IMG/VR virus record: IMGVR_UViG_3300012931_000024
Coordinates: 1 to 54,093 of that record
Reading direction: 5' to 3' (one strand)
Source: a virus
Taxonomy: Duplodnaviria; Caudoviricetes
Length of the DNA stretch: 54,093 bases
Of this stretch, positions 1 through 54,093 are shown piece by piece. Every line of letters starts with the position of its first letter. Within the stretch, counting starts at the first letter, position 1. Position numbers and translations under genes: made by a program. Below the pieces are notes generated by a model. It searched no databases. It worked only from the letters and a program-made list of their open reading frames with translations, and was not told the DNA's origin.

Positions 1-22
1 ACTTGATAAAAGGGGCGACCAT

Positions 23-2203
23 ATGCAAATAATAATTAAATCTATATCAGGTAAGGGTTTTTTAACTTTTAAAAATACCTTTAATCAGGATTTTGAAAAG
101 TTTGGAAATACACCGGTGTTGATAGTAGGGGAAAATAAAGTTGATGCCAAATCTATTTCCAATGGTTCAGGAAAATCCTCTTTAATTGAAGCCTTGAATT
201 TTGTCCTTTTTGGAGTAACCGCCCGTGCTTTAAAATATTCAGATGAAATAATAAATTGGGATTCGGATGCCTGTGCTGTATCAGTTAAAATTCTTGTGGG
301 TGAAGAAGAATATGAAATATGGAGAGAAAGAAGCAAAGGAAAAGCCTCAACCTTAACCATATTCCATTCAACTGAATATCCAAAATCAGTGGATATTCTC
401 CCCCAAGCTGATAATAAAACTAAACAGGTTTGGCTTGAGAATTTACTTGGTTTTTCTTTTGTTTCTTGGTCTTGTGCAGTAATGTTTCACCAAGATTTTA
501 CTGCTTTTCCTGACTTGAAACCTGCTCAAAGAGCAGAAATCCTAAGTGAAGTGGCAGGCTTAGATATTTATATTCAGGCCGCTGAGGTGGCTAAAAAGAA
601 ATTAATCCTTCTTAATAATAGAGTGAGTCTACTTGAAAATGATATTAATTCTCAAAATGAAGGCATAGACCGTTTAAAATCTGTCAATTATCAAGAAAAA
701 ATTAATGGGTTTGAACTTGATAGGCAACAAAAGATTATCGTTCTTAGGAAAGAGCAAAGAGAGACAAAGGCAAAGGATGAACAAGAAAAGAAACTTGCTC
801 AGAAAAGCCTTTTAATTATCAATCCTAAAATTGAGGAAATCACAAAAAAGATTGAGGATTTAGAGCAAAAGAAAAATCAACCTTTTTCAAGTCCACGAAT
901 TATTGAAATTCAGAAACTTCTTCTTGAATTAAAAGAAGAAAAAGAAAAACCTTTTATTTCTAATCTTGATGGTAGAATTCAAGAGTTGGAGAATGAACTT
1001 AAAGGACTTCCATCTATAGTAACTCTTTTACAGGAACAGATAAAAACCAATACCGAAATTGATGGAGAAATTAATACCCTTATCCGAGATATTTCTAAAT
1101 TAAATAATGAAATGTCAAAATTTCAAACGCTCGGTGTTGGTCAATGTCCTACTTGTAAACAGGAAGTATCAGCAGAGCATTTAAAAGACCATTTAACTGA
1201 TATGGAAGCTGAATTATTAGTCTTAGAAACCAAAAGACAAGGAAAGAATGAAAGAAAAAAAGCCAGTTCCAAACTTTTAATGGACATTCAACACCAGTAT
1301 AATGGTTTGAAAGAATTTGAAAAAGAATTGGAAGAGAAAAGAAAGGAAAGACAAAAAGAAGAAATTCAACATTTTGAACGTATTGGGGCAAAAAGACAAA
1401 ATTTGAATGAAGAAAAAGGAAGACTAGAAGCCAGTCATTTCACTAGAATAACAAACCAACTTACAAATTTTCGTCAAGAACTTCACACTTTGACACTTGA
1501 GCAGAAGACCCATGAGTCTGTAATCAATTCTGAGGCAGGTAAGACGCTCGTAGCCACTCTTGAATCTCAAATTGAGTCAACTCGTCAAGAGAAGAATCCT
1601 TATGTGGAATTAAAAGATAGGAATGACCAGCAAATTAAAGAGATAGAAGAAAAAATCAACCAGATGAAATCTGAAATGAATGAAAAAACAGAAACAGGAA
1701 TATATCTTTCTTATTGGGTAGATGGCTATAAAAGATTAAGAATGATGATGTTTGATTCCTTAATAATTCGCTTAGAAGAACTCTCTCAAGACTATCTATC
1801 CGACTATTGCTCAGAGCTTTATGTAACAATTACTGGTGAAAGGGATTTGAAAACAGGCGGAAAAAAGGATGAAATCTATATAGAAGTAAGCGGGGACAAA
1901 GGAAAATCAAGTTTTGAAGCCTATAGCGGCGGTGAGAAACAAAAAATCAAGATGGCGGTTAGTTTGGCCCTTGCTGAAGTCATTAAAGAAAAATGTGGAA
2001 AGGATTTTAATCTCATAGCTTTTGATGAGCCGAATGATTCCTTGGATGATATTGGCAAAGATACTAATTTCCAGGTATTCAAATCAATCGCAGAAAAGAA
2101 AACTGTATTGGTGGTCGACCATGATGGCTATTTCAAAGACAGATTTGATAATTCCATCATAATAAGAAAAGAGATTGATGGTTCAAGAATAGTTGCACAA
2201 TGA
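23..2203 (+). CDS. SbcC/Rad50/T4 gp46-like SMC-type ATPase (recombination exonuclease subunit)
   Basis: Walker A SNGSGKSS, Q-loop, coiled coils around a CPTC zinc hook, signature YSGGEKQK, Walker B LIAFDEP, H-loop VVDH. Confidence 0.93.
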   Translation: MQIIIKSISGKGFLTFKNTFNQDFEKFGNTPVLIVGENKVDAKSISNGSGKSSLIEALNFVLFGVTARALKYSDEIINWDSDACAVSVKILVGEEEYEIWRERSKGKASTLTIFHSTEYPKSVDILPQADNKTKQVWLENLLGFSFVSWSCAVMFHQDFTAFPDLKPAQRAEILSEVAGLDIYIQAAEVAKKKLILLNNRVSLLENDINSQNEGIDRLKSVNYQEKINGFELDRQQKIIVLRKEQRETKAKDEQEKKLAQKSLLIINPKIEEITKKIEDLEQKKNQPFSSPRIIEIQKLLLELKEEKEKPFISNLDGRIQELENELKGLPSIVTLLQEQIKTNTEIDGEINTLIRDISKLNNEMSKFQTLGVGQCPTCKQEVSAEHLKDHLTDMEAELLVLETKRQGKNERKKASSKLLMDIQHQYNGLKEFEKELEEKRKERQKEEIQHFERIGAKRQNLNEEKGRLEASHFTRITNQLTNFRQELHTLTLEQKTHESVINSEAGKTLVATLESQIESTRQEKNPYVELKDRNDQQIKEIEEKINQMKSEMNEKTETGIYLSYWVDGYKRLRMMMFDSLIIRLEELSQDYLSDYCSELYVTITGERDLKTGGKKDEIYIEVSGDKGKSSFEAYSGGEKQKIKMAVSLALAEVIKEKCGKDFNLIAFDEPNDSLDDIGKDTNFQVFKSIAEKKTVLVVDHDGYFKDRFDNSIIIRKEIDGSRIVAQ

Positions 2204-2286
2204 GAAATTGGATATTAATAATTTGTTTTCTACTGGCGGTAGGGGCTTGGTGTTATATGGCAATTAATAGTAAAAGTTTTCCATAA
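2200..2286 (+). CDS. 28-aa single-TM peptide (MRNWILIICFLLAVGAWCYMAINSKSFP)
   Basis: ATGA overlap with the upstream stop; hydrophobic; read manually (below ORF-track cutoff). Confidence 0.5.
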   Translation: MRNWILIICFLLAVGAWCYMAINSKSFP

Positions 2287-2299
2287 GGAGGGAAATTTT

Positions 2300-2494
2300 A
2301 TGTTAGACCGAAATGATGCAATTCTTTTATTAACTTTGGTATTGGATAATCTCGAATCCTGTCCTTCGGGAGACCAACCCTCAAATCGGTTGACTTTGTT
2401 AGAGCTTCCCGAGAACTTATTTGATGCTGAAATAGATGCAAATAGATTCCAAAGTGTAGGGAGAAAATTACGGGATGATTACAATTTAATATGA
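2300..2494 (+). CDS. hypothetical protein
   Basis: Strong AGGAGG Shine-Dalgarno; operon context. Confidence 0.7.
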   Translation: MLDRNDAILLLTLVLDNLESCPSGDQPSNRLTLLELPENLFDAEIDANRFQSVGRKLRDDYNLI

Positions 2495-2509
2495 TAGGAG
2501 AGATAGAAA

Positions 2510-2968
2510 TTGCAATCTAATAGATATAAAATTATAATCATAAGAGATGGTAGAATTATCCTGGAAGAAGCCTTGGATTTTGTTAATTGTGTGGATATTC
2601 CTTTGTTTATTTCTCATAAAGCTGTTTTGGATATGCATAAACTATATGCAATAGAACAGGATTCAGCCAATTGTAAATTGATTGGTCATATTGCCCCATT
2701 TCCTTTTGATTTTGGTATTTATATTGATGAAGTTCTTATGAAACCGGAACAGAAATCTTTTCTTACTTACTTAACCAATTCCATAATTGAATGTATCGGC
2801 ACTCATCCACAAGAAATGATGATGTCATTTGGAAAATTAATGGATTTGGCTGGAAAATCAAATGATAGGATAAAGACTAACTTTTTTATAAGAAGTATTT
2901 TCAGACCTTCATCTGAAAAACAATTACCTAAAAAAGAAGGATATTTGCGTGTGGTGGATTTGGATTAA
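2510..2968 (+). CDS. hypothetical protein
   Basis: AGGAG SD before TTG start; 152 aa. Confidence 0.7.
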   Translation: MQSNRYKIIIIRDGRIILEEALDFVNCVDIPLFISHKAVLDMHKLYAIEQDSANCKLIGHIAPFPFDFGIYIDEVLMKPEQKSFLTYLTNSIIECIGTHPQEMMMSFGKLMDLAGKSNDRIKTNFFIRSIFRPSSEKQLPKKEGYLRVVDLD

Positions 2969-3004
2969 AAGTTTATTTAAGAATATAAAAGGATTATAGA
3001 TTAA

Positions 3005-3106
3005 ATGGGGCGGGTAGTGGTAAAGCAGAGGCGATTAAGACCATGAGGAAGTTCTGGAACATCATAGTCATAGAGCAAAGCAGGTGCGAATCCTGCCCCG
3101 CCCCAT
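3005..3106 (+). ncRNA. tRNA-like RNA / pseudo-tRNA (acceptor stem plus T-arm, no canonical anticodon arm)
   Basis: ATGGGGCGGG (3005-3014) pairs with CCCGCCCCAT (3097-3106); T-arm GCAGG-TGCGAAT-CCTGC (3080-3096); D-loop-like TAGTGGTAA; GC-rich intergenic island. Confidence 0.6.
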
Positions 3107-3164
3107 CCCGAATCGAAGAATACACTCAACATAGTTGAGTTAAATAAAATGGAGGAGAAATCAA

Positions 3165-3437
3165 ATGGCTGAATTGGGTGATTTGGTAAAAGACAAAATC
3201 ACTGGATTTGTAGGTTGTATAGAGATTGTCTCTAACTATTTGAATGGTTGCAGACGTATGGGAATAAAACCAATAGAATTGAGAGAAGGTAAACCTATTG
3301 AATCTCAATTCTATGATGAACCCCAACTTGAAATTGTCGAAGCCGGTTGGTACTTCAAAAGACAGACTATAGAGGCTAAGGAACCTCCTGGCGGTTCGGC
3401 TTATCTTAATATCGACCCTGGAAAGGACCCTAAGTAA
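3165..3437 (+). CDS. hypothetical phage protein (small beta-barrel-like)
   Basis: GGAGG SD; LGDLVKDKITGFVG start resembles common small phage proteins. Confidence 0.75.
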   Translation: MAELGDLVKDKITGFVGCIEIVSNYLNGCRRMGIKPIELREGKPIESQFYDEPQLEIVEAGWYFKRQTIEAKEPPGGSAYLNIDPGKDPK

Positions 3438-3439
3438 CT

Positions 3440-4393
3440 ATGTCAAAGGTCATCATTTACCATTCAGATATTGATAGGCTTCTTGATTACTATGTTGAGC
3501 CTGGTTCAATTGATTGTGCTGTATTTTCTCCACCTTACTACCGCCTTCGAGATTATAAAGTAGAAGGCCAGATAGGTTGGGAAAAGACACCAGAGTTGTA
3601 TATCGGAAGAATGAGAGAGGTATTCTATAAACTCTGGAACTCCTTGAAGGATGAAGGCACAATCTGGATGGTAATTGGTGATTCTTATTCATCCGGCGGT
3701 AAGGGGAAGTGGCTTGGCTATTCAAAAGAAATGGGTGAAGGACTTCCCCCTTTAAAGACTCCAAAAGGTTATAAACCGAAGGATTTACTTGGAATCCCTT
3801 GGCGGTTAGCCCTGGCATTACAAGGTTTTTCTTCAATCTCTTCCCGAAATATTTGGGATTTAAGAAGGAAATTGATTGATGCTATGACTGAAAAAAATTG
3901 GGACAAAGTAACTAATATAACAGATGAACTTTCTGAATGGGCAATAATGTCAGAAGTAGAACACCCATTATGGATTAGGACAGATATAATTTGGAATAAA
4001 ACAAATTCTACGCCAGAAATGGCAAAGGATAGACCACATCGTTCCCACGAATATATTTTCTTGTTTTCCAAAAAGAAAAATTATTATTATGATCAAGCAT
4101 TGGCTACTCATAAAAACCACAATAAGACAGTTTGGACAATACCAACAGATTCTAAAAAAGGACATCATGCAACTTATCCAGTAGATTTAGCGACTGGTTG
4201 TATTCTTGCAGGTTGTCCACCAAATGGTACTGTACTTGACCCTTTTTGTGGTTTGGGAACCACTGGATTAGCTGCTCTCAGAGTTGGAAGGAATGCAATT
4301 TTGGGGGACATTAGCTTAAAATATTGCAAAATGAGTTATAATCGCATAAAATTAGAAAATCCAATTTTTTACCAGGTAGAATTATTAAAATAA
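3440..4393 (+). CDS. DNA methyltransferase, N4-cytosine/N6-adenine beta class
   Basis: Motif IV SPPY near the N-terminus; motif I VLDPFCGLGTTG near the C-terminus; IIWNK and HEYIFLFSK motifs. Confidence 0.93.
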   Translation: MSKVIIYHSDIDRLLDYYVEPGSIDCAVFSPPYYRLRDYKVEGQIGWEKTPELYIGRMREVFYKLWNSLKDEGTIWMVIGDSYSSGGKGKWLGYSKEMGEGLPPLKTPKGYKPKDLLGIPWRLALALQGFSSISSRNIWDLRRKLIDAMTEKNWDKVTNITDELSEWAIMSEVEHPLWIRTDIIWNKTNSTPEMAKDRPHRSHEYIFLFSKKKNYYYDQALATHKNHNKTVWTIPTDSKKGHHATYPVDLATGCILAGCPPNGTVLDPFCGLGTTGLAALRVGRNAILGDISLKYCKMSYNRIKLENPIFYQVELLK

Positions 4394-4414
4394 ATTATTC
4401 ATGGAGGACCAATA

Positions 4415-4612
4415 GTGCAAAAAGTTAATGTAAAATTCAAAGAAACAGTTACGGAAAGATTTAGAGAAGTTGACCCGGAGGCTGAAATCAAGGTTCGTTT
4501 GGTTTATATGGTAGAGGTTACTGCCAGCAAAAAATTTGCGGATAAAAAAAGCGACAGGAACTTTTTGATGTGGAATATGGGCTACTTAGGAAGTTTCCAA
4601 AGATTAATATGA
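4415..4612 (+). CDS. hypothetical protein
   Basis: GGAGG SD before GTG start. Confidence 0.65.
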   Translation: MQKVNVKFKETVTERFREVDPEAEIKVRLVYMVEVTASKKFADKKSDRNFLMWNMGYLGSFQRLI

Positions 4613-4694
4613 ATTTTCATATCTGGAATAAATGATAAAGCTGGTTGACATTATCCGGATTTACTAAATGGGTAACTGATGGCTTTAAATAAAA

Positions 4695-5384
4695 ATGAAA
4701 AATAAATACACCGAACCCAATTATAATAAATATGAATCACCATTTATTATTAGACTTGAAGCTGTCATTTTAAAAGATGGGTATGATAGTGTAAAATCTT
4801 TTGTAAGACACCAACTCAATGAAGGAAAAAACTTTCGTGAAATACAATCCTTTATTGAGGAGAAATATAATTTAAAAGTTCATTGGGCGACAATCCAAAG
4901 GAATCTTCGGCATTTAGCACAACCTAATTATAACCGCAAAACCGCAGGACATTATAAAAGAAGGGCTATTGTCCGTAGACAAGGAGATGATTCAGTTACC
5001 CATTTCATTAAAGCTCGATTAAAAGAAGGATTTACTATAAAAAAACTTGCCAGGATATTTAAAATTTCTCATCCAGAGAATATTTATAATCTTGAAAAAA
5101 TTTATCCAATTAAATTTGATGGCAGCCAAAATCAAGATAAGGTCAATATGGGATTCAAAAGTCAAGCAGCTTATAGAAGATGGCTGCTCATAGCAAGGAA
5201 ATTAGGTTTTAATTCGGTAACGGAAGCTGTCAGATACCTTTTTGTGGACAAAGGTCTTTCACTTAGAGATGTTGGATGGATATTCAGGGTTACTCCTTAT
5301 CGAATGTTTCAAAGGGTTAAAATCTCCATACGAGCTTGTGGAGAAGACAAACTAAGAAAAAAGGAGAAAGTAAATGGCAATTGA
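4695..5384 (+). CDS. basic multi-HTH-repeat DNA-binding protein
   Basis: Three GxxSV repeats, each followed by an HTH-like segment (NFREIQ, TIKKLARIFKIS, SLRDVGWIFRVT). Confidence 0.65.
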   Translation: MKNKYTEPNYNKYESPFIIRLEAVILKDGYDSVKSFVRHQLNEGKNFREIQSFIEEKYNLKVHWATIQRNLRHLAQPNYNRKTAGHYKRRAIVRRQGDDSVTHFIKARLKEGFTIKKLARIFKISHPENIYNLEKIYPIKFDGSQNQDKVNMGFKSQAAYRRWLLIARKLGFNSVTEAVRYLFVDKGLSLRDVGWIFRVTPYRMFQRVKISIRACGEDKLRKKEKVNGN

Positions 5385-5658
5385 CCAACTTATCGAACCG
5401 ATGTTTGAACTAACCGGTTATCAAAAGTCAAACCTTCGTTACATTCTGGGGAAATTCGGGGATTGTCTTCTCAAGGCTTTGGAGAAGGACAAAGAAGTAA
5501 GAATCCAAGGGGTTGGCACCTTCTATTTGAGGGTAAGGGAAAGCAGACCCGGAAGAAATCCTGCAACTGGAGAAACTGTTCAAGTTCCGGAAAGAACTTT
5601 TGTGCAGTTCAGAATGCACAATAGTTTTAAAAGGGCTTTTCAGAAGGATGGTAAATAA
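5374..5658 (+). CDS. HU/IHF-family DNA-binding protein
   Basis: EVRIQGVGTF...RPGRNPATGETVQVP...VQF signature. Confidence 0.93.
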   Translation: MAIDQLIEPMFELTGYQKSNLRYILGKFGDCLLKALEKDKEVRIQGVGTFYLRVRESRPGRNPATGETVQVPERTFVQFRMHNSFKRAFQKDGK

Positions 5659-5672
5659 TGTAACTGACAATA

Positions 5673-5713
5673 AAATAGGGGACAAACATTCATTCTCAGT
5701 TTGTCCCCTATTT
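5673..5713. terminator. bidirectional intrinsic terminator between convergent operons
   Basis: Perfect 15-bp inverted repeat AAATAGGGGACAAAC / GTTTGTCCCCTATTT at the point of convergence. Confidence 0.8.
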
Positions 5714-5721
5714 CCATTCGG

Positions 5722-5892
5722 TTAATAAGTGTCTGGATTATGGTCATCAATCCTTTTTTGAAGTTTGGCCCAATCTTCAGCAGTGGGTTCACCACTGACA
5801 TCCTTATTCCAATCATTGTAAACTTCCATGGCTTTGGGACCATAGGTTGAGACCAGACTGAAAATCAATGCCGCAATTTCAAGACCTCCCAT
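5722..5892 (-). CDS. 56-aa lysis-module small protein (MGGLEIAALIFSLVSTYGPK...)
   Basis: Read manually; GGAGG SD at the end of the upstream lipoprotein gene; ends just before the terminator. Confidence 0.65.
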   Translation of the reverse strand: MGGLEIAALIFSLVSTYGPKAMEVYNDWNKDVSGEPTAEDWAKLQKRIDDHNPDTY

Positions 5893-5894
5893 GA

Positions 5895-6299
5895 TTATTT
5901 CCCTCCTTGAAGCTGTGTAACTTGAGTATTCAATAGTTTCTGGACATCATACATAGCGGTAAAAGCTGCATTCATTTTGTCATAATTGCTGGCATTCTTG
6001 GATGATACCCAAGCATTAGCCGCAATATCAGCCGCCTTAATAGCTTTCCAACAAGGCCAGCCAAATTTATCTTTAATTTCAGTATATTTGGCTGTGGTAA
6101 TAACCTTTTGTTGTTCCAATGTCCTTAATGAAGACATTGCCAAATCGTAAGCGTCAAATGCCATTGTCACCGTTTTAAGTGCTACCGCTTCAGCCGACTG
6201 GACCTGGGGTTGGCTTCCCGGCTGTTGACTTGCTTTCGGGGGACAACCCAGTACCAACACCAATAACAGTAGGAACCACAGGTACCTCAACAGATGCAT
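5895..6299 (-). CDS. lipoprotein, possible spanin component
   Basis: Start at MHLLRYLWFLLLLVLVLG-C lipobox; Pro/Gln linker then helical domain; overlaps the upstream membrane gene. Confidence 0.7.
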   Translation of the reverse strand: MHLLRYLWFLLLLVLVLGCPPKASQQPGSQPQVQSAEAVALKTVTMAFDAYDLAMSSLRTLEQQKVITTAKYTEIKDKFGWPCWKAIKAADIAANAWVSSKNASNYDKMNAAFTAMYDVQKLLNTQVTQLQGGK

Positions 6300-6636
6300 T
6301 TGGCGGACTTTCTGTAACATTAGGCGTTCCTCCTCTTGTTTGGGTTAAAGCTTGCTGTACCGCTGACCGCATGGCCCCTCCAAAATACCAGGTACAAATG
6401 CCAGTTGCCAAGCCACCAAGATAACCGATGACCAGCAACATTATATTCATCTTATCATCCGGTGGAGCCATTTCCACAAATTTATATAATAGGTAGATTA
6501 TGCCTGGAACTGTAACCAACCCTATAAGATTTCGGGTTATTTCCCTGGCTATATCTACCCAAAGCAATCTATGGGTCATTTTAGCCATTTCATCTGCTAT
6601 TGAACATTCCTTATCCATAGCACATTTGGGAGACAT
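6190..6636 (-). CDS. holin-like two-TM membrane protein
   Basis: Two hydrophobic helices and WYFG motif; directly follows the endolysin. Confidence 0.65.
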   Translation of the reverse strand: MSPKCAMDKECSIADEMAKMTHRLLWVDIAREITRNLIGLVTVPGIIYLLYKFVEMAPPDDKMNIMLLVIGYLGGLATGICTWYFGGAMRSAVQQALTQTRGGTPNVTESPPNASVEVPVVPTVIGVGTGLSPESKSTAGKPTPGPVG

Positions 6637-6658
6637 AATCTCACCATCTTCCTAACTA

Positions 6659-7297
6659 TCAGTTATATGATACTCCAGGAATAAGTGCCCCTGCGGTCCA
6701 ATCCCGCCCGGCTGTGGAGAAGACTCCTACACCATAATACTTACCCTTGGCTTCGATGGTACTGCCATCACCACGGCTAATGACAACATGGTTGCCATCA
6801 GGTGTGATTCTGAACAGCAAGGCCCCCGGGGTTCTCACGGCCTCGTCGATTGGAATTATGGTGTTATATTTCTTACAGTGTTCGTATTGATTGGCTGCTC
6901 CATCTGGCATCTCCGGAGAAATTTCAAGCTGGTGGCAGTCCCACTGCACAAGTTCCGAACAGTCGAATGCGTCTGGGTTGGGGTCATCCAGGTCCACCTC
7001 ATATCCAAAGATATAAGGATCTTTGTTCTGAGTCATGGCTTTACTGACAACCTTTTTCCCGGTGATAGCAGCACCTGGTTTTTCGGCAGGCTCAGGAACA
7101 TCTGGCCCAGCTTCACGCAAATACTTCCTGCTTATCCAGCCAATGGTATTGTCCTCCATTTCTATAGGACACCATTCTACTGGAATCTCGGCCTCGTCCA
7201 CGATTCTGCCTGCTACCAGTGTCTCGTAGACCTCGCTGTCAGTGGTTGGACCACTTCTGACATTCAGATTTGCGGTTACCTCAAACCTTGCTGACAT
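6659..7297 (-). CDS. endolysin: SH3b plus NlpC/P60 peptidase
   Basis: LNVRSGP...GWIS SH3 motif; FDCSELV catalytic Cys and HV His; start MSARF follows AGGAGG. Confidence 0.88.
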   Translation of the reverse strand: MSARFEVTANLNVRSGPTTDSEVYETLVAGRIVDEAEIPVEWCPIEMEDNTIGWISRKYLREAGPDVPEPAEKPGAAITGKKVVSKAMTQNKDPYIFGYEVDLDDPNPDAFDCSELVQWDCHQLEISPEMPDGAANQYEHCKKYNTIIPIDEAVRTPGALLFRITPDGNHVVISRGDGSTIEAKGKYYGVGVFSTAGRDWTAGALIPGVSYN

Positions 7298-7325
7298 AAA
7301 ACCTCCTACTGAGTAGTCTCTTGTT

Positions 7326-7811
7326 CTACTCCTTCGTTGAATATAACTTATGAAGTGCCGTAACCAAACCTTTAATCTCTCCAAGTTGCCCTTTTACCAC
7401 CCCAAATTCTACTGGGATTGCGTCCAGTTTCTCCCACATCTTACCCTGCTGTCTCTTGAATTCCGCAATTACTTCCTCATTGGCCGATTGGTGAAGTCTA
7501 AGCTCAGTCAAAGCAGAAATATTCGCTTTCTGCTGTGCCTGTATCTCCACCACAAACTTATGGAATGCCTCGTGTGCTGGGCAGGGATACAGACATGCTG
7601 GGCCATCTAAATCCAATGGCTCTTTGTGAGCAGGTGAAGTACCCACATTTACATTCACCTGCCTAAACATTTTTGACAACATAGGAAAAATCATTTTAAT
7701 TCCTAATCCGATTCCAAATCCTGCCAGCACGAATAATGCCAAGACAAACCAGGCCAGGTTCTGATGATCGGCACATAGATGATAAATATGTTCCATCCCA
7801 TTCCTCCCCAA
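7326..7811 (-). CDS. N-terminal TM plus coiled-coil protein (lysis module)
   Basis: TM segment LAWFVLALFVLAGFGIGLGI; heptad-rich C-terminus; upstream of the endolysin. Confidence 0.6.
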   Translation of the reverse strand: MGRNGMEHIYHLCADHQNLAWFVLALFVLAGFGIGLGIKMIFPMLSKMFRQVNVNVGTSPAHKEPLDLDGPACLYPCPAHEAFHKFVVEIQAQQKANISALTELRLHQSANEEVIAEFKRQQGKMWEKLDAIPVEFGVVKGQLGEIKGLVTALHKLYSTKE

Positions 7812-7853
7812 AACTTATAAAAGTATCCAATACAGATAAATTGATTCCATTAA

Positions 7854-8291
7854 TCATTTTAAACCTCCTACTACCATTTTGCCTCGTTCTTTTGTTAGAA
7901 TTTCCTCTACTGTTTTTGGATTTCGTGGAAACTCCAATCCTCTATCAAGAAGGTTACTTTCATAGTGACCGATATTAAATAAGTTTTTAATATAATCTGT
8001 TATCTTAAGGGTATCAAATAGTTTACATGAAAAAATATCTAAACTAAGGTAAGTTTTTTCTGGAAATGTATGAATACTAATATGGGATTCAGCTATGAGA
8101 ACAAAACCAGAAAGTCCCCAATCTTCAGGTACTTTTCCACTATACTTAAAAACATAAGGTGGCATAATCTTGGTCATTCCTATTATATCAGGACCTTCAT
8201 CTAAAAAAGAATAAATCAAATCCAAGTCCGTAATTTTTTGATAATTACAGTTATAACCATCTAAAGTAAGGTGAAGTCCAAATGCCTCCAT
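7854..8291 (-). CDS. speD: S-adenosylmethionine decarboxylase proenzyme (pyruvoyl-dependent)
   Basis: GLHLTLD N-terminus; GLSGFVLIAE-SHISIHTFPE autocleavage motif; DIFSCK. Confidence 0.9.
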   Translation of the reverse strand: MEAFGLHLTLDGYNCNYQKITDLDLIYSFLDEGPDIIGMTKIMPPYVFKYSGKVPEDWGLSGFVLIAESHISIHTFPEKTYLSLDIFSCKLFDTLKITDYIKNLFNIGHYESNLLDRGLEFPRNPKTVEEILTKERGKMVVGGLK

Positions 8292-8306
8292 GATTTTATG
8301 TCCTCC

Positions 8307-8588
8307 TTACTTTATATTAGATAAACTTTTTTTCTTAACCCGAAGTATCCCAAAAAAAAGTCTAAATGATTCAACTTTCCCTCTATTTATCCAACCGTAA
8401 ACAACATTTATAGAGACATTAAATTTATTTGCGACAACTGATGGTTTTAATAAAGTATCACTTCCTGCTTCTCTCATTTTATTTTCTATTTCAGATAAAG
8501 ATATTCCACTTTCAATCCATCTATATATAGTTCTCCTAGTTATTGAAAATTTTTTTGCTGCATAAAAGGTTAATTTACTTTTTTCCAT
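8307..8588 (-). CDS. tandem HTH (excisionase/MerR-like) DNA-binding protein
   Basis: Two repeats, AAKKFSITRRTIYRWIESG and VANKFNVSINVVYGWINRG; likely start MEKSK. Confidence 0.75.
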   Translation of the reverse strand: MEKSKLTFYAAKKFSITRRTIYRWIESGISLSEIENKMREAGSDTLLKPSVVANKFNVSINVVYGWINRGKVESFRLFFGILRVKKKSLSNIK

Positions 8589-8593
8589 TTCAT

Positions 8594-8842
8594 TTATATA
8601 ACCACTGGAAATGTTCTTTTCCCGGCCTGACTCTGAAGTTGCCTTTGTTGAGGAGGAACAGGGAAAATACGGAAACTGACAAATTCTTCCCATTCTACCT
8701 GAACAATATTTTGATAAACATACATCCCTTCAGGATTTGGAGTTAATTCCACCTGTGCAATAACTTGGGTGGATTTCATCAAAGGTGGATCATCAAACTC
8801 CACCTGAGAATGTGATTGGTAAACATCTATTTGGTTTGCCAT
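8594..8842 (-). CDS. small tail-associated protein with three QxxxQVE repeats
   Basis: QSHSQVEF, QVIAQVEL, QNIVQVEW; coupled to the upstream gene. Confidence 0.65.
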   Translation of the reverse strand: MANQIDVYQSHSQVEFDDPPLMKSTQVIAQVELTPNPEGMYVYQNIVQVEWEEFVSFRIFPVPPQQRQLQSQAGKRTFPVVI

Positions 8843-8843
8843 T

Positions 8844-9833
8844 TTAGGTCACCGATTTAATTCCAGCTTCCATATCATCTACCCCGGATTGGGTCCAAGG
8901 ATTGCTGGTATTAGGATTAACAGCCCATAAATTGCATACAGCACCAACAACAGTAGGTACTGCTTTATTACCACTGAAATAATTTGTACCACCAGACCTA
9001 ACTGCCAACTGAATATTCTGTGGTGTAGGGGTTCCTTCTTTTACACATCTGGCTTGTACTTGTACACATTGGATAGAACCTATTGAACCAACAAGACTAC
9101 CCATTCCATAAAGGTCAACTTGGTCTACGGAATTTATAGATACATAATCTGTATCTGAAGGCGGAACTTCTTCTACACAGTCCCAGTTACTTCCAGCAGA
9201 TGGTGTCCATTGGGTAAGATTTCCAGCTCCAGTTGGAACAATTCCTTGAATCCTGGTATTTCCAGGATAAGCAGCATCATCTATAACAAGATTATCAAAA
9301 TAACAATAAGGGGCCATAGCGGGAACACCCCCGAGATATACAGAATTCATAGTAGTATCAGCCCCGGGTTTGGTATCTCCAGTAAAATCAATATCTATTA
9401 CACCGTTTATCTTAACTACAATACGCCCACCTGAATCAGCAATTTTATAATAAAGTTCAATTCTATGAGTAGTATTTATTGACATGGGAATGGTACCTGA
9501 AGCCACAAGTGAAGAGGTACCAACATAAGCTTGAACTACTCCTGTAACCGTATAACGGCGTAGATGACCAATACAGGTAGCATCTTTATAAACCCAAATT
9601 AAAATGCCAGCAGAAGAATTTGCTGGGCGATACCTAAAAGCAAAATATTTTTCTGATGCAGCCACCATTCCTCTTTGTAGATATGCACTACTACCTGTAT
9701 TCATATCAACACAATAACTTCCGTCCATATCAAGTCCGGACGTAGAAATTATTACTGGTTTGCCTCCGGCAATAGTAACATTCCATAAACCAAGTCCACC
9801 TGATTCAAAACCATCTATAAATTCTCTGGCCAT
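8844..9833 (-). CDS. virion tail/receptor-binding protein, ConA/LamG-like beta-sandwich
   Basis: FIDGFESG start; YFDNLVIDD; NPNTSNPWT C-terminal motif; position at the end of the tail module. Confidence 0.65.
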   Translation of the reverse strand: MAREFIDGFESGGLGLWNVTIAGGKPVIISTSGLDMDGSYCVDMNTGSSAYLQRGMVAASEKYFAFRYRPANSSAGILIWVYKDATCIGHLRRYTVTGVVQAYVGTSSLVASGTIPMSINTTHRIELYYKIADSGGRIVVKINGVIDIDFTGDTKPGADTTMNSVYLGGVPAMAPYCYFDNLVIDDAAYPGNTRIQGIVPTGAGNLTQWTPSAGSNWDCVEEVPPSDTDYVSINSVDQVDLYGMGSLVGSIGSIQCVQVQARCVKEGTPTPQNIQLAVRSGGTNYFSGNKAVPTVVGAVCNLWAVNPNTSNPWTQSGVDDMEAGIKSVT

Positions 9834-9845
9834 CGTCCTTCTCCT

Positions 9846-11687
9846 TTAAGCGAATTGCTCACATTTGAGTGTTACAGTATATGTACCTTGATTACCTGTA
9901 TCGTTATTCGTAATCTTGACGTGCAACTCACTGGTTTCATCAGCATCATTGACCCAAAAAGGCAACCAATCCTCAAAGTCTTCGGCCGGATTTATTAATT
10001 CAGCCTTATAAAGCAAATCCGCAGCTAGAAATGTATCTTTGGCAAAAATCTCAATGTTATAAGTCCCAGTTACTAAACCCCCAGTCTCTTCCACTTTCAA
10101 ATAATGACAAAGACCACGATTTAGAAAATCAATAGCATTAGTTTGGGTATTACCACTCGCAGCAACAATTATTCCAGATTTAACAAAAGTTCTATCTTGA
10201 GTTCCAACTCCGGTAACCTTCTTATAATATCCTTGTAACCAAACTCTAACATTGGCAGTTCCAACCCCACTGGCAAAAACAAAAAATTGACCAATTACAT
10301 CATCATCCACTGGTAAGATAATAGTTTCTAAATTGTCATCATCCGACCAAATTGTGAAAGCCATTGGCGGGGAACTGAATGAGCCTTTCTTTTTGAACAG
10401 GATTTTAACGCTAGAACCTGGAGCAGAATCCCAAAATTGTACTCTGAGAGCAACGGCTTCAACTCCTAATGGAGCTTCTACATAGGAACTAAAGTCAATA
10501 TCCTCATAATCGCTTGAGGAATCACGGGCCAAATCTTCAAGAACTAAATCTGGGTCTTCTTTTCCAATATATTGAGTTAGGGCTTGAACACCAAGGTCAA
10601 CAATACCTTCGTCAATATCATGCCAAGTTGTACCACCATCGTCTGTCCACCGCCACTTACCAGTGTCTCTATCCCATTCAAATTTCGCATTCGGGTCGTC
10701 TCCATTCTCTACTACAATACCTGCTTTTCCAGTAGGAGAACCGGTTGCATCAGAATCAATGACAAATTCGGGATAAGTTGTTCCTTGGTCGGTACCCTGA
10801 GTATGACCACCTCCCCCACCTGTCCCAGCAATTGCAGGAGTGCGATAATCAACAACGGTAGTAATTGCACCACTGGCAGCAACCGCCGTGTAGAGACCAA
10901 TTTGACCAGAAGTAAAGCCAGTAGTATTTGCTGAGATGGTTCCATCAGTTGGGTCAAGTTCTATGTAATTCAAAAGGTCATCAGTCAGAGCAACCTGACC
11001 ATCTGGTGTAGTATAAAAATCAGAATCATTACGAACTTTCCCACCCTTATACTTAAAATTTAATCCACTATGAGGCAAATCTTGAGCATAGTAACCACCA
11101 AACATGTCCTGGCCTTCTTCAAGTTCCTCAAAGCGGTCTGCAACCTTCTCAAAAGTTTTAGCCTTGGCCGCAGAGGTAAGCATATCTGCATAATCATCGC
11201 CATCAAAAAGAATGTTTACTCCGGTATAAAGGGCTTTATCATCCACTATATGAGTTACAGAGTCCCATGAGAATTGACGAGTGGTGGTTGTATCAGCACT
11301 AGCACTAATAATCGGAACCCCAGAACCATCTAAATTAACATAGTAAGTTCCGGTAGACTTTCCTGCCATACTAAGTTGAACAGTACCTGAGCTATAATAG
11401 AAAGTCCCCCGAAATCCAGAGATATAGGCCCCACCTGCTACTGCCAAATTATATGAAGGACCAGTTAATGTACCTTCACTAAAATCATAAGAGCCTTTTC
11501 CAATAATTCCACGACGGTCTAAAATTTCTGCTAGACCATAAGGAACTGCAAGTCCTCCAGATTGTCCGGTTACTTGCCCTAGCAATTGTTCCAGATAAGT
11601 TTTTATCATGGAATAATTTGCATTATGACGGGTAATGTAATCTGACATTCCTACCGCAAAAGAAGTATATAGCGGGACCTCTTCCAT
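9846..11687 (-). CDS. tail fibre/baseplate-associated structural protein
   Basis: 613 aa, Gly/Thr/Ser/Asp-rich beta-type composition; tail-module position. Confidence 0.65.
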   Translation of the reverse strand: MEEVPLYTSFAVGMSDYITRHNANYSMIKTYLEQLLGQVTGQSGGLAVPYGLAEILDRRGIIGKGSYDFSEGTLTGPSYNLAVAGGAYISGFRGTFYYSSGTVQLSMAGKSTGTYYVNLDGSGVPIISASADTTTTRQFSWDSVTHIVDDKALYTGVNILFDGDDYADMLTSAAKAKTFEKVADRFEELEEGQDMFGGYYAQDLPHSGLNFKYKGGKVRNDSDFYTTPDGQVALTDDLLNYIELDPTDGTISANTTGFTSGQIGLYTAVAASGAITTVVDYRTPAIAGTGGGGGHTQGTDQGTTYPEFVIDSDATGSPTGKAGIVVENGDDPNAKFEWDRDTGKWRWTDDGGTTWHDIDEGIVDLGVQALTQYIGKEDPDLVLEDLARDSSSDYEDIDFSSYVEAPLGVEAVALRVQFWDSAPGSSVKILFKKKGSFSSPPMAFTIWSDDDNLETIILPVDDDVIGQFFVFASGVGTANVRVWLQGYYKKVTGVGTQDRTFVKSGIIVAASGNTQTNAIDFLNRGLCHYLKVEETGGLVTGTYNIEIFAKDTFLAADLLYKAELINPAEDFEDWLPFWVNDADETSELHVKITNNDTGNQGTYTVTLKCEQFA

Positions 11688-11692
11688 GACTT

Positions 11693-12175
11693 TTACTCCG
11701 TCTCTAATGGAATCAATTCAACAAATGACCCTGAAGCTGTAAATCTACCTTGTGATCCATAAGGTAGAATACCATAACCTTCTCCACACAGTGAACCAAG
11801 TTCGCCATAAGTTAATGGACGAACCAAAAGACCGGACCAAGCTTCCCTAACTTTACGAACTAAGTCCTCTTCAAAAGTCACATATATAATATGACCAAAA
11901 CCCCTTGATGTTTTTGATAAACCAGAAATTACATACCGACCATCATTAACTTTTCTAAGAGCAACTGCCTTTCCTTGTTCTGCATAAATAAGTTCCCGAT
12001 TATTAGAAGCTACTGGAACCATCCGAAGGACTTGTTCTTCGCCAATATCAACATCACAAGCCCACATCCAATTGGAACCATCAGCATAGAACTGATAAAA
12101 TGGTGAAGCAATAAGACCAACAAGGTCTCCAGATGCTTGAGCAATACTCCAATCAATGATTCTTCTAAGGCTCAT
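11693..12175 (-). CDS. putative tail-tip protein
   Basis: Tail operon position; tight coupling. Confidence 0.55.
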   Translation of the reverse strand: MSLRRIIDWSIAQASGDLVGLIASPFYQFYADGSNWMWACDVDIGEEQVLRMVPVASNNRELIYAEQGKAVALRKVNDGRYVISGLSKTSRGFGHIIYVTFEEDLVRKVREAWSGLLVRPLTYGELGSLCGEGYGILPYGSQGRFTASGSFVELIPLETE

Positions 12176-12402
12176 ATTAATAATGCCTTTACAAACTCAA
12201 GATAGACTTTTTCTGCAATTCGCATCCCTTCAACTTGTGTTCTCACCGGAATTGTTTTATTTCCGGGAAATTTTGGAGATACAAAGTACCTTTTCTCTCC
12301 TGTATGATAAGCCACTGTTATTAAAATTGCTGGGAATCCTTCAATTCTACCATTAAGAACCCCAGATTTCATTCTACTCCATTTGAGTGGTTTTATTTTC
12401 AC
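12172..12402 (-). CDS. hypothetical protein
   Basis: Overlapping operon ORF. Confidence 0.55.
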   Translation of the reverse strand: MKIKPLKWSRMKSGVLNGRIEGFPAILITVAYHTGEKRYFVSPKFPGNKTIPVRTQVEGMRIAEKVYLEFVKALLI

Positions 12403-12703
12403 AATTCAAAACACCTTTCTCCAACCCCCACCTAAATAATTCTCCTATGTCTCTACAACCAACCTTTCGTTTAAGATTAGTCATGTGACTTTCTATGGTT
12501 TTTACCGATAAAAATTGAGATTCAGCAATTTCTTTAATTGAATTTCCTTTCCATCGGAGACGCAATATTTCAATTTCTTGCATTGTTGGTATTATAAATT
12601 TCATCAATGACCCACAATTAGGACAAACAAAGGTTCCTTTCTTTAATTTCCCATTTTCTGCAAATTCTACTTTATCAGCACATATAAATTCATTTTTCTT
12701 CAT
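12374..12703 (-). CDS. LuxR/GerE-type HTH regulator with N-terminal Zn ribbon
   Basis: CPNC motif; TMQEIEILRL..G.SIKEIAESQFLSVKTIESHMTNLKRKVG. Confidence 0.85.
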   Translation of the reverse strand: MKKNEFICADKVEFAENGKLKKGTFVCPNCGSLMKFIIPTMQEIEILRLRWKGNSIKEIAESQFLSVKTIESHMTNLKRKVGCRDIGELFRWGLEKGVLNCENKTTQME

Positions 12704-14343
12704 GCGGTCAACACCTTACAACCAGTAAGAGTAAGGATTGGTATCTCCCCTCTTTTAATTGTTTTACTCATATCAGTAACAATGAATTTACGATTGTCTG
12801 GAAGACCAAGAATGTCTCCGATTTCTATAGCTAAATCATCATCCAAAAGTAATTGTCTTGGTAGAGTATTACTCTTTTCCCAAATCAATTCCGTTATTGC
12901 TAAAGTATCTGCTTGTTCATAACTTCCAATCAAATCATTCTTTATCTCTTTCTCATTTTCTTCCCAATAATTAAGACCATCTTCAATAGCAATAGATTGA
13001 CGTTCTAAATAAACATAATCAAAAGGTGTCCCCCATATTTCGTATTGGGCTGACCCCATTGACATTGTAATAGCAAATATTCCAGCCATAGCAGCCATTT
13101 GTAAAATACTACCAGGTCCTGGAATTGTCCATGCTGTGCCCGGAACTTCGCCAACCATAATTGAACCAGAAGGCATAACGACAGCCCCAAGTACAACTTC
13201 CCCAAAACAAGGCATAATATTTGTACTATTTGATTCAGTTTTATCCGGTGTATAAAAAGCCGCTGCCAGATAAATTAAGACAAGAACTGAATAGAGGATA
13301 GGTACCCATATAGCAATATCTACATGGATTTCACCATGAAATACATCTACCTCAACGTAACGTTCTGTTCCTACTGGCAGAATTCCAGAATTTACAGATT
13401 TGATGATTTTCATCCAAGTATTATATGCCCTTTGTTTATGGTCTTCAGACCACCAACATTCGAGTTTCTCATGCATAGAAAAGAAGCCAGTTGTTACCTG
13501 TGCTTCACCAAGTTTCTGGACTGGTCCATCAACTCTTTCCAATTCTGCATCTAAAAATGTTACTTTTACTTTATTAATACCATCAGCATTGTATTCAGGA
13601 ATTTCATAATTATATATTCTGATATAATCGGGTAGATAACGGTCTACAGACCTATTCATATTTTTATTGAGGCTATAAAGTTTTCCTTCACCATCAAAAT
13701 ATGGTATTTTACTTACTGTTCCTAATATAATAGTTATAGATTCCCAAGGAGTCATCAATACCAATTGATTAACCCGATGGCGTAATTGAAGACCTAATAC
13801 TGGTGGAACCCGTAATTCCGATGCCTGAATATCCACAAATATTTGACAAATATCTTGTAACATGACACCTAATTCTGAACCAACTGTATATTCTCTTGTT
13901 GTTATTTTACGTCTTTGCAAGGATTGAGCATTTTCTCTAGAAAAGACACTTATTTGGGTTTGTAGGGTTTTGCTAGAACGAATCTTCTTCCACCCCACTT
14001 GACCTCGGATTTGTCCAGTAAAAGTCCACATCCATTCACTTTCATTGACTCTAGAATCTCCTTCTTTCAATCTAATAATTGCTTTATCAGCTATATAGTT
14101 CTTATATTCTCCGGTATCTGGATGGAATTGTTTTTCTGGGTCTGAAAGAGTAAATTTGAACATCTTTGGAGTCCAGGAAATATTAGTACAATAAGGAGTA
14201 AGGTCTAAAGGACCTTGAGTAAATTCACCACGTACAATTTGACCAATGGTATTGACTTTTCCATCATAAGCATAAATCTTATAAGCAGGTCGTCTTGGGA
14301 AGGTTCCTTGCGCTTCCTCTAAATTATTAGGTAATTCTCTCAT
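12700..14343 (-). CDS. tail-tip/baseplate hub-like protein containing hydrophobic segments
   Basis: 547 aa downstream of the tape measure; IEIGDILGL..FIVTDMS hub-like C-terminus. Confidence 0.6.
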   Translation of the reverse strand: MRELPNNLEEAQGTFPRRPAYKIYAYDGKVNTIGQIVRGEFTQGPLDLTPYCTNISWTPKMFKFTLSDPEKQFHPDTGEYKNYIADKAIIRLKEGDSRVNESEWMWTFTGQIRGQVGWKKIRSSKTLQTQISVFSRENAQSLQRRKITTREYTVGSELGVMLQDICQIFVDIQASELRVPPVLGLQLRHRVNQLVLMTPWESITIILGTVSKIPYFDGEGKLYSLNKNMNRSVDRYLPDYIRIYNYEIPEYNADGINKVKVTFLDAELERVDGPVQKLGEAQVTTGFFSMHEKLECWWSEDHKQRAYNTWMKIIKSVNSGILPVGTERYVEVDVFHGEIHVDIAIWVPILYSVLVLIYLAAAFYTPDKTESNSTNIMPCFGEVVLGAVVMPSGSIMVGEVPGTAWTIPGPGSILQMAAMAGIFAITMSMGSAQYEIWGTPFDYVYLERQSIAIEDGLNYWEENEKEIKNDLIGSYEQADTLAITELIWEKSNTLPRQLLLDDDLAIEIGDILGLPDNRKFIVTDMSKTIKRGEIPILTLTGCKVLTA

Positions 14344-14897
14344 TACGGAATTTCTCCCATAATTCTCATGGTTAAAACAACTTCAGCGGGAATATAACCA
14401 CTGTGCATAGCATAATAATCAAATATTACTGTATCACTTCCTCCCACCTGAAGTCCTTCTATTACTACATAATAACCCTTTGTAGTACGGTCTTTAGGAT
14501 ACCATTCAATATAACCAGTAGTTGGCGGGTTAATAAAATACTCCCATAAACGCCGAAAGAAATAAGCAGACATTCTGGAAACTTTATCTCTACCAGACCA
14601 AGTCTCTTTCACAGGACGGTCTTTCAAATAACCTGGCCACTTGGAAGTTAAACTATCTTCAATAGTCATTTCCGTCTGATAAAGTGGACGGGCTGTTAAG
14701 GGAATTGTATCAAAATTTTCATATTTATCCGGGAAACTCTCATAAATAATTGGAGGAAAAATATCTGATGGATAATGTAATTCTCTAGAAGCTTCCGTAC
14801 CAGTATTCTCCGGAAGAAGAATCAGGTCGGCGGTTTCTTCAAAGGTTTCAATTGGTTCTTGCACTTCAAAAGTCGTTTGGGAAGTTAATTCAGCCAT
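14343..14897 (-). CDS. distal-tail-like protein
   Basis: Size and position in the tail-tip cluster; start MAELTS coupled to the upstream stop. Confidence 0.55.
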   Translation of the reverse strand: MAELTSQTTFEVQEPIETFEETADLILLPENTGTEASRELHYPSDIFPPIIYESFPDKYENFDTIPLTARPLYQTEMTIEDSLTSKWPGYLKDRPVKETWSGRDKVSRMSAYFFRRLWEYFINPPTTGYIEWYPKDRTTKGYYVVIEGLQVGGSDTVIFDYYAMHSGYIPAEVVLTMRIMGEIP

Positions 14898-15994
14898 TAT
14901 TCCCCCCAAGTAATAGTGCTTTCTAGTACTAAAGTTTCTTCACATCCTTGGTCATCAGGAGTCTGATAACGAAAAGAGGTAGAGCCATTCAATTCAGAAG
15001 TAGAAAAAGGATTTAACAAAACTCCTTCCACAGGTGGGGTCATTTCAGCATCAATAACAAATGGAGTAACTCCCTCCCCATTATCTCCATATAAATGTGC
15101 TACAAAAGAGGCTTTATCTCCTGCTCTAATCCGTGATACCGGAACAGGGTCTGTAAGACCAACTACCTTATACATGGGATAATAAATTTCAAATTGACTT
15201 CGACAAGCCCCGTCTACAGCATCAGGTAATTGCCTTAATACTATTACTCGTTTGCGTCGGGTATCAAAAGTTATAAGATAATTTATAGCATCAGGAGTAG
15301 GATCTTGAACCGTACTGAACATTTCCCAACGGGGAGGATCCCGTCGGTAATTGGCTTTAGAAATCTCTCCTGTACTGGTAATTATCCAACAATAATCTCG
15401 GTTCTCATAAGTTAAATATCCTAAATAAGGACCTGATATTCGTAAACGGGACCGTCTAGTGGGAGTACCAGAAATATCCCAAACATCCAACATTCCTCCA
15501 GCAATCCCTACAAAAAGTCTATCCTCTCTATTTACTACAGCATAAATATAGGTCGATGGGGGAGTCCAAGTATATGGATCAACTTTCCACATTCCAGAAA
15601 GCCACCATAATGAATTCCATGGAACTTCCTGAACTTCAGTAGATACTTTTTGGGTTGTATAAATTTTATTGTAACTACCTACACCAGCATGATTGGCCCA
15701 TTGTCCAGCAATATAACCTGCTGTAGCTCTTCCTACAAAAGAAAAATCAGAAGCCCTCCATACTAAACATTCAAATGTAAAACCAGGCCATTCAATACAA
15801 TTAAACCAAATATAGGCCACTATATAATCATTTGATGGCTCATAAAAGAAATGGGGAATACTAAGAACATTTTCAGGATAAATACGTGGTGGGGTAATCA
15901 ACCATGGATTCCAAACAATTCCAAGATATCCAGAACCAGTATATGGCCGATATTGAAAAATTGGAGATATTGTGTCTTGTAACCATAAAGCCAT
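14897..15994 (-). CDS. tail-associated beta-propeller-like protein with C-terminal Ig-like domain
   Basis: Trp/Tyr-rich beta strands; C-terminus resembles that of 15994..16941. Confidence 0.55.
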   Translation of the reverse strand: MALWLQDTISPIFQYRPYTGSGYLGIVWNPWLITPPRIYPENVLSIPHFFYEPSNDYIVAYIWFNCIEWPGFTFECLVWRASDFSFVGRATAGYIAGQWANHAGVGSYNKIYTTQKVSTEVQEVPWNSLWWLSGMWKVDPYTWTPPSTYIYAVVNREDRLFVGIAGGMLDVWDISGTPTRRSRLRISGPYLGYLTYENRDYCWIITSTGEISKANYRRDPPRWEMFSTVQDPTPDAINYLITFDTRRKRVIVLRQLPDAVDGACRSQFEIYYPMYKVVGLTDPVPVSRIRAGDKASFVAHLYGDNGEGVTPFVIDAEMTPPVEGVLLNPFSTSELNGSTSFRYQTPDDQGCEETLVLESTITWGE

Positions 15995-16941
15995 TAGATT
16001 ACCACTCTTACCTTAATTGTATCAGATCCTAAACCAACTTCAGGACCGAAATAATAATTTTCAGCATAACCATTTTCATCTGTTTTAGAACGCTCCTTCT
16101 CTAAACTTCCAATGGGAGTTCCAAGGAGAGACCAATGAATCCAATAATTTGGAATAACTTCCCCTTGGTCGCCAGTTAATCTTGTTTTAACCACTGTTCC
16201 CGTCAAACGATGAAGATGGGTTTCAGTTGGAACTAAATAAGGTGCTTGCAAAGTATAAGGAACTGCCTCCATAATATATACTCTAACTTTATGGTCTGAT
16301 TGAATAGTAATTACTAGGTTATGAACACAATCATAAGCGGCCAGAATGCAAGGACTAATACTAGTTTGCCATATAATTATCCGTGCAATATAATCCAATA
16401 AAACTACCTTGCCAGTAGTATAATCAATAGCTACTATTCTATGATAACCAGCCCAAGCTAAATGGTCATATTGAATCCCTGTTCCGGTACCCAAATTTAA
16501 TTCTGCAATCATATTACCAGTGGACAAATCCCAAAAACGTAAAATACTACTATAATAACAAGTAATGGCTATCCCGGCCTCATCATCAATAAAATTTCCT
16601 GGTCTCCGGGAATAAGTGTCAGCTTCCCAACTTCCACTTATTACTTCCTCTATATTATATCCCATTATTTCATCCGCTGCCAAAACTGCAATTCTATTCA
16701 TAGAGGCTTCTAGCCAAGCATGACGTCCATAAACTCGGCTAAAAAGAAAATAGGTAGATGGAGGATTAATAATCATTTTTGCCAAAGAACCGTCTCGAAA
16801 TAATTTACTAGTATATCTTAGCATATAACTCTCATGGAATAACATAGCATCCCATGTCTTTAAATAACAAATATGAGTATTGTTCCAATAACCACTAAAA
16901 GGAGTAATAGTTTTGGAAGATGTATAAATTAAATTAAGCAT
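15994..16941 (-). CDS. tail-associated beta-propeller-like protein with C-terminal Ig-like domain
   Basis: WD-like LRFWDLSTG; KTDENGYA Big_1-like motif. Confidence 0.55.
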   Translation of the reverse strand: MLNLIYTSSKTITPFSGYWNNTHICYLKTWDAMLFHESYMLRYTSKLFRDGSLAKMIINPPSTYFLFSRVYGRHAWLEASMNRIAVLAADEIMGYNIEEVISGSWEADTYSRRPGNFIDDEAGIAITCYYSSILRFWDLSTGNMIAELNLGTGTGIQYDHLAWAGYHRIVAIDYTTGKVVLLDYIARIIIWQTSISPCILAAYDCVHNLVITIQSDHKVRVYIMEAVPYTLQAPYLVPTETHLHRLTGTVVKTRLTGDQGEVIPNYWIHWSLLGTPIGSLEKERSKTDENGYAENYYFGPEVGLGSDTIKVRVVI

Positions 16942-17197
16942 TTCCCCATCGCACCTTTACTCTATCATGCCAACCTTCTTCTACTGTCTGTGGAGCAAAA
17001 TAAGGATTAACACTTAATCCCGCACCATCAGTTTTGGTTTTATCCCATTTTAAAGTTCCTAGAGGAGCACCCTCAAAACCAGTTGCAGGATCTATCGAAA
17101 CTAACTCCCAATATACCGCCTGGTCTGGATTGTCTCCAACAAAGGTAATCATACAGCCTCCACCTACATGAGGCATTTTAGGAATTAAAATACTCAT
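16934..17197 (-). CDS. stand-alone Ig-like (Big_1-like) domain protein
   Basis: KTDGAGLS..Y.AP..D.VKV resembles the C-terminus of the next gene. Confidence 0.5.
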   Translation of the reverse strand: MSILIPKMPHVGGGCMITFVGDNPDQAVYWELVSIDPATGFEGAPLGTLKWDKTKTDGAGLSVNPYFAPQTVEEGWHDRVKVRWGNA

Positions 17198-17526
17198 AAA
17201 GGAATTCCATATTTTTTAAGAAATAAATCCAAATCTGGTTCATCAACTGAAATAGTCTCTACTATATGACCAGAAATCCCATCAATTATTTCATATTGTT
17301 CATAATTTCGCCTAATAGTATATTCCCAAACACCTTGTTGTTCCAATTGTTCAATCAACCAATCTAACATTTCATGTGGTTTGTCCAATTGAAACATTCC
17401 AGGCATCATAAAAGGAACTACTAATGGCGGCAACGAGATAGGTTTAGCTAATATTTCCGCAGTTTGTGTAAGCCACAAATCAAATTTTTCCGGTCCACCG
17501 AACATTTTGAAAAATTGATTTTTCAT
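17194..17526 (-). CDS. hypothetical protein
   Basis: Coupled to the tape measure stop. Confidence 0.6.
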   Translation of the reverse strand: MKNQFFKMFGGPEKFDLWLTQTAEILAKPISLPPLVVPFMMPGMFQLDKPHEMLDWLIEQLEQQGVWEYTIRRNYEQYEIIDGISGHIVETISVDEPDLDLFLKKYGIPL

Positions 17527-20500
17527 TAATGGGCACCCAACATTAAATAATCCCTCATATATTGTTCAATTGCTTGATTTACTGCTTCCTCAATACCTTT
17601 AATAGTTACATTAATATTGGCACCACCAGTACCAAATAAACCACCACGGGTATTTTCTTCAATTCGTAAAAGAATTCCATTAGTTGAAACTAAAGCATCT
17701 TGAAGACTTACCCCAATTTCAGCAATTGCAACAGAGGTTTCCCCAGCAACAACTCCCCTTACCGCTTCATGGGCAGTTACTGGAGATTGAACTCCAGATG
17801 GAGTAAAAGAAGATGTTCCTCCAGAGAAAAGGGCCATTCCTATTAAGCCAACCACTGTTATTAATGCACTCGCAACAGCACCCCCTACTGTTTCAAACAA
17901 AGACCTTAAAGCATTGGTCAGTAATTGAGTAAGTTCTTTTATGCCAGGTTCTATACCTGCTTTAAAAATAGCTTTAAACATATTCTTAGCTGAAGTTTTA
18001 AGGTCTTGTCCTCCTTCCAACATAGCATCAATAATATCAGTTATCCCGCTTGTAATGCCCTTGACCACATTATCTATCTGCTCTTTATACTTAATTTGTA
18101 AATCTATCTCTGCCTTAACTTGTGGAACAATTTGAAATTGCAATTGGTTTCTAATTTCAAGGAATCTATCTGGTGATACACCATTAACAAGTTCTTGAAC
18201 TATATCAGCTAAAGGTTGGGCCCAAGGACTCCCTAACATCTGGGCAGCTTGTTGAAATTCCTTCATCATATTCAACATAGTTGGGTCAGCTTCAAGGGGC
18301 TTTATAAGTCCACCAGGACCAAGTTCTTTTGGAACTTCCATCTTGCCAATTCTGGCACCAAGGTCAGAAAATTCCTTAGCATTCCTTAGTAAACTGGCAA
18401 AGCGTTCTTGTATGGGGCCCCAAGCAGTTTTGCCAACCAAATCAACCCCAATTCCGACCAATTCCCTCCTATATTCCACCGCCTTCTGAAGCCATTTCTC
18501 TTGTGCCAATCTATTTTTATCAAGCAATATTGCAATATCATCTAAATCCTTCTTTTCTTGTAGTCTAGCCTTCTCCCTGGATTGAGCTAATTGGGCATTA
18601 GTAATTTCTTCTACTTGTGATTTCCTCTTAGCTTCAATTATTTTTTCTTCCAATTCAGCCGTTAATCTGTCAAGTTCCAATTTTCTGTTAAGGTTTGCTA
18701 ATTGTTCCTCATAAAGTCTATTTTGTATTCTGATGGCTTCGGTTGCATATTCAGCACCTGTTTTAGCTCCCGTTGCTAATTGAGTAGACAAAATTTCCCT
18801 TTGAGTATCGGCCTGTGCCTCATGTAATTTAAAAGTGCTTTCAGCCGCAGATAATTCATTTTTAGCTGCGGTGATTCTTAATTCAAGTTCTGCAATTGTC
18901 AACTGTGACCTTTCTTTAGCAGCCTCTAAATTAAATTCCCTTATTTTCTTTTCACCAGCCATTCTAACATTATCAAGAGCATCTTGAGCTTTTCTAATTT
19001 CTAAATCAGAATACATAGTTGCAGGGGCCCTTTTAATCCTTTCTAAGGCTGCCTCTTTTTCCATCCTTTCAGCATATACTTCTCTTTGTAAAGCTGCGCT
19101 TCTTGCAGCAATAGATTCCTCAGTTGCAATTGCTCCAGATTGCCTCATAGTATTGACTTTCTGAAAGGTATCCTTGGCAATTGCAACTTCTTTCCTGGCC
19201 TTTTCCTCATCATATAATTCAAATCCAACTCCTTTGGACATTCTATTCATAAGTTCTATAACGGCTGGAACATACTTTTGTGTCTCAGTTTTAAATTTTG
19301 TTAAATCTAGAGGACCAAGCAAAGGCACCTTTCCTGGACCGGCATTATAAGCTGCAAGGGCTTTGGCAATCTGGTCTATTTGATTGGGATAGTTAGCCAA
19401 TTGTTGACTAAAATATTTTGTCCCTGCCACAATATTAGTAGTAACATCAAAAGCTGGAGCCATAACTTGTCTATATTTTTCCAAACCTGCATTAAATTCT
19501 TCCAGACTTACTGTACCATTTTTATATCCTTTAGAAAGTTTCTGAAATTCTGTGGTATATGCTTCTAATTCTGCCCTTGTTTTTCCAAATTCAACTCCCA
19601 TTAGTTGAGCAGTTGTAGGCATTAATTGCATATAGCCAAGAGCACCGGCGGAACTAACTGCATATTGTTTAAAACTGCTTTCCTGTGCTATAATAGCGGC
19701 AACCATATTTGGAGTGGTATTAGTAAACTTCCCAACCGCTATATTGACAGCGGTCATTACACTAGACATCTTATCTCCGGAAACACTAAACCTTTCCGCT
19801 GATTTATCCCACTCAACACCTCCAAGATTTTTTGGATAATTCATAATAGGAACATTTTTACTCATTTCCGCTACTATATCATTCCATTTACTAGCAATAA
19901 CTTGTAGTCTAATTAATAAATCCCCAAAAGAAGCATCAGAAGCAGACCCAACTTTCTTTACCTCCGCTAAAAGTTTCAAAAAGGAATCAATTACTTCTTT
20001 TCTAACTTTAGGTCCAAGTTCAGCCAGGGGAATAATCATGGATTCTACTGTATTTTCCATCTGCTTTTTTACTTCATCCGGTACATCAGCAGGTAAGTTT
20101 GCATTAAGTTGTCCAAGAAGAAATTTAATTGTATTTTGGGCTTCTTGGAAGTCCTTAATATCAATTGGCTTCTCTTTGATTTTTTCCTGTTCCCGAAGTT
20201 CTGCTGTAACCTTCATTAACAAATCAAGTTGATCCTTAACTGTTCTATTCTGACTTGCCCAAAGGTCAGTAATTCTCCTAACACTATCCTCACTACTGGA
20301 AAATAATTTTTCAAATTCTCCTCTGGTGGAAGTTACTATATCAAGGGGTTTTTGACCAAGGGCTTTCCAATCTATTGAATCAAGTTCTCTTTGAATAATA
20401 ACTCTGGTAGTTGCCCAATCAGCACGAATTTTATCGTTTGTTTCCTTTTGTTCTCTTATAACTTCTGGTCTCCTCATAGCTTGAATAGCTGGACCTATAT

Positions 20501-22445
20501 CAATTTCAGTCAGAGGTACTTCTTGTGGAGCTTCTGCCTCCCTTCTAAGTGCTGCCTGTTTTTTCTCAAGCCTATCCAATTGAATTATAAGTAGGGTTAT
20601 TGCTTTTACTCCCTTTTCTAATTCATCCACTAATAATTTTGTTCTAAAATTATTAAGAATATCTTGTTGTTCCTTCCAACTCTGGTTAGCAAGTCTGAGT
20701 TGACCTGATAATTCTGGATATTTTCCAATTAATTCAACAATTAACCTTTCATGTTCAGACGTACCAACTTGAGTCTTCCCAAGACTTTTAGTAAGTTCAT
20801 CAAATTCTTTTATATTTTTAGTAGATTCAGTTGATAGTTTTACAGCCGATTCACGGGCCCTATCGGAAGCGGTAGCAAGAATATAAAGTACATAAGCAAG
20901 GGCGGTAATTGCTGCCACAATCCCAGTAAATACTAAGCCTCCACCAAGGGCTGTTACCAAAGCAAGAAATGGTGCTTTAACTACATTAATTAAACTACCA
21001 AGCGGTGTCATTGCTAATTTTAAAGCAGTAGCACTAGCCGCAGCTTTAATAGCTGCACCTGAAAAATATTCCCATCCTCCAGCTAAATAACCTACAAGTC
21101 TCATTAAACCCGATATGGCAATCCCTAATCCGCCTATCCCTAAAATAAATGCACCAACCACACTTATTACTGATAAAATACCAGCGGATAAAAATTGAAG
21201 TGGTGCAACAGCACCTATAATTATTGCTCCAAGATTAACAAGCCAAGACGCAAGGTCTACTAATGTCTTAAAAAATGGAAGAAATTTTGCGGTTAGAGAG
21301 ATAAATAAAGCATCAAGGGAGGATTTTAAATATGCTAATGAACCAACTAAATTATTTAATACCACATCAGCAAGTCGTTTAGCTTCCCCGGCTGCATTTT
21401 GATTCTCATAAGCAAATCTTTTCAAATCATTCAAACCAGCTGCTAAGGCTACAGCACCGGCGGCGGAACGAGCAGTAAAAACTCCCCCAGCTTGGGTTAT
21501 GGTCATATTAACTCTGGCCATATCAGATAAAATATCTATGAAGGGACGCATTTTCCCTGTTGTATCTGTTACCAATACCCCCATTTGTCTAAAATTATCA
21601 ATAAATGTTTTGGAATCATCTGTTAAACGAAGTAATATAGCTCTCAAGGTAGTACCGGCCATCGAACCTCTTATGCCAGCATTAGCAAGTACCTGTATAG
21701 CTGCCGCTGTCTCGTCAACACTCATTCCTGCGGACCGAGCCATAGGTGCTACATAACGCATAGCATTTGAAAAATCACTTATCCCCATATTAGCAGAAGT
21801 GGAAGCTTTGGCCATCACATCTGTAAAATGGGCAAAATCAACGGCCGACAAATTAAAAGCATGGATTGATTCTGTAGCTACCCTGGCGGCATCAGCAATA
21901 GTTAATTGACCAGCAGCAGCCATATACATAACTGAAGGTAGAACACCTACTATTTGACTTACCGTAAGACCTGACCTGGCAAGAATCTGCATAGCTTCTG
22001 ATGCTTGGGTGGCAGAAAAAACAGTTTCTCTACCCATCTGGAGAGCAGCTTCCCTAAGTTCATTCATTTGTGATGAAGTAGCTTTAGTTATACCTGCAAC
22101 TAAGGACATTTGCTTTTCAAATTCGGCACCTTCTTTGGTAGGAAAAAAAGCCAAAGCTAAAATTGCACCACCGGCCAATATAGACCTCATAGAAGTCATC
22201 ATTAATTGGTTAGAGGAATGGACAATGTTTTGGATAGCACTTTGAGCCGTTTTAATACTCTCACTATATTGTGCCCATGCTTGGGAAGTTCCAGTAATTG
22301 CACCACTAATGGAAGTCCCAACATTCTTCATTTCATTGCCAAAGGCAGTTACTTTTCCTTTTGCTGTATCTAAACCTGCTACTAAGGGAGCCAGGTTTAT
22401 CCCTAAATCAATTAACATTTGACCAAATGTACCAGCAGCCGGCAT
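17526..22445 (-). CDS. tape measure protein (TP901-type core) with lytic transglycosylase (SLT) domain
   Basis: 1639 aa; FSATQASEAM..LA..G, ANAGIRGSMAGTTLR; SLT motifs AIIAQESS, GALGYMQLMPTTA, ALAAYNAGPG, ETQKYV. Confidence 0.93.
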   Translation of the reverse strand: MPAAGTFGQMLIDLGINLAPLVAGLDTAKGKVTAFGNEMKNVGTSISGAITGTSQAWAQYSESIKTAQSAIQNIVHSSNQLMMTSMRSILAGGAILALAFFPTKEGAEFEKQMSLVAGITKATSSQMNELREAALQMGRETVFSATQASEAMQILARSGLTVSQIVGVLPSVMYMAAAGQLTIADAARVATESIHAFNLSAVDFAHFTDVMAKASTSANMGISDFSNAMRYVAPMARSAGMSVDETAAAIQVLANAGIRGSMAGTTLRAILLRLTDDSKTFIDNFRQMGVLVTDTTGKMRPFIDILSDMARVNMTITQAGGVFTARSAAGAVALAAGLNDLKRFAYENQNAAGEAKRLADVVLNNLVGSLAYLKSSLDALFISLTAKFLPFFKTLVDLASWLVNLGAIIIGAVAPLQFLSAGILSVISVVGAFILGIGGLGIAISGLMRLVGYLAGGWEYFSGAAIKAAASATALKLAMTPLGSLINVVKAPFLALVTALGGGLVFTGIVAAITALAYVLYILATASDRARESAVKLSTESTKNIKEFDELTKSLGKTQVGTSEHERLIVELIGKYPELSGQLRLANQSWKEQQDILNNFRTKLLVDELEKGVKAITLLIIQLDRLEKKQAALRREAEAPQEVPLTEIDIGPAIQAMRRPEVIREQKETNDKIRADWATTRVIIQRELDSIDWKALGQKPLDIVTSTRGEFEKLFSSSEDSVRRITDLWASQNRTVKDQLDLLMKVTAELREQEKIKEKPIDIKDFQEAQNTIKFLLGQLNANLPADVPDEVKKQMENTVESMIIPLAELGPKVRKEVIDSFLKLLAEVKKVGSASDASFGDLLIRLQVIASKWNDIVAEMSKNVPIMNYPKNLGGVEWDKSAERFSVSGDKMSSVMTAVNIAVGKFTNTTPNMVAAIIAQESSFKQYAVSSAGALGYMQLMPTTAQLMGVEFGKTRAELEAYTTEFQKLSKGYKNGTVSLEEFNAGLEKYRQVMAPAFDVTTNIVAGTKYFSQQLANYPNQIDQIAKALAAYNAGPGKVPLLGPLDLTKFKTETQKYVPAVIELMNRMSKGVGFELYDEEKARKEVAIAKDTFQKVNTMRQSGAIATEESIAARSAALQREVYAERMEKEAALERIKRAPATMYSDLEIRKAQDALDNVRMAGEKKIREFNLEAAKERSQLTIAELELRITAAKNELSAAESTFKLHEAQADTQREILSTQLATGAKTGAEYATEAIRIQNRLYEEQLANLNRKLELDRLTAELEEKIIEAKRKSQVEEITNAQLAQSREKARLQEKKDLDDIAILLDKNRLAQEKWLQKAVEYRRELVGIGVDLVGKTAWGPIQERFASLLRNAKEFSDLGARIGKMEVPKELGPGGLIKPLEADPTMLNMMKEFQQAAQMLGSPWAQPLADIVQELVNGVSPDRFLEIRNQLQFQIVPQVKAEIDLQIKYKEQIDNVVKGITSGITDIIDAMLEGGQDLKTSAKNMFKAIFKAGIEPGIKELTQLLTNALRSLFETVGGAVASALITVVGLIGMALFSGGTSSFTPSGVQSPVTAHEAVRGVVAGETSVAIAEIGVSLQDALVSTNGILLRIEENTRGGLFGTGGANINVTIKGIEEAVNQAIEQYMRDYLMLGAH

Positions 22446-22852
22446 TAATTTTCTTTCCTTGGCATAGAATGTAAAAAGTTTTCAAATCTTTCAGACATTA
22501 ATTTTTTCCCTGATTTAGAAAAAGAAGAAGTTGCTACAGGTGTCTCCCCAAGCAACTTCTTTTGCCATGTTTCAAATATTTTCCCCTTTCCTCTGTTAAA
22601 TGATAAATCTAGAGCATGACTGACAGCTATCAGCACACCCATTGCATGGTCAAGAGCCTCCAGTTTTTTGTTATTTAAAACAGCCTTTACTAAGAGGACA
22701 AGAAATTCATAAGAATACCCATCAACTATATCCTCATAGTTATGACCCTCTTTAATAAGTAAGGCTATTGTAGGGGTGATGGAGAAGTCGCTGTTTTTTC
22801 GGCCATCTTCAAGGTCTCCACCCCTCCAAGAATCTGGCCGAAAAAGTTTTTT
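22445..22852 (-). CDS. tail assembly chaperone, -1 frameshift extension (gpT-like)
   Basis: -1 frame relative to 22765..23205, entered at the A AAA AAC slippery site; directly upstream of the tape measure. Confidence 0.8.
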   Translation of the reverse strand, partial: KKLFRPDSWRGGDLEDGRKNSDFSITPTIALLIKEGHNYEDIVDGYSYEFLVLLVKAVLNNKKLEALDHAMGVLIAVSHALDLSFNRGKGKIFETWQKKLLGETPVATSSFSKSGKKLMSERFENFLHSMPRKEN

Positions 22853-23205
22853 ATGTGATTCCAATTAAGAACAAATATCTGCACCCCAATAGCCGTTGCT
22901 TTACCCCATTCCATATCCTCAGCTTCAGTTATACTTTCAAGACGAAGGGTTACTGCAATAAGCTCAGGAAGGACTGGAGCAATACCCTCAAGCAAGTCAA
23001 CAATAAGGTCTGGTGTTAATTTTCGGTCTAGTTCCGCAAAATCTACACCATTAGCCTGAAGATTTTTAACCATTATCTTCAGAGTAGAAGTAAGTCGAAT
23101 GACTTGCTTGAGGGTCCAGGGTTTTATGGTTAAATCACCAATTTTTATTTCCGAAAAAATTGCCATTCCTTCTTGCACTTCAGTTTTATTGCCGCCTTTT
23201 GCCAT
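22765..23205 (-). CDS. tail assembly chaperone (gpG-like)
   Basis: Between major tail and tape measure genes; ends ...IKNFF with a slippery heptamer. Confidence 0.82.
   Translation of the reverse strand: MAKGGNKTEVQEGMAIFSEIKIGDLTIKPWTLKQVIRLTSTLKIMVKNLQANGVDFAELDRKLTPDLIVDLLEGIAPVLPELIAVTLRLESITEAEDMEWGKATAIGVQIFVLNWNHIKNFFGQILGGVETLKMAEKTATSPSPLQ
22846..22852 (-). promoter_or_regulatory. programmed -1 ribosomal frameshift site A AAA AAC
   Basis: Minus strand ATA AAA AAC TTT TTC; the -1 frame reads HKKLFRP and stays open to 22445. Confidence 0.8.
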
Positions 23206-23325
23206 GACCTTATCCCTTCATTTAATGGCATTAAACTAATGCCAAAATAGTCCTATCAAGTCCCCGGTTTAGGCGGACAGGGAGCAGGACGAGTAATTAT
23301 CGGTCCCATTTTATTCCCCTCTTAC

Positions 23326-24501
23326 TTATGTAGCATCCTCATAGTTCCTGAAATAACCAAAGGGATAAGTGGGATCCACATTGGTATTGTCCAGAACTTC
23401 AATGGACATTGGAACTGGAAGCCAAGTTTTGTCATCCAGTTTCATTGCCCCTTTCGATTTAATGGAAGCTTTCCCGAAGTATGCTTCCCACTGGATACCA
23501 CGACCAGTTGATGGGAAACATTCAAGACGAACCTCGCCTTCAATGGCAGCCTGGGCGGCAATAGCCATCTTTTGAGAAGCCCAGGTCACGTAGGTAAAAG
23601 AAACTTTGACTTCCTCTTCAGGACCGAAGAAACCGGCTGCAATTCGAGAAACCCGACCATCCTGACGGCTACTAGGAGAAGCTACCCCAGGGTCAAGGAC
23701 ATAATCAGTATTAGCCACACCATTTTGACGGACGCAGTTACAAGTGGCAGGAGTGGTAACCGAAGCCGCTGCCACCCGAATCCAGTACGCAGTATGACCA
23801 TTTACTTCATACAATGCCCAATCAACCGGGATAGTCCAGTTAACCTTGCCATCAGTATCGAGGCCATCACCAGCCCCTGCTGTGGTCAATGTTGCCCAGG
23901 TATTGTCATTCTTACGATACTGCCAAGTAAGAGCACCGTAACTACCATTGACCGCCAGGTCAATATACATTTCTTGGAATTTGGTAAGTTTACCAAAGTA
24001 GAGGAAGTCGGTGCTTTCAGCAAGCAATTCAAAAGGAGAACCGGCCAAAGAATCAGCCTCAATTGAATTGTCCACATAGCCAACAATTGAATTATCATAC
24101 AACAGACAATAATCCAAGAACTGGCGGACTGTCACAGCGGTAAGACCATAATAAGCCCCAACAGATATGAATGAAGTACCTGACAGGGAAAGTTTTTGGT
24201 CAACCTTATTAGCAGTTCCAGCCCCCTCCAAAACCGTGTCCCCACCTCTGAAGAATAGTCTCATATTCTCAAAGTTGGGTTCATCCATGGTAAAGTTAAT
24301 GGTGAGTTTGTCTTCCAGAATGATTTCTTTATCCTTCATTCTTTTTCCAGAACGGTTGGTAAAGTGTTCCAGAAGGTCTTGCCCGGGCTCCAAATCAATT
24401 TCAACAATGTTGCCCAGGTCCCTCTCACCATCGCCCAGGTTTACAAACAACTTAATTCCACCTGGAACAGTATAATTGTCAGTACTCGGAGCCTCCGGCA
24501 T
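23326..24501 (-). CDS. major tail tube protein with inserted accessory domain
   Basis: RDLGN...EHFTNRSG.R.KD N-terminus; position upstream of the chaperones. Confidence 0.82.
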   Translation of the reverse strand: MPEAPSTDNYTVPGGIKLFVNLGDGERDLGNIVEIDLEPGQDLLEHFTNRSGKRMKDKEIILEDKLTINFTMDEPNFENMRLFFRGGDTVLEGAGTANKVDQKLSLSGTSFISVGAYYGLTAVTVRQFLDYCLLYDNSIVGYVDNSIEADSLAGSPFELLAESTDFLYFGKLTKFQEMYIDLAVNGSYGALTWQYRKNDNTWATLTTAGAGDGLDTDGKVNWTIPVDWALYEVNGHTAYWIRVAAASVTTPATCNCVRQNGVANTDYVLDPGVASPSSRQDGRVSRIAAGFFGPEEEVKVSFTYVTWASQKMAIAAQAAIEGEVRLECFPSTGRGIQWEAYFGKASIKSKGAMKLDDKTWLPVPMSIEVLDNTNVDPTYPFGYFRNYEDAT

Positions 24502-24518
24502 TTTCCTTCCCTCCTACC

Positions 24519-24977
24519 TTAGTAATTTACATGAGAAAAAGCATTTCCCATGTTATGTCCATAAATTATGAAAAACTCCATCCTCAACAAAGCATTAATG
24601 TCATTTGGATATTCTTTTTTCGTTGGTCCTTGTTGACATTCAAGAATCAAACCTTTTAATACATCCTTATTTTGAGAAGAAAATATTGCATTATGGATTC
24701 TAGCTTGCAAAATGTCCATTTCATCGGAAAAATCTTCATATCCATGTGCAGGAACATCTACATAAGTATCCACTATTAAACGTATTTCATTCATCATTAA
24801 ACGATTTCGGGGATTTGGAACCTCCCCTAATTCATAAAAAAATAAACAAGGAAAGGATTTTCCATCTAAATCTACTGGAGCATTCCTCCAACGATTCACT
24901 TCTTTAATTTCAGAAATTGTAGAAAGGGCTTGACCAACTACTTGTAATGCCAAAGTTTTTACCGGAACATCTGCCAT
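24519..24977 (-). CDS. tail terminator/completion protein
   Basis: 152 aa just upstream of the tail tube; FPCLFFY motif. Confidence 0.65.
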   Translation of the reverse strand: MADVPVKTLALQVVGQALSTISEIKEVNRWRNAPVDLDGKSFPCLFFYELGEVPNPRNRLMMNEIRLIVDTYVDVPAHGYEDFSDEMDILQARIHNAIFSSQNKDVLKGLILECQQGPTKKEYPNDINALLRMEFFIIYGHNMGNAFSHVNY

Positions 24978-25549
24978 TATTTTCCTCTAAATTTCATACA
25001 AACTTCAGCTATATCAGCTTGTATTCTCGGAATAATATAAGGATAAATTAATGTTTCTATATCTATCCTTCTCGGATAAGAGACACTTTTTTTCAAAATT
25101 GCAACCGGTGTAAAATCAAAAGGATCGGAAGAATTTCTGACAAAAAGCATTCCTTTTCGTGAGAAAGTAGTCCCACCATAAGTCTTTCCTGCACCTTCAA
25201 TTGGTATTGCCAAAGCCTGTTTATTTCTTGGTAATATTAATACCGTTGCAGATTGACCAGGTAATCTAAAATGGGAATAAGCATAATTGTAACCTGTTAC
25301 TGGATTTCGAGCATCATATTTCACACCGCCAAATATTACCCATCCTACACGGCGAGGTTCAACAACACTTCCGCTATCTGCTAATCTCCCTGACCTACTT
25401 CTAACACTAACAGGACCTTTATGGGACAAAAATCTCCCTTTTATCCAACCTAATAATTCATTACTACGTCCACGCACAATGTTTTTTATCTGAGGCCATA
25501 ACTGCATCTCAAATTCAACCATGTTGGTTATGACCCTTTGATAACTCAT
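24977..25549 (-). CDS. neck/tail-completion protein (HK97 gp10-like)
   Basis: RSGRLADS motif; basic; neck position. Confidence 0.6.
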   Translation of the reverse strand: MSYQRVITNMVEFEMQLWPQIKNIVRGRSNELLGWIKGRFLSHKGPVSVRSRSGRLADSGSVVEPRRVGWVIFGGVKYDARNPVTGYNYAYSHFRLPGQSATVLILPRNKQALAIPIEGAGKTYGGTTFSRKGMLFVRNSSDPFDFTPVAILKKSVSYPRRIDIETLIYPYIIPRIQADIAEVCMKFRGK

Positions 25550-26145
25550 GAAGTCAATTCCGTTAAGTCATAAGGAGCTAAATAACCTTTTACTTCCGAT
25601 AGTAAAGGACCTACTTCAAATTTTTGAATATTGCCATCCGGAAAAGAGACAGTTTGAAGTCCTAAGTCTTTTCTCCGTTTAAAATCATAAGCTGCTTGTA
25701 AGGTAGCCGCATATCTAATATCAACTGGAAGTTCTATATGTGACCCTGGGGGAACCGGCATTGGATAAGTATAGCCCCCGATATACTGAATCTTAATTGA
25801 ACGAAAGGCGTAGGGCCATTTCCCGCTCTTATAACCGACAGAATTGACAAAGTTCATATACTCTGAAGCATCAATCAAATTATCACTTAACCATTCCCAA
25901 TCTTCATCTTGATAAATTGAAGTAATAGAAACAATCGGTGGATTTTTTACATAAAATACTTCTACTCCACCACCATGATATTCTGTATAAGTCCCCTCTC
26001 CAAAAATCCGTGAACAAAACTTCTCAATTCCTGAACTAATAGCTGGAATAATAGTTAATTGGATTAAATCATCAAAATCTGTTGAAATAGGAGTACCGGT
26101 AGTCCGCAAATATTCTTTAACTTCCTCTAAAGTTGTTAAATTCAT
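25546..26145 (-). CDS. head-tail connector protein (gp6/gp15-like)
   Basis: LTTLEEVKEYL start; IEKFCSR; YIGGY; LPVDIRYA. Confidence 0.82.
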   Translation of the reverse strand: MNLTTLEEVKEYLRTTGTPISTDFDDLIQLTIIPAISSGIEKFCSRIFGEGTYTEYHGGGVEVFYVKNPPIVSITSIYQDEDWEWLSDNLIDASEYMNFVNSVGYKSGKWPYAFRSIKIQYIGGYTYPMPVPPGSHIELPVDIRYAATLQAAYDFKRRKDLGLQTVSFPDGNIQKFEVGPLLSEVKGYLAPYDLTELTS

Positions 26146-26157
26146 TTAAAGATTTCC

Positions 26158-26574
26158 TTACTCTTTCTTTGCGTTATCCGGATTATTCCTGTGAAGTCTC
26201 CTATGCAACGGATTTTTTGGTAATTTTTCTTTTTTAGGTTTTTCCTCGAGTTTTTCTTCAAATTGAGCTATGGATTCAGGGGACTTTACTTCAGATACAT
26301 CCTTTACATCTTCTGAGATAAATCTTTCTATCTCATAAACTCTGGAAAGGATTGTACCTTCATGAAAGCCGGTTTCCACTGGGAGAAGGGCAGGACATAC
26401 TTCCCAAGCTTTTGAATTGTGTGGACGACGCCTTATATCCACATTAAAAATAACTTTTTTTCCTTTACAACCCACCACAGGACAAACTATATTAGCAAGT
26501 CCTTTACCACTGATTACTACTTCACTTCCACATCTCTCACATGTATAAGAAATTTTTTGAACATTTTCATTCAT
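26158..26574 (-). CDS. hypothetical Zn-ribbon protein
   Basis: CERC...CPVVGC; Lys/Glu-rich tail. Confidence 0.6.
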   Translation of the reverse strand: MNENVQKISYTCERCGSEVVISGKGLANIVCPVVGCKGKKVIFNVDIRRRPHNSKAWEVCPALLPVETGFHEGTILSRVYEIERFISEDVKDVSEVKSPESIAQFEEKLEEKPKKEKLPKNPLHRRLHRNNPDNAKKE

Positions 26575-26762
26575 TTTCGGATTACTCCTTCTGTTTTAAG
26601 TAAATTTTCCCCACAAATTGGGCATCTTGGTGTTCCTTCAGAAATTTGAGAAATGGGAAAATTACCGTGTCCTTTGGGACAATAAAGAATGTATTTTTTA
26701 TCAGGAAAAACCATCTTACATTCTTTCCTTAACATCTTTATTGTCTCCTTGCCAAAGGGTTG

Positions 26763-26788
26763 CTCCCGGGGAACGGTGCCCCCGGGAG
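26763..26788. terminator. GC-rich hairpin after the head decoration genes
   Basis: CTCCCGGGG...CCCCGGGAG inverted repeat in an intergenic gap. Confidence 0.5.
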
Positions 26789-26827
26789 ACTTTTCAAGAA
26801 GGTTAACCAGGCGGCAGAGACAATTCT

Positions 26828-27853
26828 TTATAGTCTAACGGCCTGATAACTAATGATGGCATCGTTTTGAGGGTCTGCATTAAAGGTGAAGGTAATAAAA
26901 CCTGCACCGGCGACCGCAGACACCCCAGTAACATTCCCAGTACCATCATTAATAATTGACCAATAGACTAAATCATTAGCGGCTATCTTGCTGTCATAAA
27001 CCTTGATAGCCGCACCGTAAGCAGCATTATCCGCTGCAACTTCATCACCAGTTACTGTCCCAACACTATCATGACCAGTCGTTTCTGCTTCATGCAGATT
27101 GTACTTGGCTTTCAAGTCATTGAGACGGGTAACAGCTTCCTGCAAGGTGATAGGGGTTACTGCGCTCACTAGTGCATGAGTAGTATCCTGTGCAGAGTGA
27201 TAAGCCCAACCACTTGCCAGAATAACATCAGCATTATGAGCAGCATATAACGTTAGCAATGTCCCAGCAGTTGCCAGCAGAGTGGCTAAAGTAGTGGGAA
27301 TGGCACCAATACTCGTAGTTGGATGGGGGGCGGTAGTGTGCCTGGTCTCATTAGCAAAGTGACTGATAATGTCAGCCCGAATCTCAGTACACAAAGCAAT
27401 GGCAGAAGCCAAACCAGCAACATTTTCCTCTCTGCTGGTTGTATGGGCATCTTCCGCAGAGACAGCTTTGACAAGACCCCCAAGGCCAATATAAATCCAA
27501 CCAAGAGTAGTAGAAATTACTTTGACAAGAGTACCGCAAGCAATGAGGTTGGAAGAAGTATTGTCGAAGGTATTCTTATCGACAACATACATCGTTGTAC
27601 CAACCATTGCCTGAGTGATAGAGGTGGCTGCCATACTGATAACGCCAGTACGGTAGACTTCCACCTCTTTCGCCCCATTAGCACCCGAGTTCACTACTCC
27701 TTTAGCACAGACACCAACAAACCTTAAGCCTGCGGTATCAGTAGCTGGAATAGCATAACCAGAAGCATCTATGGCAACCAAGTCATCCTTGGCGATGGTG
27801 GTAGATGCCTTAACCGGGTACTTAATTTTGCTACCTGTAAATTTCCGAACCAT
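26828..27853 (-). CDS. capsid decoration/cement protein (DUF2190-like) with C-terminal extension
   Basis: N-terminal ~120 aa paralogous to 27886..28296; His/Ala-rich helical extension. Confidence 0.7.
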   Translation of the reverse strand: MVRKFTGSKIKYPVKASTTIAKDDLVAIDASGYAIPATDTAGLRFVGVCAKGVVNSGANGAKEVEVYRTGVISMAATSITQAMVGTTMYVVDKNTFDNTSSNLIACGTLVKVISTTLGWIYIGLGGLVKAVSAEDAHTTSREENVAGLASAIALCTEIRADIISHFANETRHTTAPHPTTSIGAIPTTLATLLATAGTLLTLYAAHNADVILASGWAYHSAQDTTHALVSAVTPITLQEAVTRLNDLKAKYNLHEAETTGHDSVGTVTGDEVAADNAAYGAAIKVYDSKIAANDLVYWSIINDGTGNVTGVSAVAGAGFITFTFNADPQNDAIISYQAVRL

Positions 27854-27885
27854 TCAACCACCCCTTCCTTTTACTTAATTAGAGG

Positions 27886-28296
27886 TTAGGAAACCCGAGT
27901 AATGTCTACCCAACAAGAGGTAGCGGAAACATACTCAACGATTTCACCGACTTTGATGTTGTTGGAACCGGCCCCGGCAGCCACAACAGTCATATCATCA
28001 CTGACTTCAGCAATGTCACCGACATTGGCCTGAGACAAACCTGAAGCGGCGAAAAGATGAATGCCATCCCGACGGACTCGAATCTTCTGGGCGCCGGAAG
28101 CACCGGGATTGTTATCCACAGAACCTTCGGCAACACCAACGACCCGAAAACCAGATGTACCGGCAGCAGGTTGAGCATAGCCGTTAGCATCAACAGCAAC
28201 CAAAGTGCCGCCGTAGATAACGGTGTTGGCAAGGACGGGATATTCGACAATATCTCCGACTTTCTTTTTGGTGTAAATATCAGCCGTTGCAGCCAT
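27886..28296 (-). CDS. capsid decoration/cement protein (DUF2190-like)
   Basis: YPVLANTVIYGGTLVAVDANGYA..VVGVA; directly after the MCP. Confidence 0.75.
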   Translation of the reverse strand: MAATADIYTKKKVGDIVEYPVLANTVIYGGTLVAVDANGYAQPAAGTSGFRVVGVAEGSVDNNPGASGAQKIRVRRDGIHLFAASGLSQANVGDIAEVSDDMTVVAAGAGSNNIKVGEIVEYVSATSCWVDITRVS

Positions 28297-28347
28297 TTCA
28301 AATTTCCTCCTGAATTAAACTTAAGGGCTCCGGAGAGTCCCGATTAA

Positions 28348-29592
28348 TTAGGCAGCGGTAAGAACCCGAACAAAATTATCAGCAAGGGCAATCTTCATAC
28401 CCCATCTCTGATAAATTTTGAACAATGTGCGATTCTTCTTCCACTCTGCATAAGGGTTGACCATCAGAGCAGTGGTGTTCAAACGCCGACCTACCACAAA
28501 GTTCAACAGGTTGCCAAAGATGATGAACGGAGTGGCTGATGCTGAAGTGGTAGGCATATTGGTGACTTCATTCCAGGGATAACCAAGAATCCGACCAGTC
28601 TGACCAGCAGCGGTCGGGTCACCGGCCTGAACACTATCCAAGAAGATAGGACGGTCATTCAGGTCTTTCAAAACCCGAACATAATGGAAGACTTCCCCAG
28701 ACATGAACCACTGAGCACCAATCTTCCGGCGTCCAGGAAGTTGGGCAAGAACCTGAGAAAGATAGTCAAAGGAAATGTCATCAAAGCCAGTTTCACCAGC
28801 CCCGAACTGAACATATTTGCCAGCATTCAGCAGCAAGCCGGCAAAGGGGGTTCCACTGCCATTGAATGCCTGGTTGTCAATTTCCAACCCGGCAGCATTG
28901 GCCATCACTTCAGCAATCCATGAAACGATGTCCGACACAGAATCAGCAAGAGTGGTATTCTTGACGGTAGCATAGCTGGAAAGCTCTTCCGCCGAGAGTT
29001 CCACTTCACTGATGGTCGGGCCACCCTCCATCGTTTCATTGCCCCAGTTCACAGAAGCTCCGCCAGTCTCAACGGGGAATTCCTGTTTATCTGAGGTCAT
29101 ATTCCACATGCGGGCCTTTTGCAAGACCACGCTCATTTCTCTGGCATAGGCCAAAATCTCAGTGGCCAGAGGTTCCGGAAGAGGAAAAGCATTGCCAGGG
29201 TCACCAATATCAATGGTAGACCCTTTGAGTTCTCCATAAATTTCCCGGAACTTGTCCTTAGCCTTGTAATCGCCCATGGCCCCTGCTTTAATCAGCAGGA
29301 TAAAATACTTGGCCAATTCCTGACGTTTAGGCTCACTAATCCTGTATCTCGGATGAGCAATAACGTCAGTAAGACGTTTGCCTTGTTCCAGAAGGTCGTA
29401 AGGAGCATAAATGCTCAGGTCATCAGCATTTTCCTTACCTTTTTCAGGATCATTCGGAAGCTGAAAACCCTTGGCCGCTGCTTCTTTATAAGCCTCCACC
29501 GAAGCAGTATTTTTCTCCACTACTTCCTTCAAACCAGTAACACTGGAAACCAAACCAGTGACAAGGTCCGTCAATTCCTTAATGTGTGGCAT
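28348..29592 (-). CDS. major capsid protein, HK97 fold
   Basis: Delta-domain coiled coil; EIDNQAFNGSG, LKDLNDRPIF, RILGYP, IIFGNL motifs; likely start MPHIKEL. Confidence 0.92.
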   Translation of the reverse strand: MPHIKELTDLVTGLVSSVTGLKEVVEKNTASVEAYKEAAAKGFQLPNDPEKGKENADDLSIYAPYDLLEQGKRLTDVIAHPRYRISEPKRQELAKYFILLIKAGAMGDYKAKDKFREIYGELKGSTIDIGDPGNAFPLPEPLATEILAYAREMSVVLQKARMWNMTSDKQEFPVETGGASVNWGNETMEGGPTISEVELSAEELSSYATVKNTTLADSVSDIVSWIAEVMANAAGLEIDNQAFNGSGTPFAGLLLNAGKYVQFGAGETGFDDISFDYLSQVLAQLPGRRKIGAQWFMSGEVFHYVRVLKDLNDRPIFLDSVQAGDPTAAGQTGRILGYPWNEVTNMPTTSASATPFIIFGNLLNFVVGRRLNTTALMVNPYAEWKKNRTLFKIYQRWGMKIALADNFVRVLTAA

Positions 29593-31603
29593 TTTTAACA
29601 ACCTCCTCAATTTCATTAGCGATTTTTTTGAGTTTCAACATTTCCTCTCGAAATTTCACCATTCCGAGAGAATCTTCTTGGGGCGATTCAACTTCAATTT
29701 CAAGGGGAGCCTTAGCCAAAAATTCTTGGATTTTGGCAAGCATGGACTTGACTTCCTCTTTAATAGTCCCAGCTAACCATTCTTTATCTTGTTGACTCAG
29801 AATTAACTCAAACTTGGTCTCCCTTTCACCAACCTCAAGTTTATTATCGGAGTCAAATGTTTCCTCTTTTGTTTTAACTAATCTTCCTTCTTTGAAAGTG
29901 AAAGAAGAAATAACTACTTTTCCTTCATCTTCACCCTCAATCCATCTCTTTTCTTTGAGATTAAAATCCTTCTCAGAGAGGTCCAAATTAAATGTATTTG
30001 AATAAAATTCCCTTATTCTCTTTTCAGCATCCCCTTCTTCCTCTAGGGTACAGCCTCTTGTTATTTGGGAAATTACAATTCCATCCTCCTCATTGTAATC
30101 CCCATGCAAATGTACCTGTACTCCTTGGGGAACTGAATTTAACATTTCCTGAGCTTCACAGGTAAAAGATATTTCAATAGAAGTAGTTCCGGTAGCCGCT
30201 TCAAAACTGCCATTATGGTCCTTACAATGTTTTCGAGCTTCGGAGGCAGTCCAAGTATCCTTATTATAGCGATAAGCCTGTTCTGCCCAACTATCTTCCC
30301 CTTTCTTCTTACCAAAAATGATGGAATATTCTTTTCCATCATGTTCACGCTTACCACGGCGGAACTTTTCAAAATCATCAGGATTTCTTAATCTGCAAGA
30401 ATGTTCATTGGGATATGGTTTCAAACCCTCTTCAGGGAGTTCTTCCGTAATTTCTTTAAGAAATTCCTCATCATACTCCGCTTCTGCATTGTAAGTCGGG
30501 GGTTCTTTGTCAAATTTCTTGTAATAGGCTACTAAGAAACTATAACAAGATTTTCTATCATCTCCCAAGTCAGCCCCACCACGAGCCCCATTAACAGAAC
30601 CCATTGCCTTATTGACGCCCCCCCAAACCGCGGTAAGAGTTCCATCAATGACTTTAGCAAATGGCAGAATATATGCCCCTTTAGTATCGGCATTAACTCC
30701 AGATTTTTGATAAACAAAACCTTTCTTATATTTGGAGAAGTCGATTTTTCCATCAGTGGTTGCCCAATTTTCAATTGAAGTCCGAGCAGCAGCCCCATCC
30801 CATTCCCCCGAATCATTAGTCGGGAGGTTTCTTGAACCACATACTGCCTTTATTTCATCCTCTTCATTTTCAAGTTTTTCTGGAACTTGAACTTGGACAG
30901 GTCTTTCTTCATCAATTACTTCAATTTCACCTTTAACTCTGAGTTCCTCCAGAATATCATCCTTCGTCTTTAAATCCTCCAATCCACCAGCATTAAAACA
31001 ATTAAGAAGGTTTTGAGTTAGTAATTCATCACCAGCAAAACCTTTAATTGCATTTTGGAGAGCAGAAGGATTAGAAGGAACAGGACAACCTGAAAGTTCA
31101 AGTAATTCCTGTTTGATATATTCCCGACCATATTGCCACATCCAAGGCTCATCCTTGGGAGGATCTTCTCCTTCAGGCTTTTCTAACTTATTCCATTTAT
31201 AAGGCAAAAACCCAACACTACTAGCATTGATAATTTGTTGCTCATAGAGTTGGAGAATCATGTCAGCAAAAGGATTAAGCCCTTCAGTGGGAAAACGAAT
31301 GTCTTTAAACTCAAGTCGGTTAGGATTACGTCGGCGGATAAGTTGGGAAGTTGCGCCGAGAGGAACTGAAGAATAATTATGCGCCCAAAGAAAAACAGGA
31401 TTTTTCAGATAATTTTCCAAAATCCAACCGCTAACCCTAATAATATCACCATCTCGGTCTCTGGTTTCATCTGAACCGATAATAGTCAGGGTTCGCTTTT
31501 CTAAATTGACCCCTTTTACAATACTGGTAAAATCCTGTACATATACTTCCTTATTGTTTCGGAGAATTGGTTTCTCATCTGGACCTACCAATACATAACT
31601 CAT
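29579..31603 (-). CDS. HK97-type prohead protease with two inserted domains and scaffold-like tail
   Basis: DRDGDII, NPVFLWAH, SSVGF, ELLELSGCPVPSNPSA in the first ~190 aa. Confidence 0.9.
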   Translation of the reverse strand: MSYVLVGPDEKPILRNNKEVYVQDFTSIVKGVNLEKRTLTIIGSDETRDRDGDIIRVSGWILENYLKNPVFLWAHNYSSVPLGATSQLIRRRNPNRLEFKDIRFPTEGLNPFADMILQLYEQQIINASSVGFLPYKWNKLEKPEGEDPPKDEPWMWQYGREYIKQELLELSGCPVPSNPSALQNAIKGFAGDELLTQNLLNCFNAGGLEDLKTKDDILEELRVKGEIEVIDEERPVQVQVPEKLENEEDEIKAVCGSRNLPTNDSGEWDGAAARTSIENWATTDGKIDFSKYKKGFVYQKSGVNADTKGAYILPFAKVIDGTLTAVWGGVNKAMGSVNGARGGADLGDDRKSCYSFLVAYYKKFDKEPPTYNAEAEYDEEFLKEITEELPEEGLKPYPNEHSCRLRNPDDFEKFRRGKREHDGKEYSIIFGKKKGEDSWAEQAYRYNKDTWTASEARKHCKDHNGSFEAATGTTSIEISFTCEAQEMLNSVPQGVQVHLHGDYNEEDGIVISQITRGCTLEEEGDAEKRIREFYSNTFNLDLSEKDFNLKEKRWIEGEDEGKVVISSFTFKEGRLVKTKEETFDSDNKLEVGERETKFELILSQQDKEWLAGTIKEEVKSMLAKIQEFLAKAPLEIEVESPQEDSLGMVKFREEMLKLKKIANEIEEVVKNATH

Positions 31604-33423
31604 GAATCGTCTCCTTCTTTTTTAGGCTCCTCAATTGCTCTAAGGCAATTTATGGAAGCAAAGTCAAAAGCACTCAAAACTTCGGCTTTCACCAGATTTT
31701 TTACTTCCTTATCAGCCAAGTTAAAAAGTTGACGGATTTTCTTATCAATCTTTTCTTTATCAGTTTCCCTCTGAATTGAATTAAGAACTTCCCTGTGTAT
31801 TTCTGCTACTATTCCAGTAAAAACCGTTTTCCGTTCTTGGATAAATCTTTCCTTTGCTTCTTCTGATATTATAAAGGAATGAACATTGTCAAGCGTAAAA
31901 TCGAATGAATCCGAAAAAAATTGACGACCATTATCTATCAAACTTTCCACCTCATAATCAATTGTTCGATGGAAACGCAAAATATCTTCATCAAAACTCA
32001 CATTTAAAAAGGATTCAATCCCATCGTTCCTAAAAATCCTCAAACATTTCGACCTCATATCGAAAAAGAATTTTCGATATTTATCCACAAAACGATTCAT
32101 ATTTGGATTACATAAATTGAGAAAGTTTGGAATTCCCTTAGACAATAGCCTTTGTATATTCTGAAATTGATTATTAACTGGAGCATCTACCCCAGGAGGG
32201 GAAGGAACATGCTGTCCTGGATTAATAATAGCACCTTGATTAACTGGCATCATATTTACCGGAACAAATGCCACATCACCCCAATCTTTCTCATCAAATC
32301 CCATATGAAAACGGCGGTTAAGTTCATTTCGGGTAAATCCCATCCGAAATAATCTTTCCATCGTTTTAACAGCGGTATCGGTATCATCATGCAAAGCTTC
32401 AATAGTGGTTATATCAAATTCATACCGTAAATTTTGTCCACTCGGAATAAGTCCAAAGGATAAAGCATCTGCAATCATCCTCATTAATGGTAGACAAGTG
32501 CCCATCCACCATTCTTTTCTTTCTTCTTTAGCAATTGCATAATTTAAATTTTCTGCTTTTGAGAGAATGGTTCTTTTCATTCCCCAAATACGCATGATTG
32601 CATCTTCATCGGATTTCCGAAGTTCAATAAAATCCATGTCTTTATGAGAAGGTGAAACTCCTTGGTAAGTCATACCCTGTTGCAAAATAGCGATTTCATG
32701 CGCTTTTCTATAGCCTTGATGCTTTTCTCTCCATTGAGCCCTAGTCTTCTCAATTACATCATTATGAACCTTTCCAGGAGCACTTAAAACACCTCCAGGC
32801 ATTGCTCCAGAATCAAAGAAAGCATGATTGTAACGAGAGGATTTATAAAATTCTAAAATAGGAAGACGACCAGCAGTAGCCGGAGCAAGTCCTTCTATTG
32901 TATGGTTAGGATTATGAAATTTCAAATGTAAAACATCTTCCGATTTTAATTTTATTGGGCTTTGATTATCGCTAGGCCGATATTCCCAACCGATTAAATG
33001 ACCTGTTTTTGAATCAGTTACATAATCCATATATTTCCATCTAGCTATCCAAAGAGAATCAGGAATAGTAGGAGTCGGAAAAGGAATAATACAAACATTC
33101 CCATCTATAAGCCAATTGACAATCACCCCCTCAAGAAATAAAATTCTATTGGTCATATAATTAGGACGAGTAATCACCTTTTGCAAAGGATGATTATCCG
33201 GAGCTGGGTCACTTCCAGTTCTAGAGAACTTCATCAAACGTAAAGGGGTTTGAGCAATGGCTTTTGCAGTATAACTAATACAAGAGTAAGCCAATTCTAC
33301 CCCTGTATAAACATCATTCATTACTCCTTCTTCATCAGGTGGTTCACCCTTTACATATAACCAATTTTGAGGAAAATCAATAACGGATTTTACCGTAGTC
33401 AGAAGTCTACCTAACCGATTCAT
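31600..33423 (-). CDS. portal protein, HK97 family, with C-terminal extension
   Basis: IAQTPL, RPN, GN, VLHLK, GLAP, FFDSGAMPGGVL, DMDFIELRK, FTRNELNR motifs. Confidence 0.92.
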   Translation of the reverse strand: MNRLGRLLTTVKSVIDFPQNWLYVKGEPPDEEGVMNDVYTGVELAYSCISYTAKAIAQTPLRLMKFSRTGSDPAPDNHPLQKVITRPNYMTNRILFLEGVIVNWLIDGNVCIIPFPTPTIPDSLWIARWKYMDYVTDSKTGHLIGWEYRPSDNQSPIKLKSEDVLHLKFHNPNHTIEGLAPATAGRLPILEFYKSSRYNHAFFDSGAMPGGVLSAPGKVHNDVIEKTRAQWREKHQGYRKAHEIAILQQGMTYQGVSPSHKDMDFIELRKSDEDAIMRIWGMKRTILSKAENLNYAIAKEERKEWWMGTCLPLMRMIADALSFGLIPSGQNLRYEFDITTIEALHDDTDTAVKTMERLFRMGFTRNELNRRFHMGFDEKDWGDVAFVPVNMMPVNQGAIINPGQHVPSPPGVDAPVNNQFQNIQRLLSKGIPNFLNLCNPNMNRFVDKYRKFFFDMRSKCLRIFRNDGIESFLNVSFDEDILRFHRTIDYEVESLIDNGRQFFSDSFDFTLDNVHSFIISEEAKERFIQERKTVFTGIVAEIHREVLNSIQRETDKEKIDKKIRQLFNLADKEVKNLVKAEVLSAFDFASINCLRAIEEPKKEGDDS

Positions 33424-33575
33424 TTTTTCACCTTTTTAGCAATCCCTTCTTTAGTCTCTTCCTTGATAAGATAGTGGACAAACCAGGCCGCACATCCAAA
33501 AAATGACCCGAAAATGATTGCCCACTTGAGACCGATAAAGAGATGCTCCACTAAATTTAACCACGATGGTGTCAT
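33420..33575 (-). CDS. 51-aa membrane protein between TerL and portal
   Basis: Read manually (MTPSWLNLVEHLFIGLKWAIIFGSFFGCAAWFVHYLIK...); ATGA overlap with the portal start. Confidence 0.6.
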   Translation of the reverse strand: MTPSWLNLVEHLFIGLKWAIIFGSFFGCAAWFVHYLIKEETKEGIAKKVKK

Positions 33576-33585
33576 TTTATTCCCC

Positions 33586-35190
33586 TTATGCCCAAGCTAT
33601 TAAATCCTGACCAGAGATTAGTTCGTCTTCAGCAAAAGATAGCATTAGACAATCTGCTCTATCAGGAGAACGTCCTATTTTTTTCTTCAGGGTATCTTTA
33701 TCTGAAATTTTCATTTTTCCTTCACTCATGAATTTATCTGTGGTAATCTTAGACAATTCATGACCAAGTTCCCAATCATTAATAAATATCTTATTTTCAT
33801 GAAACATGGTTCTTAATTTCCAATAATTTTGTGCCCTTTTATTAATGAATCTCACCCTATCATCACCAGGAACCTCATCTGCACCTTCCTGAGAAATAAT
33901 GCTATTTACAGGATATCCCCTTTCCCAAAGCATATCCACTACACCACCACCAAGTCCTGTATCATCTACATTGATACAACTTGGTTCTTGTTTCAAAGAT
34001 TTAAAATTTTCATAATGGAAAATAATTCTTCCTACGGTCTCAGTTTCTCTTTCCTTTTCAGTTACTTCTAAAATATCAAAACGTCCTGACCTTCTACGGG
34101 CACCAATTACTGTACTATCATCTCCGAAACGAGCCACATCACAACCAAGAGTAAGAACAGGGTCATTCTTTTCCTCTATTATTTCCTCATAGAAATCAAA
34201 AGCCCTTTGGATATATTTGAATGGAATTAAAACATCTCCGCCATCAATCGGAAATTGACCTAAAACCTTTATCCGAAATAAATTAGAATCCCTCCCCCAC
34301 TTTTCTGCCATCTTATCAGGCCAATCCTTATCACATAATTTTGGATAAAAATTTATACCATGTCTGACATTGGGAGTATCATAACAAGAGATTGATATAC
34401 AATAATACCCAGATTTAGGATTGAAACCATCTGTATCTTCCATTCCTTCAAAAATTTCAGCAAATTTACTAGTTTCATCCAATGGGTTTCCAATAAGAAG
34501 GACAAAAGTAACTGGGGAAGAAAGAATACCTTCTATTACATCAAAAACAAGATTCTCAACCCCACCAGCCTCATCAATTATTACAAAAATGTTTTCTTCA
34601 TGGAAACCAGCAATATTGGCAGCCGGGTCTTTAGTGCTAAATCCTTCAACAAACCATTTTTCTCCAAGTTCTAAAGAAGTCTGAGTAAGCTTTCCACCAA
34701 GTTTTCTTGGGGCATTATTATAAGCATCATGAATTTCACCCCAAAGAACCCTTTTAACTTGTCGAAAAGTAGGAGCAGTAGTGATTCCTAAGGCGTGCCA
34801 GCCATAAGCTAAATATAATACAAGCCTAGCAGCTAAAAATGATTTTCCTGTTGAATGTCCAGATTTTACAGCAACCTTCCTATATTTAATCAAAGCCTCA
34901 CTAATCTTCTTCTGTTTGCTCCAAAGGGGAGGATTTCTTCTATCTTGATTAGGACGGGGAGCATCATTAGGCCATTTTTCTACATTAATTCCAAGTTCAT
35001 GCCAGAAAAAATCCAATGGATTCTTTTTGTAATTTTTAAAAAAATTGATTTGCTCCTTCAAAGCTTGTTCAGTTAATTGGTCTGGAATAAGACTATCAAA
35101 ATTAATATTACCAAGGTCAAGGGAAGGCTTAAAAAGTCTCCCTGTTTTCATTTTTATTTCCTGGTGTTGTCTTTTTTTCAAACGTGTCAT
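33586..35190 (-). CDS. terL: terminase large subunit
   Basis: Walker A SGHSTGKS, Walker B VIIDEAGG, coupling LIGNP, nuclease GCDVARFGDD and SPDRAD. Confidence 0.95.
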   Translation of the reverse strand: MTRLKKRQHQEIKMKTGRLFKPSLDLGNINFDSLIPDQLTEQALKEQINFFKNYKKNPLDFFWHELGINVEKWPNDAPRPNQDRRNPPLWSKQKKISEALIKYRKVAVKSGHSTGKSFLAARLVLYLAYGWHALGITTAPTFRQVKRVLWGEIHDAYNNAPRKLGGKLTQTSLELGEKWFVEGFSTKDPAANIAGFHEENIFVIIDEAGGVENLVFDVIEGILSSPVTFVLLIGNPLDETSKFAEIFEGMEDTDGFNPKSGYYCISISCYDTPNVRHGINFYPKLCDKDWPDKMAEKWGRDSNLFRIKVLGQFPIDGGDVLIPFKYIQRAFDFYEEIIEEKNDPVLTLGCDVARFGDDSTVIGARRRSGRFDILEVTEKERETETVGRIIFHYENFKSLKQEPSCINVDDTGLGGGVVDMLWERGYPVNSIISQEGADEVPGDDRVRFINKRAQNYWKLRTMFHENKIFINDWELGHELSKITTDKFMSEGKMKISDKDTLKKKIGRSPDRADCLMLSFAEDELISGQDLIAWA

Positions 35191-35194
35191 AAAT

Positions 35195-35434
35195 TCATGC
35201 CATCATTCTTAATAAAAGATTCTTTATCCAACATAAAGTCCAATATACAAAGGTAATTGAACCTAAAATTGTCATAAAAAGAAGAGGTTTATTACTCACC
35301 CACAACTTTTCCAAATCCCATTTCATTATCAAAATTTTTCTTTCACACCAACGTAGAAACCGTTCATGCAAAAGCATTTTTGCATCCAAATAATAAAATT
35401 CCTTTTCAGGATAATCTGATTTCTTTTGTTCCAT
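35195..35434 (-). CDS. small membrane protein
   Basis: C-terminal TM segment; likely start MEQKK. Confidence 0.5.
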   Translation of the reverse strand: MEQKKSDYPEKEFYYLDAKMLLHERFLRWCERKILIMKWDLEKLWVSNKPLLFMTILGSITFVYWTLCWIKNLLLRMMA

Positions 35435-35594
35435 GGCAAATGTGGTTTTCAGTAAGAATTTCTTTTGCTTTTTCGAGATAATCTCCGGTCTCTTTATTAA
35501 AATCCTCAAAATTCATAAAAGAGGATAATTCTGTTCCACATTCTGAGCATTTTCCAGTAATTACTATCCTAACTCTAGGCCAATCAATAACCAC
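35406..35594 (-). CDS. hypothetical protein (CxxC...HxC)
   Basis: GGAG SD before GTG start. Confidence 0.55.
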   Translation of the reverse strand: MVIDWPRVRIVITGKCSECGTELSSFMNFEDFNKETGDYLEKAKEILTENHICHGTKEIRLS

Positions 35595-35742
35595 GTATTA
35601 ATCTCCATCTTCCAACTTTCATCCAACCTTCTTTCATTAACTTTGCTTTTTCTTCTACTACTAAAACTATTCCGAAAAGGATTCCTTTAGTTACTAAACT
35701 TAAACCATCTCCCAAAATACCTCTAGTAGTTAAATGAATCAT
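35584..35742 (-). CDS. 52-aa protein with LxTxGIL repeat
   Basis: Read manually: MIHLTTRGILGDGLSLVTKGILFG...; starts 1 nt after the upstream stop. Confidence 0.55.
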   Translation of the reverse strand: MIHLTTRGILGDGLSLVTKGILFGIVLVVEEKAKLMKEGWMKVGRWRLIRGY

Positions 35743-35743
35743 T

Positions 35744-36916
35744 TTAAATCGCTTTCATTAGATAACTAGTGCATTTTGCAGCATCAAAGGTCGCTGCCAT
35801 TAAATATTCAGCAATTGGGTTGACATCATCCTGAGCATTTGAACCGTTCCCATAAATTCTAACTGTAGCGGAAATTAAATTACCATTATCATCATAAACC
35901 TGGTCTTTTAATCGAAAATTTTCATGAGCCAATCCTAATAATCTAAACATAGCAAAACCAAAAGAACCAGAAATTTGATGTCCTGATAAAGGTTCATCCA
36001 TTACTGCACCAGCTATTTCAGATGGAGGGGGAACATCAATACTAGGAATAATATCTAAATAGCCTGCCCTTTCTTCAGTAAGACGACTTTCAAGACTATC
36101 TATTTCAGCTAATTCTGGGGTAAGTTCTGTTCTGACTATTGGACCAATATCTTCCAGATTCGGAGCCAGATACTTCCGGGGAGTAATTAAAATAAATTGG
36201 TCGTTTCTTGCTGGGGCATAACTAAATGGAGTCTCAACAGTCACTTCCTTGGTATTACCATTATAGTTTTTAATGCCCCGAATCTGCCCTTTACATTGGC
36301 CAGAGAACATTAAAATTCCGCATCGATCCCAAAAGCCATTGGCTGTCTCGTTCAAATCAGTAAGGAATTTCATCACAGTAGCACCATCGTCCTGAACTGT
36401 TCCTCTTTTGACCTCGACAGCGTTCAGGATTCGACTTACTAAGTCTCCATAAGAGCCAGGAATTACATGACCAGATGCAAGTTCATCCCAAACAGCATTA
36501 GCCACCTCCTCTGCCGTTACTCCTCCAGAACCTTCCAATAAAGCAGCGGAAGTATCTGATTCATATCCCACATTCACGAAAGTAGTTGGTTGAATAGGAG
36601 ATATGGGAGAACCACCAGCATCGAAGGCAACCAGGTTTCCCCCGACGAGAGAACAATAGGTCCATTCGGCCCTTGCCTCAAACCCCACTTTGGCATTGAG
36701 CAGGGTAATGGTCAACCCGGTATAGCGACCCGGCCCCAATAGAGATTTGCCAACACCCTCAATGATTTCCGGCTCATCTATGGCATCAACTTCAGCAGCC
36801 AAAGACCGTAGGGTGTCATAAAGGTCTTGCATGGTTAATTCAATTGATGGAGCAGCCACCGTAATAATCCTTGGGGAAGCTATCCAATCAATGCTTATGT
36901 CGTCCCTGATGGGCAT
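35744..36916 (-). CDS. putative virion structural protein (modular)
   Basis: N-terminus resembles 37073..38671; two AV(W/M)DE..SGH...GS(Y/F)G repeats. Confidence 0.6.
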   Translation of the reverse strand: MPIRDDISIDWIASPRIITVAAPSIELTMQDLYDTLRSLAAEVDAIDEPEIIEGVGKSLLGPGRYTGLTITLLNAKVGFEARAEWTYCSLVGGNLVAFDAGGSPISPIQPTTFVNVGYESDTSAALLEGSGGVTAEEVANAVWDELASGHVIPGSYGDLVSRILNAVEVKRGTVQDDGATVMKFLTDLNETANGFWDRCGILMFSGQCKGQIRGIKNYNGNTKEVTVETPFSYAPARNDQFILITPRKYLAPNLEDIGPIVRTELTPELAEIDSLESRLTEERAGYLDIIPSIDVPPPSEIAGAVMDEPLSGHQISGSFGFAMFRLLGLAHENFRLKDQVYDDNGNLISATVRIYGNGSNAQDDVNPIAEYLMAATFDAAKCTSYLMKAI

Positions 36917-37073
36917 TTGGTGGCCTCAATCCCTCGCAATTTTTGTCTATTTGGTCTGCGAGTTCTCGTAACTGAGAAGCATCAAAGGTGCCATGAAGCT
37001 CCACCCACGCCTGGCCCCGGTAAAGAGAGCCAATCTTTGGTTTAAGATGGTAGCCATCCAGTTCGTCAGCCAT
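36888..37073 (-). CDS. hypothetical protein
   Basis: TAATG coupling to the upstream gene. Confidence 0.6.
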   Translation of the reverse strand: MADELDGYHLKPKIGSLYRGQAWVELHGTFDASQLRELADQIDKNCEGLRPPNAHQGRHKH

Positions 37074-38671
37074 TAGGTCGCCTGTGGGTCGGTCTGGAGA
37101 ATCGGGGTTACTGCCAAGCCAGAAGCCCCGAAGGAAGTATCGAGGGTGAAATCTTTGTACCCATACTTCCGAACCCGGGCTTTAACATCGAAGGCTCCGG
37201 TATAGATAACATTGTCAGACAATTCTTGAGTGGCGTCCGCCAGGACATCCAACAGGGGTACATAGAGGTCTCCAGACTGGCCGGTCGGATCCGGAGTCAC
37301 GCCAGTAAAGGTCGAACCGGAGAAACCAGTGTAGGCAAACACAGTATCTCCAACCCGCAAGGAACCACTCTGGGGAACTTTGTTGGCGTTAATTGCGCCG
37401 GTGCAGACGATGGTATTGGAAGTCACATGGTCGATGGTGTATTGATTTTTGATGATTGAAGTACCACTTCTCTCAGCTACCAGAATGCGGCACCCAGACA
37501 GATCGGCATGGGCCACAGAGACCTTCTGAAGGCTGGGCGGAATCTGCTGATCGCCGTCAGCATCAATCAACTGGAAGGTGGCCGCAGCATAATTGGTGAC
37601 CCACACGCCCCTGGCACCAAAGAATGTGCCACCAGCAAAGGTACCAAACGGTGCCTGTTTGACATCGGTGTAAGTTCCTTCAATGCAGGAACGATATTCC
37701 TCACCAGCATCAGCGTTAAGGGTAATCTCGGAATTATGCCTGGCAGCATATTTCAGAAATTGGTACACCTGTTGCATGGTGCGTCCGGCACAGTTGATCT
37801 CCACTTTGTAAGGCTGAGGTCCGGCGCCGTTGTTCAAATCCCGGCTGATGTCCCCAAAGGCGATGGTAATATCATCGTATGCAGCGATAACCTCGGTGAA
37901 CGCCGTAACTGCATCATTGGTGGTCGTGGTGCCGGTGTCACCTGCGGTGCGGCTGGTCCGCTCTTTGATGGTTTCAGAAACTTCAAAGATACCCTCAACC
38001 TGACAGAGGTAGAGCCTGCTGTTGGCCACATCCACATACTGGATACGACCACTGGCTGTGGAAGTATTGCCGTAGGCATAATTGCCAGCGTCGAATCCAG
38101 TCACAGAGGCCACATGCAGATAAATATCGCCGGTCAGGAGATAGTTCAGGTCTTGGAAGGTGTTGATACCAACCGGGTTTCGACCGCCTCCAGAAAGGTC
38201 CACGAAATTATGGTCATAAAGGCAATCAGAATCTCGGGACATGACCAGGACGTTGCCGCTGTCTATCAGGACACCTCCGGTCTTGACCAGTATGAGAATA
38301 TCTATATTGCCAGGCTCCCACCAGGGAGTCACCTCAGCATCGCTCTGTATCAGATAAATCATGCTGGAACGGTACTGATCACCGATGGAATACAAGTTGG
38401 CCCAAAGTTCGTCCCCATCAGCGGACTCAATGGACCCACCTTTCAAAAACTTAAAATCTGTAGTGGGGGCACCAAACGCCCAGCCGTTAATAAACCTGAA
38501 CACGGTCGGGGTATCAGATACGAAAGCATAATCATCATCCATCTGAGCTTGAGCCGCAAACTTCGCAGCCAGCCATTGGAAGAAAGCCAATACTGTAAAG
38601 ACTTCAGTTCCACTTGTATGTGAAACAGTCTTGGCAGTATAATTAACAGTCCAGTTGGTTTCGAGTGACAT
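37073..38671 (-). CDS. putative virion structural protein
   Basis: 532 aa, Thr/Gly-rich; GGAGG SD; C-terminal RVRKYGYK...DPQ shared with the upstream gene; higher GC. Confidence 0.65.
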   Translation of the reverse strand: MSLETNWTVNYTAKTVSHTSGTEVFTVLAFFQWLAAKFAAQAQMDDDYAFVSDTPTVFRFINGWAFGAPTTDFKFLKGGSIESADGDELWANLYSIGDQYRSSMIYLIQSDAEVTPWWEPGNIDILILVKTGGVLIDSGNVLVMSRDSDCLYDHNFVDLSGGGRNPVGINTFQDLNYLLTGDIYLHVASVTGFDAGNYAYGNTSTASGRIQYVDVANSRLYLCQVEGIFEVSETIKERTSRTAGDTGTTTTNDAVTAFTEVIAAYDDITIAFGDISRDLNNGAGPQPYKVEINCAGRTMQQVYQFLKYAARHNSEITLNADAGEEYRSCIEGTYTDVKQAPFGTFAGGTFFGARGVWVTNYAAATFQLIDADGDQQIPPSLQKVSVAHADLSGCRILVAERSGTSIIKNQYTIDHVTSNTIVCTGAINANKVPQSGSLRVGDTVFAYTGFSGSTFTGVTPDPTGQSGDLYVPLLDVLADATQELSDNVIYTGAFDVKARVRKYGYKDFTLDTSFGASGLAVTPILQTDPQAT

Positions 38672-38686
38672 AAGCCATTCCCTCCA

Positions 38687-40234
38687 TTAAGTTTGCTGTG
38701 GGTCAACCACCAAAGTAACTGGCAACAAAATATTAACTGAGCTAATATCAATTAGCATTTTAAAGTTTTTGTAACCATATTTTCTAACTCTCCACCTAGC
38801 TCCAGAAACTGCCGACCCGGTATAACTTGTGGAAATATATCCATCTCCATAAGTCGGGTCATAAGCTGTCTGCCCATTCAGAATAAAAGGTGATTGGTCA
38901 TTATCATCTATGTAAGCATAACAACCATTAATACCATTACCAGCTTCGTCCTTAACCAGCATTGCTAAGGTGATGGAAGCTTGAAGGGTAGTTGTCCCTG
39001 GAGGAACGCCAGTCTCCTCATGAGTTGTTGGGTCAGCACCATTAACTTTATTAACTACAACGGCAGCACTACTTCCAGAGTTTCTAACATCTTTGGTATT
39101 GTTATAAAACCGCATATTGTCAAAAGTGTATGTCCCAGCAGCTGGAATATGAGTTGCAGCAGGATTATTAATAAAATTGCAATTTTTAACCTTATGGGAT
39201 TCACTTGAAATCCTCAAACCTTTATCATCAGCCTGCACAATATTAGAGTTCTCAAAAACACAAGTATCAGGTAGGATTTCCCCACACTGGTTAAAAGTAC
39301 AGTTTAAAACTTCCCGCCCTGATGCGTCAGCAGGCAAATAAACATCGCCAGCATTGTTAAAGATACTTCCATACAATTTGAGAATATCAATATTGGTATC
39401 ATCTAAATCCAAGAGATATGACTGGACCCCTTTGACAATTACACCGCCATAGCCTTGAGTTCCAGCCTTATTCCCAAATTGAAAATTAATAGTACCTGTA
39501 GCATTCCCTTCTATTTTAATTTTGTACAGAGTTGAAGCAACCTTAGGATTATCCACAAACATCATAACCTGGTTAATATCTTTAAAATCTATATTTACCC
39601 CAGCTGTGGTGTTGCCAAAAATTAACTCACCTTGAATAAAATAAATACCATTAACCTTACTGACAATTCCATACTTGGCAGCCACATCCGCCGTATAGAT
39701 ATTTTCCCAGGTGATTTGGTCGGCAGCACCAGACGTAATCCTGAGGCCCGAACCATAATGTAAGAAGTCCCAAAAACAGTTGTTGACTGTAGACTTGCCA
39801 GTGGTATAAAAGTTTACGCCAATATATCTATGAACTGTGGGGTCATAGGTGCCACTCGAAGGACCATCATTTGTCGCTTCAGCCGAACAGCAATATCGTT
39901 GCCAGCCACCAGGATAATTATCAGAACCGCCAATGTAGATGGTCTTATAAGCTCCATTTTTGTCCTCCAGATAAATCCTGAGACCGCCATTGGCCTTGGT
40001 ATTCAGGGTTGACGTACACATGAACCAGACATAAAAATGCTGTCCTGACATGTTTACGCCATTAACCCCCCCTTGGTCAAACTTGGCAACTGTACCGAGA
40101 GTCGCAGAAATCTTAAGGGCTAAACACCCTACACCCTCAAGCATTTTCTCAGTATCAACGGCTCCGCTTGACCATCCAGTTGTGGCGTCGCAGTTGCTAA
40201 TGGGAGTCAAAAGAGCGGTGAGGGAGATTGCCAT
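38687..40234 (-). CDS. putative virion structural protein with beta-helix-like segment
   Basis: Repeats SIFNN, CTFNQ, CVFEN, CNFIN, MRFYN; C-terminal RVRKYGYK...DPQ. Confidence 0.65.
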   Translation of the reverse strand: MAISLTALLTPISNCDATTGWSSGAVDTEKMLEGVGCLALKISATLGTVAKFDQGGVNGVNMSGQHFYVWFMCTSTLNTKANGGLRIYLEDKNGAYKTIYIGGSDNYPGGWQRYCCSAEATNDGPSSGTYDPTVHRYIGVNFYTTGKSTVNNCFWDFLHYGSGLRITSGAADQITWENIYTADVAAKYGIVSKVNGIYFIQGELIFGNTTAGVNIDFKDINQVMMFVDNPKVASTLYKIKIEGNATGTINFQFGNKAGTQGYGGVIVKGVQSYLLDLDDTNIDILKLYGSIFNNAGDVYLPADASGREVLNCTFNQCGEILPDTCVFENSNIVQADDKGLRISSESHKVKNCNFINNPAATHIPAAGTYTFDNMRFYNNTKDVRNSGSSAAVVVNKVNGADPTTHEETGVPPGTTTLQASITLAMLVKDEAGNGINGCYAYIDDNDQSPFILNGQTAYDPTYGDGYISTSYTGSAVSGARWRVRKYGYKNFKMLIDISSVNILLPVTLVVDPQQT

Positions 40235-40237
40235 GAA

Positions 40238-40717
40238 CTATCCTTGTTTGACAAGCCTATCATAAAGACAGGCATAAGCAACAGCATCAGCCCAGAGATT
40301 TTCTACTTTTGGAATTGTTACCCAGGTTTTGTTTTCTCTGCCAGGGGTTATCTTAGGGCCAAAATCTCCACCAAAAACATAAACCACATCTTCAGGATGC
40401 TGAAATTTCGGAAGTTCTATTCCTTTAACCCCAATTTCTTCTAAAGATTTAGCATTTTCCAGATAGACAAATTGAACAGTTGGATAAGTCCTCTCAATTT
40501 CTTCCAAACTATTATATGCCTCAAAGATAATCCCAGAGTCAGCATTCTGGAAATATTGAAGAATATGGAATCTAGTGCGGTCAACTACAAAAAGAATGGT
40601 AACTCCAAGATTTCGTAAGTTGAATATCCAACGGTCAAGGACATTCTCAATAGCGCCTGTTCGTAATGACATGGCATTTGATACTGTATCATCCAGAAAG
40701 AAAACAACTGCAATCAT
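40238..40717 (-). CDS. SPOUT (SpoU/TrmH-like) methyltransferase-fold protein
   Basis: LPKFQHPEDVVYVFG.D...WVTIP...L...AVAYACLYDR matches the SPOUT knot motifs. Confidence 0.7.
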   Translation of the reverse strand: MIAVVFFLDDTVSNAMSLRTGAIENVLDRWIFNLRNLGVTILFVVDRTRFHILQYFQNADSGIIFEAYNSLEEIERTYPTVQFVYLENAKSLEEIGVKGIELPKFQHPEDVVYVFGGDFGPKITPGRENKTWVTIPKVENLWADAVAYACLYDRLVKQG

Positions 40718-40718
40718 T

Positions 40719-41252
40719 TTAACCTCCGAGCCTATGGGCCATTTCAGCCCTATCCCGTAAAGTGATAGTAGCTTCGACCCTATCCTTCCAGATTTTTGGC
40801 AGTCGATTTTTAAGCCAGAATAGAACAGCAGTTGGATTAGCAGGTTGGTGCTTATTACTTGTCTTGATTTTCTTTCCTATTAAAGTTTCAGCCCTCAAAC
40901 CATTTTTCTCATTTACTAAAAATTCCTCTTCCACCGTAATTTCTTGAAAATTATAACCCAAAGCCAATTGATACAAAGACATTTGTACTTGCTGGTCAGG
41001 TTTCCGTTTTCCCAAAGTCAATGCTTCTCTGAGTTTTGGGTCTCTCTGAAGATGGGTCTCAAAGGTATTTTCATTCATATTGAGACATAAGGCAATCTCA
41101 TGGTTGAACAAACCCATCTCAGCCAATAGCCGGACAAGAAAATACCGACTAATCTTAATTTCTTCCTCAATACCAGCTAAACAAGTAGATGCACCAGGAA
41201 TATTGTAAACTTCTGGAACAACACTATATTCTCGCCGTTTTAATCTACTCAT
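40719..41252 (-). CDS. terS: terminase small subunit
   Basis: N-terminal HTH; SLYQLALGY and PANPTAVLFWLKNRLPKIWKDR motifs. Confidence 0.82.
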   Translation of the reverse strand: MSRLKRREYSVVPEVYNIPGASTCLAGIEEEIKISRYFLVRLLAEMGLFNHEIALCLNMNENTFETHLQRDPKLREALTLGKRKPDQQVQMSLYQLALGYNFQEITVEEEFLVNEKNGLRAETLIGKKIKTSNKHQPANPTAVLFWLKNRLPKIWKDRVEATITLRDRAEMAHRLGG

Positions 41253-41263
41253 AACTGTCCTTT

Positions 41264-41464
41264 CTAAATGTATCCCATTGATTTGGCAACTGCTTTGGTC
41301 ATTCCTTTCGGAATGGAAACCTTTTCTTTCTTTTTCTCCGCAATTGCAAGAACAACTGCTTGATTACAGGAATAACAAGGAAAATCAGGGAGACAAAAGA
41401 TACTTAATTGATTATCAATGCAATCTTGGGGTTTTAATTCCGTCCTATAGCCGTCACAGAACAT
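41264..41464 (-). CDS. Cys-rich hypothetical protein
   Basis: First ORF of the late operon; five Cys. Confidence 0.5.
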   Translation of the reverse strand: MFCDGYRTELKPQDCIDNQLSIFCLPDFPCYSCNQAVVLAIAEKKKEKVSIPKGMTKAVAKSMGYI

Positions 41465-41492
41465 AAGACACCGAGAAGGATAGATTTCCTAC

Positions 41493-41522
41493 TCTATAAA
41501 TGGGCAATTGCATGATTGTCAA
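41493..41522 (-). promoter_or_regulatory. sigma70-like promoter for the late/packaging operon
   Basis: TTGACA-N18-TATAGA on the minus strand in the divergent intergenic region. Confidence 0.45.
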
Positions 41523-41655
41523 GCGTTTTCTTTCTTCCATCTTAACACATTTCATAATATTTTATTTTCCTATAAAATTACTATTTTCATCGTATAATAA
41601 TAAAGAACAATATCTTTATCTAGTTTTGTAACAAAACTACACAGGTAAGAAGCCC

Positions 41656-41859
41656 GTGGCCATCACTAAATTATTTTCACAGCAGAATCTTCAGCATCAA
41701 GAAGTTTGGTATCAGTTGGACACAGGTTGGGGCTGTGGTGGAATCTGTACAGTAAACAGAGTTATCACAAAAACTGCACCAATCTTCAAAAGATTCAGAG
41801 GCCAAACCCTACTTATGCTTCCTGTGCAATACAGAATAACTAAATTAAAGGAGAATTAA
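41656..41859 (+). CDS. hypothetical protein
   Basis: APIFKRFRGQ motif; operon context. Confidence 0.6.
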   Translation: MAITKLFSQQNLQHQEVWYQLDTGWGCGGICTVNRVITKTAPIFKRFRGQTLLMLPVQYRITKLKEN

Positions 41860-42516
41860 ATGGATACTACAGCATGGGATATTTGGGAGAAAGATTTCAA
41901 GAAAGGGGACGAAGTAATCCTAATTGATGATAACACCATGTTTGATTGGGGAATCCTGGACTACAATGACAAAGAAGTAATTCTTTCTTCTGGCAAACGT
42001 CCTGCCCGTCATTATCCACATCACAAGATTGTGTTTATCTGCCATGATGGCTTCCCAGTCAGAAAGTTTCTTGGCCCCTGGCCGCATGAAACCTTTGATG
42101 CCCAACTAATCCCTGAGGTCATGCGGGCTGCCCTCGCCAGCGAAAATGAAGACTATCTGAAAAAAGAATTAAAATCCATCGAAAAAGCTGCCGCCAGTTT
42201 AGGTATTACTGAAAAAGCCTTCTATGACCATCCAACAGTAATATCTGCATTAGAAATCATGAAACAACTATCTAGTCCTTTTGTTACACTTGCAAAAACA
42301 ATCAAAGATACAATCAAAGAAAAAGAACGTAAACGGATATTTTATGGTCATCCAGTTGAGTTCAACCCTATCTCAGTACAATTATTCAACCCAGGCAATT
42401 CAACTACCTGGTTTCATTCCAATCATCCACAAGAAGAAGTCCTCCGGATGGTTGCCCACAATGGACTTATCGGCCAACTTTGGGATTTAGAAGGAGTTTA
42501 TCATTTTGAAATGTAA
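41860..42516 (+). CDS. hypothetical protein
   Basis: AAGGAG SD; 218 aa. Confidence 0.75.
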   Translation: MDTTAWDIWEKDFKKGDEVILIDDNTMFDWGILDYNDKEVILSSGKRPARHYPHHKIVFICHDGFPVRKFLGPWPHETFDAQLIPEVMRAALASENEDYLKKELKSIEKAAASLGITEKAFYDHPTVISALEIMKQLSSPFVTLAKTIKDTIKEKERKRIFYGHPVEFNPISVQLFNPGNSTTWFHSNHPQEEVLRMVAHNGLIGQLWDLEGVYHFEM

Positions 42517-43182
42517 AGAATGCAATAATGAAATCACTGAGGAACAAAGGATAACAATTGAAGGAATGGAAGACCTTTGTTATTCCTGTTATAAAAAACG
42601 CCCTAAGAGAATTTGTATTGACTTTGATGGGGTGATTGCTCAATACTCAGGCTGGAAAGGACCAAATCATTTTGGTGAACCATTTCCTGAAACAAAAGAC
42701 TTTCTTGACCAACTACATAATGAAGGTTATGAAATACATATCCATACTACCAGAAGACCTCCTGATGTAATTGCTTGGATTCAAAAATATGGTTTTGCTA
42801 AAAACTATTTCATCCATGTAACCAACACCAAGATACCAGCAGTTGCCTATATTGATGACCGAGCAATTCTTTTTGTGGCAACTTCTCTTATACTTTAATT
42901 CATCTAAAGAATTTCACTCCTTATTGGAAAAAAGATAAAATAACCGAATTTAGAAACCACATAGAACAAATGTATCAACATTGTCCAACTAATTGCGGTT
43001 CTGGCTTTGATGAAATACTTTGTTATGAATTACATACCCAACCAATTAATCCCAGAATGACGCATAAAAGCTTTAATGGGGGATATAATACCGGATTAAC
43101 CTTTAAAGAACTTGCCCAGAAATGGGGAATTACTCTTCCTTTCTTGGGTGAGTTAATTGCTGACCATTGTAAGAAACTATAA
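42506..43182 (+). pseudogene. HAD-superfamily (5'-nucleotidase-like) protein split by a 1-nt frameshift near 42870-42874
   Basis: ICIDFDGV, HTTR, YIDDRA motifs; the -1 frame continues FCGNF...FTPYWK with no stop into ORF 42970..43182. Confidence 0.6.
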
Positions 43183-43199
43183 AGAAGAATGGAGTTGTT

Positions 43200-43418
43200 A
43201 TGCAGGAGCCTTTAATTATTATGATTCCAGGGTAGCCTACGCCAGATAAGTGTATTAGGATTACAGTTCCTAATCATCTGCGGTTACTTTGGATAAAAGA
43301 TGAAAGAGCCTGGGGTTTTACTCCTGTTCCCGGTTATACATATCGTAGACTTGGTGGTCAAACTGAATGTAAGTTTGAGATTATTGATAATAAACCCCTT
43401 ATGGCTATACCATTTTGA
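43200..43418 (+). pseudogene. 72-codon ORF with an in-frame TAG at codon 12
   Basis: GGAG SD at 43191; ATG 43200; TAG 43233-43235; frame stays open to TGA at 43416-43418. Confidence 0.45.
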
Positions 43419-43437
43419 ACTATAAAGGACAAACCCA

Positions 43438-43650
43438 ATGCCAAGACTAAGTGATTCCATCACCACTTTGGAAGAATGTAAAAAAGAACTTGACACCCTT
43501 GAACAAGACTACAATAAACAAGCAAAAGCCATCAGCCTGGTTAAAAACCTAATAGCTGAATTTTTCACTTTCAGTTGGTCTAAGAGAGGAAGAAAACAAA
43601 CAATAAGATTCTTATGGAGACTTTATAATATCTTAACCCTTAGTCCCTAA
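43438..43650 (+). CDS. hypothetical coiled-coil protein
   Basis: AAGGA SD. Confidence 0.6.
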   Translation: MPRLSDSITTLEECKKELDTLEQDYNKQAKAISLVKNLIAEFFTFSWSKRGRKQTIRFLWRLYNILTLSP

Positions 43651-43724
43651 AATTTCTAAAAAATTTTCTACAGATTTTTCCCCTAATTGTTTTTCCTATT
43701 TCAAATTTCCAGGAGGAAAAATTT

Positions 43725-43919
43725 ATGAGTAAAGTTATTCTTCCAGTTTTAATCAAAGCAAAAGGGCCAGATGATTATTACATGATGGATTCCACTTTAA
43801 CATTATATGAAACAAAAACTATAGGACGTGATGGTAGTAAATTAGTGGTCTTGGAGTTTGAAGGTAAAGTAATTTATGTTCCACTTGAAAAATTACAGAG
43901 AGCATTATCAATCTTTTAA
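43725..43919 (+). CDS. hypothetical protein
   Basis: AGGAGG SD. Confidence 0.7.
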   Translation: MSKVILPVLIKAKGPDDYYMMDSTLTLYETKTIGRDGSKLVVLEFEGKVIYVPLEKLQRALSIF

Positions 43920-44059
43920 TACAGCCAGAAAGAGAAGTAATGGGATGGGGTATCCCAGGTGGTTGGAAAAACTCTAAAAATTGGTCGTGCCGGATACGGG
44001 GACAGTCGACGTTATTTTTCTTTTTTTATGAATTGCTAGGTATATTGGCATAAGACAAT

Positions 44060-44103
44060 AAAAAAAACACGTTACTTGACAAGTAACTATCAAGTAACGT
44101 GTT
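44060..44103 (-). terminator. intrinsic terminator of the GG/CC-poor operon
   Basis: 14-bp inverted repeat AACACGTTACTTGA / TCAAGTAACGTGTT followed by a T-run on the minus strand. Confidence 0.75.
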
Positions 44104-44113
44104 ATTATTGTTA

Positions 44114-44275
44114 TTACTTGTTGTTGTCATTATTGTTCAATTGTTTTAGTTCGTATTGTAATTGTGCAATGTCGAGCAGATACTTAACTCTCATTGCGTC
44201 GCAAGCAACTTTTGCCAGATATGATAAATCAGATAACTTCTGACTTATCATAAAACGCTTGACTGTGATATGCAT
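44114..44275 (-). CDS. 53-aa protein (MHITVKRFMISQKLSDLSYLAKVACDAMRVKYLLDIAQLQYELKQLNNNDNNK)
   Basis: Read manually; TGAGGTAAA SD identical to neighbours; contains no Gly, Pro or Trp. Confidence 0.65.
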   Translation of the reverse strand: MHITVKRFMISQKLSDLSYLAKVACDAMRVKYLLDIAQLQYELKQLNNNDNNK

Positions 44276-44281
44276 TGTAAT

Positions 44282-44386
44282 TTACCTCAGAATAACTTGA
44301 TTGATAACATCACTCAAGTTATTATTAATGTAAGTGTAAATTGCATAGATAACAGAAGCATAAACGCAAGCAAAGACAATTCTCAT
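44282..44386 (-). CDS. 34-aa hydrophobic peptide (MRIVFACVYASVIYAIYTYINNNLSDVINQVILR)
   Basis: Read manually; TGTGAGGTAAA SD; contains no Gly, Pro or Trp. Confidence 0.55.
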   Translation of the reverse strand: MRIVFACVYASVIYAIYTYINNNLSDVINQVILR

Positions 44387-44457
44387 TTTTGTTTACCTCA
44401 CATTATTAAGGCAATGTTATCATAATAACTAACATTGCCTTAATAATTGTTTGATTG

Positions 44458-44934
44458 TTAATTGCCGAAGTTAATATGACACGTTGCGTCATTTATTACT
44501 GAGTAAGTACGCATTGCAACGTACTCACTAAGTAATACTTTGTTGCCATCTTTCTTGACAACATGAGGCAACGTTGTAACGTGTTTGACTTGATAGAAGT
44601 AATAAAGATGATCATACAACAATTGAAAGTCATCTTTATTACTCTTATTCAAGTTACGTTGTAACTTTCTTTCAATATTGCGGCAAACATCTTTGACATT
44701 GACATTCGCTGCAACGTTGACAAGCAAGTTATCTTTTTCAAGTGTAACTTGCTTTTCTTGCTTCTTTGCCTCTGTTGCTTGCTTCTTTTCTTGCTTCTTT
44801 GCTTTGCCAATTAATTTCTCTTTTTCTTTTTCAAGAGAATTAATCTTGTTGTTGATTACTTCTACTTCACGTTGCTTTGACATTGCCTTGCAACGTTGCA
44901 TTACTTCACTTGTTTTCTCTGCATCTTTACTCAT
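44458..44934 (-). CDS. 158-aa basic coiled-coil protein, candidate pre-early gene
   Basis: TGTGAGGTAAA SD; AKKQEK duplication; only 3 Gly, 1 Pro, no Trp. Confidence 0.75.
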   Translation of the reverse strand: MSKDAEKTSEVMQRCKAMSKQREVEVINNKINSLEKEKEKLIGKAKKQEKKQATEAKKQEKQVTLEKDNLLVNVAANVNVKDVCRNIERKLQRNLNKSNKDDFQLLYDHLYYFYQVKHVTTLPHVVKKDGNKVLLSEYVAMRTYSVINDATCHINFGN

Positions 44935-45530
44935 TACATTTACCTCACATTGTCTTTAGTTTGCTATTGTTATTTGCGTATGTAATAGCATCATACATGC
45001 ACAATGCAAACAACAAGATTTTTTATCTTTTGCATTATCGCTCTTTAATTATCAAAGAATTGAACTTCACTATATATATATGCAATACACTTGCCAAAAT
45101 TGCTTGAATAAGTGTTTGATATTATTGATAAAATTAGCTTAATTTTCAAGCTATCTTTTGTTATGTTCAGTCATATAAACATATAATAAGATATGAAAAG
45201 ATATACTCTATTTTATCAGTAATATCAAGCATTTATAAGTTCAATTCTTTAAACGTAAAACCGCTCAAAATTCAATTATTTAAACATGTTTTTCACATAA
45301 TCACATAATCAACATGTTTTTACAATTATGTAATATCAAAACGTCAAAACCTTACATAAACGTCTATACTTTATTTTATACAGATAGAGAAAAAGTGTAA
45401 AGTAAACCGTAAAATTTGACATTGTGAAAAGAAATATTTGTAAAGGATAAGTGTAAAATTCTTGCTTTACACTTGATTTTACACCTTCTCAAAAAGAGAA
45501 TTTTTCTCATTCTGAGATAACTAACCACCC

Positions 45531-45565
45531 GGGCGGCGGTCCCCGCTTAGAAGGGCGGCGGTCCC
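45531..45565 (+). repeat. direct repeat GGGCGGCGGTCCC x2
   Basis: Two 13-bp copies at the right edge of the GG/CC-poor island. Confidence 0.7.
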
Positions 45566-45660
45566 GGCTTTAACCTTTAACCTTCCGGTAGGCTAATAAT
45601 TAATCTTCTTGGCTGGTCGGCGGTGACGGTTCAGAATTGGTAAGGTTGGTTTGGCGGTTT

Positions 45661-45855
45661 TTATTCTATTTCTGTTCTTCCTATTCCGTCTCCATATAAA
45701 GACCGATAATAGTAGTAAGGAATACTTGAACTTACTCTCCACGAATGACATTCCGGGCACCTTTCAGGTGCAGCGTTTCGGTCATTAGAGGGAGTTTCCT
45801 CAGTCCATGTATGATTACATTCAAGGCATTGGTTGTCTCTATAATAGGTTGTCAT
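45661..45855 (-). CDS. Zn-ribbon protein
   Basis: CLECNH...CPECHS. Confidence 0.7.
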   Translation of the reverse strand: MTTYYRDNQCLECNHTWTEETPSNDRNAAPERCPECHSWRVSSSIPYYYYRSLYGDGIGRTEIE

Positions 45856-45856
45856 G

Positions 45857-46078
45857 TTATTCCCTCTTCAGTTGGTCAATCTGTTCATTTCTTATCTTGA
45901 CTAAAGCCTCTCCCAGAGCCAGCCGCAGCTTCCTAACTTCTAGGAGCGAGGGCTTTTCTCCGATGAACTCGACCAGTTCATCATCAGCGTATTGAACCAT
46001 CTCCCGAGCCTGCAAGAGAAATTTGCAGGCTGTGTCATAATGCCGACTGACTTCGAGACCTTCAAGAGAATATCCCAT
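45857..46078 (-). CDS. small helical hypothetical protein
   Basis: GGAGG SD; coupled. Confidence 0.7.
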   Translation of the reverse strand: MGYSLEGLEVSRHYDTACKFLLQAREMVQYADDELVEFIGEKPSLLEVRKLRLALGEALVKIRNEQIDQLKRE

Positions 46079-46079
46079 T

Positions 46080-46340
46080 TTATCCTCCGGTTATCTGCTT
46101 TAAGATTAGAGCAGCACCCACATACTTTGATTGCCACTCATGCCGAAATGGGCTTCTGACTAAGAGAGCCCGACGGTTGATAACGATTGTTGGCCTTAAA
46201 GGCAAGTGATAGGTTTCAAGGCCATTGCGATGATTAGCGTGATGATAAATTTCTTTCACAATTTCACCCTGAAAGTTCTGAGCGCAAGCGCACATGAACT
46301 TTGGTTCCTCACACTCTGGGCATCGGCTTACGTCTTGCAT
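46080..46340 (-). CDS. hypothetical protein (CPEC...CAC)
   Basis: AAGGAGGT SD. Confidence 0.7.
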   Translation of the reverse strand: MQDVSRCPECEEPKFMCACAQNFQGEIVKEIYHHANHRNGLETYHLPLRPTIVINRRALLVRSPFRHEWQSKYVGAALILKQITGG

Positions 46341-46370
46341 CTGACCTCCTTGCTTTGTCTTTTTATCTTT

Positions 46371-46389
46371 ATTATATCATATTATATCA
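46371..46389 (-). promoter_or_regulatory. tandem extended -10 promoter elements
   Basis: TGATATAAT twice, 10 nt apart, upstream of 46340. Confidence 0.65.
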
Positions 46390-47143
46390 ATAAAATCAGT
46401 AAGTTCCATCATAATCCTGGTTGTTTTTGACGAATCCTGGATATGATAGAAACCTCCCGGGAGGATGAGAAAAATCATGGCTTCTTTGTAAACTATTTAA
46501 AATAATGGAATGTAGATTTCATGGAGTTAAAAAAATTTTCGGAGCGAAGATAGTTTTTGAGTACGCACTACAAAACTAACCTCCCGGCTGGATAAGGCTT
46601 ATAGCCCAAGTCCTTCCGGTAGGAGAACCTATAGTCCTGGTAGTTGGAAAGTCTATGCGGAAGGTCGGCGGTCCGGTGGGAAAATGGTTAATGGTGGTGG
46701 TAGAGGTGGACTGGAAATGGTAGTGGCTGGTTGGCCGGTTCGGGAATCCTTCCCATGGTGGTTGGCTCGGCGGCTGCTGTGAGATTTTTTGGATTCGGCG
46801 GGCCCGTCATGGAGCCTGGGTCATTTCTGTAAATCCGTGACAACCATCTATCCTATAGTACCCATTCTATATCCAAACAGGCTGATTCTCTTTCTTTGCT
46901 TTTAATTTAATCTGAATGGGAAAGATTTTAAGGTATTTTCTACCTGGGAAACGCTTAAATCCAAAAAAATGAACACCACGTAAAAAACTTCTTTACACCC
47001 TCTTTTGTTTTGTGATAGCATGAAAAATGACCCGAAAATATCAATGTTTCTGGAAGAAACAAGGCTGTGAAAACCATCGGGAATATAACCAATAACCAAG
47101 TCACCCTGGATAATGAAAGGAATGCGAAAAAACGCAAGCAATT

Positions 47144-47164
47144 TATAATGGTCTATGATAGAAT
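47144..47164 (+). promoter_or_regulatory. early rightward promoter (-10 elements)
   Basis: TATAAT at 47144 and extended -10 TGATAGAAT at 47156, with A-tracts upstream. Confidence 0.5.
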
Positions 47165-47211
47165 AATAGTGCAATGAAAGAAGAAATTAGACCAACGGCC
47201 AAGAGAAATTT

Positions 47212-47508
47212 ATGAAAATCATTCGTTTCCAACGCCCCAAGCCCGACATGAGAGATGTCAAGAAATGTGACTCATGTGGAGGAGGGGTGAATTTCCATTC
47301 AACCAATCATGCTTTTTATCTGTGTTCTGGCTGTAAGAACACAGTTGACGCTCGGCTTAAAAATGGTGGGATTGATACTAAGGGGTTCTGGAAGACAGTT
47401 AATCCTATAGTTCAGACAGTCCCGAAAGTGTTTAAACCATACAGGCCGAGAAAAACAAGAAAGTGTGTTCACACCGCTTTCGCTTGCAGCATAGCTGCCC
47501 CCAAGTAA
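47212..47508 (+). CDS. Zn-ribbon basic protein
   Basis: CDSC...CSGC; first ORF after the promoter; weak SD. Confidence 0.55.
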   Translation: MKIIRFQRPKPDMRDVKKCDSCGGGVNFHSTNHAFYLCSGCKNTVDARLKNGGIDTKGFWKTVNPIVQTVPKVFKPYRPRKTRKCVHTAFACSIAAPK

Positions 47509-48053
47509 TCTGCTCTATTTGGGAGAGAAAGGTCTTTGACAATTAGGCACAGAGGGAGTTATCACACTCCAGAGAACGTGTAGAGTTACTGGAAGAGAAG
47601 TAACTGACAGGTCTCGTCCAAAAGTGAAAAAAGATAGACTGGGGGTGATAGTCGGAGCTATTGCTGAGGTCTATGACTTGGTGAAACGAAAGGGTTGTGC
47701 TGAGTAGGATTAGCCAGGTTGCTGATTCAAGGCCAGAAAAATTGATGCTTGGGAGAGAAGCAGGAAACTGCGAATCGCCGCACATGCATCTGCAAGGCTT
47801 AGAATCGTTAGGATTGGTAGTGTGGCTGATTACAAGTGTAGGCCAATTCTAACAGTTGCTGGTGCCGAAAAGGTCAACAAATCATCGGGAAAATTAATCG
47901 CAGATGGGTTGACTGAGTAGGGAGAAACTTGCAGGAAGACAAGCGTTAAGGAGATGCCTGATAGGCCGCCCGATGTCGAAGTTTCGCATTGGTTGAGAGC
48001 GCTAGTGAGCCTCCCTAAACAACTAACCCATTTGCGTTAAGCAGATGGTCGGC
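47507..48053 (+). ncRNA. large structured non-coding RNA candidate (~550 nt)
   Basis: No credible ORF; many nested helices with G-U pairs, a GAAA tetraloop, long-range pairings and a pseudoknot (see findings). Confidence 0.65.
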
Positions 48054-48054
48054 T

Positions 48055-48133
48055 TGAGACATGCAAACTAAAGCGGCTGGTGCTGCTGGCGGTAGTCTTG
48101 TCAGCGGTATCAGCCGCTTTCTTGTTTGCCTCA
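48055..48133 (+). promoter_or_regulatory. long RNA hairpin (terminator or RNase III-type processing site)
   Basis: AAAGCGGCTGGTGCTGCTGGCGG / TTGTCAGCGGTATCAGCCGCTTT with several G-U pairs. Confidence 0.6.
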
Positions 48134-48165
48134 GGTGAACAGAAAAATATCTTAAGGAGGACAAA

Positions 48166-48480
48166 ATGGAACTTGTAAGGGTCAAAAGTTACGATGAGAA
48201 AGAAGGGAAGATTCCACCAATCAGGGCAATTCGAGCAGTTACTGGTTGGGGGCTGAAGGAAGCCAAAGACTTTGTTGAAACTTTACCCCAATCCTTAACT
48301 GTCAAAGGCATCGAGCAGATTGTCACCCTTGCCAAAGGCGGATTGGATGTTGAGGTCACTGAGGTTCAAGAAGCTCTTTGGGATATCCTACTCAAGGCTG
48401 CAAGACAGGCTTTGAATGAAAACCAGGCTGACTTGGCCTATGACATTTTAACCCTTTGCAGAAAGTATGACTTCTTTTAA
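48166..48480 (+). CDS. ribosomal protein bL12 (L7/L12) C-terminal-domain-containing protein
   Basis: KIPPIRAIRAVTGWGLKEAKDFVETLP; AAGGAGG SD. Confidence 0.8.
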   Translation: MELVRVKSYDEKEGKIPPIRAIRAVTGWGLKEAKDFVETLPQSLTVKGIEQIVTLAKGGLDVEVTEVQEALWDILLKAARQALNENQADLAYDILTLCRKYDFF

Positions 48481-48492
48481 AAAGGAGGACAA

Positions 48493-48708
48493 ATGACTAA
48501 CAAGGAATTTGCCGTGAAAGACCAGGTTTTCAGGAAGGCTTGTGAGTTGACCATCATCAACAATAAACCCCTACCTGCTCCTGCTCGGCAAGCCTCAAAG
48601 TATCGGCGTGGTCTTGGGGTGGCCTTCAAGATGAAGACTATGGCGGTCAAAACTTTGGCAGAGGAGAAGAAAAAGACAAACAAAAAGGTTGTCAAACCAA
48701 AGGAGTAA
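48493..48708 (+). CDS. small basic phage protein
   Basis: FRKAC...RQASKYRRGLGVAF motif; AAGGAGG SD. Confidence 0.75.
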   Translation: MTNKEFAVKDQVFRKACELTIINNKPLPAPARQASKYRRGLGVAFKMKTMAVKTLAEEKKKTNKKVVKPKE

Positions 48709-48710
48709 AG

Positions 48711-48878
48711 ATGAAAGAAGGCAACAAGGTTCACGTTGATACTGACAATAAGGAATGGGGTCGTGTAGCCTCAGATGGGATTATCATAAGGGTTTATAAA
48801 ACTACTTGTCTTGTGCAAGTAGAAACCATTCGAGCCTGTCTCATTATCCCTAAAGAGGATATTAATCCGAAGGAGTAA
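48711..48878 (+). CDS. 55-aa SH3/KOW-like small protein
   Basis: Read manually: MKEGNKVHVDTDNKEWGRVASDGIIIRVY...; AAGGAG SD. Confidence 0.6.
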   Translation: MKEGNKVHVDTDNKEWGRVASDGIIIRVYKTTCLVQVETIRACLIIPKEDINPKE

Positions 48879-48880
48879 AA

Positions 48881-49324
48881 ATGGAAAATGAGGGCTGGAA
48901 AATCGCTGCCGCCAATGAAGTTGACTATATCATGGAAGAGGCGGCAAAATTAAATCAAGGCTTAACTGCTTATTATCGGCGGAAAGTGCCGAATAAGAAG
49001 CCTTGGTTAACTCGTATGACTTTGGATGAAAGGACAAAGTTACGTCGGATTCTTTCTGGGAATATCCAGAATAACTGGTATCATCTCGGAGAGAAATTAA
49101 CTTTACTTTTCTCTGGCAAGGTTTATGGGCCGGATAAACACAACATGTTTTTAAAATCCTACTGCATTTTGCACAATGACGTGAAGGATGCGGCCTTGAT
49201 TTGCAAAAACCTTGAAGCCCAATTCTTTGGCAAGGTGAAATGCTTCTGCATTCCTTACATTGAACGGCCTTGGACTGATAGGCCGTACACTTGGATTCGG
49301 GTGAAGGTTTTGTTCAATAACTAA
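48881..49324 (+). CDS. hypothetical protein
   Basis: AAGGAG SD. Confidence 0.75.
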   Translation: MENEGWKIAAANEVDYIMEEAAKLNQGLTAYYRRKVPNKKPWLTRMTLDERTKLRRILSGNIQNNWYHLGEKLTLLFSGKVYGPDKHNMFLKSYCILHNDVKDAALICKNLEAQFFGKVKCFCIPYIERPWTDRPYTWIRVKVLFNN

Positions 49325-49337
49325 AAAGGAGTCCAAC

Positions 49338-49616
49338 ATGGCTAACTCAGAGGAATATTGGGTGGAAAAATACAAGGAAGAAGCTGAAAAGGTAGTTGAA
49401 GCCCATTATATCATTGGCTGGCTATCTGGTCAACTCAAGGTTTGGCATGGGTATTCGGATGAGCAAATTGAAAAGCTCATTTCCGAAGGAATACAATCAT
49501 ACCATAAACTTCGTGAGGAAAGACAACATGGAAAAACATTTGGAGAAGGAGCTGAAGAGGGTAAAGCTGACTTTGGAAAAGCTCCAGAGGAAGCTGAATC
49601 GGGAACAGGAGCGTAA
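49338..49616 (+). CDS. hypothetical acidic protein
   Basis: AAGGAG SD. Confidence 0.65.
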   Translation: MANSEEYWVEKYKEEAEKVVEAHYIIGWLSGQLKVWHGYSDEQIEKLISEGIQSYHKLREERQHGKTFGEGAEEGKADFGKAPEEAESGTGA

Positions 49617-49671
49617 ACTGGATAAAACTCGGCGGCAAGAACGGGAAATTAAGCAGCGGAGGGCTGTGTAA
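49528..49671 (+). CDS. small basic coiled-coil protein (MEKHLEKELKR...)
   Basis: GAGGA SD; abuts the next start; overlaps the previous ORF. Confidence 0.5.
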   Translation: MEKHLEKELKRVKLTLEKLQRKLNREQERKLDKTRRQEREIKQRRAV

Positions 49672-49881
49672 ATGGCTGAGAATGAATTTCTCCAGGAACT
49701 ACTGGCAATCAAACAGCGGACCGGACATGCCTTCGGCTATGAACGCAAGTTGGCTGAAGAAGAAGGCGGACACGGGTTCTTTCTTTATCGCCTTATCACT
49801 CACAGTGGGGTTGCCCACACAAATTGGGTAACAAAAGAGGCGATGCAGAATTATCTTCGGCGGAGAGCAGCAGGGAAATAA
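49672..49881 (+). CDS. hypothetical protein
   Basis: GGAGG SD. Confidence 0.7.
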   Translation: MAENEFLQELLAIKQRTGHAFGYERKLAEEEGGHGFFLYRLITHSGVAHTNWVTKEAMQNYLRRRAAGK

Positions 49882-50013
49882 GGAGGGAAAATCATGGAAC
49901 TCACTTATTTGGTTTTCTTTCTGTTCGGGATTTTGCCTTGGGCTGACAATGCCAGGGTAGTGTTTTGCTAAACAGAGTAGGAAATGCTCTGGAACTAACG
50001 AAAAGGAGGATTC

Positions 50014-50220
50014 ATGGACGCAGAAGGCAGAGTCATTCCAGTGGTTGAAGATGACCAAGGAGAAGGCATGAAAAATGAACTTGCACCAGAAGTGGCGGAA
50101 GAAGTTGGCAGATTCATTCCTGCTGCTAACAAAAATGTAAGTCACCTTCTGAAAAAGAAGGAGAAGAACCGCAAACGCAACAAAATGGCGGCCAAATCTC
50201 GCAAAAGAAACAGGGGATAA
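50014..50220 (+). CDS. small protein with acidic N-terminus and very basic C-terminus
   Basis: AAGGAGG SD; KNRKRNKMAAKSRKRNR. Confidence 0.75.
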   Translation: MDAEGRVIPVVEDDQGEGMKNELAPEVAEEVGRFIPAANKNVSHLLKKKEKNRKRNKMAAKSRKRNRG

Positions 50221-50222
50221 AC

Positions 50223-50432
50223 ATGAAAAAACCAAGAAGGATTCGTGAAAAACCATACTGTACAAAATGTATCCACAAAGATGTTTGCGGCATATATGAT
50301 GCCCTTTTCGAGGCCACAGTCTACATGGATAAGTTCGACGATTACCTGGCTGAAGGGTATGAAGATGAACTTTTCTATATGCTGGCAGACAATTGCAATA
50401 AATACAAACCAGAGGAGGTGATTGAGGAATGA
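50223..50432 (+). CDS. small Cys-containing protein (CxxCxHxxxC...C)
   Basis: Coupled ORF with metal-binding motif. Confidence 0.7.
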   Translation: MKKPRRIREKPYCTKCIHKDVCGIYDALFEATVYMDKFDDYLAEGYEDELFYMLADNCNKYKPEEVIEE

Positions 50433-50601
50433 AAAATTAGTGCAAGGGAGCACCAATTGAATTAGATGCAGGTCCTCACATTGTTTGGCTGTTGAAGGCA
50501 TGGAGGAGATATTTAATAGGAATATATCTTCTCCATCCTTGAGCAATCAAACTGCTCCTTGAGTAAGTGGTTGCCAATTCCAAAAAGGGAGGTATCACAG
50601 A

Positions 50602-51132
50602 ATGGCTAAGGCTAAAAAGAATGACAAGAAGGCGAAAAAGGCGAAGAAGAACGTGGCGGCCGAGCCGGCAGTGGTGGCGGTAGTCGAAGAGGTCTTCGGT
50701 GCCGAAACTGTCTCTCCGGCAGTTGTGGCCAACAGCATTGGTGAAAGCTCTCCGGCCATGGTGACCTATGCAAACAAAGGCAATGGCGGAAGCCCTGAGG
50801 CCGAGACAAAGAAGGCCGAAACTTTCAATCGTAACGGGGTGGATGCTCTGATGACCGCCGGCTTGCCGGGGAATGACACCCTCGTGATTGACACGACCAA
50901 GCCTGCGAAAAAGTCTCGGATTGCCTTGACTGGCGGTTATCGGGGCACAGTTCGGGAGATGATTCTTGCTGGGAATACCGGCGAGGAAATCATCAAGAAG
51001 ATTGCTGGAATGTATGAGGCCACCGGCCAGTCCCATGAGTACGGCATGAACCGTGGCAAGCGCATTTTGCAGGACATGCTGCGGGATCAAAAGCGGGGAA
51101 TCTTTGGCGTGCAGGAGAATGTCACCGCCTAA
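50602..51132 (+). CDS. Lys/Ala-rich putative DNA-binding early protein
   Basis: GGAGGT SD; AKAKKNDKKAKKAKK N-terminus; GC-rich codon usage; flanked by hairpins. Confidence 0.8.
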   Translation: MAKAKKNDKKAKKAKKNVAAEPAVVAVVEEVFGAETVSPAVVANSIGESSPAMVTYANKGNGGSPEAETKKAETFNRNGVDALMTAGLPGNDTLVIDTTKPAKKSRIALTGGYRGTVREMILAGNTGEEIIKKIAGMYEATGQSHEYGMNRGKRILQDMLRDQKRGIFGVQENVTA

Positions 51133-51145
51133 TCCAGCTCACTAA

Positions 51146-51175
51146 TTCTCTGGGGCTACTCAGTTAGCCCCAGAG
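51146..51175 (+). terminator. hairpin downstream of 50602..51132
   Basis: CTCTGGGGCTA / TAGCCCCAGAG inverted repeat. Confidence 0.55.
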
Positions 51176-51290
51176 AGCTTTCAAGATGGCTACGGGGCAT
51201 TTCCCTTCGTCAGAGATAAGGTTCTCTGAGAGTGCAGGAGCTGATTTTACTCCTGCACTCAATTGAGCATCTTATTTTAAAGGAGGAAAG

Positions 51291-51515
51291 ATGGAGAAGG
51301 AACAAAAAGAGTATTGCGCCATCTTTACTGGAAGCCCTGAACCTGGGGACTGGTCTGTTGAAGATCAGGTGAATATCTGGTTGGGGACCACTGGAAAGAA
51401 TGTAGTGGTTGTTGACCGCTTGATGGGTGTAACTTCGGGAATAAACTCTGAAGGACGTCCTTACGTCAATACAACCATTGCCTTATTCTTTCAGCCGCTG
51501 GTCTCACTCAAATAA
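51291..51515 (+). CDS. hypothetical protein
   Basis: AAGGAGG SD. Confidence 0.75.
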   Translation: MEKEQKEYCAIFTGSPEPGDWSVEDQVNIWLGTTGKNVVVVDRLMGVTSGINSEGRPYVNTTIALFFQPLVSLK

Positions 51516-51526
51516 GGAGGAATGAA

Positions 51527-51826
51527 ATGGCAGAAAGTCTATGGCCTAAAGAAATTGGAGGCATATCAGCCAGATTGGCTGCGGAGAGAAAAGTGGAACA
51601 CATTCTCGAAATGTCTTTTGACCACACCGCAGCCATGATAAGCCTGCTCAATGCAGAGGCGGATGAACTGGTGGCAATATCTTCTTCACATTCCATCTAT
51701 CATTCAGGCAGGCTTGTTTTGAGGGCAAATATCCAAAAACTGGTTATGAGTTTGGAAAAACTAAAGGAGGGAAAAGGCGACAAACTGGACAAGTTCCAGA
51801 GAAAATGTCAGGAATTTGGCATCTAA
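51527..51826 (+). CDS. hypothetical protein
   Basis: AAGGAGG SD. Confidence 0.75.
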   Translation: MAESLWPKEIGGISARLAAERKVEHILEMSFDHTAAMISLLNAEADELVAISSSHSIYHSGRLVLRANIQKLVMSLEKLKEGKGDKLDKFQRKCQEFGI

Positions 51827-51872
51827 AAGACCTTAGATAAAGGTCTGATTAACCCAAAAAGGAGGTTTCACT

Positions 51873-52769
51873 ATGGCAGAAAAGTTACCGATTGTTTGTA
51901 TGCAGGTCAGAACCAAGAAGTGGCCTGGGCAGACAAAACTAAAGGCCGAAGACATCGGGCTGGATGAAGATGATGTGGCTGAAAATGTAGTTCTCGGTCA
52001 TAGAAAGCTTTATCCTGATGAATGGCGGACTCGGTTCAATTCCATTCATCAAAAGGCTGTTGCTTTTCTGAACAAAAACAGCCTGCCTTTCATTCTTGAC
52101 ACAGTTCGGGCGGTGCCAAGAATGAGGATTGATAAAATCGTCGGCGGTCTGGCTGCATTCAAAAACCAATACATGAATGCAGTGGATGAATTTTTGGCCG
52201 ATGTGGATAACATTCGGGTGAAGATGTTAGAAGATTTTCCTGACACCTTTAAACCTGAAGACATTCCAGAAAGGGCCAAACTTCGTGAGAAGTTTAAAAT
52301 GTGGTGGTTAATCTTTGAAGTAAAAGGACCTGATACCACGCAATTGGAACAGGATGAATTGATTTCGGCTTATCATCAAGCCCAACAAGAAATCAATGAA
52401 AAACTGGCCCAATTCGTGGAGGAAAGTGTCATCCTTTTACGGAAAAAGATTTCCCAAGTCGTGGAGGGTTTACGGGACAAGCTGACAGAGGGGAAAATCG
52501 TCAAGAATACCTCTCTGGAAAGTGTCCGTAGTGTTCATGACTGGTTCAAGGAACTCAATGTTTTCGGAGACAAGAGCATTGATTCAGCCTTGGAAAAACT
52601 GAAGGCGGCTTTGCCTGAAGATGCAGCCTTCTTCAAAGGCAACAAAGAATTGCAAACCAAGATTTCTGAGTTGGCGGATGAAGTTGCAAAGAAGGCTGCT
52701 GACTTGGATGACTTGGGAGAAATTACTGGCAAGTATATCAGAGTGGTCGAAGTTGAGGAAGCGGCATAA
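51873..52769 (+). CDS. DUF3150-like helical protein
   Basis: WPGQTKLKAEDIG...LGHRKLYP...RAVP pattern; ELNVFGD; upstream of an AAA ATPase. Confidence 0.65.
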   Translation: MAEKLPIVCMQVRTKKWPGQTKLKAEDIGLDEDDVAENVVLGHRKLYPDEWRTRFNSIHQKAVAFLNKNSLPFILDTVRAVPRMRIDKIVGGLAAFKNQYMNAVDEFLADVDNIRVKMLEDFPDTFKPEDIPERAKLREKFKMWWLIFEVKGPDTTQLEQDELISAYHQAQQEINEKLAQFVEESVILLRKKISQVVEGLRDKLTEGKIVKNTSLESVRSVHDWFKELNVFGDKSIDSALEKLKAALPEDAAFFKGNKELQTKISELADEVAKKAADLDDLGEITGKYIRVVEVEEAA

Positions 52770-53052
52770 TGCCAATCCTTTACTGGTGTATCCGAAACAC
52801 CAAAACAAAAGACTACTGGAGCAACGAAACAGGCTGGACAGAGTTTCCTGAACTCTGTACCCTTTTCACAAACTCCATGAAGGAGAAAATTCCTCATATT
52901 CCTCTTGATGGAAAATGGGAAGAATTTTCTCCCCCAGCTAATCTCTAGCGGTCGTTGAGGCAAGGTGCAGCCGAAGTATGGGCTGTCACTTTGCTTGAGC
53001 GTAACCCGCTCTATGGGTAATTAAAACCCCAATAAAAAGGAGGTTCGCTATT

Positions 53053-54093
53053 ATGGAAAACGGAGATGGCGGCGGTTTCTTAAAACCTTATGCCAGAGCA
53101 GTTTACCCATGCATTTGGGTAAGAACCGTCGAACCAGAAAGATTTATTGAGTCGGCGGTAGAGGAAATGAAAGGCTTCCGAACTTGTGTCACTTGGGACT
53201 ACAATCGTGGATTCCGTCAAGAACCTCATGATGGAATGGAAAGATTTAACTTTTCTGTGGGAGAATTGAAGCCAAGGCTTTTTGTCAAAGCAAATCCAGA
53301 ACAGGTCTTAACTCGGGCCGCATCTGGGCCGGAAAAAGCTGTTTGGTTTTTGATGAATTATCAATGGGATATTGAGGCCCCAACGGTAATTCAAGAGATT
53401 TTGAATCTCCTTCCCCTTCTCAAAACCAATAAGATAATGCTTTGTGTAGTGTCACCGGTATTGAAATTGCCGGTAGAACTGCAAAGAATCTTTACGGTCC
53501 TTGATTTTTCTTTGCCTAGCAAAGGGGATTTAAAAGTAATCCTCGACCGCTGTTCGCAAGGAAATAAAATTGAGGTCAAAAACGAGAAGGAAATTTTGGA
53601 AGCATCTTCTGGCTTGACTTGGGAAGAGGCTGAAAATGCTTATACTCTTTCCATTGTCAAGTGCAAGGATTTTAATGCTCGGTATATTACTGAGCAAAAG
53701 GCGCAAATGATAAAGAAGTCAGCGGCTTTGCGTCTTGCCCATTTCAAAGAGACCTTTGAAGACATTGGAGGTCTTGATAACCTCAAGAATTGGTTGTTAA
53801 ACAGATTTATTAATCGTCAGGCCGATTTGCCTTGGCGGGGAGTGCTGCTTTTAGGCGTTCCTGGCACAGGGAAATCTACTCTGGCAAAAGCATTAGCCAA
53901 TGAAGTCAAACGGGCTTGTGTGGAATTAAGCATGGCAAGCATGTTTGGTTCACTTGTTGGCGAAAGTGAAGAAAGGATGAGAAATTCTTTGGATGTAATT
54001 GATGCCATGGAACCTCTTATCCTATTCGTGGATGAAGTTGAAAAAGGTCTCGCTGGCGTTGGGTCCGCTCATGAAGGAGACTCCGGCACGACC
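53053..54093 (+). CDS. Ycf46-like AAA+ ATPase (runs off the window end)
   Basis: Read manually: RAVYPCIWVRTVEPER N-terminus; IGGLDNLKNWL; Walker A GVPGTGKS; Walker B ILFVDEVEKG; AGGAGG SD. Confidence 0.88.
   Translation, partial: MENGDGGGFLKPYARAVYPCIWVRTVEPERFIESAVEEMKGFRTCVTWDYNRGFRQEPHDGMERFNFSVGELKPRLFVKANPEQVLTRAASGPEKAVWFLMNYQWDIEAPTVIQEILNLLPLLKTNKIMLCVVSPVLKLPVELQRIFTVLDFSLPSKGDLKVILDRCSQGNKIEVKNEKEILEASSGLTWEEAENAYTLSIVKCKDFNARYITEQKAQMIKKSAALRLAHFKETFEDIGGLDNLKNWLLNRFINRQADLPWRGVLLLGVPGTGKSTLAKALANEVKRACVELSMASMFGSLVGESEERMRNSLDVIDAMEPLILFVDEVEKGLAGVGSAHEGDSGTT

What the first reader, a model, noticed from the sequence alone, without database searches (positions are those of the whole stretch)
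44050..45520. GG/CC-purged island with a self-contained three-gene operon: candidate first-injected anti-defence region
Seen: by hand count, 44050-45240 (~1.2 kb) holds only 14 GG/CC dinucleotides. About 50 would be expected at ~30% GC, and flanking DNA has several per 60 nt. All 14 lie in one context: 11 are TTGCC/GGCAA and 3 are the TTACC of Shine-Dalgarno sites. GGA, GGG and TCC are absent, while ACGT and TTGC are abundant. The island carries three minus-strand ORFs (158, 34 and 53 aa) with the same TGAGGTAAA SD (AGGAGG is used elsewhere), almost no Gly/Pro/Trp, and their own terminator. Established: T5 and T7 inject a leading segment first that expresses anti-restriction functions. Inference: the island lies just beyond the region upstream of terS, so it would be last packaged and first ejected. 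Its sequence appears purged of a GG/CC-containing target (CRISPR PAM such as CC or NGG, restriction or phosphorothioate sites), so these proteins are strong candidates for new defence inhibitors.
Basis: partly seen in the sequence, partly recalled or inferred. Interest (0 to 1): 0.87.

Follow-up and report, generated by a model that had tools for sequence, protein, structure and literature searches.

The report
GG/CC-free early operon in phage
A small, self-contained three-gene operon in an uncultured wetland phage is kept almost free of the base pairs GG and CC, in relatives too, most likely so that a host nuclease that reads such motifs cannot hit it.

Summary
Window 44050-45240 has 14 GG/CC against 55.8 expected (P 2.5e-11). 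It is the only such region in this 54-kb fragment and in a related 98.8-kb phage (G001). The same purge recurs in 4 of 4 cassettes that carry the 158-aa gene, at about 50-55% protein identity, one of them in unrelated flanks. An independent assembly spans both borders, so it is not a chimera. The purge acts on nucleotides: GG/CC at codon junctions is 3 against 11.3, leaders are purged too, and Gly/Pro/Trp are nearly absent. Pooled, 56 of 68 remaining GG are GGCA; 9 are GGT, mostly in the cassette's own GAGGTAA ribosome sites. A transition-only (deaminase) model does not fit; unbiased removal does. The island is one transcription unit: sigma-70 promoter, three orphan genes, strong terminator, next to a unique CCGCC repeat array. 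My best reading (about 0.4) is that an early takeover or anti-defence cassette denies a GG/CC-reading DNA-targeting system (CRISPR PAM or restriction) any site. "First injected" is untested, because genome ends could not be mapped. The GGCA exception fits no simple PAM. The protein functions are unknown.

The parts
44048..45260 (-). Strict GG/CC-purged island, equal to one transcription unit (promoter region, leader, three ORFs, terminator)
   Evidence: GG/CC positions; 14 against 55.8 expected; every remaining GG/CC is GGCAA/TTGCC or lies in a ribosome site
45069..45097 (-). Sigma-70-type promoter TTGGCA-17-TATAGT of the operon (predicted)
   Evidence: Consensus scan, 10 of 12 matches. L001 has a perfect TTGACA-17-TATAAT upstream of its operon, read. 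Promoter scans in this region are not enriched over shuffles (9 found, 10.0 expected).
44935..45068 (-). 5' leader of the operon, also purged
   Evidence: Noncoding 44935-45260: 2 GG/CC against 10.2 expected, P 0.002
44458..44934 (-). 158-aa orphan protein: N-terminal long helix plus a conserved Cys/His-bearing C-terminal domain; basic (pI 9.4)
   Evidence: ORF; 14 homologues at 46-65% identity; AF2 pLDDT 71; no family or fold match; pI
44408..44441 (-). Intergenic hairpin AAGGCAATGTTA...TAACATTGCCTT after the 158-aa gene; it holds 2 of the 14 GG/CC
   Evidence: Read from the sequence. Equivalent hairpins built on GGCA/TGCC follow the gene in L001, L002 and L003.
44282..44386 (-). 34-aa hydrophobic peptide (variable slot: 43 aa in L001, an unrelated 77 aa in L003, absent in L002)
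   Evidence: ORFs; GRAVY 0.90
44114..44275 (-). 53-aa helical protein, weakly conserved in all four cassettes (L..L...LK motif)
   Evidence: Alignment A2, 21-35% identity
44056..44103 (-). Intrinsic terminator (17-pair stem, T run) that ends the island
   Evidence: Terminator scan; the purge ends at 44047
45261..45524 (.). AT-rich upstream region with repeated ACATGTTTTT words; only weakly depleted
   Evidence: 5 GG/CC against 8.7 expected; sequence
45525..45653 (-). CCGCC (AACCGCC-like) repeat array abutting the island; the 12-mer CCGCCCGGGTGG at the border is identical in G001
   Evidence: 6 copies here and 12 in G001, the densest cluster in each genome; the 12-mer is single-copy in both; alignment A3

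Best explanation
The island is an autonomous early operon: a host-type sigma-70 promoter, a leader, three small orphan genes with their own GAGGTAA ribosome sites, and a strong terminator. Purifying selection at the nucleotide level keeps its DNA almost free of GG/CC steps. The most likely purpose is to deny a host system that finds DNA targets through a short GG/CC-containing motif any site inside the cassette. Candidates are a CRISPR-Cas system with a CC/GG PAM, acting in interference and in spacer uptake, or a set of restriction enzymes. The cassette's products must be made before the phage is safe, so they would act in host takeover or counter-defence. Shown: the purge, its conservation, its nucleotide-level nature, its limits at one transcription unit, and the GGCA exception. 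Inferred: that a defence system is the selective agent, that the proteins are takeover or anti-defence factors, and that the cassette is expressed first. Whether it is also the first DNA to enter is open.
For: (1) The depletion is extreme and unique: ratios of 0.21-0.4 occur only in the island, in 11 of 536 windows of the window and 14 of 984 of G001. In 21 other viral contigs (167 kb, 1574 windows) the minimum is 0.57. (2) It is maintained by selection across divergence: 4 of 4 cassettes with DNA (window, L001, L002, L003) have rho(CC/GG) of 0.22-0.50 against 1.31 in the rest. The two phages share a median ORF identity of about 55%. (3) It acts on nucleotides. The 158-aa gene has 7 GG/CC against 21.7±3.8 when back-translated with the phage's codon usage (0 of 2000 simulations as low). 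Junction GG/CC is 3 against 11.3±2.2 under synonymous shuffling (0 of 2000). L001 gives 8 against 19.3 and 4 against 9.6. Leaders are purged too: 2 against 10.2, 9 against 29.1 and 1 against 12.7. (4) Both strands are equally affected, as expected for a double-stranded DNA motif. (5) The signature fits unbiased removal of GG/CC, not deamination. (6) It has the anatomy of an early cassette. (7) There are precedents. T5-like phages are hit by restriction and by type I/II CRISPR only if sites lie in the first-entering region (PMC10644984, passages). The leading region decides type I restriction in Autographiviridae (PMC12455610, abstract). The CC PAM is depleted in P. aeruginosa phages targeted by type I-F (PMC12174588, abstract). 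Spacers are enriched against acr loci (bioRxiv 10.64898/2026.10.15.759504, abstract).
Against: GGCA/TGCC is not avoided at all: 11.5 per kb against 5.45 per kb elsewhere, the same 2.1-fold rise as GCA. No known PAM or single restriction motif has that shape. The host and its defences are unknown. AACGTT, absent from the other 97 kb of G001, occurs 3 times in its island and 3 times in the window's island, so the island is not purged of everything the genome avoids. A cut anywhere in a phage genome is normally lethal, so a cassette-limited purge pays only with stepwise entry or a race between defence and counter-defence, and neither is shown. The proteins match no anti-defence family or fold. 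The 158-aa protein is basic, not a DNA mimic. Classical leading regions show no CC/GG purge: T5 FST 1.07, T7 first 2 kb 0.94, SPO1 terminal repeat 1.10.
Confidence: 0.4

Rival explanations
1. Self-immunity. The cassette encodes or accompanies an effector that attacks nucleic acid at GG/CC-containing sites, such as a host-shutoff nuclease, RNase or DNA-coating protein. Its own gene and mRNA are kept target-free so that they survive their own product.
For: The property travels with the cassette into unrelated flanks (L002) and is limited to one transcription unit. The 158-aa protein is basic with conserved Cys/His residues, which is compatible with nucleic-acid binding. An enzyme's specificity could exclude GGCA. 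How T5 spares its own DNA during pre-early host-DNA destruction is stated to be unknown (PMC10644984, passage).
Against: The rest of the phage genome is rich in GG/CC (rho 1.3) and would be attacked too, unless it is protected or absent. No nuclease or RNase fold or motif was found. No hypermodification genes were found: TGT/DpdA and QueC are absent.
Confidence: 0.15
2. RNA-level optimisation. The mRNA is kept free of Shine-Dalgarno-like GGA/GGG/GGU words, of CsrA-type GGA sites and of CC words that could pair with its ribosome sites, so that it is translated at once and without interference.
For: Of the four GGN words, GGC is the only one that cannot extend pairing with the anti-SD CCUCC(U/A). 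That is inference from the 16S 3' end, recalled, and it matches the GGC tolerance. GGA is the most depleted word, 0.41 against 33.5 per kb. The cassette's ribosome sites, GAGGTAA and in L002 GAGGCAA, avoid GGA, whereas other genes use AGGAG. The purge ends at the terminator.
Against: CC is purged at least as strongly as GG on the sense strand, 3 against 11 in the window. GGCT, GGCG and GGCC are also avoided, 0, 1 and 0 against 14.2, 8.1 and 6.8 expected, which anti-SD pairing does not predict. The depletion extends 90-160 bp upstream of the predicted -35 boxes, with weak statistics: 0 against 3.5 and 5 against 10.0.
Confidence: 0.15
3. A structural constraint linked to a replication origin or packaging site. 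The CCGCC repeats are iterons or terminase sites, the AT-rich stretch is an unwinding element, and the neighbouring DNA must lack GG/CC steps, for example to avoid stray binding of the repeat-binding protein or R-loops.
For: A unique CCGCC array abuts the island in both phages. An AT-rich block of GC 0.2-0.25 follows it. The locus lies at the divergence point of the early and late gene modules.
Against: L002 has the purge without the repeat array. The purge covers 0.8-1 kb of coding DNA far from the repeats. GGCG, the repeat's core, is no more avoided than GGA or GGT.
Confidence: 0.07
4. Mutational bias. A context-specific deaminase or other damage acts on this highly transcribed or single-stranded stretch and erodes CC/GG.
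For: The island's GC content is lower (0.30 against 0.38). A motif-specific enzyme could spare TGCC. The purge is limited to a transcription unit, as in transcription-coupled hypermutation (recalled analogy).
Against: Transition-only erosion of the phage's own DNA predicts AG/CT and GA/TC of 1.45; observed values are 1.03 and 0.91. Unbiased substitution fits better: CG 1.03 against 0.96, CA 1.21 against 1.28, GC content 0.30-0.32 against 0.30. The proteins stay conserved and intact in 15+ members.
Confidence: 0.05
5. Foreign DNA or an assembly artefact: a chimeric join, or a recent import that still carries a donor's composition.
For: The dinucleotide signature differs sharply from the rest. 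AACGTT usage differs. The family has no relatives outside this small group.
Against: A 3,048-bp contig from another sample spans 43620-46667 with 0 differences. The island is syntenic in G001. The purge persists at about 53% identity, so it is not a fading import. No genome searched holds the family: 0 confirmed loci in 185,579 species' genomes. A rho(CC/GG) of 0.25 was never approached in 320 kb of control phage DNA.
Confidence: 0.03

Closest known systems
T5/BF23 first-step-transfer (pre-early) region
   Same: A short block of small genes read by host RNA polymerase. Absence of nuclease sites in it decides survival: restriction types I-III and CRISPR types I/II act only if sites lie in it (PMC10644984, passages). 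By my count T5's FST also has its own dinucleotide signature (CG 1.35 against 0.75, AG/CT 0.79 against 1.12). A repeat-rich noncoding block borders it.
   Different: The T5 FST is 10 kb, lies in a terminal repeat and enters first by a proven two-step injection. Here the ends are unknown and the block is 1.2-1.8 kb. T5 shows no CC/GG purge (1.07). There are no A1/A2/dmp homologues. The phage is unrelated: terL, portal and PolA are at most 35% identical to any cultured phage.
T7 leading early region (A1-A3 promoters, gene 0.3 ocr, genes 0.4-0.6)
   Same: A noncoding stretch with strong sigma-70 promoters is followed by a run of very small genes, the first being a counter-defence protein (annotation). 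Motif absence in the leading region decides type I restriction in Autographiviridae (PMC12455610, abstract).
   Different: T7's first 2 kb has normal CC/GG (0.94). Ocr is an acidic DNA mimic, whereas the 158-aa protein has pI 9.4. The position at a genome end is not shown here.
PAM depletion in phages targeted by CRISPR (type I-F, PAM CC)
   Same: The very dinucleotide CC/GG is under-represented on both strands as an escape from CRISPR (PMC12174588, abstract; PMC4246573, listing and start of abstract only).
   Different: The published effect is mild and genome-wide. Here it is near-total, confined to one operon, and has a context rule (GGCA exempt) that a two-base PAM does not predict. The host and its CRISPR type are unknown.
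Anti-CRISPR (acr) operons and other early anti-defence cassettes
   Same: Small fast-diverging orphan proteins under a strong early promoter, with a variable middle gene. Spacers are reported to be enriched against acr loci (bioRxiv 10.64898/2026.10.15.759504, abstract), which would reward a PAM-free cassette.
   Different: No helix-turn-helix Aca-type gene was detected and there is no similarity to any library family. Inhibition of any defence is untested.

Membership tests
T5-type first-step-transfer region | Lies at a physical genome end or in a terminal repeat and enters the cell first | not testable with these tools
   All 6 runs are held as contigs only; no read starts or ends are available. 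G001's 28-bp end overlap marks only a circular assembly.
T5-type first-step-transfer region | Host-polymerase promoters and its own terminators | tested here: met
   TTGGCA-17-TATAGT and a 17-pair terminator; perfect TTGACA-17-TATAAT in L001 (read)
T5-type first-step-transfer region | Homologues of the pre-early proteins A1, A2 and dmp | tested here: not met
   No PHROG or Pfam family at E<=0.1 for the three proteins
T5-type first-step-transfer region | Free of sites for the host's nucleases | tested here: inconclusive
   GG/CC words are gone and GATC occurs once, but there are 3 AACGTT, a word otherwise avoided. The host's enzymes are unknown.
T7-type leading region with Ocr | The first gene is an acidic DNA-mimic anti-restriction protein | tested here: not met
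   The 158-aa protein has pI 9.4, with 31 K+R against 21 D+E; no Ocr-like family hit
acr-aca anti-CRISPR operon | Small orphan proteins under a strong early promoter | tested here: met
acr-aca anti-CRISPR operon | An associated helix-turn-helix regulator (Aca) | tested here: inconclusive
   Pfam finds no HTH in any of the three proteins. The conserved 53-aa helical protein is too short and divergent to judge.
acr-aca anti-CRISPR operon | Inhibits a Cas effector | not testable with these tools
   Needs a bench assay
PAM-depleted DNA (CC or NGG PAM) | CC/GG is depleted on both strands beyond what composition and coding explain | tested here: met
PAM-depleted DNA (CC or NGG PAM) | Depletion is independent of the bases flanking the dinucleotide | tested here: not met
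   56 of 68 remaining GG are GGCA. GGCA density is 2.1 times that of the rest, while GGA is 0.012 times, GGT 0.075 times and GGG is 0.
PAM-depleted DNA (CC or NGG PAM) | The host carries a CRISPR system with that PAM | not testable with these tools
   Host unknown; no cultured relatives
7-deazaguanine-modified phage DNA (DpdA system; GGC among its target motifs, recalled) | DpdA/TGT and QueC genes are present | tested here: not met
   0 of 2 records match PF01702 or PF06508, while the controls match in 14 of 14 genomes. The window is a fragment, but G001 is a circular assembly.

The most novel reading that the evidence does not exclude
This is a 'stealth operon': a counter-defence or takeover cassette that has been recoded, down to its amino-acid composition, so that it holds no GG/CC step a host system can read. 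GGCA/TGCC is the one context that system cannot see. If so, the exemption rule is a direct readout of the recognition code of an unknown defence (or of the cassette's own effector). Dinucleotide-purged transcription units could then be used as a sequence-only search key for new anti-defence genes and for the motifs of their opponents.
Probability: 0.3. Interest if true: 0.85.

Novelty: new variant of a known kind. Interest (0 to 1): 0.72.

Why it matters
Motif avoidance by phages is known as a mild genome-wide bias, or as the lack of a few sites in a leading region. Here a whole operon, with leader, codon junctions and even protein composition, is bent to remove one dinucleotide step, with a single exempt tetranucleotide. 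This is held in place across deep divergence. That marks a very strong, very local selective force on three proteins of unknown function. It makes two things testable: what reads GG/CC but not GGCA, and what these proteins do. It also suggests a composition-only screen for early counter-defence cassettes in uncultured phages. I found no report of such a purged operon in four full-text searches. Those searches cover only the held open-access library.

Tried and rejected
Chimeric assembly is rejected.

The deaminase erosion model is disfavoured by simulation.

7-deazaguanine modification: no DpdA or QueC.

Sigma-54 promoter idea. TGGCAAGTGTATTGCA at 45081-45096(-) and TGGCACGAAAAAAGCA in L001 fit the -24/-12 spacing. 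However, such matches are not enriched (43 found against 36.1 expected in the window; 14 against 11.9 in L001). GG-N10-GC spacing is not enriched in the islands either (4 of 73 GG, like other distances). The TTGGCA also serves as a sigma-70 -35 box, so the idea was dropped.

SPO1 gp41 likeness. A Pfam hit of E 0.071 for one family member (P0018) was not borne out by profile comparison (probability 0.5%).

Function by sequence. Pfam, PHROGs, NCBIfam, PADLOC and PDB sequence searches gave nothing below threshold.

Function by fold. Foldseek against PDB and BFVD gave 0 matches at E<=0.001. The wide structural search gave a best Z of 5.1, on the N-terminal helix only. The C-terminal domain was not folded alone, so an unknown fold is not claimed. 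The ESM Atlas best score was 0.85, below the lead level.

Rfam and tRNA scans found nothing in the window or L001.

Relatives. blastn of the island against 50,697 phage records found no match. The single-protein scan of viral contigs found none, and the 86-aa neighbour found none. terS brought only G001 plus 21 distant contigs at about 30% identity, which I used as compositional controls.

Expression. No RNA holder is listed among the 6 runs, so nothing can be said. Run X2 laid no contig and X4 laid only two 22-base pieces of a 180-base contig; I draw nothing from either.

Termini cannot be seen from contigs.

Inverted repeat at the borders. CCCGGGTGGTTAG and CCCAGGTGGTTGG match at 11 of 13 positions. 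By my estimate such a pair is expected about 0.1 times by chance in two 100-bp flanks. The downstream copy lies 85 bp outside the purge and inside a terminator hairpin, and L002 has none. It is not used.

Supplementary files were not consulted.
Full report
WHAT THE WINDOW IS. The window is the whole held record (54,093 bp, one contig). It belongs to an uncultured tailed phage. The small terminase gene is at 40719-41252(-), the large terminase at 33586-35190(-), the portal at 31600-33423(-) and the major head protein at 28348-29616(-). An SbcC-like ATPase and an N6/N4 DNA methyltransferase lie on the plus strand. It is a fragment. A related record, G001, is 98,838 bp, with a 28-bp end overlap that marks a circular assembly and a large terminase 84% identical to the window's. 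G001 holds a further ~41 kb replication module: PolA with a UDG domain, primase, an intein-bearing helicase, gp32-like and RecA-like proteins, a 5'-3' exonuclease and radical-SAM enzymes. No cultured phage is close: terL, portal and PolA are at most 35% identical. The DNA occurs in 6 wetland-metagenome runs from 2 studies.

THE OBSERVATION. It is confirmed in every particular. There are 14 GG/CC in 44050-45240 against 55.8 expected (P 2.5e-11). All 14 are in TTGCC/GGCAA (11) or in the three ribosome sites (3). GGA, TCC, GGG and CCC are absent. The symmetric odds ratio for CC/GG is 0.25 against 1.33 in the rest of the genome. The island is the only such place: 11 of 536 500-bp windows fall below 0.6, and all 11 are in 44001-45500. 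The borders are sharp at 44047/44048 and softer upstream. The strict purge ends near 45260, and 45261-45524 is only weakly depleted (5 against 8.7).

IT IS NOT AN ARTEFACT AND NOT A ONE-OFF. A 3,048-bp contig from a different sample spans 43620-46667 without a difference. The 158-aa protein has 14 metagenomic homologues at 46-65% identity. It has only 8 representative clusters among 1.84 billion proteins and none in 185,579 species' genomes. DNA could be fetched for three homologues, and all three show the same purge:
- L001 (= G001 70546-72339): ratios of 0.22-0.32.
- L002: ratios of 0.0-0.49 across its island.
- L003: 0.50 overall.
In G001, 14 of 984 windows fall below 0.6, and all 14 lie in the island. 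The window and G001 are deeply diverged: the median ORF identity is about 55%, the island protein is 53% identical and its neighbours 40-48%. The purge is therefore actively maintained. L002's flanks are unrelated to both phages, so the property belongs to the cassette. As a control, 21 other viral contigs (167 kb) never fall below 0.57.

THE CONSTRAINT IS ON NUCLEOTIDES. Back-translating the 158-aa protein with the phage's own codon usage gives 21.7±3.8 GG/CC; 7 are observed (0 of 2000 simulations as low). Shuffling synonymous codons within the gene gives 11.3±2.2 junction GG/CC; 3 are observed (0 of 2000). L001's gene gives 8 against 19.3 and 4 against 9.6. Noncoding leaders are purged as well: 2 against 10.2 in the window, 9 against 29.1 in L001 and 1 against 12.7 in L002. 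Protein composition follows. Gly+Pro+Trp are 4 of 245 residues, against 13% in the phage's large genes. In 20 family members, Gly is followed by K/N/R/I/S/T in 63 of 65 cases, Pro is preceded by L/M in 19 of 19, and Trp is followed by Q in 2 of 3. These are the patterns that GGC-A, TG-CCN and TGG-CA impose. The positions are conserved columns, so the cases are not independent.

THE RULE. Pooled over the four strictly delimited islands (4,852 bp, both strands) there are 68 GG: 57 GGC, of which 56 are GGCA; 9 GGT, mostly in GAGGTAA ribosome sites; 2 GGA; and 0 GGG. GGCA is not merely tolerated. At 11.5 per kb it is 2.1 times the density of the rest, the same factor as GCA as a whole. By contrast GGA is at 0.012, GGT at 0.075 and GGG at 0 of their normal densities. 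GGCT, GGCG and GGCC are also missing: 0, 1 and 0 against 14.2, 8.1 and 6.8 expected. In L002 even the ribosome site is GAGGCAA. The doubling of GC and CG odds ratios follows from removing GG/CC. Eroding the phage's own DNA by unbiased substitution reproduces the island's signature fairly well. Transition-only erosion, the deaminase model, predicts AG/CT and GA/TC of 1.45 against the observed 1.03 and 0.91.

ANATOMY. In transcript order (minus strand) the parts are:
- A unique array of CCGCC repeats at 45525-45653 (6 copies here, 12 in G001), ending in the shared single-copy 12-mer CCGCCCGGGTGG.
- An AT-rich stretch.
- A sigma-70-type promoter at 45097-45069. L001 has a perfect TTGACA-17-TATAAT.
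- A leader.
- The 158-aa gene, followed by a GGCA/TGCC hairpin.
- A 34-aa hydrophobic peptide, which is a variable slot: 43 aa in L001, an unrelated 77 aa in L003, absent in L002.
- A 53-aa helical protein, weakly conserved in all four cassettes.
- A 17-pair terminator.
All three TGAGGTAAA in the window are this operon's ribosome sites; other genes use AGGAG-type sites. The locus lies where the late module and the early module diverge.

THE PROTEINS. No family was found in Pfam, PHROGs, NCBIfam, PADLOC or PDB sequences. The AF2 model (pLDDT 71) shows a long N-terminal helix and a compact C-terminal domain with pLDDT of about 80-89. Foldseek gives no match at E<=0.001, and the wide search matches only the helix (Z 5.1). 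The 158-aa protein is basic (pI 9.4), so it is not an Ocr-type DNA mimic. Function is therefore inferred from context alone.

WHY I FAVOUR MOTIF DENIAL. The depletion is equal on both strands, includes noncoding DNA and is held by selection. That points to a double-stranded DNA motif read on either strand. The literature gives the logic for a local purge:
- In T5-like phages, restriction and type I/II CRISPR work only on sites in the first-entering region (PMC10644984, passages read).
- In Autographiviridae, a type I site in the leading region decides the outcome (PMC12455610, abstract).
- The type I-F PAM is the dinucleotide CC, and it is depleted in targeted P. aeruginosa phages (PMC12174588, abstract).
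- Spacers are enriched against acr loci and map earlier in Acr-bearing phages (bioRxiv 10.64898/2026.10.15.759504, abstract).
A cassette that must be expressed before the phage is safe gains from holding no site, whether or not it enters first.

WHAT COUNTS AGAINST IT. The GGCA exemption fits no known PAM or single enzyme. AACGTT is absent from the other 97 kb of G001 and is present in the island. The host is unknown. The three classical leading regions I checked show no CC/GG purge: T5 FST 1.07, T7 0.94, SPO1 1.10. T5's FST does have a signature of its own. If the genome end lay at the CCGCCCGGGTGG border, the promoter and operon would enter first and the terminator would bound the exposed DNA. 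That is a coherent model, but it is only a model.

RIVALS. They are: self-immunity to the cassette's own effector; an RNA-level design against Shine-Dalgarno-like and CC words, which neatly explains GGC among the GGN words but not the CC purge or the loss of GGCT/GGCG/GGCC; an origin- or packaging-linked constraint, which L002 lacks; mutational erosion, which has a poor fit; and foreign or chimeric DNA, which is largely refuted.

VERDICT. This is a real, conserved and so far unexplained compositional law on one small early operon. I class it as an extreme, context-coded variant of motif avoidance. I rate interest at 0.72.

Noticed in passing
window 45525-45653; G001 70349-70534 (L001 6979-7164): Unique array of CCGCC / AACCGCC-like repeats (6 and 12 copies), directly followed by a very AT-rich block. 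It is iteron-like and could be an origin, a terminase-binding site or a regulator array. The 12-mer CCGCCCGGGTGG at its end is identical and single-copy in both phages.
   Followed up: partly
whole window and G001: Strong genome-wide avoidance of GATC (46 against 323 expected in symmetric counts in the window; 304 against 653 in G001). CTGCAG, TTCGAA and AGGCCT are at or near zero. AACGTT is absent from G001 outside the island (0 against 20 expected) but occurs 3 times inside it.
   Followed up: partly
window 35744-40234 (-): Three large ORFs (390, 532 and 515 aa) between the small and large terminase genes have no Pfam or PHROG family. Their GC content is unusually high (0.45-0.53) for this phage.
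   Followed up: partly
window 45081-45096 (-); L001 7608-7623 (+): Sigma-54-like -24/-12 words (TGGCAAG-N4-TTGCA; TGGCACG-N4-AAGCA) lie about 430 bp from the repeat border in both phages. They are not enriched statistically and overlap or adjoin sigma-70 promoters.
   Followed up: yes
window 43954-43966 and 45525-45537: An imperfect inverted repeat (11 of 13) brackets the island. It is conserved in G001 (9 of 13) and absent in L002. The downstream copy is part of a terminator hairpin for the convergent plus-strand genes.
   Followed up: partly
L001 7299-7477 (-): In G001's island a divergent 55-aa very hydrophobic ORF carries the same TGAGGTAAA ribosome site. G001's island may therefore hold two divergent units; the window has no counterpart.
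   Followed up: no
L032 (phage T5) 1-9140 against 10220-50000: T5's first-step-transfer DNA has its own dinucleotide signature: CG 1.35 against 0.75, GC 1.57 against 1.12, AG/CT 0.79 against 1.12; AGA/TCT at 0.49 and CGC/GCG at 3.5 times the rest. I do not recall this being described.
   Followed up: no
L001 11328-12218 (G001 74698-75588): A 296-aa ORF just after the small terminase gene carries a long run of SPSL tetrapeptide repeats.
   Followed up: no
G001 25821-27809 and 45584-48334 (-): Inteins (one with a LAGLIDADG domain) lie in the clamp-loader-like ATPase and in a 916-aa replication protein. A GIY-YIG/NUMOD3 homing endonuclease lies at 34692-35582.
   Followed up: no
window 41860-43919 (+): The plus-strand small genes between the island and terS have no counterpart in G001 at E<=1e-4. 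This is a variable block, convergent with the island operon, and includes a HAD/PNK-like 130-aa protein.
   Followed up: no

What the first reader, a model, noticed from the sequence alone, without database searches (positions are those of the whole stretch)
47507..48053. ~550-nt ornate non-coding RNA candidate in the early region
Seen: an ORF-free, purine-rich tract with many helices. Domain 1 is closed by AATCTGCTC (47507) / GAGTAGGATT (47702) and GGCACAG / TTGTGCT, and contains AGTTACT / AGTAACT and ATAGACT / GGTCTAT. A GCAG-GAAA-CTGC tetraloop sits at 47760. Domain 2 is closed by CATCTGC (47787) / GCAGATG (48041), and contains GTTAGGATTGG / CCAATTCTAAC, CGCAGATGGGTT (47899) / AACCCATTTGCG (48025) and TAGGGAG / CTCCCTA. 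CATCGGG (47883) / CCCGATG (47969) crosses the 47899/48025 helix, which makes a pseudoknot. The motif GGGTTG(n)CTGAGTAGG occurs twice (~47692 and ~47907). G-U pairs favour the + strand. Established: phages carry large ornate RNAs of this size class (ROOL, GOLLD). Inference: this is a divergent member or a new class.
Basis: partly seen in the sequence, partly recalled or inferred. Interest (0 to 1): 0.8.

Follow-up and report, generated by a model that had tools for sequence, protein, structure and literature searches.

The report
New large structured phage RNA
A half-kilobase stretch in the early region of a wetland phage that codes for no protein looks like a conserved, intricately folded RNA of an undescribed type, placed between a small zinc-finger gene and a transcription stop signal.

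Summary
Window 47548-48019 (+) is a conserved, non-coding, structured core. A variable linker and a conserved intrinsic terminator (48070-48129) follow it.

Only two homologues turned up in all collections scanned: L085/L142 and L143. They are 65-68% identical to the window, with invariant blocks of 29 and 24 nt.

The RNAalifold consensus has 147 pairs, 29 of them with compensatory changes. Shuffles gave 11.9±2.6 and slid controls 1-5. The column-shuffle z is -6.15 on the + strand, -3.4 on the - strand, and -1.8 and -2.3 for two coding controls.

No Rfam family matches at E≤10 in any of the three, so it is not a detectable ROOL, GOLLD, intron, RNase P or tmRNA.

The single-sequence folding z-score does not discriminate here: 2 of 13 coding controls were stronger.

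Synteny is the same in all three: two extended -10 promoters, a Zn-ribbon protein with a basic tail, the RNA, the terminator, then early genes lacking that promoter motif.

Best reading (about 0.35): an early RNP that acts at the terminator. I put a real structured RNA at about 0.85. Expression is untested, and three sequences is thin.

The parts
46992..47021 (+). Early promoter-like site 1, extended -10 type (TG + TAGCAT)
   Evidence: 9 of 12, TG present. The -10 block aligns with TGATATAAT / TGATAGAAT in L085 and L143.
47155..47164 (+). Early promoter-like site 2, extended -10 (ATGATAGAAT), about 48 nt before the ORF start
   Evidence: The same tandem pair lies upstream of the homologous ORF in L142 (3264, 3426) and in L143 (2053, 2211).
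47212..47508 (+). 98-aa Zn-ribbon protein (two CxxC pairs) with a basic KPYRPR(G)RxGK tail; always directly upstream of the RNA
   Evidence: The family has 16 proteins at E<=0.01 among 29 candidates. Pfam ZZ scores below its cut-off. The AF2 model has pLDDT 71 and no PDB fold match at E<=0.001.
47548..48019 (+). Conserved structured RNA core (about 470 nt)
   Evidence: Alignments A4 and A5. 118 of the 147 consensus pairs lie here. Column-shuffle z is -6.15. No Rfam match.
47584..47605 (+). Hairpin, 7 bp with an 8-nt GGAA-type loop
   Evidence: 5 of 7 pairs changed on both sides and kept (helix 5).
47634..47674 (+). Hairpin with an inner variable stem
   Evidence: Helices 6 and 7: 2 and 3 pairs changed on both sides.
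47681..47741 (+). Most conserved segment: invariant blocks 47681-47709 (29 nt, holding repeat 1 of the GTTG-n-CTGAGTAGG motif) and 47718-47741 (24 nt, ending in an A-rich single strand)
   Evidence: Invariant columns of A4. Predicted helices 8 and 9 never vary or vary on one side only.
47743..47948 (+). Domain closed by the long-range helix 47743-47751 / 47940-47948 (9 bp)
   Evidence: helix 10: 2 pairs changed on both sides, 1 on one side only (one both-sided pair also shows a one-sided state), 100% of cells paired. An inner helix 47789-47792 / 47932-47935 also covaries (helix 14).
47807..47853 (+). Variable hairpin; a different sequence in each lineage
   Evidence: 11 bp in the window. L085 and L143 carry other hairpins at the same place, with compensatory differences between them.
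47906..47925 (+). Repeat 2 of the GTTG-n-CTGAGTAGG motif, followed by GGGAGA
   Evidence: CTGAGTAGGGAGA is invariant in all three sequences.
47970..47992 (+). Hairpin, 9 bp
Evidence: helix 21: 3 pairs changed on both sides, 100% of cells paired.
48020..48069 (+). Variable linker; 48020-48056 is largely absent from L085 and L143
48070..48129 (+). Intrinsic terminator: about 20-bp hairpin followed by a T-rich run
   Evidence: Helix 23 has 2 pairs changed on both sides and 5 changed on one side.

Best explanation
What it is. A conserved, multi-domain structured RNA with a core at 47548-48019, forming the 3' part of the first rightward early transcript of a tailed phage. Transcription would start at two tandem extended -10 promoters (about 47021 and 47164). 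It would pass the 98-aa Zn-ribbon gene and the RNA, and meet a conserved intrinsic terminator at 48070-48129.

How I think it works (inference). The RNA folds as it is made. The Zn-ribbon protein translated from the same transcript binds it through its basic tail. The two copies of the GUUG-n-CUGAGUAGG module are the candidate binding sites. The resulting RNP acts at the terminator directly behind it and decides whether polymerase runs on into the early genes downstream, which lack the phage's own promoter motif. That would be a delayed-early switch, laid out like the N/nut or put systems of lambdoid phages.

What is shown and what is inferred. Shown: conservation, compensatory base pairing, strand, absence of coding, synteny, and a terminator with covariation. 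Inferred: co-transcription, protein binding, and any effect on termination.
For: Structure.
- 147 consensus pairs, 29 changed on both sides and kept.
- The control shuffles gave 11.9±2.6, with 0 of 500 reaching 29; slid partners gave 1-5.
- Column-shuffle z is -6.15 on + and -3.42 on -. Coding alignments of the same three genomes gave -1.76 and -2.27, with 10 of 86 and 5 of 54 compensatory pairs.
- 71 G-U cells against 6 A-C cells.

Conservation. The core is 65-68% identical between the window and the homologues, against 57-60% for the adjacent ORF. It has invariant blocks of 29 and 24 nt. It is one of the few DNA-level matches in the early region.

Not coding. 10 of 13, 5 of 8 and 6 of 6 indels are not multiples of 3.

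Synteny in 3 of 3 genomes. Two tandem TGATAKAAT sites lie upstream of the Zn-ribbon ORF. A terminator lies behind the RNA. That promoter motif does not recur on the + strand for 7.8 kb in L142 or 3.9 kb in L143. In the window the looser form TGNTANAAT does not recur until 52130.

Protein. The protein carries a conserved basic tail.
Against: - Only three sequences, two of them 89% identical. The structure was derived from the same alignment on which the pairs were counted.
- No expression data of any kind.
- No known terminator-control RNA is anywhere near 470 nt (recalled). Long invariant unpaired blocks look more like a ribozyme or scaffold RNA than a nut or put site.
- The linker between core and terminator varies in length and sequence, which argues against a riboswitch-like alternative pairing with the terminator.
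- The protein fold gave no significant match (0 matches at E<=0.001), and RNA binding is inferred from composition only.
- Weak sigma-70-like sites do exist downstream, for example 49468-49497, so the downstream genes may not depend on read-through.
- A TTGACA-18-TATCGT/TATCAC site inside the 5' edge occurs in the window and L085 but not L143. It leaves open a separate start in two of the three genomes.
Confidence: 0.35

Rival explanations
1. A stand-alone 'ornate' RNA, the same kind of thing as ROOL or GOLLD. It would be a stable product, either cut from the early transcript or started at its own promoter, with its 3' end set and protected by the terminator hairpin. It would act in trans, as an RNA-only assembly or with a host or phage partner, for example in host takeover or counter-defence. 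The terminator would be leaky and not controlled by the RNA.
For: Its size, many helices and long invariant unpaired blocks resemble large ornate RNAs. ROOL, GOLLD and OLE form homo-oligomers according to the abstract of PMC12286853 (seen in the listing). A palindromic GGCC sits in an invariant single-stranded block at 47732-47735. A TTGACA-18-TATCGT/TATCAC site overlaps the 5' edge in two of three genomes.
Against: No Rfam match to any such family and no tRNA neighbours. The own-promoter candidate is absent from L143. The strict synteny with the Zn-ribbon gene (3 of 3) would go unexplained. Oligomerisation is untested.
Confidence: 0.3
2. A long structured 3' UTR with no function of its own beyond stabilising the Zn-ribbon mRNA, or setting its translation or decay.
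For: It lies directly behind the ORF stop and before a terminator in all three genomes.
Against: The RNA is better conserved than the ORF it would serve. Invariant blocks of 29 and 24 nt and a 200-nt-spanning covarying helix are more than stability needs.
Confidence: 0.1
3. A DNA-level element, such as a replication origin or protein-binding sites with the two GTTG-n-CTGAGTAGG copies acting as iteron-like sites, or a primer or R-loop transcript, rather than a folded RNA machine.
For: It lies in the early region upstream of replication-type genes (DUF3150 and AAA ATPase). The motif is repeated. The transcribed strand is purine-rich.
Against: Compensatory changes keep the helices, and G-U pairs fit one strand only. 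There are only two repeats about 214 nt apart and no A+T-rich unwinding stretch. The positive G-C skew is shared by the whole + strand early region.
Confidence: 0.07
4. One or more small proteins are encoded here.
For: A stop-free frame of 52 codons covers the first 155 nt or so in all three sequences. An ATG with an adjoining GGAG at 47954 opens short frames of differing length in the three.
Against: The 52-codon frame has no conserved start and is shifted by a 2-nt indel in L085. The peptides differ wherever the stems covary. The frames from 47954 end at different places. Most indels are not multiples of 3. The GGAG abuts the ATG, leaving no spacer.
Confidence: 0.03
5. A degenerate or ORF-less self-splicing intron, or another known ribozyme or housekeeping RNA.
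For: The size is compatible.
Against: No group I, group II, RNase P, tmRNA, 6S or HEARO match at E<=10 in any of the three homologues. ARAGORN found nothing. The flanks are a complete ORF with its own stop and a terminator, so there are no exons to join.
Confidence: 0.03

Closest known systems
ROOL and GOLLD large ornate RNAs of phages and prophages
   Same: Several hundred nucleotides long, many helices, conserved unpaired stretches, carried by phages, and no coding capacity.
   Different: No match to the Rfam models. No neighbouring tRNA genes. It sits in an early operon behind a Zn-ribbon gene, and the family is tiny (3 sequences found). Oligomerisation is not tested.
Lambdoid early-terminator control: N with nut RNA, and the HK022 put RNAs (recalled)
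   Same: The order of parts matches: early promoter, small basic protein gene, RNA element, first terminator, then genes lacking that promoter motif.
   Different: Those RNA sites are tens of nucleotides long, whereas this core is about 470 nt with long-range helices. The protein is a Zn ribbon rather than a disordered peptide. No effect on termination has been shown.
Co-transcribed RNA-protein pairs such as OLE RNA with OapA (recalled)
   Same: A large conserved RNA sits next to a small dedicated protein gene on one transcript.
   Different: The RNA, the protein, the host range and the phage early setting are all unrelated. Binding is not shown here.

Membership tests
ROOL RNA | Match to the Rfam covariance model (sequence plus structure) | tested here: not met
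   0 matches at gathering score in 54,093 bases. No ROOL match at E<=10 in window 47300-48300 or in L143 and L158.
ROOL / GOLLD RNA | Frequent neighbourhood of tRNA genes in phage or prophage DNA (recalled from the literature; papers seen only as the listing) | tested here: not met
   ARAGORN found 0 tRNA or tmRNA genes in the window.
GOLLD RNA | Match to the Rfam covariance model | tested here: not met
   none.
ROOL / GOLLD RNA | Homo-oligomeric assembly (abstract of PMC12286853, seen) | not testable with these tools
   Needs SEC-MALS or cryo-EM of the transcript.
Group I / group II self-splicing introns | Conserved catalytic core (Rfam models) and exons that join into a gene | tested here: not met
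   No model match at E<=10. The upstream ORF ends with its own stop, and a terminator follows the element.
RNase P RNA, tmRNA, 6S RNA, HEARO/omega RNA | Match to the Rfam models; for omega RNA, an adjacent IscB or TnpB gene | tested here: not met
   The neighbouring proteins carry no such domains.
Intrinsic (factor-independent) terminator | G+C-rich hairpin directly followed by a T run on the transcribed strand | tested here: met
   48072-48118 has 20 pairs, 11 of them G-C, followed by TTCTTGTTTG. The same is seen in L142. The stem covaries (helix 23).
N/nut- or put-type terminator control | RNA element between an early promoter and the first terminator, with downstream genes lacking their own promoter | tested here: inconclusive
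   The order of parts is met in 3 of 3 genomes. But promoter scans are only consensus matches, and weak sites exist downstream.
N/nut- or put-type terminator control | Short RNA site (one or two stem-loops) sufficient for read-through | tested here: not met
   The conserved core is about 470 nt, with 118 predicted pairs including long-range helices.
N/nut- or put-type terminator control | Increased read-through of terminators in the presence of the RNA, and the protein where one is involved | not testable with these tools
   Needs a transcription or reporter assay.

The most novel reading that the evidence does not exclude
A previously undescribed class of large RNA that works as a dedicated machine with its own small Zn-ribbon protein. 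It would be either a giant RNA-based read-through device riding on RNA polymerase, or a new ribozyme or self-assembling RNP made in the first minutes of infection. It has been found so far only in a rare lineage of wetland phages.
Probability: 0.3. Interest if true: 0.8.

Novelty: new variant of a known kind. Interest (0 to 1): 0.6.

Why it matters
Large RNAs with conserved complex folds are rare, and almost every class studied has turned out to be a ribozyme, an RNP core or, recently, a self-assembling cage. A new class in phages with a fixed protein neighbour and a fixed place in the early operon would give a testable entry point. The candidate partner, the candidate binding modules and a candidate read-out (read-through of the terminator behind it) can all be named. 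If the RNA does control the terminator, it would be a new and far larger form of phage antitermination RNA. If it does not, it adds a protein-linked member to the short list of ornate phage RNAs whose function is still open.

Tried and rejected
Searches for more homologues.
- Five DNA-motif scans of viral contigs returned 46, 10, 22 and 11 stretches. One scan of metagenome contigs returned 8 stretches and one of genome contigs returned 7.
- nhmmer kept only L085 (the same contig as L142) and L143. All other stretches were chance matches to the motif alone.
- Four protein-based scans of viral contigs were run. One with the window's downstream L7/L12-like ORF gave 64 loci, all distant and none holding the RNA. 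One with the upstream Zn-ribbon ORF gave none. Two with alignments of a neighbouring protein and of the Zn-ribbon protein gave only the G001 contig again.
- blastn against 50,697 phage records found no match.
- The element is single-copy in the window's record and in G001.

Expression and variants. No RNA holder was listed among the 6 sequencing runs found, all wetland metagenome DNA. Contigs of 4 runs laid on 46900-48600 showed no variant letters, and most covered only parts of the stretch. Neither result bears on expression or structure.

Protein function. For the Zn-ribbon protein, Pfam ZZ scored below its cut-off, PHROGs and NCBIfam gave nothing informative, Foldseek against PDB gave 0 matches at E<=0.001, the PDB sequence profile gave nothing below E 0.79, and the ESM Atlas scores were all below 0.9.

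Ideas dropped.
- A link between the RNA and the L7/L12-like gene at 48166: that gene is absent from G001 and not adjacent in L143.
- Hammerhead-like, CsrB-like (GGA is not enriched, by hand count) and tRNA-like readings: nothing supports them.
- An alternative genetic code: all six frames hold stops of more than one kind.
- A riboswitch-type alternative pairing with the terminator: the linker is variable.
- A loop-E or sarcin-ricin-like reading of the CUGAGUA module opposite UUAGAAUC. This rests on a recalled motif and one of two competing pairings, and was not tested.

Literature. Two full-text searches. PMC10690425 predicts over ten thousand candidate structured RNAs from IMG/VR intergenic regions (passages read). 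I make no claim that it is unpublished beyond the absence from Rfam 15.

The contigs that encode the other Zn-ribbon homologues (clusters other than the window's P0005, L085's P0002 and the 116-aa P0001 that appears to be L143's) could therefore not be fetched.

Full report
SETTING
The window is a 54,093-base IMG/VR virus record. Tailed-phage structural genes lie on the - strand (portal; virion protein). Two + strand early or replication blocks lie at the ends (DNA methylase, SbcC-like ATPase, DUF3150 and AAA ATPase). The finding lies at the start of the rightward early block. Upstream, a 98-aa ORF ends at 47508. The next ORF with a ribosome-binding site starts at 48166.

THE OBSERVATION
The tract is 59.8% purine, and every one of the six frames carries stops of more than one kind, so no recoding of a single stop opens it.

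Single-sequence folding:
The - strand gives z = -2.2.
- Conserved core: -4.0 on + and -0.5 on - in my own run.
- Controls: of 13 control windows of equal length taken from genes of the same record, two scored -6.4 and -4.9.
So the single-sequence z-score does not single this region out, and I do not lean on it.

KNOWN FAMILIES
- Rfam 15 gave no match at gathering score anywhere in the window.
- At E<=10 on 47300-48300 there were two matches. Both lie outside the core, and one of them is simply the terminator hairpin.
- The same search on the two homologous loci gave 10 weak matches, none inside the element.
- ARAGORN found no tRNA or tmRNA.
The element is therefore not a detectable ROOL, GOLLD, HEARO, group I or II intron, RNase P, tmRNA or 6S RNA.

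HOMOLOGUES
- A scan of IMG/VR for the repeated motif gave 46 stretches. nhmmer kept one, L085 (E 1e-60). L085 lies on a 98.8-kb record with terminal repeats (G001).
- Two more motif scans, a gapped one, and two scans with protein alignments (a neighbouring protein and the Zn-ribbon) gave only that record again. Earlier scans with the two single flanking ORFs gave no locus holding the RNA.
- The one metagenome scan gave 8 stretches, of which one is a true homologue, L143 (E 1e-57).
- The genome-contig scan gave 7 chance hits, and the cultured-phage collection gave nothing.
The family as found here has three sequences. In the core the window is 65% identical to L085 and 68% to L143, and those two are 89% identical to each other.

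BORDERS
Conservation begins at 47548 (CACAG...). The conserved core ends at about 48019. After it comes a linker that is 50 nt in the window and much shorter in the others. Then comes a hairpin of about 20 pairs followed by a T-rich run (48070-48129), whose stem changes in a compensatory way (helix 23).

STRUCTURE
RNAalifold on the three sequences gives 147 pairs, 29 of which changed on both sides and stayed paired. Counted independently:
- 93.8% of cells are paired.
- 29 pairs have double changes, against 11.9±2.6 in 500 shuffles (0 reached 29), and against 1-5 when the 3' partners are slid by 1-3 columns.
- The caveat printed by the tool applies: the structure came from the same alignment.

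As a control that keeps the conservation pattern, I shuffled alignment columns within classes.
- The core has z = -6.15 on the + strand and -3.42 on the - strand.
- Two coding alignments from the same three genomes gave -1.76 and -2.27, with fewer compensatory pairs (10 of 86 and 5 of 54).
- The model has 71 G-U cells against 6 A-C cells, so the + strand is the folded one.

The best-supported helices are:
- 47584-47590 / 47599-47605 (5 double changes).
- 47634-47639 / 47669-47674 with its inner stem.
- The long-range helix 47743-47751 / 47940-47948, which encloses about 190 nt.
- 47789-47792 / 47932-47935.
- 47970-47979 / 47984-47992 (3 double changes).
- A hairpin at 47807-47853 that has a different sequence in each lineage.

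- Two are confirmed by covariation.
- Two are hairpins kept in place with other sequences.
- Two are nearly invariant and cannot be tested.
- Four are specific to the window: 47507/47702, 47787/48041, 47899/48025 and the pseudoknot.
The window-specific 3' tail does give a 12-bp and a 7-bp perfect helix. That is unlikely by chance, so this lineage may have an extension, but it is not part of the shared fold.

Which of three GGGAG strands (47554, 47751, 47920) pairs with the single CUCCC at 48011 is unresolved. RNAalifold prefers the 5'-most one, which would close the whole core end to end. It has one compensatory pair and two one-sided changes in its support (helices 1 and 2).

NOT CODING
Most indels between the homologues are not multiples of three: 10 of 13, 5 of 8 and 6 of 6. 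One stop-free frame of 52 codons covers the first 155 nt or so in all three. It lacks a conserved start, is shifted by a 2-nt indel in L085, and its peptides differ exactly where the stems covary. Antisense ORFs lie at different places in the three sequences.

CONSERVATION PATTERN
Two blocks are invariant in all three: 47681-47709 (29 nt) and 47718-47741 (24 nt). So are CTGAGTAGGGAGA (47913-47925), a 17-nt block at 47950-47966 and a 12-nt block at 48004-48015. The adjacent ORF is less conserved at DNA level, at 57-60%. Between the window and L142, the two halves of the element are among only seven DNA-level matches in about 10 kb.

CONTEXT
In all three genomes the element directly follows a small protein with two CxxC pairs and a conserved basic tail.
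- The family is small: 16 proteins at E<=0.01 among 29 candidates in the 5.8-billion-protein collection.
- Its predicted fold (pLDDT 71) has no significant PDB neighbour. The nearest are B-box or ZZ-type zinc fingers at E about 0.1, and no library names it.

Upstream of this ORF all three genomes have two tandem extended -10 promoter-like sites of the form TGATAKAAT. The same motif faces leftward on the other side of the intergenic region. It is enriched in L142 (5 found, 0.36 expected) and in L143 (3 found, 0.15 expected).

Downstream of the terminator the motif does not recur on the + strand within the 7.8 kb held for L142 or the 3.9 kb held for L143. In the window a looser form (TGNTANAAT) recurs only at 52130. 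The genes behind the terminator differ among the three genomes.

A sigma-70-like site overlapping the 5' edge of the core (TTGACA, 18 nt, TATCGT or TATCAC) is present in the window and L085 but absent from L143. A separate start is therefore possible in two genomes but is not a shared feature.

INTERPRETATION
I put the chance that this is a real, selected, structured RNA read from the + strand at about 0.85. Its function is inferred.

The layout is: early promoters, a small basic Zn-ribbon protein, the RNA, a conserved terminator, then early genes lacking that promoter motif. That is the layout of terminator-controlled early operons in lambdoid phages (recalled). The fixed pairing with the protein gene suggests an RNP assembled on the nascent transcript, and the twice-repeated module is a natural candidate binding site. 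I therefore take as best reading an early RNP that acts at the terminator (about 0.35).

Against it stand the size and the long invariant unpaired blocks, which resemble ribozymes or ornate scaffold RNAs more than any known antitermination site. The close rival (about 0.3) is a stand-alone ornate RNA whose terminator only sets its 3' end. A passive 3' UTR, a DNA element, small proteins and known ribozymes are less likely, for the reasons given under the rivals.

NOVELTY AND LIMITS
No described RNA family matches. The kind (a large structured phage RNA of open function) is known. The limits of this work are:
- There are three sequences, two of them close to each other.
- There are no expression data. 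Only DNA runs were found (listed under Tried and rejected).
- The host is unknown.

Noticed in passing
window 48166-48480 (+): A 104-aa phage protein carries a ribosomal L7/L12 C-terminal domain (Pfam PF00542, E 2.2e-9; TIGR00855, E 3.5e-7). 64 IMG/VR loci encode relatives. It is absent from the related record G001.
   Followed up: partly
window 46380-47155: A gene-poor stretch of about 770 nt lies between divergent extended -10 promoter-like sites (two TGATATAAT on the - strand at 46371-46389; TGATAGAAT on + at 47156). It contains a G+C-rich part (46684-46843) and a hairpin plus T run at 46754-46781. It is not conserved at DNA level with L142 or L143.
   Followed up: partly
window 49433-49405 (-): A strong promoter-like site (11 of 12 matches, with TG) points leftward inside the + strand early genes. 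The hairpin at 48072-48118 also has a T-rich run on its - strand side, so it could stop an antisense transcript as well.
   Followed up: no
window 51900-52371 and 53200-53671 (+): Two coding control windows (in the DUF3150 gene and the AAA ATPase gene) fold far better than their dinucleotide shuffles (z -6.4 and -4.9, 25 shuffles each). That is stronger than the finding itself.
   Followed up: no
window 48020-48056 with 47787-47793 and 47899-47910: A 3' tail found only in this genome forms 12-bp and 7-bp perfect helices with upstream segments. GCAGATG occurs at both 47900 and 48041, so two mutually exclusive pairings are possible.
   Followed up: partly
L085 786-1310 (-): The related phage G001 encodes a 174-aa pentapeptide-repeat-like protein (a long run of ANLxx repeats) in its early region. 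G001 has direct terminal repeats at 98.8 kb, yet is rated 79% complete.
   Followed up: no
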